NCBI GenBank assembly: GCA_015680685.1
Contig: MNCI01001938.1
Coordinates: forward strand, 1-64,000
DNA from: Gnetum montanum
Taxonomy: Eukaryota > Plantae > Gnetophyta
DNA: 64,000 nucleotides
Direction: 5' to 3'
Both the position numbers and the translations under genes were made by a program. Below are positions 1 through 64,000 of the stretch, one piece after another. The notes beneath the pieces are model-generated. The model had not been told where the DNA came from. It worked only from the letters and a program-made list of their open reading frames with translations, and did not search any database. Within the stretch, counting starts at the first letter, position 1, and the number at the start of each line of letters is the position of its first letter.

Positions 1-123
1 GTGGTAGTTTAACGTCATTTCGGACAGTGGCGTGTGCGACATCGACCGAATTAATACCAAATTTTCGGATTCCGTTTCGGGAAAGTTCTATTTTAATCCA
101 ATATCAAGTCGGCGATCTTCGCG

Positions 124-131
124 TATAAGTA
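124..131 (+). promoter_or_regulatory. TATA-like box of the antisense accessory gene (copy A)
   Basis: TATAAGTA ~180 bp upstream of ATG 307; positionally equivalent to TATAAATA at 16871 (B) and 62214-62221 (G, minus) and TATAAAT at 53573-53579 (C, minus). Confidence 0.5.
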
Positions 132-306
132 GGTGGTCTTTTGATGAAACTGGTTGTTAGCTATAGGAATTTGAATTTCACAAGGAAGAATAGAGAAAGA
201 AGCAAAGCAAAAGTAGAAAGAGCAAGGAGAAGGAAAATAGGCGACGGAGGCGTGTAACCTATCTAGTATCTGTAAGCAAGCTGTAAGAAACCCTGCAACT
301 ATCGTG

Positions 307-3300
307 ATGGCTCCAAAGGCAAAGAAGCAGAATGCCAAATTGGCAAAAATCGACGAAGTGCAGGCAAGCCTGAACCGTGTTTCGTGGGCGTTGATCGATG
401 TCTGCGACCCGACGCCTCTCAAACGGTAGGCCATTCTTTACGCTCGGCCTACATGGCTTTTTTTTTTGTTTCGTTTGTTTAAATATGTTTAGCGTGAATG
501 CGTGCATCAAATTATGGACCTCGGCTTAATGCGAGGGTTCTGATTAGGTTGCGTTCATTGCCGTTGTTAGAGACAGACCTTGCGTTCCTGCAAGGGTATG
601 GGCAATTTCGGCCTGGTTGCGTTTTACGATTTTTTTTGTTTTGTTTTTGTTACGTGTGGATGTATAGATGTAGATTTTTGAATGAGTTTTGGTGTTTTCT
701 ACAGCATCGCGCTGAAGCCCATCCTGCTTGTGCTGGATCTTGTTGGGGTTTTATGCTGGTTAAACCCTATTGTGCCAAATGTCCCTCCTCCGCACACAAG
801 AGTGCAGGGAAAAGCCATTTGGTACCGAAAGGGTGCGTTGGAATTTTTGCAGTTTTTACTGCGTAGATTCAGCATCATCATCTGGTCGCATGTGACCGGA
901 GATGTTTCCGGGGCCGTCCTGGAGCACCTATTGCGAGGGTCTTCGCAGGGGATTCTGGCCTACTTGACGGACGGGGCGGTTGACACGGGCAATCCCGAGG
1001 ACCGAGCACTCAGCTCTCGGGGAATGAGAAACTTGCAGTGGATCTGGGGTATGACCCACTTCAACTGCTACCACACATATAATACGTTGTTCGTGGCCCG
1101 TCATGTGTCAACGTATTTCCAGAACCCTCAAGGCACAGTATACTACGCCGGCGGGTAAGCAGATCTAGATGACTTTGTTTTATTTTTGTGAAAAGGATGT
1201 AAGAGGAAAAGTTTATGTAGGAAGAAAGGTTTTGGCTGTAGAGTGTAAAGTGAAATTACGCTATATTGTACAGGTTTTTTATCCGTGACAACAAACTAAT
1301 CGGCGACGGCGACGCGCTATCTTGTGCCGAAACGGCGATAACGCTGTTCACTGCAACGAATAACGTTCGTGCCGGCCTTATCGGGCAAATCGGCCACGAA
1401 ATGCGTGAGTACCACTCACGCTACGAGGAGGCCTTCAAGAAGTGCGAGAGCCTTGGGTGGTTGCATGAGGATTGGACGCTGGATCCGCCCCTCAGCGTCC
1501 AGGACGTGGAGATAGAGCTCCCGCAATTCCCGCTGCCGTTTGGCCCCGGTAAGGTTGTTGCGTGTTTAGTGCTATTGACTAGTTATGATTATTGTAGCAA
1601 GGTTTGTGTAATGTCTTACCTTTTGAGTTACAGTCCGGGAATCTCGGGAGATTACCTTAACAATTTCCGGCCGCGGGGCAAGAGATGTCCTCTTCCGTTA
1701 TGGGGACATTAAAGAGGCGCAGCGTTGGCTAGGCCACTCAGCGGCCCCAGCGGTGGTGGTTACTAACCTCCAGACTGCCGGACTGCTGCACCTGTTTTTA
1801 GCTGCCACTCCTGACGTTCCCGCCAGCGAAATGATCGGCTTGGTGGACTCCTTTAATGCGAAGGCCGACCGTTTCAGCACGCGCGTGCACAACGTGCGTG
1901 TGAATTTTGACATTAACGCACAGGTCTTCTCAGACCTGTTTGGTGTTCCTTCCAACGGCCTTCCTGTAAACGTGAAGGCCCAAAGGGGCGTCAAAGTGGA
2001 GGCGCTTCTGCAGGAGTGGGCCAAAGTCCCTAAGGATACTAAGGGATTCCCCTGTGAACAGTTTGAGCTGCCGACTGCCAAAACGCTGTATCCCCTTTTT
2101 CGGGCCCGTACCTTCCCCAAAACCCTCTCGCAAGCGCGGAACTTTTCAGTGGAACAAACACGTATTATGCGAGAGGTGCTGGAGGAGGGGGCCCGTTTCG
2201 ACTGCGGCAGTCATCTCGCCAAAGGTTTGCGGAGCGAGATGATCAAGCTTCAAGAGAAGCTTGAGTCTCGCTTCAACGTGCACCATGCCTTATTTATAGC
2301 CGTCCTCCGGCGGTTTGCGGAGTATTTGGTCATCCAAAAGAATGGGGTCTGGGTACAGCAGGACCGGGACCAGCTGTCCAAACCCTGGATCGCCCACATC
2401 CTCAACACTACCCGTGGGCAGGATCCGCCGGAAGGGATTGGAGAGTCAATGTCCGTGACTACCAAAGGCATGACGGCACCCCGAGTGCGGGGTCTCGACA
2501 GTGTAGGCGGGATAATGCCTACCTACACTGGCGATGCCTCGCGAGGGAAACGCTTGGCTGAGGAAATCGTGGAGCCTGCAGCTTGACGGAAGAGGCTCCG
2601 CGTTGCTGAGGTCCCTGGAGGCGAAGGTGGCCACACCGTAGGGCTCACGGTGCAGCGGACTAAGCCTCCGCCTGGTAAGTGTAAAGCCTATATACACAAT
2701 GCTTAATTTTGACTAGTGGAATCGTGTTCTAACGCATGAGGATGTAAATAGCAAAAAAGACAGGTCGATTGACCCCCGAAACAGGGGCAATGGTGTTAAA
2801 GCGTGGCGAGGGGGCCTCGATTTTGGAAACAGAGACCCCAGCTGCTAGCACGCGTCGTGCATAGCCCTCGGCACGGGGGGTGGCCCCAGCTACGGGTGGG
2901 AGCCACGTACAAATGGGGGAGGAGGCTCCTGCTACTGGAACAAGAGACGCGCAGACCCCGGTGCGTGACGTAGAGAAAAGTAGAGAAGACGTCGATGACG
3001 CTGCCACTGTCACCGGCAGAGGTAATGAGCGTATGTTTTTCGGGTTTTGCAAGAATCTGTAAACAGGTAATATCTAATCGAGTATGTTATAGGGGAAGGA
3101 GATGCCTCGACGTCGGCGGGCGCTAATGAAGCGTGGAGGGATCTCCCCGATAAGNGCTTTTTTTTTCTGTCAGGAGCTCACCTCCGATGGGACCCTGCGG
3201 AGCCCATTGACTTGGACACAGCAGAGCCTCCATCCGATGGGGCAGTCGTGCCACGCAACATTTATGACGCAATGCGTAAATGTGCGCTACGCTCGACACG

Positions 3301-4312
3301 CTCCGTGTGGGAAAGCAGAAATATTAACGAGGCCCTATGGAAAAAACTGCAGCGATCAGAATAGAGGGTCGAGTCCTTGACTAAGGAAGTCGAGGACCTG
3401 AGGGTGCGCTACGAGTTCCTACAGGCTCGCGTGACCGGCAACGAAGACTGGCGTACTGCTATGATTGATCACTCCCGTTATTGGACAGCGATCAGGAATA
3501 GCGTACAGACCAGCCGAGCGTTGGTCGAGCAGAGGATGCAAATAGAGCTCCTTGCTCAAAAGAGCCGAGACTGGAGGGACTACTGCGCGGGTGTTCAGGA
3601 ATGGGGTCAGAAGGAGAAGGACCACAAGCACGTGTACAAAAGGGAAAGCGCCGCCTATAGGAAACGCTACCGTGAGTCTGCTATAAAAGCACGGTCTCTG
3701 GAGGTCTTTGTGGATACTATCGGGGCGTCCGAAGCCTTCAAGAAGTTTGAAGAACAGGTGACGGTCACTGCTTCTCCAGAGAGAGCAATGGTCTTTCCTG
3801 GAAATCAAACTTCAATCCCTACCTTCTACCCAGACCCTCCTGCTTGGAGCAGCGTGGAGAAAGGAAAGGTAAAAGCAGGGATGGCTTTGGGCGAAGATGC
3901 GTGGCAAGACCTATCAGAGGACGAAATTATGAAGCGTTTGTGGGCTGGCCTAGATAAGCTTCCCTTTGCTGCTGAGGCTGGGTCATCTCGGGTGAGTTTA
4001 CGCATGGCTTAGCTAGCGCGTTTTAAGACATAATGTTGCCTGCTCTAATTTTTTACGTTATTTATGTTTCAGGTACCAGGAGGTGATGAAGATCCGCCCA
4101 CTGAGGGGCAGGAGGAGGAAACTATGGAAGCGGAGGTAGAACACAATGAAGGGCGTCCTGTGGAGCCATCGTTAGAAGGAGAGTCCCATGAAGAGACAAT
4201 CTTTCCAGGGGGAATATTTCCCGGAAACGATGACCTACTAGAGGACGACCTTATGGGTTTAGACTTGGAGTTGAAAGACACGGGCGATAGTGGCAGCATG
4301 GGTCACACGTGA
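307..4312 (+). CDS. Retrotransposon-borne antisense multi-exon accessory protein (~1,100 aa): FCP1/NIF-like HAD domain, plant transposon accessory domain, coiled coil, acidic tail. Exons 307-425, 705-1154, 1274-1548, 1634-2674, 2752-3021, 3093-~3150 (N at 3155), 3174-3991, 4073-4312
   Basis: Starts MAPKAKKQ. Every resolved junction is GT..AG and phase-compatible (phases 2,2,1,1,1,?,0), joining ORF-track pieces 682, 1266, 1753, 2880, 3377 and 4064. Three in-frame stops (TGA 2584, TAG 2862, TAG 3362) are each a single C>T from CGA/CAG. Homologous copies at 16871-21710 (+) and 48730-53580 (-). Confidence 0.85.
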
Positions 4313-4416
4313 CTGGGTTTTCTGGCACCATGTCACAAATATTTTGAAAGTCAAGGACGCTATAAACTTTGATTGACTATTTTATCATGTGTTCCTTGTT
4401 ACTTGTTCTATTGCCT

Positions 4417-4608
4417 TAGTTTAAGGCCGTTACAGGCCGAAAGCGTGAATAGTTTAAGGCCGTGGCGGGCCAATGCGTAAACACGTATACGATGTAAATG
4501 GTGCGTATATGCAAGAATAGAGGTGAGTGGAAACTACTAGTTTAGGGCCATGACGGGCCGATGCGTAAATGGAAATGAACAAACTAGTTTAAGGCCGTTG
4601 CGGGCCGA
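4417..4608. repeat. TAGTTTAAGGCC-N7-GGCC repeat cluster (4 copies) between the protease end and the antisense gene 3' end
   Basis: Units at 4417, 4450, 4538 and 4585. Confidence 0.85.
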
Positions 4609-4858
4609 TGCGTAAATGGGTAACGTAACGTAACCCTGGACATTGCGTAAAGTAGCAAATGCGTACCATGCGTAAGAGGCGAAGGCAAAAGGCGAAGCGT
4701 AAAAGGCAAAAGGCAAACTGTAAAGTGTAAAAAGGCATAAAAACAAAACGCGAAGCGTAAAAAGCATAAAAGCTCATAGTCATAAAGCACATAGGCATAG
4801 GGAAACTATTGACCAATAGATGCGCTAACTTACCTGCACGCACGTTGGAGAGCTTCGT

Positions 4859-5800
4859 TCAGCCATCAGCACGCAACTGCCTCTTGACGGTTTTTATGTT
4901 GACGGCTGCGTAAGGGCGAGGAGGTTTACAGTTCGACTCCTCTATGCTAACATCCGGGAATGGTAGGTCAACCCAGGCTAAACTATCAGCATTGTCATTG
5001 TCCTGTTCAGGGGCTCGGAGAGAAGGCTGGTCATCAGCCGTTTCGATCTCTGAACCCCGCTCTTCCTCAATGTTACTAACGGTCCTGGATGTGATCTCGT
5101 CGCCGCGTATGATAACCTCCCCCCCAGCGTAAGGCAGGTGTATCTCCTGATGGATAGGTGACGAGACTGCCCTCAGCTGAGCTAACCATGACCTCCCCAA
5201 GATCAAGTTGAAGCCTGGCATCTCCTCGACGACTAAAAACGTGGCTTCCGTGGGGAATTGATTCCCCGCCACAAACTCAATTCGCACCGTTCCTTTGACC
5301 TGAACCCGTGCTCCATTGAATGATTTGACACAGGCTGTCGTAGTGGGAGTGATCTGGTCAACCAAACCCAACCTATCCACGATGGAATAGGGAACGACAT
5401 TAGCAGCCGCGCCATCATCCACATGCACCCTCCGGATCCGATACTGGCCGACCCGGATGGTTATGAACATGGGCTCCGTCGTCACTTGACCTTTTTCTGG
5501 ATCATCTTTAACGGACTCGTCCAGAAAGGTCAGCGAGGTGGGCTTGGGTTGCTTGGCCTCAGGAGGAAACATAATAGCGTGTATTGCTTCCTCTTCAGCT
5601 GGCAAGCTGGCATCCACTGATATGGACGTCAACATACGTACCATAGCCTCGCGGTGTTCTCGAGAAGTCATCAAGAGGTCATACAAACTCAGCGTTGTGT
5701 TTTTCTGCTTCAGAGCTTGCTTAACCTGTGTAAAGGCGTCGAGGAGGTCTTTCTCCCGGCAGGTTGGTTTATCCCCCTTACTTTCCTCCACCCGGCCCAA
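4859..5800 (-). CDS. Retrotransposon aspartic protease region (copy A)
   Basis: RRVHVDDGAAANVVPY (D-x-G retropepsin motif), VKSFNG, FLVVEEMPGFNLILGRSWL..SPIHQEIHLP, typical of Tat/Ogre proteases. Confidence 0.9.
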   Translation of the reverse strand: MGRVEESKGDKPTCREKDLLDAFTQVKQALKQKNTTLSLYDLLMTSREHREAMVRMLTSISVDASLPAEEEAIHAIMFPPEAKQPKPTSLTFLDESVKDDPEKGQVTTEPMFITIRVGQYRIRRVHVDDGAAANVVPYSIVDRLGLVDQITPTTTACVKSFNGARVQVKGTVRIEFVAGNQFPTEATFLVVEEMPGFNLILGRSWLAQLRAVSSPIHQEIHLPYAGGEVIIRGDEITSRTVSNIEEERGSEIETADDQPSLRAPEQDNDNADSLAWVDLPFPDVSIEESNCKPPRPYAAVNIKTVKRQLRADG

Positions 5801-7968
5801 GAGACGGATCTCGCGAGGCGGGGGGTGTCAAAAGAGGGACTGTTCATCTTCTTACCGGCGGAGGGCTGCTGAATTTCTGTGCTTTTGTTATGCTTCTGGG
5901 GCATGGTCATAGGCACAGAGGCCAAGGGCCTAGGCTTCGGGAAGCCGAGCGTAGAACTGTTTTCCTCCTTCCGCTTAGGAGGCAATGCTTGATGGTAAGG
6001 GTTGGAGGTCTGCCCCTGCATGAGAGGAGCAGCCTGTGGCCGGGACACCCTAATGACGAAGGGCGCTCTCGGTGTGGGCGCAGACGAAGCTGCGGCTTGG
6101 GCTGTAGCGTGTGACTGAGGCCGTACCTGAGAAGGCGCCCGTATAACGAACGGCGGCCGTGAGGCCCCACCTGCTGCCGAAGAAATAGTTGGCCCCCTTT
6201 GTGGGCTGGCAGGTACGCGCAAAACAAAAGGTTGTTTTGGCGGCCCCTTACGCTCATCGTCAGTACTTACCACAGTGATTGTAAAAGGATCGTAACTTGC
6301 GTTTAACGGATCCTTGTATACATGTAATGTCTGGTTTTCCGGACGCGTGGGGTTACTGCTGTCTAGTGTCAGATGACCCTCGTCGATCATGCGTTGAATA
6401 TCATCTTTCAACGCCCAGCAGTAATCCGTGTTGTGACCACACATCTGGTGGTAGTCACAGAAACGGTCCAGCCGGAAAGATCTCGGAACCGCCGGCTCGT
6501 TGGGCAGAGCTAAAGAGGGGTCCTTCAGCAATTCACAGTTACGTCTGTGACGCTTCAGGGCCTCTTCGGACACCTTCTTAGTTTGAATGTGTCCTGCCGC
6601 CAACAGCTGTTTTAGCAGTTCGGAGTGTTTTACTGGTAGAGCCGCGTATTTTGAGCGGTCCTTGCGCTCAAAATTCGGCCTCGGCTGGGGGGCCGGTTCA
6701 GGGGCAGGCGCGGCCTAGCTGGTGCCGGCACCAGCCGTGGCCTCAGGTGGTGTTGTTGTCGGAGCTTTCTTGTTCTTGTTCCTTGCATTCTCAGTCAGTG
6801 CGGCCACAGTAGTTGTCGTTGCCTTGCCTTTATCTTTGGCTTTGTTGTGCATGTTCTTGTAAGCGATGTACGCCGGGTCCTTGCTAGCCTCCGCAGCATC
6901 TTGAATGCTCCGGACTTGAACGAAGGCTTGACGTATGTCTCCAGGGGAAAGATAATACAGCTTGGACTTGATAAAGTCGTTGACTGCTCCCTTGAATATA
7001 GCCAACATGTGGGAATTCGCGATCGGGTCACGAATCTCATTCAAGGTGGCATTCCAACGCTGTATGAACTTTTGGACTGGCTCGAGCGGGTCCTGTTTCA
7101 CTCCCATAAGCTGCTCCAATGTGACTTCCGGCTTCACATTGTACCGGAATCTGGTCACAAATTGGGTCAGCAACTCTTCCAAAGTTGAAATGGAAGAGCG
7201 TGGGAGAGCTCGGTACCAGTCTAGAGCCTTCCCTGTTAAGGACATCGCAAAGACTCTGACCAAAGTATGTGGCCATTGTTGCAGCAACAAGGATTCGGAT
7301 CTAAAGGTGGCCAAGTGTGTGTTGGGATCCCCCTCCCCATTATACTTCGTAAAATGTGGGAGAGACATCCCTGGCGGCAACGACAACACGGGGACCGCTG
7401 GATTAATTGGATCATCTTGGTAGAAATCCGTGATCTGAATGGTGTCAGATCCAGCGGTCTTAAGGCGTCGTACCTCCTCAGTAAGGGTTTGGATAAGGTG
7501 AAACGCTTGATCCAGACCTGTTGAAGGAGGCGTCTGTGCAGCAGGCATAGGAGCAGGAGGTTGGACTGGGTGAACAGTCCCAGGAAACTGGAGTGCAGGA
7601 GGTGGTTGGTTACCTGCTGGTGGAGCAGGGGTCCACGTAGGCTGAGAGACTTGCGCAGGTCCCCACCCGCCGATTTGTGACGGGGGGTTAACAACTGCCT
7701 GCTGCGGGGCATAATGATAAGTGTAACGAGGAAGCACCCGTGAAAATTGCGCCGCTGGTGCTGGCGGGGGTTGGGGATCGTAAAAGGCAGACGGATATTG
7801 TTGCACAGCAGGGTCAGTCCACTGACTTGTCGCGGGGTATTGAAGAAAGGGTGGTTGTGGCATGGTCAGAGCATGTTGCTGCGTCGGCGGGGGCAGCAAC
7901 CTTTGCGCCGAGTGAGTTGTCGGAACCTGAGGGATGGACTGAGGCGCAGTGGTCACCGAGATCCCCGC
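5801..7968 (-). CDS. gag: Gag (copy A): Pro/Gln-rich N-terminus, Retrotrans_gag core, Tat-type Cys/His knuckle; 5' end lies in the assembly gap
   Basis: PHFTKYNGEGDPNTHL..FAMSLTGKALDWYRALPRSSISTLEELLTQFVTRF and FCDYHQMCGHNTDYCWALKDDIQRMIDEG. ORFs 6715-7968 and 5710-6603 are in frame across one TAG at 6715. Confidence 0.9.
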
Positions 7969-8876
7969 NNNNNNNNNNNNNNNNNNNNNNNNNNNNNNNN
8001 NNNNNNNNNNNNNNNNNNNNNNNNNNNNNNNNNNNNNNNNNNNNNNNNNNNNNNNNNNNNNNNNNNNNNNNNNNNNNNNNNNNNNNNNNNNNNNNNNNNN
8101 NNNNNNNNNNNNNNNNNNNNNNNNNNNNNNNNNNNNNNNNNNNNNNNNNNNNNNNNNNNNNNNNNNNNNNNNNNNNNNNNNNNNNNNNNNNNNNNNNNNN
8201 NNNNNNNNNNNNNNNNNNNNNNNNNNNNNNNNNNNNNNNNNNNNNNNNNNNNNNNNNNNNNNNNNNNNNNNNNNNNNNNNNNNNNNNNNNNNNNNNNNNN
8301 NNNNNNNNNNNNNNNNNNNNNNNNNNNNNNNNNNNNNNNNNNNNNNNNNNNNNNNNNNNNNNNNNNNNNNNNNNNNNNNNNNNNNNNNNNNNNNNNNNNN
8401 NNNNNNNNNNNNNNNNNNNNNNNNNNNNNNNNNNNNNNNNNNNNNNNNNNNNNNNNNNNNNNNNNNNNNNNNNNNNNNNNNNNNNNNNNNNNNNNNNNNN
8501 NNNNNNNNNNNNNNNNNNNNNNNNNNNNNNNNNNNNNNNNNNNNNNNNNNNNNNNNNNNNNNNNNNNNNNNNNNNNNNNNNNNNNNNNNNNNNNNNNNNN
8601 NNNNNNNNNNNNNNNNNNNNNNNNNNNNNNNNNNNNNNNNNNNNNNNNNNNNNNNNNNNNNNNNNNNNNNNNNNNNNNNNNNNNNNNNNNNNNNNNNNNN
8701 NNNNNNNNNNNNNNNNNNNNNNNNNNNNNNNNNNNNNNNNNNNNNNNNNNNNNNNNNNNNNNNNNNNNNNNNNNNNNNNNNNNNNNNNNNNNNNNNNNNN
8801 NNNNNNNNNNNNNNNNNNNNNNNNNNNNNNNNNNNNNNNNNNNNNNNNNNNNNNNNNNNNNNNNNNNNNNNNNNNN
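7969..8876. other. Assembly gap (N run) covering the LTR end, PBS, 5' UTR and gag start of copy A
   Basis: Run of N; sequence resuming at 8877 aligns to ~25770 in the B 5' LTR. Confidence 0.95.
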
Positions 8877-10431
8877 CCACGGATCCGTGCGAGGGCTATG
8901 CTGGAAAAACAAATCCACGGCGCCCTGAACGGTCTTGTCGATCAGACAGGGACTTACGAGTTAGTAAAAGCAGTGACGATTACAGATTTTTGCGTGACGT
9001 GCTTTGTTGCGAGAGATTGTAAAACGGGGAGACAACAACGTAGATGGAGCGCAACGAAGATAACGCTAAAACGCCGGAAAGATGCTAATCGGGGGAGAAA
9101 AAGCGTATACTTCGCAAAGATCAAAGATCTATGTTTTAATGCTGGGTCTGATGTATATGTTTCCGTGTATATTACGTTACAACGGGAGAAAACCCCCAAT
9201 AACTGGGTGCAGAATGAGCGTAAAACAACAAGAAAACTGTGTGGACAGAAATCTGATCTACCTTGTAGACCCAAAGCCTAGGTGCAGGAATGGTCAAGCT
9301 CTGAAGTCTATCGATCTTTTGAATGATGGAACCTGCTAACTGGGCGAGACGACTCTGCAATTCTTGTTCTGCTTCTTTGCTTCGGGTAGATCTTTTGCTA
9401 AAACTCAAGCGTGCTGTGTTCTGTTTCTGCTAACGGATCGTGTTTGCAGCGATTATCAAAAGGTTGCTCTTGTTTCTCTGCTCAAAGGCGATGAGTGTTC
9501 CCTTGCTCAGAAAATGCTCTTGTCCTCTTGATCTGCTGTCAGCAAAAAGCGAGAAGTGCTCTGGTGCTCTGGTTCGTCAACTTGCCAACTTCTTCCTCTC
9601 TCCCCCCAAAAAAAAAGGTCCCTTTGTATATTTGTCAGTCGGAGTATTTATAGGCCGCGACATGCGCAACCTTGATGATGTGGGCCCGAATGTCGCAGAT
9701 CCTGTTGGCGCGATTCTTTTAAGTCGAACTGCGACTATGCACAACACGCTCATCGAACTGCGACTACGCACAACACGCTCGTTTGCGTGCTGTGCGTGTA
9801 AAGAGCGGGCCCATGGGCGTGTGTCGGCTGTGTTTGCGCTCATTTGCTTTGTGTTGCGTGTATGAACGCACTGACGTCAAAACAATGAGTTCAAGATTGT
9901 TTTACGCTCACCACGCAGCTGTGCGTAACAAAGCGTAAATGTAACGTACGCTCATTACGCAGCCGTGCGTGATGAAGCGTAAACCAAGTTTTAACTTACG
10001 TTCATCACACAACTGCGCGTTATAAAGCGTAAACAATGCATAACTTACGCTTACCACGCAGCGGCGCGTGGTGGAGCGTAAGGAGCGTGCAACTTTGAAT
10101 CATGACCCACGCACTAGTACGCACCGCTACGCAACGAGCGTAAAGGCCACTTATGTTATGCGCCGCGAGAAAAAGTACCAAGTCGTCGTACCTTTCTGGA
10201 TTTTGCCTTCAACTGCTTTGGAGCTTATTACGCTCATCACGCTGCGGTGCGTGATAGAGCGTAAACTTGTCCTTGAACAAATTCGCCTTTGGCTGTCTCG
10301 GAGCTTATTACGCTCATCACGCTGCCGTGCGTGATAGAGCGTAAACTCGTCCTTAGCCAAATTCGAGGCGTGTTCCTGCTCAAATTACGAATCTCCGCCT
10401 GAGGCCGACCCATAATTTTCACGGTGTTTCA
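8877..10431 (-). repeat. 5' LTR of copy A (3' end in gap); TATA at 9645-9652 (minus)
   Basis: Terminus GGTGTTTCA at 10431 matches the other family LTR termini; 8877-8960 is homologous to 25770-25850. Confidence 0.8.
9900..10347. repeat. Array of ~38-bp imperfect palindromes (TTACGCTC-ATCACGC-N6-GCGTGAT-AGAGCGTAA) in LTR U3
   Basis: Units near 9900, 9946, 9995, 10044, 10117, 10228 and 10308; the last two are nearly identical. Confidence 0.8.
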
Positions 10432-11998
10432 GTGCTGATAGACATGAAGGAGCTGATGCTTGCTAGATTGAGAGTTGTTATGTTGTGCATGTGCAAGTGT
10501 CATGCTCAGGTGACAGAGTGGAAAAAACTTTTGAAGGCTCTAATGCTATGATTCACCACACATCAACATTTTGCTTGCCAATCTTCTACCAAGGCCAACT
10601 GCAAAAGCCAACCTTTAAAATGTCAATTACTAGGGTATTTATAGAGCCAGGGTTGGGGGGGGGGGAGAGAGAGAGAGAGAGAGATGTGGTTTGGATGCCA
10701 CATGTCTTGGACCCCACATAACATGAATGTGGATGTGTCACGTTGATGTGCTACACTCGATGGGACAAGAACAGGGACTGAAAATCTACCAAACTGTGAC
10801 CATATTTCCTAAACCACATGTGCCAAAATCTAAAGAACTATCATGTTTTTACAAAAATTCCTGGAACCAATGCAAATTGGAGCCTACACTTTGGGACTAC
10901 ATCTTCCCTGCTCTTTCGAGTAAGGTCAAGTGTAGGGATAATTTTAGGGACCAACAGGGGGTGTAAAAACAAAAAAAGCCCAATGATTTTGGCTGTCGAT
11001 GAGATGCTAAAGTAGGAATAAAGATCAATGATGAGTTCTAGGAAATTTTAGAGGCATTTAGAGGATTTTTCCAAGTATTATTCAATCTACACTATCAAGT
11101 GTAACGAGGCATAGCATGAACACTTAAAAATGTTTTGCAGTTTTGGCTTGCTATGCTATCTATGCTGCTTAGCATAGTAGAGCAGAACACTTATTTTTAA
11201 TGAATTTTGTCAAAACATTGAAGACATCACTCTGAGATTCATCAAGGTAAGCAACTTTAGCAACCAACAACTACACATTTTATGTTGAAAGAGCCTAATA
11301 CCTCCTAGTTTCATTCTTGTGAAACTTTTGATCATGGCACCTCTGCTACGCTGTGCTATGCTACACAATATAGCATAGCGTAACATCTAATTTTGAACAA
11401 ATTTTAACCCAACTTGCAATGTTTTGCCATGGGATCTTGATCATGCTCTAAGGACAAAGTAAAACAAGTAGCTTTAGATGTCAAAGAATTGCAAAATGCA
11501 CCTTCTATGTCTAGTTCAACACTTAGGAAAATTTTATTCACGCATGGACTACTATGCTGTCTATGCTATGCAGCGTAGCAGAGTATAACAGGTCCAAAAA
11601 TAGAAAATTTTCCAATCTGTTTTATCCATCTTAAACACATTTGGCAACTCTTAGCCTAACATCTAGGTGGATTGGCAATCGAGACATGTGTCAATTTGGG
11701 CAAGTTAGAGAGCGTAGCAAGCTTGACGGCCCAGAAGATAGAAAATTTGATAAATTGTTTAATCCATCTTTAGTGTCCCTTTTTTGCAAACTAGCCTTGA
11801 AAATGGGTGCTATGTTGACTGTGTCAAGGAGCATAGTAGACAAACTTATAAAAATCTTTATAGAAGTTAGGACTTCTAGGGTGCCATGCTATCTATGCAG
11901 CTTAGCGTGACACCACACTTGGAGAAATTTTGCCTAGGTCTCAATGCTTGAACAGATCTGATGCTGAGTCATGAGAGCCCAAAATTGATGGTGTTTCA
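10432..11998 (-). repeat. Probable 3' LTR of copy B, truncated by insertion of copy A
   Basis: Colinear and highly similar to 26172-27690; ends GTTTCA at 11998; TATA at 10636-10643 (minus). Confidence 0.8.
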
Positions 11999-13482
11999 CT
12001 GGCCACTCTCTATAGAGTCTTTGCTTGAGAGATGCTGACAAAGAATACAAAACACCTTGATGAACACAACACCAACACCATTCGTCAATGTCCACTTGGA
12101 TGATGCTTTGCTATGCTTGAGAGTGCCAGGGAAATGAAGTATGGTGGAGAACAAGGGATAGGTTTGAGGAGATAATGGATGAAAAAGGAAAGATGTAGGG
12201 TGCAATGCCATGAGAATCGTTGCCATAGTGTGATCCCTTATCAGAGTGCTTGTGAGGAAGTCAGCATGTAGAAGTGTCCTTCCCTTTGGAGTTTGACTTC
12301 TCATTGGAGTGCTTACGAGATGGTTGATCCAAGGCCAGACTAGTTGAAAAATGAAAATTGTATCATTTGACCTAGGCATTTGAATTATCCCATTTTTCAT
12401 CATTTTTTTCTTCTTCCTATTTTCCTTTTGCATTGCCAGGTGAACTATACACCATATTTGCTTAGAGGCAACCAGGTTGCATTTGTAGGATAGGTGTTTC
12501 CTCCTTGAGATGAGTTGTGTTACATCCATTTAAGGCTTTGACCAGTTCACAAAGGCTCCCCATGGGATGAGTTGTGTTACATCCATCATGGGTTCAGCAG
12601 CTGACTGTGAGAAATGTTACATGTATGTTGGGGCAGCTTACAAGGGATGAGGAAGATTGCAAAATCAAGAGGTAGAGGTTAGCTTGGTTGAGGGGATATT
12701 AGGGATATGCACTCTCAAGTAGCTAGGTGAGCCAAACAAAACACATCAGAATAATGTAGTGTCTTGCCAATGTAGTGGAATACACCCTTGAACAACGTCA
12801 CCTAGGCTTCATCCTACAAATTCAACAGAGAGAAAATTAGAAAAAATAACCACCATGTGAAGTGAGGGTGAATTCTTGTCTCCTTGGGACACTAGAATAG
12901 CTGCAAGTGCTATGTCATATGTGTGCAATGTCCAAAGTAGGAACGCTAGTGCAGGTGTCAGCGGTAGCAAGTTAGAAGGCTCCAACGACCATACTGGAAG
13001 TAAGCACTCAAGAGGCTAGGAACAATGGTGATGTAGGTGCTCAGGAATCCTCATCAAAGGTAGGAGCCAAGAAATTTAATTGCGAGGTAAGAAGCCCAAT
13101 GACTAAATGATCTTTCAGACTCTGGTGGTTGTGAGGGTTGGAGGATAATAGCATTGTGGCTAGGCAACAATACTTTTGGGACTCTAGCAGGAGGTGCTGA
13201 TGGTGGGAGCTACAAGCAAGATGATTAGAGATGATGGTAGTGGCTCTGGAAGGTTAGCAACATGCCCAATGACATCTATAGAAGTTCAGCAAGATGCTAA
13301 TGATGGTGACATTGCAAATGTTCCAGAGGGTTTTTCCTTGGTGGCGTGAACTTCATTCTAGAACTACAATAACCCACCCCAACTTGCCTAGGAGGATAGG
13401 TAATAGAAGATTGGAAGTGTGCCCTCTCACTTGTTCACAAGATCACATGTGTTGGATCAGAAATGTTACCTTACAAACCCAA

Positions 13483-13880
13483 TTTTAGGTCTTGGTAGAT
13501 CATTGGCTATGCTAGTTTAAGATCCCAATAGACCTTGGTCCTAGTTTAAGGTCTAGGCAGACCATGATGTGCTAGCTTAAGGTTCCAGTACACCACTCTG
13601 GTAGTTTAATGTCATAGCAGATGGTGGATGGCCAGTTTAATGTCACAGTAGACCATGCTATGGGTGCCAATTTAATGTCATAGCCTAAGGACATGCTATG
13701 GGTGCCAATTTCATGTCATGGCCCAAGAAAATGGTGTGCTAGTTTAACATCATGGTGGATGCTTTGTGCTAGTTTAACATCATAGCAAATGAGCTGTGCC
13801 AGTTTAACATCATCGCAGATCCTCTATGCTAGTTTAACATCATAGTAGATGCACTATGCTAGTTTAATGTCATAGTGGAT
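13483..13880. repeat. Tandem ~29-bp repeats (CTAGTTTAA[G/C/T]GTCATAG..) downstream of integrase
   Basis: About a dozen imperfect units sharing the TAGTTTAA core with the spacer repeats. Confidence 0.85.
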
Positions 13881-13921
13881 GATCTTCTTACCTTGATTTA
13901 TTATCAACGTGACATTGCATG

Positions 13922-16377
13922 TCAGGTGTAATACAGTTTTAGGTATAGGTGATTGACAGGATTAGAAAACTTGTTGCCATATATATTAGCCATCTTGAAT
14001 GCCCCATTTTCATATGCTTTTGTCACCAAAAAAGGCCCTTCTCAGTTAGTTGAGAATTTTTTCACAGGCTTGTTAAAAGCCTTGAGGACTAGATCCCCTT
14101 TTTTGATTAGGCATTAATGTAGATTGCAATGATGCTTTTGCCATTGTTTGTCTTGATACCACTCGATGCGATTAAGCATTTGGATGCACTATTTCTCCAT
14201 GGAGTCAAGATCAATGATTCTTGACTCGTTGTTTTTAGCCTCATCCATAAAATTTGAGAGGATCATTTGGAGTGACGGGACCTACAATCCAAGAGGTAAC
14301 ACTACTTCAAATTCGTATAGAAGACTATATGGTGTCTTACTTTTGGTAGTTCTACACATTATGCGATAGGACCAAAGCACATAGATGAGTTGCTTATCGC
14401 ATCATCGCTTGTTACTATTGAGCATCTTCTTTAGAAGGTTGACAATGGCTTTATTGGTGGCTTCTACTTGGATCTTTTCTTAAGGATAGTAGGGTGACAA
14501 GAAAGAGTGTTTAATGCTAAGGTTTTCATAAAAGGCTCTAGTTTTTGCACTACTAAATTAGGGCCCATTGTCTATTATGATAGTGATAGGAAGGCTGAAT
14601 CATGTTACTATATTGTCCAAAATGAATTTGCAAACCTATTGAGATGTGATCTTCCTAAGGGGAATAGCTTCTACCCACTTCGTAAAGTACTTATTTGGAG
14701 TAATAATGAAACTATGCCTTGCCGAAGACTTGGATGTTATGGGCTCTATGATGTTTAGTCCCCATCATTGAAAAGGCATGTGATTTGTGTGGTATGAAAC
14801 TCAGTAGGCAATACATGTATTAGATTCCTATGGTGTGGACATATGTTGCATGCCCTAGCCTTAGAGATCCAATCGTGCTCCATATAAGGCCAATAGTAGC
14901 TTAGACACCTAATTTTTGCCACCATAGCCCTAGGAGCTATGTGCCCTCCACATAGTCCCTCCTGGATTTGATTAATGATTTTTTGGGCTTCTTCACCACT
15001 TATGCAAGTTAGCAGTATCCCATCATAGGATCTACGACACAAAGCATTGTCGCCTATGAGGACATACTATCATGGTTGTTTTCTCATTGTGTCTTTTTCG
15101 GTGGACATTAGGTTTTATGGAGGTTCACCAGTTGAAAATACGCTTTGATGTCATCATACCATTCTTGAGTGTGGGCCACACTTACAGACGTGATTTTTAC
15201 TGTGTGAACGATAGGGTTAGTGCATTTTACTATTTAAGTGGGTAAGTTAGCAAACAAGTATGGTGGCATGCTTAAAGCTAACATGGCTAACGTGTTGACT
15301 ATAGTGTTTTCATTATAGTGGATGTATTGAACATCCAAGATTGCAAACTATTTTAATAAGTATTTTTCCAAATCAAAATAAGGTTGTAGGTGTTGTGCTT
15401 TACAGGCGTAGACCTCTATGACTTGGTTAATGACCAAGTGCAAATGTCCTTGAATTGCTAAATTTCAAATCCCTAACTCCCAAGCTGCTAGAATGCCCCT
15501 AAGGAGACTCTTGTATTCTGCTACATTATTCATGCAAAGAAACGTGAAGTGGTACATGAAAGGTTAGATCTCTTTGGAGGGAAATGTGAAAATAGCAGCA
15601 AAACTACCACCTTGTGTGGTTGAGGTATCGTCAAAGTGTAAAATAGCTTTGAAGTTTGCAATTACTATGCTTATATTGCTAACATGCTCGTTTATAAATT
15701 CGGGTTCTATTATTGCCTGGTCATCTGTGGGTAAAGTCATAAGTTGTGTGGCTATTGCTTGACCCTTTGTAGATGACTGTACTTCATAGTGTAGGTCAAA
15801 TTCTATAGTTATTTCTTTCCACTTGGCTATCCTACTACTTTCATATATATTGGTTGTAATGGCCCTATGTATGTTATTTTTGTAAATAATGTTGACTTGG
15901 CTATGAAACAAATAGTATCTCCATTTTTAAAGTGAAAATACTAAAGCAAGGTAAATATTATTCTACAACATTGTATTTTTCTTCGTAAGCTATCAATGCA
16001 TGATTCAGGTAGTAAACAAGAATTTTAGAGCCATCGTCCCTCTTTTGATAGAGTAGAGTAGCAATGGATGTATCTGAAGTTGCAAGATAAATGTAGAGTA
16101 GAGAAAAGCTTTAAAGTTCTCACCTCACCTTTGCATGTGGTCATAGAAATTTCTATAAGTGGATCCTCAATTACATCATTAGCTTCCAAGTATAAGGCTT
16201 GGACCAAATGTTTTGGCCAATCTAGTGATGTTTCTAAGGATGCTACATTGGTGTTACAGGGAGGTAGCTCAAAGTCCACAAGCTCTATGTTCAGGCATCT
16301 CATGAATCTTGCATGGGGTCCTGTAAAAATTAAAGGTGAATGGAGATCATCATGCATGGCCATTTTCCCAAGAGACC
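13922..16377 (-). pseudogene. pol: pol remnant of copy B: pre-RT linker, RT deleted, RNase H, archaeal-type RNase H, integrase
   Basis: LYIYLATS..VYYLNHAL (RH); ILHFDDTS..CMNNVAEYKSLL..GHLHLVINQV (aRH); IQEGLCGGHIAPRAMVAKIRCLSYYWPYM, YFTKWVEAIPL and EGPFLV (INT). Many stops and frameshifts. Confidence 0.85.
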
Positions 16378-16870
16378 CTGCAAAATAGCCAACAAACAAA
16401 ATACATCAAGTGGTACCTGCCTCACATAGCAACATGAAGTTAAATGCATACAAAGTAATTATGCAATATCTCAAAATTGCTAGTTTAAGGTCTTAGTGAA
16501 CTGTCACTATGCATAAGATGTAAAGGAAATTTTAAAATTTTTAGTTTAAGGTCATAGTGGACTATCATGGTGCCTACAATGTAAAGCCTTGAGCCGAATT
16601 CAAAGGCTAAAAGTGAGGGGTTGAATCAAATGTTTAAAAAATTTTCTTTTTTTTTTTGCAAATCTATGTGCTACACTACATGGAACATGGGATGTCCTGT
16701 GTTATGCATGAGACATGGGATGTCCTGCATTATGCATGGGACGTAAATCATCCAACATTACGCATGGGACATGGGACGTTCTACATCACGTGCGAGACAC
16801 ATATCATCCTACGTTATGTGCAGGACATGGGACATCTTGGAAAAGTGACATGTCATGTTACCTTGAAGGG

Positions 16871-19800
16871 TATAAATAAGGGTTTACCCATGGTAAACCT
16901 ATGATTTTCATTGTTAGAGCTTAATATTCTAGAGCATAGTGTAGTTTAGAGAAGAGAGCATAGCACTTGTAGAGCATAACCACCGATAGGCTAGAACTTG
17001 ACAACAAGACAATGATGCACAGAAGTAAGCATAGATACCAAGGCCTTGTAAATGTGGATGAAGGGTAGTGCACCTTATGACATCTCGCTAGAGCATTTAT
17101 TGAAGACTAATAGGAAGCATCATCTACCAGTAGGTCATTACACTACCTTTGTTTATGTCACATTTTTTTTGAAATGGGGGCAATCTTCCAAGTGGGATTG
17201 TTATCGTCACTATGTCCGCTGTGACCACCGTGCCCTAGTTGTTGTGGCCACTACACTGTGGTTGCTGCCACTATGGACATGGCTGTAGCCACAACTACTA
17301 TGCTATGGCTACTGCCACCACCATGGTAGTTGTTGCCATGGACATTATGCTATGGCTACGGTTGCCATCACCGTGGCTAGGAGTGATGCACATTTTCCTC
17401 TTTCTCTTTTTGGTTCTACACTAAGGTAAAAACAAGGGTGTCTTGAACAATGGTATAGAATGAGGGTTTAAAGCATCCTATGTAGTGTAATGCATGTGGG
17501 GAGGATCTTTTTTTGATACTATGTATTTTCGTAATGGATTTTTTTGTGTTCCATGTGGTGGAATAGGGCAAGGGCTTTGCAAGTGTTCCATGTTTGATCT
17601 TAAGCCGTGTTGTCCCTAATAGTGTAATTAGAAAGCTAGGAATGTTTGCTTACTTGCATTGCTACATTCTCTATGAGTGTAACGCTTACTACGCTAAATG
17701 AGACATAGCCACTACGCTACATGAGATGTAGCCACTATGCTACATGGGACGTAGTTGCTACGCTATGAAGGTCGTAGCCATTACAGTGCATGAGACATAG
17801 CTGCTACACTACATGGGATGTAGCCACTATGCTACAAGGGATGTAGCTACTATACTACACATAGGGTTCAATTGCTATGCTACATGGGATGTTATATTTA
17901 CTATGTTGTGTGAAAAGTCATAGGGATGGAACAAATACTTAGAAATGTTTTTGATCAATTGATGGTCCCATAGTTATCATATTCCATACTTAGAAAAAAA
18001 TTTCATAAAAGGTTGCTACACTTTACAGAAGTGTAAATGACAGTTAGAGAATTTTTCCAAAGATTCTTTCCTTCAAAAATTCTCTTATTGTGAACTAATG
18101 TTTTCATTGTGAAATGTAGGGTTATGCTGAAGCCAATCCTGATCGTGATTGAGTTAGTAGGGATTCTATGTTGTATAAGTGCCCTTATGCCTAATGTCCC
18201 CCCACCAGATGCATGAATAGGGAACCAGGAAGTCTGGTTTCAAGAAGGTGCATGAGAATTCTTAGAATTCCTGCTTCGTCACTTCAGTGTAATGATATGG
18301 TTGCACTTGTCTACTGAAACAACAGGCGTCTTGATTGAAACATTATTACCTGGAGTGAATCAAGGCATCATAAAATTCATGACAGATGGATCTACTAAAG
18401 GGGAAGAGGTAGGGGGTTCAAGTCAATGTCCACAAGGCTTAAGACTCTTGCATTGGATTTGGGCGATGCTAGAGTTCAAATGTTACCATAAATATAACAC
18501 ATTATTCATTGCTCGCCATATGGGTACATTTTTTCAAAACCCACCTAGAACCATCTACTGTGTTGGTGGGTGAGTCCTATTAAGATGACTAGACATTTTA
18601 TTTTGTTTATCTTGTATGATTTGGAATGATTATTATGTTCTATCAGTTGCTAGCTATTTGATCAATAAGGATGGTCTTTATGATAGAGAGGGGTTGTTAG
18701 CCTTGGATTAAACAACTCTACAAGAGTTATCCTCTACTAAGAACATGTGTGCTAGTGTTATAGAGCAACTTGTGGCCAATTTTAGAAATTATCCAACCAA
18801 GTACTCTAAATTTAATATGAAGTATGAGGAGCTTGGGTGGTTGGATGGTGAATGGACATCCCATTGAATACCCACTGCAGAAGAAGTACTAGTGCAAATA
18901 TGATTGTTCCCCACACCATTCACACCAGGTGAGTTATATTATGTGCTTCTTTTCATGTATTCTTAATTGATTTTTTGTGGCTAATTTTATTCTTGGTTAT
19001 TACAATAGCAGCCAAATCTAAGGAGGTTACAGTAATTACTTTAGGGCTTAATGAGGCTAACCTCCTCTTTAAGTATGATGAGGTTGATGAGTCACAATGT
19101 TGGCTATGCAATGGAACCCCAACCACAATTGTTTAGAAGGTTTAGGAGGCTGGGCTCATGCATCTCTTTCTGGCTATAAACCCAAGCATCCTAGCTATAG
19201 AAATGATTTCCCTTGTCAGTTCCTTTATAGAAAGTGCCAACCACTTTTGCACATGAGTTTATAATGTGTGAGTGGTATTTGAGATCACTGATAGCCTCTT
19301 TTTAGATCTCTTCGGTGTTCCTTTTGATGGTTTTCCTATGGGGGAAAAGACTAGTAAGGATCTAAACCATCGAGGAGACATAGAAGAATAGCTAGGGACC
19401 AACAAGGATTGCAAGGGTATTTATATGAAAAAGGTTAAATTGGAGGTAGCCTAGCAAATTTACCTCATCTTCTAGGCTCATACTTTTCCAAAGCTACTTT
19501 CCCAAGGGAAAATTCTTTGGGTAAAGAAAGCTTGGATTATGAGGAACGTAATGGAAGAGGGGACACATTACAACTGGGCTAAATATCTTTCAGAAGGCTT
19601 ACAGGCTGAAATGATCAAGTTGTGTGTTAATCTTGATACACATTTCCATGTGCATTTTGCATTTGTTGTAGCTTGTCTATGTAGATTTATAGAATTTTTG
19701 GTGGTCTAGGAGAATGGGAATTATACCTAGATATCCAAACCATGGACCCACCACATATTTCATGCCACCCAATCTCAAGACCCTCCAGAAGCTATCGAGG

Positions 19801-21710
19801 AGTCTTTTTCAATGATGACCAAGGATCAGGTGGGACCATCCTTTCATGCACATGATAGCTTTGAAGAGGCTCATCCCACTAGCATAGGCAATGTAGTGAG
19901 GGGAGCACACCTTATTGCAGAAACAATAAAGTCAATGTTGCAGATTAAGAAGCCTCATCCTATAGAGAAGCCTTCGTGTGTGAGCGAAGAAAGGGGAAAA
20001 GGCTATGTATCCGAGTCTAGAACATGTAGTCTGAGCTCATTGGTAAGTATCCCTTAGCTAAGTTAGTTGTTTCTTTTTTATTTTTTATGCATATATGTTG
20101 GACTAGTACCCTAACTTTGGCTTATGCTTGGTAAATGAGGAATAGGTTTCTGCTTCCGAAGAAGAGGCCCCTACTATAGAAGAGGAGGCCCTTACTGTAG
20201 AGGAGGGGGCCCCTACTATAGAGGAGAATTTTGTAGATTATGTCCCATAACCCAAGGGGCATATGATAGTTGAGGATGCTACTACATTCTTAAGGCATCT
20301 TGAAGAAGAAGGGTTGCATTTTGGGGATGGTGAGTCTACTGATTTTTCTGATAGTGTGTTGATGGGTGATCCCCCCACTCTCACCCCCAAGGATTTGTTG
20401 GATAGGAGCTTTGCACTATAATTTATGTTATCCTCTCACTTTCTCTCTCTCCTTTATAATGCTAATGTGCTTTATTTCATAGCAAGTACTACTTTTGCTA
20501 AGGGCCCTGAATCTTCATCTACTTTCCACCTACAACCATGGGTGAAAACCCTAGATAAGTTTGCTTTTATGGAAGGTGTAGTAGATGACATGATTGATTG
20601 CCTAAAGCAAATTGACCCTGAGATAGGTGTGTGTGGGCTAGTGCATTTATTTTTTTATGTTGTTCCATTTTTCTACCATCTCATGATTAACGCTTCCTTA
20701 TTTTTGGTATAACAACTTCACAAGTTAAATGCGACCCAAGATAGGCAGTTGAAGTCTAAGCTGTGCCTGAACTCTCTCCAGAAGTAACAAAGGTGCCTCA
20801 TCATGTATATGATGAAACAAGAAAATGTATGCTACACTTGGCATGATCATTGTGGGAGTGTAGACATGTTAATGAAGACCTCTAGAAAAAAGTTTAGAAA
20901 CTTAAAAGGAAAGGACGAGTTAGGTAGCCAAGCTAGAAGACTTGTGGTTGTAAAATGAATTCCTAATGGCTCGTGATAATTCTAACAGTAGTTGGTGTAC
21001 AACCATAATTGATTATGCTAGATATTGGTTTGTCATATGAGGCAAAAATGAGGCCACACACTAAGTAATTAAAAAATGTCTAAAAATGGATCTCTTGGCA
21101 CAAAAGAATAAGATTGAAAAGATTATAGTGACAAGGTATATGAATGGGGGTAGGCACAAAAGAATCACAAACATATGTATAAAATGGAGCATGCTGCTTA
21201 TAGCCAAAAGTACTGATATGCATCTATAGAAAGGCATGATCGTGAGCTGTTCCTTGATGCAATTGGTGCTACCCAGGCCTATGATAAATTTTCAAAGTAT
21301 TTAGTGGTTAGTGAGTCTCTAGAGAGGGAAATGACCATGCCTTCTAGGGAGGCCAGATTTTCCACCTTTTCTCCAGGGCCACCCACATGGATGGCTATGG
21401 AGAAAGGAAAGATTTTAGCAAGCATTGATTTAGGAGAAGAAGACTGGGAAAATTTAATTAAGGAAGAAATCCTTCGATGCTTAGCATCTGGCCTTTACAA
21501 GATACCACCAGACATGGATGTGGGCTCATGTTAGGTTAGCCAGGTTTTACCTTATTGCAATTTATTTCATGATAGCCTTATGCATTATCTTGCTCACTCA
21601 TTGGTTCATTATTTTGTTCTTGATTCATGCAGGATCTAGATGATGATGTAGGACCTAGCGGGGCAATAGGTAAAGACACAAGAGAAGACTCATAGCATAT
21701 TCATTAATTC
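16871..21710 (+). pseudogene. Antisense multi-exon accessory gene, degenerate copy in B
   Basis: TATAAATA at 16871; VMLKPILIVIELVGIL, FKCYHKYNTLFIARHMGTFFQNPPRTIYCVGG, DLFGVPFDG and PPTWMAMEKGKIL align to copy A; splice donors at equivalent positions (~18570, 18929, 20043, 21535). Confidence 0.85.
17690..17900. repeat. ~21-bp tandem repeat (CCACTACGCTACATGGGATGTAG) upstream of exon 2 of the B antisense gene
   Basis: About 9 imperfect units are visible. Confidence 0.8.
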
Positions 21711-21882
21711 TTTTTTTTTTAAATTTTGAAATAGAACCCTTGTTGGGTGATGTTGCAACTCTAAATGTGGCCATAATTTTGGACCATGTATTTATAATTT
21801 AATGAAAAGTGAAGTGCTTGTTTTATTTCCTTTGCCTAATTTTTTTGTTAATGTACTTAGGCCCCTTGTGGGCCCCATGCTC

Positions 21883-22140
21883 TAGTTTAAGGCCATTTCG
21901 GGCCATACAATAGTGTAAGGCCATTCCAAGCCATAGCTAGTTTAAGGCCAGTTTGAGCCATGGCTTGTTTAAGGCCATTTCGGGCCATACTATAGTGTAA
22001 GGCCATTCCAGGCCATAGCTAGTTTAAGGCCATTTTGAGCCATGGCTTGTTTAAGGCCATTTTAGGCCATAGCTAATTAATCTTAGAGAGCGGGTTGCCA
22101 GGTTTAGGCCTTGGTAGGCCATACGATAGTTTAAGGCCAT
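21883..22140. repeat. TAGTTTAAGGCCATTT-GGCCAT tandem cluster downstream of B protease
   Basis: About 9-10 units of ~26 bp, including a near-perfect 3-unit duplication. Confidence 0.9.
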
Positions 22141-22253
22141 TCCTGGCTGTCACAATATAACTAACGTGAAAGGAAAACACAATGAAAAATTGAAATTGTA
22201 CAAACAAAATTGTTAAAGATAAAAGATTCATAGGAGTAAAGTAAGGTTATATC

Positions 22254-25226
22254 CTAATCACGTAATTGCTTCCTAACTCGATGTGGGTTAGGCGAGGTGT
22301 ATGGCCTAGAAGACTTGAGGTGGTATTCCTGTAGGCCATCATCTGCCATTAAGAAAGGTAACTCTACCCACATGGTTTCTTCATGTAGATTGGTAGTTTT
22401 GTTTGGCTCATTTGCCAAACATTGAGTTTTAGCATGGATAGGTGACATGTCTTTGGAGATTTCTATCTCTAACCCTTGCTCCATGGTTATGTTATTTATA
22501 GCCTGAGGGGTTACACCATCACTGAAGATCACCACCTCTCTACCTTCATAGGGTATATGGATCTCTTGGTGTATTGGTGAAGAGACAACCCTTAATTAGG
22601 CTAACCAAGATCTTCCCAAGATCAAATTGAACCTAGGCATATTTTCTACCACAATGAATTCCACATAGGAGGGAATTGATCCCCTACCACAAAAATTGAT
22701 AGTGACGGTCCCCTTGACCACAACATGTGCCCTATTGAATGACTTCAAATAAGAAGTTATTGTGGGCTTGATCTAGTCCACTAGGCCCAGCTTGTCAACA
22801 ACAGGGAATAGGATCACATTGGTTGTGGCTCCATCATCAACATGCACACTACGAATCTTGTATTGACCTACATGAATCATTATAAATGTAGGGGTAGTGG
22901 TTACCTAACCCTTTTTAGAGTCAAGAACCCTTTGTCTAGATAGGACTAGTTTCATCAAGAAAAAGCTTACCTTGATTAATCATACGTTGGATATCATTTT
23001 TCAATGCCAAGTAGTAGTCCATGTCACAACCGCACAATTGGTGGTAGGTACAGAATCATTCTAGCCTCAAATTTTTAGGCATAGGAGACTTGTTAGGTAT
23101 GGCTACAAAGGGGTCTTGAAGGATCTCACAATACCTCTCATGATGCTTATAGGCCTCGTCTGATATTTGCTTATATTGAACGCACCCAACATTCAAAAAT
23201 TGATCCAATAGCTCCAATGGCTTAATTGGCAATAGGGTGTATTTTGAGTGATCCTTATGCTTAGAATTTTTCCTTGGCAAAGTTTGTGCCATGGTTGTTG
23301 ATGTTGAAGGTTGGCTAGCTCCCACATTGCTAGAGCTTGGCATTTTAGTGGTAATGGTTGTGGCCTTAGGTGTTTTGGAAGCTTGCTTATTATTATTAGG
23401 ATTAGTTTCATTAGTTATAGCGGCCACAGTGGTTGTTGTAGCCTTTCCCTTTTCCTTTTCTTTCTTCGCATGCACATTTTTGTAAGCTACATAAGCTGGG
23501 TCTTTACTAGCTTCTGCTGCATCTTGTATACTGTTGTCTATGCAAAAGCCTAGCTAAGGGTGCATGGTGCTAAATAGTATAGCTTAGATTTGATAAAATC
23601 ATTCAGAACACCTTTAAAAATGGCTAGTAGATGGGCTTCAGCAATTGGCTTACAAATTTCATTTAAGGTAGCGCTCCACCATTGTATGAATTTTTGGATA
23701 AATTCTAATGGTTTGTGTTTAACATTCATGAGTTGGTCTAAGGTGACCTTTGGCTTCATGTTGTACTTAAAGTGAGTCACAAATTGAGTCAACAATTCTT
23801 CCAATGTTGAAATAGATGCGCAGGGAAGTGTGCGATACCAATCTAAAGCTTTACCAGTCATGGACATGGCAAAAACATGAATGATCGCATGCGACCATGG
23901 CTATATTAATAAGGACTCAAATTTGAAAGTGACCAGATGGATGTTTGGATCATCTTCTCCATTGTATTTTGTGAATTATGGGAGTTGTACCCTAGGAGGC
24001 AACATAAGCGAAGGAACAACTTGGCTAATTGGGTCATCATGATAAAAGTACATTACTTGGATTGTTTCAGAGTCAGTTGCTTTAAGCCACTTGACTTCAT
24101 CAGTGAGGGTTTAAAGAAGCTAAAAGGCTTGGTCTAGACCCAAGGGTATTATGGAAGGTTGCATGGGTTGGGTTGCTTATGGTATTGCTGAAGCTTCCAT
24201 CATTGGTGGTGTTGTTGGCGCAACTAGTAGTCCCATTGGGGGTGCTAGCAAAGTAGCTCCCATTGGTAGCATTGTTTGAGTGGCCCACAACCTGGTGGGT
24301 GGTGCCATTGGAGTAGCTACCATTTGTGGTGTTGTGGGAATGGTTACCTGCCTAGTTGCTGGAGTAGCCCATAGCCCTATGGTTGGTTGCACCATGTGTT
24401 GAGATTGATACATTTGGGGTTGCATATACTATGGCATCTAAGGGATTTGAACGGTAGGAAAGGATGTCACTGGCCACCACATAGTTGATGTTAGAGCTAC
24501 TACTGGTGGTGGAATTGGCATAGAGGAGGTAACAGAAGTCGGGCCCATTTGTGGTTGTGATGTAGACATAGTATGTACATATGGTAACATAGGCATCATA
24601 GACATTGGTTGCAAAAATTGGATGGACTGTGAAGAAATACTAAAGGGAAAAGGCCAAAGCCCGTACATGCTATTGTGCTGACAACATTTGATGACTACCT
24701 ACTACCAAGGAAGGTTTGGGCTATGAAAGCATTGTAGCTATTGCCAAAGTGGTGAAGGACTATAATTGGTGTGGAAAGAACATAGAAGTGGAATATAAGG
24801 CTGTGGTGTAAAATGGACCACCACCTTAAGAATTGGATTCAAAATCCTCTTGCCCATCATGAAGGGGTTCCTCATATGAGACATCATGTCTAGCTATTTT
24901 GACCCACTCAATCAAATATGTTGATTCAATATCCATTTAAACATTTCAGTAAGTGGTATGATGGCATCAAGAGTAGGAAGGAACTCCCTTTCATTTTGGT
25001 GAATAATTTCAAAGTTACACTTTTCTTCAAATTCCTGATGGTCCAGTAGTAGGCCTGCTTGTATCTTTTCACATAAGAAGTTATATTTTTCTTCATCATG
25101 AGCCGTGCATTTGGGCAATTGATGTTGGAGTCGAAGAGACTACCATGGTATCTACACTGGGCTAAGTGGTTGCTCAAGATCTGTCCCCAAGCTCAAGGTG
25201 GTAGCTTAGGTGCTAGGTGGGTTCAT
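22254..25226 (-). pseudogene. gag: gag-protease of copy B with an internal deletion after the Cys/His knuckle
   Basis: MSMTGKALDWYRTLPCASISTLEELLTQFVTHF, FCTYHQLCGCD, VHVDDGATTNVI; ends HRVRKQLRD*. ATG at 25226 is homologous to 43532 and 57290. Confidence 0.85.
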
Positions 25227-25679
25227 TTTTTTTACTATGTCAAAAAGGACATAATAAAAAAAGAAACTTGTGAGAAATGGTGAAATATAGTAAAATTTGA
25301 GCTAAAACACTTAAATAGGTAAGCTACATAAAAAGTATGCTAAAAATGACAAAGTCTGGAAAAATTGGAAAAGTAGTGGTTTATGCTACTATGCTAGATG
25401 GGACTATTACGCTGAGAGAGTTATTATGCTACATGTGTTATGCTATATGTGTCACGCCACATGGAACACAGAGAGCTTAATGTAGTACACCATTTTTGGC
25501 TACTGGGATCCAATTGTACCAATCAAAACGTAAACAACCCCTACACTAGCCTGTTATCTAGCTACTGCCATAGCGGGTCCATAGGGGTGTTACATTTACG
25601 CTAGCCTATTGCTAGCGATAGAGGTATATAAGGCACACAAGACTACCCATAGTACATAGAAGAGACATAGAGGTTTAGG

Positions 25680-25696
25680 CCCTCCTTCTAGTGCCA
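25680..25696 (-). promoter_or_regulatory. Primer-binding site of copy B (TGGCACTAGAAGGAGGG)
   Basis: TGG-initiated motif a few bases inside the LTR end, conserved at 43064 and 56826. Confidence 0.7.
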
Positions 25697-25701
25697 AACA
25701 T

Positions 25702-27690
25702 TGTAGCACCTAAAAACTTCAATGGCTAGAACACTGAAAGGTTGTTAGGTGCACAGCCTAACCCCAAGTTCGTGGGAGGGCCGTGCTAGAGAAAATGGAC
25801 ATGAGGCACCCTGAATAGTCTAGTTGATTAGAAAGGAACTTACATGATGTCCAATAATAATTTTTGAATAGTATTTTTAGAGCATCACGTGTGGGAGTTG
25901 AAACAAGTAGGAACGTAGCACACATAATAGTGGTAGCATATCAAAATACATGTCTTAATGCATAAGGACCATAGAAAGAAAAAAATACATGATAGTTAAA
26001 AATATGTGTTGTAGAAAAATAGAATGAGAGTTCAAGTGAGGAAATGCACTACCCCAAGATTGGGGAACGTGACTTTTGATTGAATGATGTGTATAATTGG
26101 TGTGCATCGTAGACAGACAGAGCTGGGCAGTGAGGCAATATGGTCATAATCTCTGGGGCACTGTAGATGTAGTGTTGATAGACACAAAGGAGATGATGCT
26201 TGCTAGACTAAGAGTTGCTATGTTATGCATTTGTAGGTGTTACGCTCAAGTGTAGGAGTGGAAAAAAATTTGAAGGCTCTAATGCTGAGATTTGCTACTC
26301 ATCAACCTTTTGCTTGCTAATCTTCTGCCAAGGGCAACTACAAAAGCCAACCCTTAAAATGTTGATTACTAGGGTATTTATAGAGCTAGGGTTGNGGGGG
26401 GAAAGATGTGGTTTAGACACCACATGTCCTGGACCCTACATAACATGAATGTGGATGTGTCACACTCATGTGCTATGCTCAAAGTGTGGTGCTACGCTTG
26501 ATAGGACAAGAACAAGGACTGAAAATATACCAAAATATGACCATATTTCCTACACTACATGTGCCAAAATCTAAATAACTTCCATGTTTATAAGAAAATT
26601 CCTAGAACCAATGAAAATTAGAGCCTACACTCTAGGACTACGTTTTTCCTCCTCTTTCGAGTAGGGTCAAGCATAGGAAATATTTTTGGGATCAACATGG
26701 TGTGTAAAAACAAAAAGGAATTACTCATTTTGGTTATTAGAGAGATGCTAAAGTAGGAATGATGGTGATGATAAGTTCTAGGAACTTTTGGAGGTGTTCT
26801 GAGGCTTTTTCCAAGTATTACCCTATCTATGCTGTTTAGAGTAACGGGGCGTAGCGTGAACACAGTGTAGTAGAGCATAGCACTTATTTTCAATGAATAT
26901 TATCAAGAAACTTAAGACATCACTCTGAGATTTAGCAAGATAAGCAACTTCTTCAACCAGAAACTACACCTTTCATGTTGAAAGAGCTTGATACCTCCTG
27001 GTTTCATTCTTGGAAAATTTTGACCCTAGAACCTTTGCTATGCTATGCTATGATGCATAGTGTAGCATAGCATAACATCTAATTTTGAACAAATTTTAAC
27101 CCAACTTGCAATGCTTTGCCATGGGACCTTGATCATGCTCTGAGGACGAAGTAGGATAGGAAGCTTTAGAGGTTGAAGAATTGCCAAATGCACCTTCTAT
27201 GTCTGGTTCAACACTTAGGAAAATTTTAGCCTTGCATGGCCTACTACACTATGTATGCTGTGTAGCATAGCGAAGCATAACAGGTCCAAAAATAGAAAAT
27301 GTTTTGAACTATTTTGTCCATCTTGAACACTTTTAGCAACTCCTAGCCTAGCATCTGGGTGGACTAGTAATTGGAACATGTGTTAAACTGGGCAAGCTAG
27401 AGAGCGTAGCAAGCTTAATGGCCTAAAAGATAGAAAGTTTGTCAAAATGTTTATTCCACCCTCAATGTTCCTTTTGTGTAAACTTGCCTTGAAAAAGGGT
27501 GCTATGTTGACTGTCCCGAGGAGCGTAGCAGACAGACCTAGAAGAAACTTTGTAGACATTAGGACTTCCAAGGTGCCATGCTATCTATGTGGCCAAGCAT
27601 GACACCACACTTGAAGAAATTTTGCCTAGGTCTCAATGCTTGGACAAATTTCATGCTAAGTCATGAGAGCCCAAAATTGATGGCGTTTCA
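25702..27690 (-). repeat. 5' LTR of copy B (~1.99 kb)
   Basis: TGAAACGCC...GGTGCTACA termini on the minus strand; TATA at 26375-26382; followed by the PBS. Confidence 0.85.
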
Positions 27691-28867
27691 CTAACTAACT
27701 ACAAAGCACTTCAATTTTTCAATTTCCAAAAGAAGTTGAGTGCTATACACATGAAGTGGGTTACATAATTACAAGAGTTCAATTTTGTGCTCAAGCACAA
27801 AAGTAAAAAATCAAATATGATAGCTAATGCATTAACTAGGGTGCATATGATAAATTTTAGCATGCCTCATGTGGAAGGTATGAGTGATTTTGTTGATTCG
27901 TATAAATATGATTGTGATTTTGGGTAGGTTTGGAAGAGTCTCAAGGAACCATGTTGAGTAGGGTAGACCAATGAAGGGAGTATCATGTTTAAGATGAATT
28001 ATTATTTAAAAATGATATGGTATATATTTCCACTTTTGATTTTAGAAGAAAATTTTTGGTTAACAACCATTGATGTGACATAATAGGTTATATGGATAGA
28101 GATAAAACATTAGAGCTTATGGGTAGGTACTATTTTTTTTATCTAGAATGATAATTGAGTTTTCAAATTTGTGAATGAGTATTTAACATGTCAAAAATTT
28201 AAAGGAGATAAAGAAGTGGATGGACATTATATGTGTTTACTAATTTCTAAGGACCCATTGGAAAGTATATCAATGGAATTTGTGAGTAGGATTCCAAATA
28301 TCAAAAGTGGGAATGATGCTATCTTTGTTATGGTGGACAAATTATACAAGTTGATATACTTCATTCAATGCAAAATGATAGGTGATGCATCTCATGTTGC
28401 AAATTTATCTTTTCAACATGTTGTGAAGTTTCAAGGGATTTTTTTAAATATTGCTAGTGATAGAGACTTCAAGTTCACGAGACTTTAAGTTCACTAGTAA
28501 TTTTTTAAGGGCCCTTTAAAAAATTTTAAGGACAAAGCTAAATTTTTTTAGTGCATATCATCTACAATTTGGTGTCAAAACTGAAGTGATGAATAAATAT
28601 TTGCTAAATATTTTGAAGTGTCGATGTGATGGACAGCCTAATCAATGGAAGCATTTATTGTATGATGCTAATTTTTCCTAAAATAATTCTTTTCATGTTG
28701 CCATTAGTAAAAGCCCATTTGAGGTAAATTATTAGTTTTATCCAAAGATGGCGGACCATGTAAGTTGATTTGAGGGAGATGCTCAACCAAGTGCTAATGT
28801 TGTACAAGAGATGAAGAATCTTCATGTACAAGTAAAGGATAATCTTGAGAAGAAGGCTAAAGAAAGT
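27691..28867 (+). pseudogene. Old chromovirus-type Ty3/gypsy RNase H end and integrase remnant
   Basis: LQEFNFVLKHKSKKSNMIANALTR; PLESISMEFVSRIP..DAIFVMVDKL..DASHVANLSFQHVVKFQG..IASDRDFKF. Very AT-rich and decayed. Confidence 0.8.
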
Positions 28868-29763
28868 TGATGAAGTGTTTAGTTGATACGTTAACTAGGC
28901 CATGTTAACAGAGCCTCGTTGATGCACCCACAATGACGTGACCTTGTCAATGTATCCATCCATGCGTTAATGCAACCTCATTGACACAGAGTCTACCTTC
29001 CACTATAAATATGCATGCACCCACATCATTTATGGAATATTTTTGGTATTTTTAACGAAGCTCTTGTAGTTTGTTTCCATGAAAGTTAGAATATTTCCCA
29101 AGTTCCATAGCATGAGTGAGAAAGGTGTATGGTTCTTTATTTGAGCGCTAATGTACCTGAGCCCATTGGGGTATGACTAGCAATAAAGATGAGCTTTTGA
29201 ACATTCCTTGTAGCATTTGGATTTAATTACTTAACCATTAAAATAGTTTAATATTTCAACACTTTAATAATTCCAAAAGCTTTTATTATTATCACTTTAT
29301 GATTATTTTCCTTTCCATAGTTTATGAGAGCCATAGGCATGACCATCTTGAACATATATCGAACACTTGGTAACCTAGTGATGCTTGATGTCTGATAATC
29401 CAGTAGTGGTTAGGATATGCTCAAGATGTGCATGGAAGATGGGATCAGTTTCTTATGATAGGGAGAGTTAAGTGATAGAGTAGAATAATCACATAATTAT
29501 ACAACTTTCCATTTTCTACATAAAAAGAATTAGACCTTAAAAGATAAAAAGAAAACTGATAAAAATCATTTGCCTCAATCTGACTCAACCATCGCTTTAG
29601 AATATCATATGTGAGGTTGCAAAGACAATGACCATTCTATCTGAGGTTTTGCTAGCTAGAACTTGGTGTATTTAAGTTCTTACAGTATATGGAATTCAAC
29701 TAAGTTGCACGTGAATGCTTGTGATTTGTATGGTTGGGTGTAGGGGTACCTCACCACTCATCA
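28868..29763 (+). repeat. 5' LTR of the Athila-like element
   Basis: Inverted termini TGATGA/TCATCA, TATAAATA at ~29004, homologous to 43760-44502. Confidence 0.75.
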
Positions 29764-29764
29764 T

Positions 29765-29781
29765 TGGTGTCATTGCTAAGG
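29765..29781 (+). promoter_or_regulatory. PBS (TGGTGTCATTGCTAAGG, decayed TGGCGCCGTTGCCGGGG, tRNA-Asp type)
   Basis: Differs from the Athila consensus PBS only by C>T/G>A changes and abuts the LTR end. Confidence 0.7.
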
Positions 29782-30859
29782 ACTGTTAGTCTTACATGTG
29801 CTATCTAGTCTTAGCAAGATCACCATTCACTTCGTTGAAATGAACCTAGTATATTAAAATCTATGCACCCTAGGTAGCTTAAGTAAAAGAATAAGGCACA
29901 CCAATGTAGTTGTTATTTAACATCAAGAATGTATTCTTCTCATAGGTGATACAGATCCAACCCACCAGTGATATAGGAATGTTGGGTGGTATACACACAT
30001 GCAAATGAGTATATACCCAGCTTCACTTTTATCCTACATTAGGATGAGCATCTACGATGGCAAGACATGGAGGGCAACATCATATTACCTCCTGATCGAT
30101 TGGTTCTTAGGATGCTACTCCAGACTCTTGCTAGACTAGGCATTCAAAACTGCAATGTGGAATACATAATGGAGGATGATGGCTATCAAGACTATTGTCC
30201 AAATGAGGCAAAACATGCATGGAACCAGCAACAAGTGGAACACCATGAACACATAAAGGGGAAATAGTTCAGTAACCCTTTGTTCTTGCAAGACCTGCAT
30301 GATGATGAGAAACCTATTTTCCATGATTCCCGTTTGGCTAAACCTCCTCTAATGCATCAGATTATCTAGTTTATCATTCAAAGTAAAAAATCAAGTGACC
30401 GGGAGCCCCAGGATTATGGGGGATTGCATAAAAAAGATCATGGAAAAGGGGAATATGTACATGAAGATTGAGGCCGTTACCAAAGTAGAGGAGGGAACTG
30501 ACACCATGGAAGTGGAAATTCTCCTCCCTCTTCTCCATATTCTCATTCCACTTTGTCTTCACCAGGTTCTAACTACAATCGCAACTATCATAGGAAGGAT
30601 CGAGGTGGTAGCAATCGAAAAGACTGATAAGATCGCAAGGATCGATGTGGATGATGTGATGAAAAGCATGACCAATCACACAAGACTCATCATCAAGAAA
30701 GAAGAGATAGTCAAAATTGTCACAGACATCATGGCCGTCAGTAGGACTATGACTTGAATGAACCATTGGTGGCTACTTGAAGCATGCTTAACATATCCAA
30801 GGTAGTTCAAATACCCAGTAGGCACTTGAAAGACAGTCGAATCAGGTGCCTTGATATGA

Positions 30860-33800
30860 ATAACATCTCCAAATTTGAAGGGGGATATAATTGTGATCCA
30901 CCGACTTACTTGTAAGCATTTCATGATGCTTGCACCCTGCAGAATATAGACAATGATTGGCAGAAACTCAAACTATTCCCCCGAACACTCATCAAGGAAG
31001 CAGAGAGCTGGTACTAATCTTTAGAGTCAAAATCAATTAGGTAATTGAGTATGATGTTGGAAATTTTGAATGATAAATACCAAACCTACTCTAGAGTGTC
31101 TAATCTGAGATGATACATTCAAGCATGGAAACAAGGTGGTCATGAACCCTTGGATGTAGCCATGGGTAGATATTACTCATTGTTACATTGATGCCTTGGT
31201 TATGGAGACTCTCAGTGGGAATAACTCTACCATATCATAGATGGGCTCTACTTTGAAATAAGAAAGACCCTTGGTGTTTATGCTCAAGGACGACTATCAT
31301 AGTTAAGGACCCATCAACTGCAATGCTTAATTGAACAAGTAGCCAAAGAAGAGGGGGAACTAAGGAAAAAGGAAAGTGTAGAAGAATATAATTGGGACCC
31401 TTCCATATGGAAGAAGGAAGTCGAATTTTTTTAAGATGAGGAAGAATAACCACTAGATGCAGTGGTGAACTAGAAACCCTTGCCTATACAAAAATTTTCT
31501 TCTAAAATTTTGGCCAAGGATGACAAGATGTGGGATTCTTTGGATGAAAAATTCCAAAGTATCCTGNTATTAGGCTAGAAAAAAGGGTGTTTCCATGGTT
31601 TCAATTCTAGTCCACTTAGCTAAGAAGCCAATTGTAAGTTGATAGCCTTCATGGCATTACATTGTTGTGGCTGTGGTGGTATTTCTCCCTACATAGGTGG
31701 AGTAGGAGGTAGCTGAGTTAAGGGCTGATGAGTATGTATGGCAAGAGAAGGTGGTGTAGGATAGTGTAGATATGGGTTTTCCTCNATTCACTTAGAAAAA
31801 AGGTAAACACCTCGAAGATTTCCTTATCCACAAGGTAATCCCAAGCATTTCTACCAACAACAAGGATATTATCCAAGTAGAGCACCACTGTAACCTTAGG
31901 AGTATTACTAGAAATGGCAACATCCCTAATCATGGGGGATGCCACCATGAAGGCAGCAGTAGTCTTACCGATAGCTAGATCCTTATGGGTACTATGGTCA
32001 GTAACCAGTCTCCCCGTGGGACTCTTCTAGTCACACACCTTTTCAAAATCATTACTACCCCCTGGAATACTTCTGAACTCAGTCTCCATCACCTAATGAG
32101 GAAAACCCATATCTACACTATCCTACACCACCTTCTCTTGCCATACATACTCATCAGCCCTTAACTCAGCTACCTCCTACTCCACCTATGTAGGGAGAAA
32201 TACCACCACAGCCACAACAATGTAATGCCATGAAGGCTATCAACTTACAATTGGCTTCTTAGCTAAGTGGACTAGAATTGAAACCATGGAAACACCCTTT
32301 TTTCTAGCCTAATATCCCAAACATACCCTCATGTTCACCTATGGTCAGTGCCTTTGAACCTCCAATCACCTCCACCATTCAACCCTTTGAGTAACCTTCA
32401 AGCGAAACTCCTCTGAAAGTACAAACCATAATGCTAACACATGCTATAATGGACTAGATAAAGGTAGGTCATATTCCTTGGAAATCAACTAATCTAGGGA
32501 GTTCCATCATATACCTTCAAGTGGTAGGAAATGAGCCATGTAAAGCTCTTTTCGATTGAGGATCAGGTGTTAACTTGATTTCACATGATATGTACAAGAC
32601 TTGGAACCTGCCCCCATTGAAGAAAAGAAACATTTGGCTTAAGCTAGCAGACCAATCCATTACTATTCCCTTAGGATTGGTTGAAGATATTGTGGCCACC
32701 ATTTGTGGGTGGTCCTATCCTATTGACTTCCTAGTCATCCATGTTGATAATTGCAAGTGAAATTTTCTGATCATAATGGGAAGAGCCTGGCTTGGCACAA
32801 TGGATGCATGATTAGGACTTTGAGATCTTTCCCTTAAAATTTTAAAAGAAAATCCTTTTGGGACGATTGAGAAGAAGCACATTCCATGCATCATGTACAG
32901 TGAATCTAGGTGCAACTTTGTGTAGCAACTTTGGTTCGCTAAGTGGGCATCCATTCAAACATGAAGTTAGTGTGCCAAAGAATCATAGATTCAATGATGC
33001 ATGTACACAATAGCCACTACTCAAGAAGGTACCTAGTGGCTAACCACTAACTTTGATAGTAGCACTTTATGCATGGAATCCTCTGAGGACCTTGTATGTG
33101 CCTATATGGAAAGCATGGACGAATTGGAAAAGGTCTATCAACAACTTTTTACTATTGATGAAAATGATGATTGGGAAAAGCTACAAATCTCTGAAAGCTT
33201 TAGATAGGATCCCTTAGAACTAAAATCCTTACTAGCCAATCTGGAATATGCATTCTTGCAGAATGGCAAGCTGGTAATTATTAATGCCACTCTTGCTCCT
33301 AAACAAAAGAAGAGACTACTAAAGATGGTGAAAAAATGGATGGCTAATTTTACATGGTCATATCATGAATTGATAGGAGTTGATCCTAGGGTATGTCAAC
33401 ATCAAATCTATATCAACCCCTCCATGAAGCCACAATGACAGCCACAAAGATGATTGAATCCCAAACTGAAGCAAGTTGTCAAGGATGAAATTGAACAATT
33501 GATGAAAGTCAGGTTCATCTATTCCATTATGGATAGTGAATTGGTTAGCCCACTCATTATAGTGCCAAGGAAGGATGGAAAATGGAGCTTTTGTATAGAT
33601 TTATGATTACTAAATATGGCAACCTTTAAGGCTCACTTCCCACTTCCATTTGTAGATCAAGTGTTGGATACCATTTGGGGCATTGTTACTATAACTTCTT
33701 GGATGGTTATAGTGGATATAACCAAATCTAGATCATGCCTGAAGACTAGGCCAAGATAACATTTACAAGTCCCTAGGGAACTTTTTCATACAAGAAGATG

Positions 33801-36037
33801 CCCTTTGGCCTATGTAATGTGCCTGCAACCTTCTAATGCCTAGTCCTTAGCATCTTTCAGTAATAGATTGGTAATGGAGTAGAGATTTTCATGGATGACT
33901 TCTCTACCTATGGAGCAACGTTTTAGTAAGCCTTGGACCACCTTGATCAAGTTTTAAAAATATCTATGGAAACTAATTTATGGCTCAATCGGCAAATGAG
34001 CCACTTGATGGTCCAAGAGGTCATTGTTTTGGAACAACAAATTTTACAAGCAGGGATTGGTGTAGATCTTGAAAAAAATAGGATTATTCAAGGAATCACT
34101 AGTCAACCAAGCACTGTAAAAGATGTGTGTTCATTCCTTGGACACACTGGTTACTACTGACACTTCATCAAGAATTTCTCTAAGATCTCCAAGCTATTTG
34201 TGGAGCTAACAATGAAAGACATTCTATTTATCTAGACTAGGGAATGTGAGTTTGCATTCTAAACACTAAAATAGAAACTCGTAGAAATTCCAATTCTATG
34301 GGCACTTGACTAGTATAGACCTTTTAATATCTTGAAAAATGCATCTAATTATGCATTGGGAGTCATGCTTACATAATTGGATGACTGGAGATGCCCATAT
34401 TATATCACTGTGCAAGCCAAAGCATTATGGGTTCTCAGGTCAATTACACCATCACTAAAAAGGAATTAATGATGGTGGTGTTCACCTTGGAAAATTTCTA
34501 ACACTATATGCTTAGATATAATGTGTTTATACATACTAATCATAGTGCCATCCAATTTCTTATAAACAAACCAACTTTAAGCCCCTATATCATATGATGG
34601 CTCATGATCATTCAGGAATTTGACCTTACTATGGTAGATAGGAAGGGAACTAAGAATTTGGTTGGTAATCACTTATCTTAGTTATGATGGAATAACACAG
34701 AGGAGGAGGAGCCACTCTTCGATCAATTTCTAGATGAACTCCTCTTCGGTGGAGCAATCAAAAAGGAAACACCCACAGGATCAACTTGGTTTAGCAACAT
34801 CCTCATCTATCTTTCAACAAAAGAGTTACCGAAGGAGTGGCATCATTAGAAGAAGCAACAGTTTCTTCACAAGGCCAAGCACTTCATGGAAATCAATGGA
34901 CACCTTTATAAGGTGTCTGTAGATGGCTTGGTTTGATGGTGCATCCTTGATCTGGATAAACTACACATCCTTCAAGATGCTCATGAGGACCCTTGTGGTG
35001 GCCACTATGCTAGATGACACATCGTCATTAAGATCCTGCTTGTAGGGTATTACTGGCCTACACTCTTTAGAGATGCTTAATGGTTTGCCCACTCCTGTGA
35101 ATGATGTTAGAGAGATGGTGGGATGAGAGCATGAATGAAGGGACCTTCATAGTGGATCTAGCCACTAGAACCCTTCGATATTTGGGGCATCAATTTCATG
35201 GGTCCCATAACACCCATGTCCAATAGGAAGGCATATATCATTGTCCCAATAGACTATTGTACCAAGTGGGTAGAGGTGGCAGTTGTCATTGACTGTTCCT
35301 CAAACACAACTGCATGGTTTTTCCAACAGCAAATCATGAACAAGTTTGGTGTGCCACGTGCACTTATTTTAGACAATGGCACTCATTTCATGGGTACTAA
35401 TTTTTGTAAACTCATGTAGCACTTGGGGTCTGAACATAAATTTACAATAGCCTATCACCCCCAAGCCAATGGGCAAGCTAAAGTCACAAATAGGGAGATT
35501 ACAAGGATCCTAACTAGGATCATTAGAAAATAAAGGAGGAATTGGAGCACAAAACTTAATGATGCCCTCTGGGCCTATCGCTCCACATGGAAATTTCCTA
35601 TAGGCTACTCTTCTTACAAGTTAGTGTATGGAAAACTACCAAAACTTTCAATTTAGGCAAAATGCTAAACCCTATCTATAGCCATTGACTTGGGTCTTGA
35701 CTTATCACTAGCACAACAAGAACAACTCATCAACTTAAATGAGATAGATGAGATTTGACTAGTAGCCCTTTCATCAAATGAAATACATAAGGCATATATT
35801 AAAAACCATCATGATCTTAGGATTCGAAAGGTAACATTCCAACATGGAGATAAGGTCCTCTATTGGAACCCCACACATGCACCACAATGTACTAAGTTTC
35901 AAACATTGTGGGAGGGACCTAATATTGTTTCTGAAATCTTTCAATCTAGGGCCTTATTGATACACAAAGCTTAGGATCCCACAAAAACATAGTTAGTTAA
36001 TACGCACCAATTAAAACCCTTCCATGAGCTTCAATGA
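30860..36037 (+). pseudogene. pol: Athila-like gag-pol remnant
   Basis: KLKLFPRTLIKEAESWY (gag); ALFD*GSGVNLI..LKLADQSITIPLGLVEDI (PR); LDGYSGYNQI, MPFGLCNVPATF, VEIFMDDFS (RT); HEDPCGGHYA, WGINFMGP, DYCTKWVE, YHPQANGQA (INT). Confidence 0.88.
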
Positions 36038-37403
36038 ACTAGTGTCACTACCCTCTCATCGCATAGTCAACTTCATTCCATTTTTTGGATCTCCTTCTCC
36101 CAACTTAGTCATGGGGAAGATCACCTTCCATGCTAACAAACATTACTAGCTCCTTAGTTGTTTTTGAAAGTTTTTGTTTACACCTTTTTATTTTACACCA
36201 TCATTGTACATTTGACCATTTTACTTACTTTTTATTTATTTATTTATATATGTACATACTTACTTAGATTTCAGTTGTTTTCTATTATTTTCACTAATAA
36301 GCTATATTATTGTTATGGAATACAATGGTTTAGTTGTTGCTCTTTACAGTGGTTTGCATATTATGGTTTGCCTATTATGTCTAGTTCCTACTGTAGCATT
36401 TGTTGTTCCAGGAAGCTAAGTTACACTTTCTTTTCATACAACTGGAAATGAGTCCACGTCATCCACCCATCCACACACTCTATGATTTTCCTTGTTTTGG
36501 AAACATGCAGTCCCTTTTCCATTAAAAACAATTTTAATTAATTTTTTTGTGACCTGTGTAGTTTTCGAACTTGAGGAAGATCCAATGGTTTGGACAAGGT
36601 GTGAATTCAAGAGGAATGCAACATTCTTCGTACTTTTCTATTCCCTTGTATGTGAGACTATCCTCATGGATTTCTTACCACTCCATATCCTCTCATCATA
36701 GGAAGTTAGATAGTAAGCTATCTTTGCATGGTGTGGTCCTCATCATTCAAAGAAAAAAAAAGAGAAAGAAGAAGATGAGGATTCATAGTAGACCCCTTGG
36801 ATAGAATAAATGCAATAATGCATGGATCTTTGCATGGTGTGGTTCCCATTAAAAAAACATGGGAATTGAAAGCACACCCCTTAGACCTACTCTCAAGGCC
36901 TACTCTGAAGGGCTACAAGCACTAGTTATGGGACTTACTCTATCCCCTCTAACTAAGGCCCTTTCTCACTTGTACCTCACTCATCTTGGGGATGGTGGTT
37001 GTTTTGTGAGAGCATTCTTGTGTCTCAAAGGGATGGACTAGCCTTCGAATGTTGATGTGAAGTCACTAAACATGGTTGGTTTTGGTCTGCATTAAGGATG
37101 GATCCTACCGAGTCACTTAATCACATGCTTTACAAGGGGTTTCATGTGACCACAATTCGGATTTCCATCTTGCACCCTCTTCTCTTCATTCATTGCTCTC
37201 CATTACTCACCTCACTACCAGTTGTATGTTTTGATCATCCATCTTGGTTTGCTGGCACTTGTAAATCCTTTAGTTGGTTCTCATGGATATGAATATTAAC
37301 TTCCAGTGGCCATTAATTAACTATGGGGCCCACAGACTCTTATGTTGACAATATACATGTGATGCTTAAACTCTACCTCGTATAATAGATATGAGCTAGC
37401 CAC

Positions 37404-39580
37404 TTATTTTTCTAACTTTGACCATGGCTGTCTAGTAGTTAGCATTGCTAGGTTTGCATATTGGAGATTAGCCAACTCTATATATTCTATTATTTCCTTG
37501 ATCTGCAACTCCTTTAAGTAGATTTTTGCTTTGTTGTAGGTGTTGATTCGATCAACAATGGTTTGCCACATTTTTCTTCCTTGTTGGAGTTCCTGAAGGG
37601 CTTCATTCAATTTTTCCTTCATCATTTGAATGTGTTTCTCATTAACTTCCTTTTGAAAGAGAACTTGGTCTTTGTAGTGATTCTTCTTTTTTTCAAATTT
37701 AAGGGCCTCATTCTTCCAGGTGGTGGTTTCGATGGTAGACTTCTAGAACAAGGTGCATACTTTTACCATTGATAAATCTCAATTTTCTATGGCCAATTTT
37801 CTTAGTTTAGTATTTACTCTAGCAAGCTACTCTTGTTGTTGATGAATAAATTCTTGCATTTGGTTCTAAGCATTAACATTTCATAGGTGATAATTCTGTG
37901 TGGTCAGAGTTTTATTCTCTTAGTGCATCTAGTTCAAGTCCTTTTGAATTAAATATGTTTTAGCTTCAACTATGAACTATTTCAAGATGGCCATAACTAA
38001 CTCCTCCTTAGCCTTTTGGAATTTTTCTTGAAGTTGTTTAAAAGCTTCATTTTTTGTTACTATTGGCTAAGGATTGTAGGACTTGCAAGTTGGGCACATA
38101 GTTTGGCAACCTCTATGGTCAAGCATTGATTTCATTCTTGAGTCATTTCAAGTTGCCCCTTTAGAATAAGGCATTTTCCCCTTGCATTTAGAAACTTTGG
38201 TTGGGTTGTAGTGATGTCCTTTGGAAGATCAAAGATGTCTAGAGTCAGTTGCCTGGTTTCCACTAGTTGTTCTAGCAACTTCTCATGATGGGCTACATTT
38301 AACTTTCTACTGACCATGCCTGTGGATGTCTGCATGTGTTTAAGTGTACATACATCTAGTATAGATGTTGTGAGTGCATTTAATTCTTTAACGACATGGT
38401 CAATAACCACTTCAGCTTTCCTACCTTTGGTACTGCATCACCAAGATAGTTGCGCCTTTGCCTTTCTCCAACTACACTGAGAAAGTGGTGGCATTCCTAG
38501 AGATTTTTGGTAATAGATAGTGTTGCAATAATGACATCATCACCTCCCAAGAATTGGGATATCATTTTTCAGGTAGCTGCATTTTTTGGACAGAAAAAAT
38601 TTGACCACACCTCTCCATCTAGCTAACTGTTCTAGCCATCTTATTAAAGTGACTCATCACTAGTTGATACACAATTGGATCTACCCCACTCATTCGTGCA
38701 TGGTGCTCTTGTTTACTTAAGAGATATTCTTGGATTTTGTGTAGATGTTCAATGGTTGCATAAGCTTCCAGTGTTTTTTCTTGAGTGGGTGATTATGAAA
38801 ACTGCTCCTTTTCTTGGGTCATTGCTAGTGTTTTATCTTTCATGATTTTTGACCATGAGGCCAAAGGAGCATGCCTAATGGTATCATTGGAGTGGAAAAT
38901 GATGCCTACTATTTTGTAAAGTTTTCAAATGAGGCATGGAAAGTACATGGTCTTATTTCTATGTTCATTTTCCTTGAAGAACTTCTCGATCTATATGTAG
39001 ATCAGTTATGGAAGGTTGATGAGAAATTTTCTACTTAGAGAAGTACATGCTTAGGTACAGAAGGTGATTCCCTTGCTTGGCCTCACTATCAAATTGAGGT
39101 GATAGGCTGTGATTTTGAAATAAATTCGCTTCACCAGTGTGAGTGCACCATACTCCTTAAGGCCAACCTTGTAGCATCACTAGGCCCACTCCCTCTTAGC
39201 CTTAGGATTTCCTTTCATTAATAGTTCTGCTAGTTGTGTTCCAGTATTAGGAAACCCAAGTGCCTATGTAACAGCTTTTATCAAGTAGGACACTTGAATG
39301 TCCTTGATTTTGACAATAGACCTTAGCCTTTAGCTACTCTAGAAGAGATATGTCTTTTCCATGTACCATTCCCCACTATATGTGATTATTGGCCACATGG
39401 GAGAAGATTGCGATTGAGTCTTGACATATTTTGGAGATTTTTCTAGAAATGGCCCAAAGTTGATCTCTTGAGGAACTAATTGGTGAATTTCTTGAAACCT
39501 AATGATGTCTAGGTAGGCTTGAGCCAAATTGACCTCAAGCCTTGGTGGAGATCTTACCTCTAGTAAGTGTAGGGTCAAAA
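37404..39580 (-). pseudogene. Degenerate Athila-type accessory ('env-like') ORF with C-terminal coiled coil
   Basis: Colinear ORF fragments 39339-39578, 38132-38410 and 37404-37625 (MMKEKLNEALQELQQG..), downstream of a TATATATA at ~39704-39711. Confidence 0.5.
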
Positions 39581-39814
39581 ACGTGGTGATTTGGACAAAC
39601 GATTGGGACGTTATTAGCTTTGGAAGGTTTTGGGATTTGAAAAATTGTAAAAATTCCCCTTATGTTATGAGAAAATGACAAAAAATTCCTAAGTGATAGG
39701 TGGTATATATAGTGTGTATGCATTGCATTGATGAGGCCTCGTTGACATAGCTATTTACCACTATTGACTTTGGTTAAACTTTAAAAATACAAGGAATTTT
39801 TAGATGAAATTGGG

Positions 39815-40244
39815 ATTAAATGAAAGCTTAAAAGACTAAGAATAGTATAAAAACATGAGATGAGTTATGGTAGCATGGATGAATGATAGAGAAGGTGTAA
39901 TGGAGTTCCAAATTGAGGTCATAAGAAGTCCCTTGTAGAATTTGTGTTTAAAATGACTTGAGAGGATCGATACTTAGTCCAACCAAAATCATCCACTTCT
40001 AATGACTTTGCATCAGCACTCTAAGACTAATTAAATGAAAGCTTAAAAGACTAAGAATAGTACAAAATAATGAGATGAGTTATGGTAGCATGGATGAATG
40101 ATAGAGAAGGTGTAATGGAGTTCCAAATTGAGGTCATAAGAAGTCCCTTGTAGAATTTGTGTTTAAAATGACTTGAGAGGATCGATACTTAGTCCAACCA
40201 AAATCATCCACTTCTAATGACTTTGCATCAGTACTCTAAGACTA
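39815..40244. repeat. Local tandem duplication, 2 x ~215 bp
   Basis: Near-identical units starting ATTAAATGAAAGC at 39815 and 40030. Confidence 0.9.
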
Positions 40245-41138
40245 ATCAACCCACTTGAGACACAAGAGTGCTTTCACAAGACAACCACCATTCCACAAAG
40301 AGAAGAAAAGAGAAGTAGGAAGCAATAGATAGGACCTTATTTAGAGGGGACCTTCAGGCATATGTGCATGTCATTTGAATCCCATAACTAGTGCTTGTAG
40401 CTCATTTATTTGTCCAAGGGGTGTGCTTTGAATTTCCATTATTTTATTTTTTTCATTTATTATTATTATTTTTGAAATGCGAACCATACCATGCAAGGGC
40501 TTATTTGTGTTGAAGGGGTTTGCTTTGAATTTCCATTGTGTTTTTCTAATGGGAACCACACCATAAAATGACTTATTTAACTTCCTATTAGTGGTTGGTA
40601 TGGAATGGTAAGAAGTTTATGAAAAACATCCAAGCACTCAAGTAAGTAGAAGAGTATAAAAAGTATTAACTCCCCTTGAAGTCACACCCTTTACAAACCT
40701 TTGAATCCTTTCTAATTCTAGAACTACCAAGGTCACTAATTGATTAAAGGTTTCTTTAATGGAAGGGACTTCAAATTTCTAGAATAAGGAAAATCATAAA
40801 GTTCATTAAATGGGTGGATGACATTGAATCACTACCTATTCCATGAAAAATAAACCATGTCAAAGACATCAAACATTAGAATTCAAAAATAGAAACTAGG
40901 CATCGACAATCACAACATTAAGCACAAACATCAATAGTAAACAACAATAGCGGCACTATCTCTAATGATAATAAGGTAGTTTTATTAGCAATATAAGAAA
41001 ATATCACACTTGAATTAAAACAAAATAAAGTAAAATATATAAAATAGTGTAAAATAATCAAGAAAGGTTCAAAGGTACTAACAATGATGAAAAATTAGAA
41101 AAATCAAAAATTTGTAAAATAAATAATTTGTAAAAATA

Positions 41139-43058
41139 TGAAACACCACCAATTTTGGGCTTTTGTGTCTTCAATGGAAAATTTTTCTAAGTGTCAAAAC
41201 TTGGAAAAATTTTTTCAAGTGTGGTGCTATGCTCTCCAACATAGCCAGGATAGCACACATCAAGACCTATTTTGCAAAAATTTCTGAGTGTCAACAATAG
41301 TCACATGAAAATTTTTCTAAGTGTCTTGCTATGCTTTCAGTCTGCCTGCTATACTTCCCAACATAGCCAGTGTAGCACACACTTCAGTGGCTAGTTTGCC
41401 CAAGTGTCAAGCTAGAAGTGATCAAGGGTTTCTTGGGATGGATGAAATAGTTTGGAAAATTTTCTATCTCTTGGGTTGCCATGCTTGCTACACTCTCCAG
41501 CATAGCTAGCATAGCACATGTTCCAATGGCAAGTTCATCCAAGTACTAGGCTAGAGGTTATTAGAATTGCTCACGATGGCAAAAATAATTTGGCAAATTT
41601 TCTATCTTTTAGGTTGCTATGCTCTGCTATGTTCCATAGCATAGAAAGTGTAGCATAGGTTCCAGTACCTAGTTTTTCTTAAGTGTTGGACAAGTATTTT
41701 TCAAGCTAGCTCGACGTGGAAGACACATTTGGCATTTTCTAACTTCTGAAACTACCTCTCCTAATACACCACAAAGCATAGCTAGTATACCATGAAGGAA
41801 GATTGCAAATTTTGTCAAAATTTATGTAAGTGTCCTTGCTATGCTATATTACACTCCCAAGTGTAGTCAACATAACCAGTGTGAAACATCAAATTTTGCA
41901 AAATTTCACTAAGTGTTGTGTTACACTCTAGAGCATAGCCAGCTTGACACTAAAGAAAAGCCTTTGACAACCTCCAAAAGCATCAAGAACTCAACATCAA
42001 CCTTCATCCCAACTCTAATGTCCCTTTGGCAACCAAGATCAGCAATTTTCATTTCCTTTCACCCCCATTGGTCCCCAAAATTATCCCTACGCTTGACCCT
42101 ACTTGAAAGAGGGGAAGATGTAGTCTTAGAGGATAGCCTCCAAGTTGTACTATTTTTCACTATTTGCAGGTATATTGTGATCTCTCAAACTCTAGCACAT
42201 GTATTCTAGGTAGTGTAGTCATAGTTCAGTAGTCTCTAGGGACTCATTGATGCTCTTTAGAGTGTAACACTTTGCTACTCTCATGAGAGCATAACATGTT
42301 AGTGTAACCCCATCTACGCTCATGCTACATGGCACTCGATTCACATTTGATGCTATATATAGCCCTATAAATACATTGATGTTTAGCAATCTAGGGGTGG
42401 GAAAATAAATAGAGCACTGGGCATTTTAACTTTTTGAGCATCCCTAGAATTCTTGCACCTAAGCATCTAATCTCCACACCTTGGTGCCTCCTGAAATGTA
42501 GCCCACAATTGTATTACACCTACAAGAACATAGAAATAGCCAACCTAGTAGGTTTAGTCTCCACTGTAGCCATTAGCTCCACATCCTAGGCATCCCAGAG
42601 ACTATGACTATGCTACTATGCTATCACTGTACCTACCTTATGCCACATACCATTCTCACCTCTTGTGTAGCAATAGTTACACTCCCCATTTTTGGGGTGG
42701 TGCATTTTTCATTCCTAAGCTTTGTTTCATTTTTTTTCAAAATATTTTTCTTTGATATTAAGCATAATTATTGCACTTTTATATTGTTTTATACATATTT
42801 ACATGCTCATGTTGCTATTTTTAGGCCGAGACACCCTACTATGCTCTAGCTTAGTTCGTCTCAATGGTTGTGTGTAACATAGTATAAACCCATCTAACAT
42901 ATGGTCATTTTATCACTATGTAAGTCCCTATTTAATTAACAATACCATTCATGACACCTCATTTTCATTTCCTAGCATGACCCTCACATAGATTTGAGGT
43001 TAGGTTGTACGCCTGCTGACCTCTCGGTGTTCTAGCCACCGATTTTTTAGATGTCATA
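41139..43058 (+). repeat. 5' LTR of copy C (~1.92 kb); PBS at 43064-43080
   Basis: Starts TGAAACACCACC, TATAAATA at 42366, colinear with 54893-56820, followed by TGGCACTAGAAAGAGGG. Confidence 0.85.
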
Positions 43059-43531
43059 GTTTTTGGCACTAGAAAGAGGGCCTTCCATTCCTTTTGTGTT
43101 CAAGGGTAGTCCCACATGCTTTCTGAACCTCTATTACTAGTTTCAGGCTAGCATAGATGTAACACCTTGGTGGACCTACCATGGCAGTAGCTAGATCATA
43201 GGCTAGTGCAAGAGTTATCTATGTTTCAGTTGGTATAGATTGGTCCAGTTGTCGGTTCCCCTCAAACTTTGTAGGATGAAAAGCCCAACTACACCTATCA
43301 TGTCAAGTTTTGAGTGCTTTGGAGAGTGTAATAACCCCTTAGAGCATAAAAATCCCTCAAAGCATAACAAGCGTAATGCCAAAGTTAGTTACTTTTTCAC
43401 AACATTTCTAGAGTTGGTCATTTTTTGGCCTGTTTTCACAGTTTGCATACTTAGCTATTTTTTCCAACATTTTATGCACTTAAGAATTTTATATTAGTGC
43501 TTTCTTTTATTACATTTCCCTACAAAAAAAC

Positions 43532-46500
43532 ATGAATCTTGCGAATGCTTCAACCTTTACCCTGAGCATGGAAGTAGCTCGTCCCATTCAACAAGTGGTA
43601 GACATTGAGTCACTGCTCAGTCCTATATGACCACAAATAAGTGATCTGATATTGGATCCATGATATTGGATATGCGATATCTAATACAGGATATTGGATA
43701 CATGATATCGGTATTGGATCCTTGATATCAGACACACGATGTCAGAACCTCTCTTAGTAGCTATAAATAAGAGATATGGGCCCTTTGTCTAGGGTATTAG
43801 TTTTTTAGTCCCTTAGCTGAACTCTTGCAATTTTTTCCAAAGTTAGAATTATTTCTAAGTGCCCACAGTAGAAGTCATAGAGTGAACAGATCTTTATTTG
43901 AGCATTTTTAACTTGAGCACACCTTGTGATTGAAAATAAAGATGAACTTTATGATAAACCTTGCAATATTTAGAACAAATTAATTATTGCATTTCATGTT
44001 ATTTACTATTATTTGATGCTTTCAATAGTTAATTAATGTTATTTCATATAATTATTAATTGTCAATTACCAATGAATTAGCATACTCAGCACGATGACTT
44101 TCAACATACATGGAACACTTGATAACCCGGTAACGATTAGCGTATGGTAATCCTAGTAGTGTTACACTAGTTCAGGATGTGTCTGAAAAGTGGGAATGGA
44201 TCCTGGTGTTCAGATTTTATTTACATTAGAGTTACAAAATCAAGTAGTTAATTAAATCTTTTCATTGCACATACTTAGAAGACCAGGATAGAAAATATAA
44301 AAGAAAAACATAAAAATCATACACCTCAAGTTTACTTAACCACACAATTGTGCCTTACAAGTAAGCCTGGGAAGACAACGATTGTATAACTCATCCTTGT
44401 TCCATGTAGGCACATAAGCACTTAATCCTCAAAGTTCAACTAGATCACACATGAACATTCATATTCATATGGTTGGGTGTAGGGGTACCTCGTCGCTCAT
44501 CAACTGTGTAACCAATTGCTTGAACACAAGTCATTGTCCGATGAAAGATACAACTTACTTTTTTCAAAGCTTTAGGTAGGCCTGTCCTTAGACCACCAAG
44601 AAATAGAAGTAAAGCACAACTTTGAAATCATTTACTAAAATTGGATGGAGTTCCTTCCTACCCTTGACACATTCATCCCACCCACCAACACCTTTAGGTG
44701 GCTACTAGACCAACTCATTAAGGTAAGTGGTTCAAAAGAGTAAGATGTAGCATCAAACTATGATGAGCACATACAAGATGGAAAAGAGAAGTTTGACTCC
44801 CATTTAGATAGTGGTGTCTGATTTTATGCCTCTGTCCAATAGCCTGCCTCCACTTTTGTTCTACACTAGTCATAGTCATCTACCTTCTTTAAGGCAATGA
44901 CATCACTTCTACCACTGAAGACCATGCCTATGGTGGCTAGCCAACAAGTACTGCATGCACAACAAAGTGTAGCACCCTCTACCTCTTTCTCCTTGGTCAT
45001 TTCTTCCTAGTCTATGTAGCCTTCCTTGCTGGCATCTGTGATGCCAACTCAACCGTACATGGACGTGATGCCTATATCTCAACCACAAACAAGTTAGATG
45101 TCCTTCTTTCTAGGCATCTCAATAGCACCTCCAATAATAGCCCATACCACAATTATGTGGTGGGCTGTTACCTCTATGCCTATGGCATAGCTATCACACA
45201 TTCCCCAATACATGCAACAACAAACTCAACAAGTGTCCTATGTGGTGCCACAACCCATGGCAAGGATGTGGGCCACCCAGATAGCATCATAGGTAGTGCA
45301 ACTAGTGTAACCTATTGTGTCATTCTTGATTTTGGACCAAGTATTATAACTCATTCAAACACTCATAGAGGAAGTTAGGCAACTCAAATTTTTCAACTCA
45401 AAAATAGTCCATGTGATGGAATTTTACCAAGATGATCTTATTATTCCTATGGTCTCGCCCTAACTTTGGCCCCTAGGGTTCAACTTCCTTAATTCATAAA
45501 ATACAATGGTAAGGTAACCCCAATGCCCAACTTGTAACTTTTTGTTCTAAATGCATGCTTTTGCAACCATGACCCCACATGATCATTCATGTCTTCATCA
45601 TGTCCTTGACTAGCGATGCTCTTGATTGGTACTATGCACTCCCTAGAGCTTCCATATCAACTTTTGAGGAGTTGCTCAGCTAATTTGTAATTCACTTCAA
45701 GTAAAACTTGAAGCCCAAGGACACCCTAGACCAAATAATGAATATCAAACAAGGAGCACTAGAGGCAGTACAAAAATTCATGCAATGTTGGAGTGCTTCT
45801 CTCAATGAAATTCATGTGCTGATAGTAGAAACTCATCTTCTGGATGTCTTTAAAGGTGCAGTAAATGAATTTATCAAGTTAAAAATGTACTACTTAGTGT
45901 CAGACTCTCTGAGCCAAGATTTTGCTAAAATGAAGAGCATACAAGATGTAGTAGAAGCTAGTAAGGACCTAACCTATGTGGCCTATAAAAATGCACACAT
46001 GAAAAAGGACAAAGAAAATGGGAAGGTGACAACAACTGTTGCAACTATGGCCAATGAAGCCAAACCCAACAACACTACACCAATGGCCAAGGTGCCTAAA
46101 GCCCCAGCCAAAAACAATAAGGCATTAGGTTCTAGTAGTACATGAACCAACTAGCCTGCACCGTTGACAACCGCAAGGTAAGCTCCCTAAAGGCCAAACT
46201 TTGAGTGCAAGGTTTGCTTAAAGTATACCCCTTTGCCCATCAAGTTATCTAAGCTCTTATATCAATTACTTACTACTAGGTGCATCCAACATAAAAAAAT
46301 GTCTAAGGATGCATGAAAATTCCATGAGAGGTTTTGTGAGGTCCTTAAAAACCCCTATGCAGCTATTCCAAATAAGCCCTTGATCCTTAAAAGCTTTAGA
46401 TTTGATCGATTCTACAATTATCATCAGTTGCATGGCCATGACATAGACTACTACTTGGAATTAAAATATGACATTCAATGCATGATTAATCAAGTAAAAT

Positions 46501-48073
46501 TGGTCATTAACAAAAGCAATCCTATATGACTAGAAAATCACTTAATGAAAGTCTACAAGGACCCCCTCAATGCTAGTAGTATAGGTTATATCATTAATGC
46601 TATTAACATTGATGACAATGAAGAACTAGCACATGAACAATTTGTGGTTCATTTACTCTCTGGTAGCACTAGGGCATCAACATTGACTAGGCCATAGACA
46701 CATTTCATCATCAAAGTGCCACCTTAGGTGCCTACAACATCCTTTGTGGTTAAGGCCCCACAACACATTACAACAACAACAACCCATACACCCTTTTTCA
46801 TTAGGATGCTAAGACGTGTGGATCCCTTACTTGCCCAGGGTCTAGTGGTGGGAACTGCATTACATCCTACCCATATATGGTAATACCCTAGGATACTTGA
46901 TGAGCATCTTGTTGAAAAAATGATCAATGAAAACATGGGATTAGGTCCTCCTAATCCCACCACCTTGTTAGTCGTCCCCATGGCCTCATTATCTCAGACT
47001 ATCAATGCAAGCACGAATAATCAACAAACAAGCGCTAAGGCTTGGAAGCCCACTATGCAAGTAAAGGCTAAATATCCTCTTTCAGAGATTCATCTCTTCG
47101 GTTGCATGGAGGAGGTAAAAGTTTGTTAAAACAACCAATGCTGGGAAAGATTTATTGGACACACTAGCATAAGTTAAATAGGCCCTCGAATAAAAGAACA
47201 CAATGTTGAGCCTATATGATATGATAATGAACTCTTCTGCTCATCATGAGGCATTGGTTTTCATCTTAACATATATCCCTATTAGGGAAGATATTCTAGA
47301 AAATGAAGAGGCCATTCACACTATAACTCTTCACCCCACAACCCAAGAATCAAGGTCAACACCCTTGACATTTTGTAATGAGGTAGTCATGATTGATCTT
47401 GAAAAGGGTTAGGTGACCAACACACCCATGTTTATAACAATTCACATAGGCTAATATAAAATTCATAGGTCACACATTGACGATAAGGAAACAACCAATG
47501 TCATCCCATTCCCTATCATTAATAAGCTTGGCCTAGTTGATTAGATAAAGCCAAAGAAAAAAAATAATGTGCTTGAAATCCTTCAATGGAACATGTGTTG
47601 TTGTAAAAGGAATAGTCACAATAGCTTTCGTGGTAGGGGAGCAATCCCCACTAATGCTAAATTCATTGTAGTTGAAGAAATTCTTGGATTCAACTTAATT
47701 CTAGAGAGGTCTTATCTAACCTAGTTACAAGTCATTTCTTCACCTATTTACGAAGAGATCCACTTGCCTTATGAGGGTGGAGAGGTGGTTATCTATGGTG
47801 ATAATGTAGCTCCCCTGACCATCAACAACATTAACACAAAATAGGGGTTAGAAGTAGAGTTCTCTAAAGACATACCACCCATTTAAGGTGAAATTCAATG
47901 TTGTCTAGCTAATCCTAAATAGCCAAGTGAAGTGAGTGACCTTCCTAAGGGAGCTCTTTGGACAGAATTTCCCTTTTGTGCGACAGATGAAGGTCTAGGA
48001 AAATATCATCTTGTGCCTCCTAAGCCTTACAGCCTCCTAACCCACATCAAGTTAGAAAACACCTACATGACTA
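43532..48073 (+). pseudogene. gag: gag-protease of copy C (interrupted by a solo LTR)
   Basis: SLTSDALDWYYALPRASISTFEEL, FYNYHQLHGHDIDYYLELKYDIQ, SHIDDKETTNVI, GFNLILERS; ends HQVRKHLHD*. Confidence 0.85.
43642..44502 (+). repeat. Athila-type solo LTR inserted in the gag of copy C (left boundary approximate)
   Basis: Homologous to 28868-29763 including the end GGTTGGGTGTAGGGGTACCTC..CTCATCA; absent from the matching gag of copy E; GATATTGGA repeats at its 5' end. Confidence 0.75.
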
Positions 48074-48261
48074 AGGCATGCCCTTAGTTTTCTTACATGT
48101 TTCACTTACCCTTTGTTCTTCGCTTATATAGTTACAATTGCATTATTATTTACATACTGCATTAGTTATTTCATTTCTTTAGTTCATGCAATTTCATTTA
48201 TCCTTTTTCAAAATAAAAAAAATAGAATAGATATATACAAGGAGAAAAAAACAACTAGCCA

Positions 48262-48512
48262 AGAAAGACCTTAAACTATCGCATGGCCCACTAAGGCCTA
48301 AAATTGGCAACTTGCTCGCTTTTATACTATAGCTTGGAAAGGCCTTAAACTATCACATGGCCCAATAAGGCCTAAAATTGGCAACCAACTTCCTTCTCAC
48401 ACTATGGCTCAAAATGGCCTTAAACTAGTGATAGCCCAAATGGACTTAAACTAATGATGGCCTAAAATGGCCTTAAACTAGTGATGGCCCTTTTTCCATG
48501 GCCTTAAACTAG
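48262..48512. repeat. GGCCTTAAACTA repeat cluster downstream of C protease
   Basis: Reverse complement of the clusters at 4417 and 21883, as expected from element orientation. Confidence 0.88.
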
Positions 48513-48729
48513 CATGAAGCCCACAAGTGGCCTAATTACATCAGTCAAATCACAAGTTAAAATTATAACTTTACATAAAATACAATAAAATGACAAGCAA
48601 ATAATCATCACATTTCCATTAAATTATTAATAAGGTATATAGTTCATGTTTACATCCAAAACATAAAATCTCCAAAATTAAAAAATTGGTCAATAGTAGG
48701 GCTACATGTTGGGCATTTCAGCTTGTAGT

Positions 48730-51700
48730 ATGTGGTAAGGGCTAAGATTCTTCCTCTTCCTCTTCATCTATTGCTCCATTGGATCCTATGCCATCACCTA
48801 GAACTTACATTAAATAAAAATAAAATAATAAATTAGCCAAAAAATAAAGTGAAATGCAAAATTATAATAAAGTAGATAAAAATAATGCAAACTAGACCAA
48901 CCTGAGAAGGACTTGCATCCATGTCTAGGGGTATCCTATCGAGGCTTGCCTCCAAGCATCAGAGGATATCATCCTCCAATAACTATGTCTAGTCCTCTTC
49001 CCCAAGGTCAATACATGTGAGGGTTTTTCATTTCTTTATAGCTATCCATGAGGGTGGCCCTAGTGAAAACCAAGCAAAAGTGACCTCTCCCGAAGGTACA
49101 ACAATGTGTCTATCTTGAGTTCCACTCACAACTACATTACTGGTGAATAGTTCATAAACCTATGTTATGCCAATTGCATCAAGAAATATCTCTTAGCAAC
49201 GATGCTTCATGGAATCATCTATGTACTTTTTATAATATGCCTCACATTATTGTTTATNTCCCTACTCCTGAAGCTCTTGCACCTATTTCCATAGGTGCTT
49301 GTTAATGCATCTACACTCTAACAATGCTCTCATAGATTACAACACATATTTTCTTGCCTTTTCATACACATGATGGGTCACTTACTCCACCGTAGGGGAA
49401 AACTTAGGCACAACATCAACCTGGACCACCTTGTTTGGGTCCCACTTAAGCTGTGAACCTATCATCACATAAGAGGCAAGACAATGTCAGCTATGAACCA
49501 AGTGAGTAAATTAGTAGAGAAAAATAGAAAAATGTACACATACCAATTTTAGGATCTCTTTGTTGTATACAATCTATCATGTCATCCACGAAGCCTTGCA
49601 TGAAGGTAAACCTATCTGGAGCATCCATCCATGGTTGCATATGGAAGGTGGATGTGGATGTTGGGCATTCAGCTGGAAAGATCGATGATTGCAATATAAT
49701 ACACTTAGTGATTATTAGACAACCAATAGCTACGGGTGTAAGAGTTAAAAAATAAAAAAATAAGAAAAATAAAATCAAATAAAAGGAGAAAAATAACAAA
49801 AAAATATAAAAATAATACAAAAAAATATGGCGATGCAAAGCACCTATCCAACAAGCCTTTAGATCTGAGACTGGGGGGATTTCCCATCTGCACATTGTTA
49901 AAGAAATTTTCAAACTCATCCCCTTTGAATTGCAACCCTTCTTCTTCAAGTTGCCTTAGCACTTTACTAGCTTCTCATTCCTCTTCATCTACCATTTGTC
50001 CCTTAGGTTGAGGGACATCATCCTCTATGGGATCTGCTACCACAACAGGGGTCCTCTTGCCTATATCACACAAGTTGAATTTAGAATTGTCAATAATAAG
50101 TATAATATAGCATGGCACATTACACTAGTATTCAATAATGCATACTTGTAATTCCTGAGCACACATCACAAAGCTTAAACCAGAGCTTTTTATCACCCTC
50201 CTCTACTTCACACATGGACTCCTCCATGGGGTGTGGTATCTTAATCTTTATTCTAGATGATCCCACTATCTCAACAATGAGTCATGCCCCTCTTGCTACA
50301 TTTTTAGTGTTGGCTAGTGAGGCCTCTCTAGCACTATCACATGTGTAGTAGGATCATTTGACATTGCCTCTAGCATTACTAAAATAAACTCGCCAATTGC
50401 CTCTGGAGGATTCCATGACTGTGTGGTGTTGAACAGAAGATGAATCCATGGCCTGGAGATTTGATTACTATCTTGCACCACCCATTGGTCATCCTCACAA
50501 ACCACCAAAAACTCCACAAATCTTCATAGGCATGCTATAAAGAATGTTAAGTGCACATGTGATCTTGCCTAGAGGGTGTGGCATAACTTAACTATTTCAA
50601 CACATAGGCCACTAGCAAGGTGAGAGGCCTAGTTGTACAACATCCCCTCTTCTATTACATCCCTTATCATTCAAGATTACTCAACTCCAAGAATCTTTCT
50701 TTGGGAAAGCAGTTTTGGAAATGCATGAGCACAGAAGTTTGGGTAGAGGTGATGGACCATGGGTACCCTTACATCCTTGAATAGTATTCCTTTAAGAACC
50801 TTAGAAGTGCCAAAGCACTTCTTAACATCCCCTTTGTGGTCTAATTTTTATTAGTCTTTTCTGCAACTAGTAAGCCCTCAAAGGGGATGCTAAAGAGGTC
50901 TGCAAAGAATTCATTGGTAATTTTAGAGGTCACCTGCACATCATGAGCCTGTGTGCTGAAGAAATAAATGCTCTTAGTAAAGGAGTTAATGATGGCAATC
51001 ATATCAACCACTAACATACTTTGGCTAACGACCAAGAAAAGGTCCATGAGCCTAGCTTGTTAAAGATTCCTTGTTATCTTCACTGAGGCCTCATATCACA
51101 ACCAATGTTGTGAACTCTCAACCTCATCATATTTAAAGATGAAAGTTGCCTCAGTGCAACTTGTGGCAACCACCATGACTTCTCCTGATTTAACGACAGT
51201 TGTAATAAGTGAAGGTAAAATTAGGAACATGAGAAAAATACAGTAACATGTACATAAAGATGAGTGACACATGACTCACATGGCAAAAATGGTGTTCAGG
51301 ATGGTGGTGGTGGGGCTAAAACCTCCTCCTTGCTTGGTATGCTAGTTGCCCAGTCAATGTCCAACTAGCTGAGAGCTCAACACCTCTTGTAAAACTTAGA
51401 ATATTGGTGAGGGAGTTCCACTAGGTCTATCCTAATCTACCCAATCATTGCTAGATGAACATTCTCAAAAGATGAGAATTCTTGTAGGTTAATAAGAGTT
51501 AAGTTCAATGCCTCCTCTTCATTGTGGAGGCCATCTATGTTAATGGTAAACCTGGCAATGGACATGAGTGGTTAGAATCTTAAGTCATAATCTAATAGGT
51601 AATATAAGAAATTGTAAGTGGACTCACCCTCTAGCACAATAAACCATCCTAGGTGCATTCTAGAAAAGAGTGGGTATGTGTCAAGTAATAAATAAAGTGT

Positions 51701-53580
51701 TATTATTTTTGTGGCACTAGAATTCTGGCATCCCCTAGATCTTGGACAAAAGCCTAAGGCCCCTGTAGTCCTAATCTAAACTCCTTACTCCTTCATCACC
51801 AACAGGCTCATTAGATATGAACCTTAGGATGCCTTGGTTTGCCCTAGGCAATAGTGTTTCTGTTATGATGCCCATTGCTTTTGTCACCAAGTGTGACCAT
51901 ATCATCACATTGAAGTGTTAGAGCAAAAATTTCATGAGTTCTTATGCTCCCGACCTAAACCATACCACCTGGTAACCTACACATGTGTTTGGTGCAGGTA
52001 CATTTGGTATAGGTTGACTCATGCAATACAAGATACCCACTAGCTTAACTACAATGTGGATGGGTTTTAATAGTACCATACAACCATACTAGTGAAAAGA
52101 GAAGAATGCTAGCATTGGATAAAAAAATACATAAAAAATTAGACTTAACATGCTTAACTTTCCAGGAAGCCCCACGAGAAAGGGACATCGACATATGCAT
52201 TTGACATGCATAGTCCCCAACAAGGCACAACACTAACATATACGTTACATATTTACAAACATTATAACTTTGAAAATATTAAAAAACTCACTAAATATTG
52301 GTTACACTTCCCATAGAGCATAACCTTCAAAATTATAAAAATTTTCTATTGGCTACACTTCCCACAAAGCGTAACCTTCACAATTGCAAAAACATTCTAA
52401 GTGTTGGTTACGCTCCCCATAGAGCATAACTTTCAAAATTACAAAATCTTTTGTAGCTATTGATTATGCTCTTTGCAAAACATGATTCTCAAAACTGTAA
52501 GAAATTCTAACTGTCGATTATTCTTCCCTACTGAGTGTAATAATTGCAAAAAAATTCTAAGTGTTGGCTATGCTTCTCGTCGAGTGTAATAACTACAAAA
52601 ATTTTCAAAGTGTTAGCTATGCTCCCTCTAAAGTGTAACAACTACAAAAATTTCCAACTATTAAAAATTTGAAATTGTATGGTATGCTCATTATAGAGTG
52701 TAACCTATTAACTACATTTCCTATAGAGAATTATGCTAGGAAATCAAAAATTTTCTAAATTTTTTGTCATGCTCTTAGGAACATACCCTGGTGTGACAGG
52801 TTTGAGCCTTACAATCACCCTGCCTAGACCATCATGCTTTGTATTCACCTTCAAGTGGTTTGGGCCATGGCTAAAAAAAAATAAAATAGAAAAAATGTGT
52901 TTGCACACAAAATATTTTGACTCTATCCCACATCATGTGTAGATTGCCAAAAAAAAAAACACTTGTTCCATGTGACACACAAGATTCCAAAAAACTCTTG
53001 TTCCATGTTGCATGTGGGACACCAAGAAAAATCCTGGTTTTTTGCTTTGTGTGGGATGCCAAGAAAACCCCTATCCCATGGTATGTATGGTATACAAACC
53101 CTTAGCATACAAAATCTGAAAAAAAAAACCAATAAAAAATTGCACCATGTGCAATCCCTCCCCTAGTCATGACTCATGGCAACTAAAGTGGCGGCGGTGG
53201 TCTCTACCTAGGGTAGGTCACTCTTAAAACCTCAAAACCCGAAGGTGAACAAGAAGAAGGGATAGATATCATAATAGAAGAGTGTAGTGCCTTACCTTGC
53301 CAATGGCATCTCTCACTGATCCTCTATGCATGCCCTAGGAAGGCACCTTAATGTGTGTTCTCCTTTATCCACGTTGTTGAGGTCAGGTGTTGGTGTTCAC
53401 TATGATGCATCATGGTTGATCATCATGCTCCTAGTTTCTTCTTCATCTTTATTATGCTCTAGCTTACTCTCTTTCATCGCTACACTCTATCTCCATTTGC
53501 CTTAACTGTGCTATGCTTGGTGATTGTTTACTTCAACATTGAAAATGATAGGTTGACTATGGTAAAAATCCAATTTATAT
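48730..53580 (-). pseudogene. Antisense multi-exon accessory gene, degenerate copy in C
   Basis: Minus-strand VLLKPIHIVVKLVGIL, NEFFADLFSIPFEG, QISRPWIHLLFNTTQSWNPPEAIGE and PPSWIAIKK align to A and B; GTGAGT donors near 51627 and 51279; TATA at 53573-53579. Confidence 0.82.
52290..52720. repeat. ~45-55-bp tandem repeats (TTGGCTACGCTCCC..AGAGCGTAA..AAAATTTTCTAAGTG) in the 5' part of the C antisense gene
   Basis: About 8 imperfect units; AAAATTTTCTAAGTG and CTACGCT also recur in the family LTRs. Confidence 0.75.
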
Positions 53581-53995
53581 CCTTCTAGGTTGAAGGACAC
53601 GACACCCTCCTAGGGCCTATCTCGTGTCCCATGTGTAATGCAGGATGAGCGTAGCACCTAGAGTTAGAAAATTTTTCTAACTTTTTCAGAATCCCCATAC
53701 TTAGAAAATTTTTTGCATTTTTTTTCTAATTGCCCAACAAACATCCAGCTTAGCCCCACATCTAAAACCTTCAAGGCTTGCTTAAATTGATGTTTCCTAC
53801 ATAAACCATGGTCTTCTATGACCTTAAAATAGTAATTTTATGGCCAATTGAGGCCCCAAAATTACTTTACATACTTTCTTATCTGATCCCACAACTGCAC
53901 AATTAAGCAAATTTTCATAACATTGGCTGCCTTATTTTATGCATTTTTACCTTATTAAGATACGTGCTAATTGACATTTTCTAGTTGTTTTGTAG

Positions 53996-54892
53996 GATTT
54001 TTGGTAGGATTGCAAAATAAATCCATACAAATGTTTTCATGCACCTTTGGTTTTGACTAGATCTTATGAAAATTCCATGAGATGTGTAAACACTGAGCTC
54101 CTAGACTTTGAGCCTATGACTCATGATACAAATGTAGCATTCCTAGAGACATCTCTAGATTGGCCAGACCATCTGGTTAGAGCTCTAGACCTAGAGGTAG
54201 GTGACATAACTGAGGATCTTGTTATAGAAGTCCTTGTAGTAACATGTAACGGCAAAGGGAAGACACTGAAACTTAATTCTTTGTTAGAGCCTCAAATCAA
54301 ACAAATCATCTCTAAAGTCCTTAATGATAACGCTAAGGCATTCACATGGTCCTATGAGGACATGTTGGGCTTGGACCCTTGTATAATACAACACAACATT
54401 ATCCTTGATCCTCACATAAAACCAGTTAAACAAAAAGCTTGCAAAGTCAAACCTAAGGTGGCATTGGTAGTTCACGATGAAATCACTAAGATTTATAAAG
54501 CTAGTTTCATCTAGGCAGTTGACTACACTGAATGGGTCTCAAACATCATAGTTGTCCCTAAGAAAAATTGGAGCATATGCATTTGCATAGATTTCCAGCA
54601 CTTGAACAAGGTAGCCATTAAATATGACTTCCCATTGCCTAGCATTGACCAACTCATAGATACTACAACTAGTCATGCCTTATTGTCCTTTATGGATGGG
54701 TTCTTGGGGAACAACCAAATTCGAACCAACCTAGAGCACTAGCTTAACACCACCTTCATGGCCTCTTGGGGTATGTTTTGCTATACAATGATGCCCTTTG
54801 GACTAAAGAACATAGGAGCAACCTACCAACATGTAATGACATATATATTTAGTGATTATATACTAGACTTTCTCAATGACTACATTGAAGAT
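53996..54892 (+). pseudogene. pol: Pre-RT linker and N-terminal RT of copy C
   Basis: AFTWSYEDMLGLDP..PVKQK, EWVSNIIVVPKKNWSICICIDF, SFMDGFLGNNQI, MPFGLKNIGATYQ; cut at NDYIED by the LTR of E. Confidence 0.9.
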
Positions 54893-57800
54893 TGAAACAC
54901 CACCAATTTGAGGCTTTGGCAGTTAAATGAAAAATTTGTCTAAGTATCAAAACTTAGCAATTTTTTTCTAATTCTAGTGTTATGTTCTATAGTGTAGCTA
55001 GCATAACATACATTGAGCCCTATTTTGTAAGATTTTTCTAAGTGTCAGTAGCAGTCCTATAAAAATATTTCTAAGTGTCCTACTACACTTTTAGTTTTCC
55101 TACTACACTCTCTAGCATAACTAGCATAGCACACACTTCCATGAACAGTTTACCCAAGTTTCAAGCTAGAAGTGGTCAAGGGTTTCTTGGGATAGACAAA
55201 ATAGTTTGGCAAGTTTTCTATCTCCTAGGTTGTCATGCTCACTATGCTCCCCAGCGTACCCAACTTGACACATGTCCTAGTGGCTAGTTCACCCAAGTAC
55301 CAAGCTAGAGTTTGTCAAAAGTGCTCAGGATGGCAAAATAGTTTAGCAAATTTTCTATCTTTTGAGTTTCTATGCTCTACTATGCTCCACAGCATAGCAA
55401 GCATGATGCAGGTTCTAGTGCCCAAATTTTCCTAAGTGTTGGATAAGGATCTATCAAGCTAGCTTAACATGGAAGACATATTTGGTACATTTCCTAACTT
55501 TTGAGGTTGCCTATCCTACTAAACACTAGAGCATAGCTAGTGTGCCATGAAGGAAGACTGTAGATTTTAACAAAATTTGGCTAAGTTCCCATGCTACACT
55601 CCCCAAAGTAGCTAGTGTAACTAGTGTGAAAAATCAAGATTTTGCAAATTTTCATTAAGTGTTGTGTTACGCTCTATAGCGTAGCTAGCTTGACATTAGA
55701 GAAAAGCCTCTAACAACCTCCAAAAGCATCCAAAAATTAGCATCAGCCTTCATCCCAACTTTGACATCTCTCTAGCAACCAAGATCAATAGTTTGTATTT
55801 TTTTTGCATCCCCTATTGGTCCCCAAAATTATCCCTATGCTTGACCCTACTAGAAAGAGGGGGAAGACATAATCTTGGAGCATAGCCTCTAAGTTGTTCT
55901 ATTTTGACACTATTTGTAGGTACATTGCGATCTCTCAAACTCTGGCACATGCAGTCTAGGTAGTGTAATCATAGTTTATTAGTCTCCAAGAACCCGTTGC
56001 TATCCTTTAGAGTGTAACACTTTGCTACTCTCATGAGGGCATGACATGTCAGTGTAACCCCATCTACGCTCATGCCATGTGGCACTCATGCCATGTGGTG
56101 CTCAATCTGCATTTCAAACTAAACCTAGCCCTATAAATACCCCAATGTTCAGCACTCTAGGGGTTGGAAAATCAAAAGAGCATTGGACATTTTAGCTGTC
56201 TAAGCATCCCCAAATTTCTTGTATCTAAGCATCCAAACTTCATAGCTTAGCATCTCTCGGAATGTAGTCCACCATTGCACTCACAAAATGTTGTGATAGC
56301 TAACCTAGTAGGTACAACCTCTCTTGCAGCTACTAGCTCTATGTGTTGGACATCTTAGAGACTATGACTACACTACTATAGTACAAATGTGCTTACCTAA
56401 AGCCACGTACCATTCTCACCTCTTGTCTTGCAAAAGTTACACTCCCAATTTTTGGGACGGTGCATTTCTTTGCTCTCAAGCTCTATTTCAGTTCTTTTCT
56501 AAGAATTTTTCTTTAATATTAAGCATAAATCTTTCATTCTTCTACTATTTGATACAAATTTGCACATTCACATCACTATTCTTGGGCCAAAGCTCTCTAC
56601 TATGCTCTAGCTTAGCTAGTCCTAGTGTTTGTGCATAACACACTATATACCCTTCTTACACATGGTCGTTCTAACACCATGTAAGTCCCTATCTGATCAA
56701 CCAGACCATTTAGGTCACCTCGTCTCCATCTCCTAGCATGATCCTCATATGGATTTAGGATTACATTATACACCCATTAACCTCTTGGTGTCCCAACCAC
56801 TGATGTTTTTGGACATCACAGTTTTTGGCACTAGAAGGAGGGCCTCCCATTCCTTCTGTGTTTAAGGGTAGTCCCATGTGCTTTCTACACCTTTGTTACT
56901 AGTGGTAAGGTAGTGTAGGCATACCACCCCTATGAACCTACCATAGTAATAGTTGGATCATAGGCTAGCATAGGAGTTGTCTACATTTTGATTGGTCTAA
57001 ATTGGTCCAATTTGTTAGTTCCCCTAGAACCCCATAGGATGAAATGCCCAACTATATTTGTCATGTCAGGCTCTGAGTGCTTTGGAGAGCATAACAACCC
57101 TTCAGAGCATAACAATTCCTCAGAGTATAATGAGCATAATGCTAGAGGTAGTCACTTTTTCATAGCATTTCCAGAGTTAGTCATTTTGGCCTATTTTCAT
57201 AGTTTGCATAGTTAGCCATTTTTTAACATTTTCTACACTTGAACATTTTTGTTAGCACCTTATTTTCTCAAATTTTTCTACACAGCAACATGAATCCCAT
57301 TAACACTTCAAATGCTACCCTGAGCATGAAGGTAGTTTATCCTATTCAAAAAGTGGGAGAGATTGAATAACTACTCAATCTTGTATGACAACAATGGAAA
57401 TCACTTAGATTGCATAACCAATCACTTAAATATAGGGCGTTAGATGAAAAATGATACAGTTTTCTTTATGTAAAGCATTAGGTAGGCTTGTCCTTAGACC
57501 ACCAAGAAATAGAAGTGAAGTGTAATTTTGAAATAATTCATCAAAATGGGAAGGAGTTCCTTCCCATCCCTAACACATTCATCTTGCTTACTAACATGTT
57601 TAGGTGGCTCCTAGACCAGCTTACTAGGGTAAGTGGGCCAAAAAAACAAGATGCAATATCAAACTATGATGAGCCCCTACAAGATGGGTAGGAGGAGCTT
57701 GAGTCCCATTCAGATAGTGGTGTCCTCTTTCTTGCTTTTTTCCAATAGCCTACCTCCACTTTTGTGCCACACCAATCATAGTCATCTACTTCTTTGAGGC

Positions 57801-59489
57801 AATGATAACACTTTTGCAACCTAAGTCCATGCTTGTGGTAGCTAGCCACTAAGTCCTACATGTGCAAAAAAGTGTAGGACCTTCTACCACTTTCCCCTTT
57901 GTCACCTCTTTATAGTTTGTGCAGCCTTTCCTGCCAACATCCATGATGTCGACACTACCATATGTGCACATGATGTCCATATCTTAGTTGCAAATAGGTC
58001 ACGTGCCCTTCATCCCACCCATCTTAGTAGCACTGCCAATGATATCCCAAGCCTCAACCATGTGGTGGATCATGACCTTTGTGCCTAAGGCACAACTATC
58101 ACACATGCCACAATACATGCAACAATAGAGTCAACAAGCATCACATGTGGTCACACAACCAGCAATAAGGCTGTGGGCCACTATGATGGAACCACCAGTA
58201 GCACAACGAGTGCAACCCACTATGACATCCCTAAGTTTGGACCAAGAATTCCAACTCATTCAAACTCTCATCGAGAAGGTTATGTGGCTAAAAGTGGCCA
58301 ACTCAGAAATAGTTCATGTGATGGACTTCTATCAAGATGATCTCATCAGTCCTGTGATCCTACCATTAACGCTACCTCCTGGGGTCCAAGTTCCTTAATT
58401 TATAAAATACAATAGTGAGGGGGACCCCAACATCCACTTAGTAACTTTCTATTCTAAATTCTTTCTTTTGCAAGAATGGCCACATGTAGTCATCTACATC
58501 TTCTCCATTTCCCTGACTTACAAAGCTCTTGATTTGTACCATGCACTCACTAGAGCTTCCATATCAACTTTAGAGAAGCTGCTAAGCCAATTTTTAACTC
58601 ACTTCAAGTATAACTTGAAGCTAAATAACATCAAAAAAGGGGTGCTAGAGCCAGTCCAAAAATTTATATAATGTTAGAGTGCTTTCGTCAATGAAATTCA
58701 TGAGCCAATAGTAGAGAATAACCTTCTACCTATCTTTAAGGGTACAGTAAATGACTTTATCAAGTCAAAACTATACTACTTAACCTCGCATTCTCTTAGC
58801 TAAACTTTTTTTCAAACGAATAACATACAAAATGTGGTGGAAGCTAGTAAGGACCTGGCCTATGTGGCCTATAAAAACACACATACGAAGAAGGAAAAAA
58901 AAGGAAAGGTGACAACAATTGTTGCAAATGTGGCCAATGAAGCCAAACCCAACAACACTAAGCGAACAGCCAAGGTGCCTAAGGTCTCAGCCAACAACAA
59001 CTAGGCATTAGGTTTTGGCATTGTAAGGACCAACTAACCTATGCCATTGATGACTATGGAGTAAGTTTCTGAAAGGTTAAAATTTAAGCATAAGGATTAC
59101 TCAAAGTACACATCCTTGCCCATTAAGTTATCTGAGCTCTGAGATCAGTTGCGTGGTGCTAGGCACATTCAACACAAACAAATGTCAGAGGATGCAATGA
59201 AGCACCATGAGAGGTATTATGAGATCCTTAGAAACCTTTTTTCAGCTATGCCAAATGAGCCTCTCACCCCTAAAAACTTTATATTGCACTAGCTTTTCAA
59301 CTATCACTAGTTTCATGGCCATGGAAAAAACTACTACTTGGAATTGGAAGACAACATTCAATGCATGATTGATCAAGGAAAACTAGTGTTTAATGAAAGC
59401 TATCCCATATAGATAAAAAATTAGTTCATGAAGGTCTACAAGGACTCCATCAATGCTAGTGATGCAGGTTAAATCATCAATGCTATTAG
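54893..59489 (+). mobile_element. Tat/Ogre-like copy E (5' LTR 54893-56820, PBS 56826-56842, gag remnant 57290-59489)
   Basis: TGAAACACC..GGACATCACA LTR, PBS TGGCACTAGAAGGAGGG, gag colinear with copy C. Confidence 0.88.
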
Positions 59490-60980
59490 TTAAACACCAT
59501 AAATTTTCAAGGCATTCTTGCTTCACCAAGTTCTTGGAATCCAAGTAGAGGATTTCCACAAGTGCAATGTCATGGTAGTTTGGCAGAAAATGGACCCTTT
59601 GAGTTTAGATTTTCCAGTTCAGAAAATTTTCTACTTCCAATGTTGACAAGCCCAACAAACTCTTCAGCTTTCTCACCTAGGTAGTTCATCCAACTGACAG
59701 TCTACTTAGAAGCAATGCATGGGGTTGTCGGCAGTGCTTAGGATGCGCAAAATAGTTTGGCAAGTTTTCTAGTCAAGAAGTTTGCTACGCTACGCTATGC
59801 TATGTAGCATAGTAGGCCTTGGGAGACAGTTGTTTAGGCAATCAACTGTGAACTGTTGCAAGAAAAAGTGCTACGCTGAGCTACACCACGCAACATAGAA
59901 CAACATAGCAAAGGTAAGACAGAAAGGCCCAACTTACTTAGCAATTTCAATTGCACTCAGCAAGCACCTCTAACCTTCAAAACCAGTTGCTTCTCTTAAC
60001 TTCAAGTTCTTTAGCAAAGCTCCTATTACTAGAAAAGTAGCAGATTAAGCAAAAAAGGTAGGTTATGTTGGTTGCTATGATATGCTATGCTACGCAGCAG
60101 ACCATAGCATAGCAATGATGTAAGAACGGCAAAAGGCGTCTCAAAATGCAGGATCAGCAAGTTCAAGGGCTTCACATCGCAGAGAGAAAAATTTGCAGAT
60201 TGTCAGCATTATCATCAGATGAAGGTTTACAACTTAAGTGCAAATCACAGTTAAGGCCAATTGCTATGCTATTCTATGCTATGTAGCATAGCATAGCGTA
60301 GAAAACATGCAAAACTAACCAATATAGTTTAAAGGCTTACAACACCTACAATTAACTCCAACAAAAATTTCTTCTTCAGACTGGTGGCTATGCTATGCTA
60401 TGCCACATAGCGTAGCACAGTGTAGCAAGCAGCTACACTACACTAACAGGCTACGCTCCATAGTGTAGCACAACGTAGCAGGTGGCTACGCTACAATGGT
60501 GGGCTTCACTCCTTGTCTGCATCATTGGCACACTTGATCCTAGCATCTCTAGTTTCGACAGCATGATTATAGCATGGCAGTCTCATCAACCAGCTTTGCA
60601 TGTCCATGTAGCATGGACACGTCAACACCTTGTGGGTCCCGGACACTTGGTGTCCAAACTGCATCTCTCATGTGCTCCTAGCCCTATAAATACCTAGACG
60701 AGCAACACTCCAAGGGTTGGCAAATCAATTGAAAAATCTCTTAGCAAGTTGAAAAATTGGCAAATTGGCAATTCAAAGGGCATTTGAATGAGTTAGCAAA
60801 AAATTGGGTTGGCAATCTTGAGCATTGTTAATTTTCACGAGTTGACAAAAATCAAATAGTTGGCATTGTTGTTTGACATTTTGGTAGCTCTTTTCTATTG
60901 CCTTTGTAGCATTTTGCATTGTTATCTCTTAAATCCCTGTTCAAGCGTATAGTTGGCTTGCTTTGAACGTCTTGTTCACA
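59490..60980 (+). repeat. Truncated LTR (F) of a related family inserted in E gag
   Basis: Starts TTAAACACCATAAATTTT (cf. TGAAACACC), GCTACGCT/GCTATGCT repeats, and CCTAGCCCTATAAATACC TATA context at 60685 shared with the family LTRs. Confidence 0.65.
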
Positions 60981-61505
60981 CTTGTTCACAAGTTTTCCAA
61001 CCTCGATTACCAAGTGTATTGAGCCTATCACTCAGGAAGTACACGTAGCCTATATTTGCATTGTGGATACCCAGGAGTGGTACACCAACATTAAAGCCTT
61101 CCTACAACATGGCGAGCCCCCAAGCAAATTGACATCTACCCAAAGAGATGCAATTCATAAGCATGCTCAGCAAGATGTGCTCATGGGAGACAATGCTCTG
61201 TGCAAATGCTCCTATGATGAGATATTGCTGGCATGTGTAAATGAGGATCAAGCACAGAATGTGATTAATGAAGTACACAAGGGACTGTGTGGTGGACACA
61301 TAGCACCTAGGGCTATGGCTGCAAAAATTAGACGTCTAGGGTACTATTGGCCTCACATGGAGCATGATTTCTTGGACAAAGTCAACACATGTGATATGTT
61401 GCTAAGATATAAAAATCTCATACACATTTCACCTATAGATTTGCATCCAATGTAGATCACGTGGCCTTTCCAGCGATGGGGACTAGACCTCATAATAGCT
61501 ATGAC
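60978..61505 (+). pseudogene. Tat-type integrase N-terminal (zinc-binding) fragment
   Basis: QEWYTNIKAFL..EVHKGLCGGHIAPRAMAAKIRRLGYYWPHM..WPFQRWGLDLI; homologous to 14750-15260. Confidence 0.85.
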
Positions 61506-62666
61506 TCTCACAGTCACCTTGCCTAGATTGTCATACTTTATTTCTATCTTGATGTTGCCTTAGTTGAGCCCCATCCTACATCATGTGTGAGATCCCAAGA
61601 AAAAATCATATCTTGCACTATGTATGGGATGCTAAGGAAAACCCCTATCTCATGCTGCATGTGTGACATCAAAGAATGCTTGTTCCATGTCATGCAGAAG
61701 ACATTGAGAAAACCCCTATTATGTGCTATGCACGGGATGCCAAACCCTCATAATAAAAACTCAAAAGGCCAAAAAAAAATTGATCATGTGCACTCCCTTC
61801 CTTGGCCATGACTCATGATAATCGTGGCAGTGGTGGTCCCTACCCAAGGGAAGCCACCCTCAAAACTCTAAAACCCAAAATTAGACAAGAAATAAGAAGA
61901 AAAATAGAAATCACAAGAGATAGCATAGTGTCTTACCTAGCCAATGGTGTCTCCTTGTGGTCCTCTAGCTATGCCCTCAAAAGGCACCTTAGTGTGCGCT
62001 CTCCTTCATCTATGTCAATGAGGTCAAGGTGTTGGCTTTCACTATGGTGCATCATGGTTGATTGTTACACTCTCGCTTTCTTCTTTCTCTTTGTTATGCT
62101 CTAGCTTTCCCTCTATCATTTCTATGCTCTATTTTCCTTTGCCTTAGCTGTCCTACACTCGATGACTATTTGCTTTAACTTTGAAAATGATAGGTTTACT
62201 ATGGTAAAACCCCTATTTATACCTTATGGGTTAAAGGACACATCACCCTCCTCGAGCCTATCCTATGTCTCATGCATAATGTGGGACTATCCTATGTCGT
62301 GTGCGTAACGTAGGACGAGTGTAGCACCTAGAGTTAGAAATTTTTTTTCAACTTTTCCAACATCTCCATACTTAGAAATTTTTTTACATTTTTTATGATT
62401 ACCTAATAAATTCCCAACTTAACCACACATTAAAAACCTTCCAAGCCTTGCTTAAACCCATGTCTCCTACATAAACTACGGTCCACTAGAACCTTAAACT
62501 AGAAATTTTATGGCTAATCGAGGCCCAAAAATTACTTTAGATACTTTTTTATCCGAAGAAACAGCTACATAGTTAGACAAATTTTCATAACATTGTCTTC
62601 CTTATTTTATGCATTTTTCCTTATTAGGATAGGTGCCGTTTGACATTTTTTTGGTTGTTTTGCAAG
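61505..62666 (-). promoter_or_regulatory. 5'/promoter region of the antisense gene and pre-RT spacer, fragment G
   Basis: Colinear with 52805-53995; TATAAATA on the minus strand at 62214-62221. Confidence 0.7.
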
Positions 62667-64000
62667 ATTTTTGGTAGGATTGCAAAATGAATGCATACAA
62701 GAGTCTTCATTCACCCTTGGTCTTAACCAGATTATATGATTCCACGAGATGCATAAATACTAAGCTCATAGAATTTGAACCTATGACTTATGACACAAAT
62801 GTAGCATCCTTAGAGACATCTCTAGACTAGCCAAACCATCTAGTTAGAGCTTTAGACTTAGAAGTAGGTGATGTAACTAAGGACCCTCTCATAGAAGTCC
62901 CTATAGTAACATGTAAAGGTGAGGTGAAGACATTGAAACTTAGTTCTTTGTTAGAGCCTCAAATCAAACAAAGAATCTCTAAAGTCCTTAACAATAACAT
63001 CAAGGTGTTTTCATGGTCCTACAAGGACATGCTAAGCCTAGACCCTTGCATAATACATCACAACATTATCCTTGATCCTCGCATAAAACCAGTTAAACCA
63101 AAAGCTCACAAAATTAAGCCTAAGGTAGTATTGGTAGTTTGCAATGAAATCACCAAGCTTTACAAAGCTAGTTTCATCTAGATAGTTGATTACAATGATT
63201 GGGTTTAAAACATCATAGTTTTTCCTAAGAAAAATGGAAGTATACACATTTGCATAGACTTCCATGACTTAAACAAGGCAACTATTAAAGATGATTTTCT
63301 ATTGCCTAGAACTCACCAACTCATTAATACTATGGTTGGCCATGGTTTGTTGTCCTTTATGGATGGGTTTTCAAGGTACAACCAAATTCAGATCAACCCA
63401 GAGCACTAGCTTAGCACCACCTTCATGACCGCTTAGGGTATGTTTTGCTATACAATGATGTCCTTTGGACAAAAGAACATAGGAGCAACCTATCAACATG
63501 TGATGACATATATATTTAGTAACTATTTACTAGACTTGCTTAATGACTATGTTGACAATATAGCAGTTAAGTCCAAGATAGCTCATGACCATGTAGATGA
63601 CTTGGACAACATTCTCAAACATTACCTTAGACATGACCTTAGGCTAAATCCCAAAACATTTTTTTGGCATCAAAACCAATCACATGCTAGGCTTTGTAGT
63701 ATTAGAAGCAAGTATACATCTAGACCATGATAAGGTCAAGGCTATTACCAAATTGGTACCATCAACAAACCTTAAGGAGCTACATGGGTTATAAGGAGAT
63801 TACAATTCATATGCACATTTATTGCAATTTTGACTAACAAGTTGTAGCTAATGCAACATTTGTTCAAAAGGGGGTTCCACTTTAAGTGGATAGCTCAATG
63901 CCAAGAGGCATTTGACAACCTCAAAAAGGAGCTAGCTCAACTTTCAATAGTCTACCCTCTGTAAGAAGATAAGTCATTCTATATTTACCTTGCAACCTCA
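62667..64000 (+). pseudogene. pol: RT and start of RNase H of fragment G (runs off the window)
   Basis: FSWSYKDMLSLDP, SFMDGFSRYNQI, NDYVDNIAVKS, DLRLNPK, SFYIYLATS. Confidence 0.9.

Follow-up and report, generated by a model that had tools for sequence, protein, structure and literature searches.

A putative multi-exon gene that runs antisense to the gag and protease genes of a Ty3/gypsy retrotransposon encodes, in its second exon, an FCP1/NIF-type HAD domain whose acid/base Asp and motif IV Asp are both missing. The gene was found in a stretch of 64,000 nucleotides (the window), where three elements, A, B and C, carry a copy of the domain. In the reading that we favour, tentatively and at somewhat short of an even chance, the domain of this backward accessory gene is a catalytically dead phosphate-binding module that docks on a phosphorylated host protein.

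Family and fold of the exon 2 domain

Exon 2 encodes an FCP1/NIF-type HAD domain, as the original prediction had proposed; the assignment is upheld by Pfam, by a profile of host proteins, by HHalign and by fold matches. The exon is bordered by an AG (702–704) on its 5′ side and a GT (1155–1156) on its 3′ side, and the peptides that had first suggested the domain all lie in frame +1 (706–1155). A profile search with Pfam NIF (PF03031) matched exon 2 with an E-value of 5.1e-4 and 20.2 bits, under the curated gathering cut-off of 21.8, and matched neither copy B nor copy C at 0.05. Searching 1.84 billion representatives with phmmer returned 13 matches, eight of which carry PF03031; five of these eight are named land-plant proteins, and two are unnamed. 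The remaining five of the 13, repeat-protein artefacts with summed repeat scores, were dropped.

A profile built from host NIF domains alone aligned with nearly the whole exon (profile positions 5–156) at 55.0 bits, compared with 5.8 bits for the best of 1001 controls (1000 shuffles and the reversed sequence). The host-family profile also recovers UBLCP1 (1.2e-9) and SCP1. HHalign gave exon 2 a probability of 98.5% (E 1.5e-15, 141 columns), and the four motifs are present in order along the full-length profile alignment. Among Atlas neighbours, NIF clusters ranked top (0.93, 191 shared features). Word-index protein searches with exon 2, at near and longer lengths, returned no match, no solved structure was matched by the exon 2 sequence alone, and scans of metagenome-contig and viral-contig loci recovered no relative of the gene. 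Protein P0020, from which the NIF domain is absent, was excluded from later alignments.

As modelled, the domain takes a HAD fold of the SCP/FCP type. The alignment-guided model of exon 2 reached a pLDDT of 73 and a pTM of 0.71 with 16 alignment rows, 13 of which are host NIF proteins, so that the fold is not independent of the sequence result; single-sequence folding was poor (pLDDT 43.6). Foldseek ranked SCP1 first (4ygy, E 5.7e-6), followed by CTDNEP1, Tim50 and Fcp1 at lower ranks, and VIA-align likewise placed SCP1 on top (1t9z, Z 12.7, rmsd 2.8, 131 aligned), with CTDNEP1 (Z 11.1) and UBLCP1 (Z 11.0) as runners-up. SCP1, FCP1, UBLCP1 and Tim50, the structures named for comparison in the original prediction, are thus all among the fold matches of this NIF-guided model. 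In this model, the fold is common to exon 2 and to SCP1, CTDNEP1, UBLCP1, Fcp1 and Tim50, at 13–22% sequence identity.

The antisense gene and its host elements

The gene lies opposite to gag and protease in element A, for which the window contains the following features:

124 to 130, plus strand: TATA-like box of copy A (TATAA[AG]T)
307 to 425, plus strand: exon 1, starting MAPKAKKQ, with a basic N-terminus and a phase-2 donor at 426
705 to 1154, plus strand: exon 2, FCP1/NIF HAD domain, from profile and fold matches
1274 to 1548, plus strand: exon 3, a linker with no family assigned, kept in B and C
1634 to 2674, plus strand: exon 4, a domain of ~300 residues with no family assigned, 40–43% identical in B and C
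2752 to 4312, plus strand: further exons with provisional borders, comprising a linker, a coiled-coil-like stretch (by eye), a C-terminal region and an acidic tail
4862 to 5827, minus strand: aspartic protease of element A (PF13650, E 8.4e-4; PF13975, E 9.1e-4)
5713 to 7968, minus strand: gag of element A (PF03732, E 1.8e-8), with a stop at 6715–6717 and an N gap upstream
10406 to 10431, minus strand: 5′ LTR start of element A (TGAAACACC start motif), within the 3′ LTR of element B

We infer that the gene would have its own TATA promoter and that its transcripts, opposite in sense to the genomic RNA, would be spliced. The sequence TATAA[AG]T recurs 141–183 bases 5′ of the ATG in four copies (A at 124, B at 16871, C at 53579 and E at 62221), and B, C and E share a similar exon 1 of 40 codons. 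Exons 1–4 of copy A join in one frame that is open for 598 codons, A, B and C have GT donors at matching positions for both exon 2 and exon 3, and exon 2 measures 150 codons in both A and B. Within 2752–4312 the linker is of low complexity and the C-terminal region is conserved, with 33–42% identity to B and C in the frame 3365–4009. Copy A has in-frame stops at 2584–2586, in exon 4, where B and C read through, and at 3362–3364; because of these and of the stop in gag, it is probably non-working.

Exon 3 gave no significant match to the C-terminus of host NIF domains. Its role as a completion of the NIF domain, suggested by eye, was rejected (HHalign probability 0.2, no gain in score). Exon 4 matched nothing in Pfam (PMD, PF10536, and DUF1985 included), NCBIfam or the PDB, and a word-index protein search and a profile search against structures were also empty; its Atlas neighbours DUF1985 (0.88) and PMD (0.86) are leads only, with no significant family match.

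RNA reads from four runs of a related organism, 682 in number, fall on 1–7900, mostly at 90–95% identity, and cover exon 2; their loose ends at 329 show the Met-Ala-Pro-Lys start retained in related copies. No spliced joint is found among the reads listed, and some of them span intron positions. Because of the missing joints, the intron cover and a strand skew shared by gag and the gene, we do not take these reads as evidence of expression.

Element A is a young element that inserted into the 3′ LTR of B, an older relative (10431). Its pol/RT side lies outside the window, and the layout was therefore read from B and C:

10435 to 27690, minus strand: element B, with two LTR starts (27690 and 11998) that are 79% identical over 1583 columns
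18121 to 18570, plus strand: exon 2 of copy B, 47% identical to A, with 2 stops
41139 to 54880, plus strand: element C, in the order LTR–gag–protease–antisense NIF gene–RT
51627 to 52076, minus strand: exon 2 of copy C, 41% identical to A, with 7 stops

Element B has the order LTR–gag–protease–antisense NIF gene–RNase H–archaeal-type RNase H–integrase–LTR, with Pfam matches to RT_RNaseH, RVT_3, Integrase_H2C2 and rve in that order; its RT is mostly missing, and a pre-RT piece is left. In element C the protease (47128–48039) is followed by an RT (54008–54880) that is interrupted by another LTR start at 54893. Copies B and C are decayed, with observed/expected CpG ratios in exon 2 of 0.26 and 0.05, respectively, against 0.81 in A.

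By its domain order, the element is an Ogre-like Tat LTR retrotransposon. Element B shows the Ogre/Retand (Tat) trait of an archaeal-type RNase H between the RNase H and the integrase, and in both B and C a non-pol stretch, here ~5.9 kb long, sets gag-protease apart from RT, which is an Ogre trait. Both the position of the archaeal-type RNase H and the separation of gag-protease from RT are described for Ogre (Tat) in passages of PMC6317226 and PMC4408406. Pattern searches found no clear tRNA-Arg primer binding site. The RNase H order is reported for angiosperm Ogre and Retand only (PMC6317226); if the host is a gymnosperm, the order would be unexpected in view of that report.

Several other structures were seen in the window. 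Arrays of a 27-base-type unit with TAGTTTAAGGCC occur in A, B and C (4417–4617, 21882–22075 and 48256–48490), each in the interval that separates the protease from the 3′ end of the antisense gene, and the unit spacing at 4583–4617 is variable in the RNA reads. Element D sits within the RT of C at 54893. Copy E (61763–63549) has the TATA box, exon 1 and RT, lacks the NIF exon and adjoins an integrase zinc-finger region (60967–61452); it looks like a deletion chimera or a nested insertion. A 217-base perfect inverted repeat (31568–31784 and 32098–32314, 313 bases apart), with a single N flanking one arm, could represent either an artefact of assembly or a foldback element of recent origin. A tandem pair of 215 bases with 98% identity lies at 39815–40246, and an RT fragment ~39% identical to the RT of element C at 33265–33833.

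Active-site residues and selection

Four motif positions of the FCP1/NIF domain can be located in exon 2 of copy A, where residue numbering for motif IV was taken from an alignment with SCP1 (1ta0):

736 to 747, plus strand: motif I, D-L-V-G, nucleophile Asp retained, Val in place of the second Asp (Ile in variants)
883 to 891, plus strand: motif II, W-S-H, Ser present in A and C
1027 to 1029, plus strand: motif III position, Arg where host domains have Lys, in A, B and C
1096 to 1104, plus strand: motif IV position, A-R-H against D-D-S in host domains, with A131 aligned to SCP1 D206

The two broken positions, V13 and A131, correspond in the alignment to D98 and D206 of SCP1, which we take to be its acid/base and its Mg ligand. 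In HAD proteins, loss of both the acid/base and the Mg-binding Asp leaves little or no turnover, and the exon 2 domain, judged from its residues, most likely supports no phosphatase turnover. SCP1 proteins with Ala at the D98 and D206 positions are represented in the PDB by 3l0y, 3l0b (phosphoryl intermediate) and 3l0c (trapped phosphate), according to the deposition titles. In PMC12785426, activity is ascribed to the DxDxT motif. SCP1-type active phosphatases have DxDx[T/V], whereas both motif I and motif IV are broken in the element. DxDx[T/V] is absent from motif I, which reads D-[L/I]-[V/I]-G in A and in the variants listed (40 of 56), and the Mg-binding Asp of motif IV is replaced by Ala131 in A and B. 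An intact DxD with an intact DD, which would have spoken against a dead domain, occurs neither in A nor in those 40 variants.

The copies differ in motif I, which reads DLVGV in A, ELVGI in B and KLVGI in C. The acidic pair of motif IV is AR in A and B, and a T followed by a stop in C; the motif II Ser position is Leu in B. The Glu of copy B may mark an older subfamily, and the Lys of copy C is best read as decay. Since both copies carry stops and have low CpG ratios, their residues weigh little. The original prediction of dead motifs therefore stands for the missing second Asp in A and for the AR at motif IV in A and B, but not for the Glu and Lys at the first Asp, which come from the broken copies. 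In the young, high-copy family the first Asp is retained, with only a silent variant among those listed.

Plant DxN FCP1-homology proteins (KAM0004709.1, GAB2223845.1) are the best true matches, with 27–39% identity over the matched stretches; they share with the element the four motifs in order and spacing, and the second Asp of motif I is missing in both. D-x-N-G is found in the first domain of 8/8 NIF relatives, and none of these eight first domains has lost the first Asp of motif IV. Where the plant proteins have Asn, DDS and, at motif III, Lys, the element has Val/Ile, ARH and Arg, and exon 2 thus lacks this family's combination of D-x-N-G at motif I and DD/DN at motif IV. The element domain further differs in lying inside a retrotransposon and in having no detectable counterpart to the C-terminal portion of the host domain. 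As the nearest host family is already without the second Asp, the element-specific step would be the loss of motif IV rather than the whole inactivation, and the loss of the second Asp may be older than the capture. The description of the domain as CTD-phosphatase-like accordingly holds for its NIF/HAD fold but not for its closest kin, which are the plant DxN family with D-x-N-G in 8/8. Four of the relatives, the Asteraceae proteins P0002, P0005, P0006 and P0007, carry NIF domains as a tandem pair in which motifs I and IV of the second domain are degenerate, and two of these four also carry DUF724.

Sequence variation points to a domain that is very probably under purifying selection and not decaying. 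Searching a 481-base segment of the exon 2 region in each of four related organisms, we found 1484, 1529, 1388 and 1303 contig records covering exon 2. Among the 40 of 56 variants listed, 26 are silent and 14 are replacements, against an expected silent share of 24–31% (P at most 1.1e-5; crude omega 0.17–0.24); none of the 40 makes a stop and none is an indel, while the other 16 may include changes at the motifs. In the same 40, D11, R108 and R132 have silent variants only, S61 and A131 have no variant, and V13 changes to Ile only. Between A and B, silent sites of exon 2 are saturated (pS 0.82) and pN is 0.32, and V13, R108, A131 and R132 are identical. The mostly silent variants, together with four residues held in common with a copy that is saturated at silent sites, argue for selection on the domain; because these four residues have not changed, the absence of both the acid/base and the motif IV Asp is also supported as a family trait. 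The expectation that the domain is retained rather than decaying was borne out by the silent excess within the young family and between A and B.

These patterns largely refute the view that the domain is a neutral, decaying passenger, acquired once and copied with the element. Stops do occur somewhere in the gene in all three copies of the window, and the RNA reads listed include no spliced molecule; against this, silent change far exceeds replacement inside the young family and also from one subfamily to another, exon 2 has 150 codons in A and B, and the splice donors are kept. We regard such a passenger as scarcely credible.

Haloacid dehalogenases carry out metal-independent hydrolysis for which only the first Asp is needed. 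Exon 2 could in principle still encode an enzyme of unusual chemistry, such as a hydrolase that works without metal and needs the first Asp alone, or one with a DxN-family activity. The retention of the first Asp in the high-copy family (among the variants listed) and the conservation of the nearest host family in spite of its missing second Asp would fit this view. We nevertheless consider it very improbable: the first Asp of motif IV, kept in 8/8 host first domains, is gone in the element, and the nucleophile position is occupied by Glu in B.

A somewhat unlikely but more serious competitor is a dead HAD fold that serves as a phosphate-independent scaffold or protein-binding surface, its old active site filled in. 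The NIF domain of Tim50 is a protein-binding scaffold, and Tim50 is among the fold matches of exon 2. The homology and selection evidence is the same for this alternative, the Arg in the metal site may merely plug that site, and in copy B the first Asp is replaced by Glu and the motif II Ser by Leu. However, B, the source of both substitutions, is decayed, whereas the young family keeps Asp11, Ser61 and the basic motif III residue (40 of 56 variants listed).

Proposed function, origin and known counterparts

The kept Asp, Ser and basic residues lead us to favour a phosphate-binding module over a plain scaffold or an odd enzyme. The motif II Ser, the basic motif III residue and the new Arg132 could still hold phosphate, and binding of a phospho-ligand by the exon 2 domain is a prediction from these residues to which we give somewhat less than an even chance. 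Used as a binding module, the dead HAD domain would dock the accessory protein of the element onto a phosphorylated host protein. That product would comprise ~1000 residues: a basic N-terminus, the HAD domain, the 300-residue domain (perhaps PMD/DUF1985-like), a linker and a coiled coil. Because of the antisense orientation, its introns would stay in the genomic RNA, so that a multi-exon gene could travel with the element. The putative benefit would most plausibly be to aid transcription of the element against silencing.

More specific versions are less probable. The polymerase CTD is one candidate ligand among many and, with the nearest family not being CTD phosphatases, a quite unlikely one. 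The suggestion in the original prediction of a decoy for polymerase CTDs or silencing factors drew no support from the analysis. It is also doubtful that a Tat/Ogre-like lineage has converted the spacer between its protease and RT into an antisense, spliced transcription unit for a pseudophosphatase fused to a PMD-like domain, a protein that would read phosphorylated polymerase or chromatin factors and counter silencing, in a mirror image of the PMD–phosphatase module of the host. MAIN/MAIL1–PP7L and MAIL3, as described in part of PMC7156037, combine a PMD with a phosphatase module in the control of transposon and gene expression and offer an analogy only; unlike the product discussed here, they are host proteins, belong to the PPP family rather than to HAD and act for silencing.

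The original prediction also had the domain captured from a host gene, a claim that our tree leaves without a donor that can be placed. In this tree of 15 rows (three element copies and 12 host domains, with no outgroup and none from the host lineage), the three copies lie outside all 12 host domains on a branch of ~3 changes per site; the proposed comparison with host FCP1-homology domains thus does not show the element domain nested among the 12, in a tree without an outgroup. The NIF domain may instead have been acquired from another mobile element or virus, an origin that fits any function but that we consider unlikely. The long branch outside the sampled host domains would agree with it, as would Atlas neighbours that include NIF clusters with phage members and a giant-virus cluster at 0.85. 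On the other hand, the best true sequence matches are land-plant proteins (5/8 named as such), and the branch comes from a tree with few rows and without host-lineage genes.

Reviews (PMC7264820, PMC11963269 and PMC4408406) treat the source and role of the extra ORFs of plant LTR retrotransposons as open questions, since most of these ORFs resemble nothing known. The extra ORF described here has a recognisable enzyme fold that has lost two catalytic Asp residues, keeps the rest of its pocket and is under selection; the family that carries it reaches very high copy numbers in at least four organisms, and its accessory protein is directly testable for activity, ligand and partner. By its location in the protease–RT gap it forms a further class beside the 5′ and 3′ extra ORFs: the published Tat extra ORFs, in the portions of PMC6317226 and PMC4408406 that describe them, lie 5′ or 3′ of the polyprotein, whereas this gene is antisense, multi-exon and within the gap. 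Tat extra ORFs with a PMD and coiled coil design (from a section of PMC4408406) are close to the product of the element, which has a possible PMD-like domain.

The novelty is a NIF domain in an antisense gene of the protease–RT gap; extra ORFs, and a captured enzyme in the orchid AlkB case, were already known. Literature searches found no report of a NIF domain in a retrotransposon, and the domain is absent from the extra-ORF domain table of PMC6317226 (Additional file 4), which takes in a domain only when it reaches E 1e-10 and occurs in at least five elements; a weak NIF match may be recorded in other supplements of that paper or in Steinbauerova 2008/2011. An Ogre-related Gypsy element of orchids likewise carries a host-type enzyme domain in a Tat element, an AlkB m6A demethylase in an extra ORF; as reported in PMC9289625, the orchid AlkB has its catalytic residues intact and shows activity in vitro, whereas the NIF domain described here has lost them. 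In addition, 95 Athila elements have an extra ORF with a "possible lysine decarboxylase" domain (pfam03641; PMC6317226, Additional file 4), another enzyme fold fixed within the Tat/Athila superclade.
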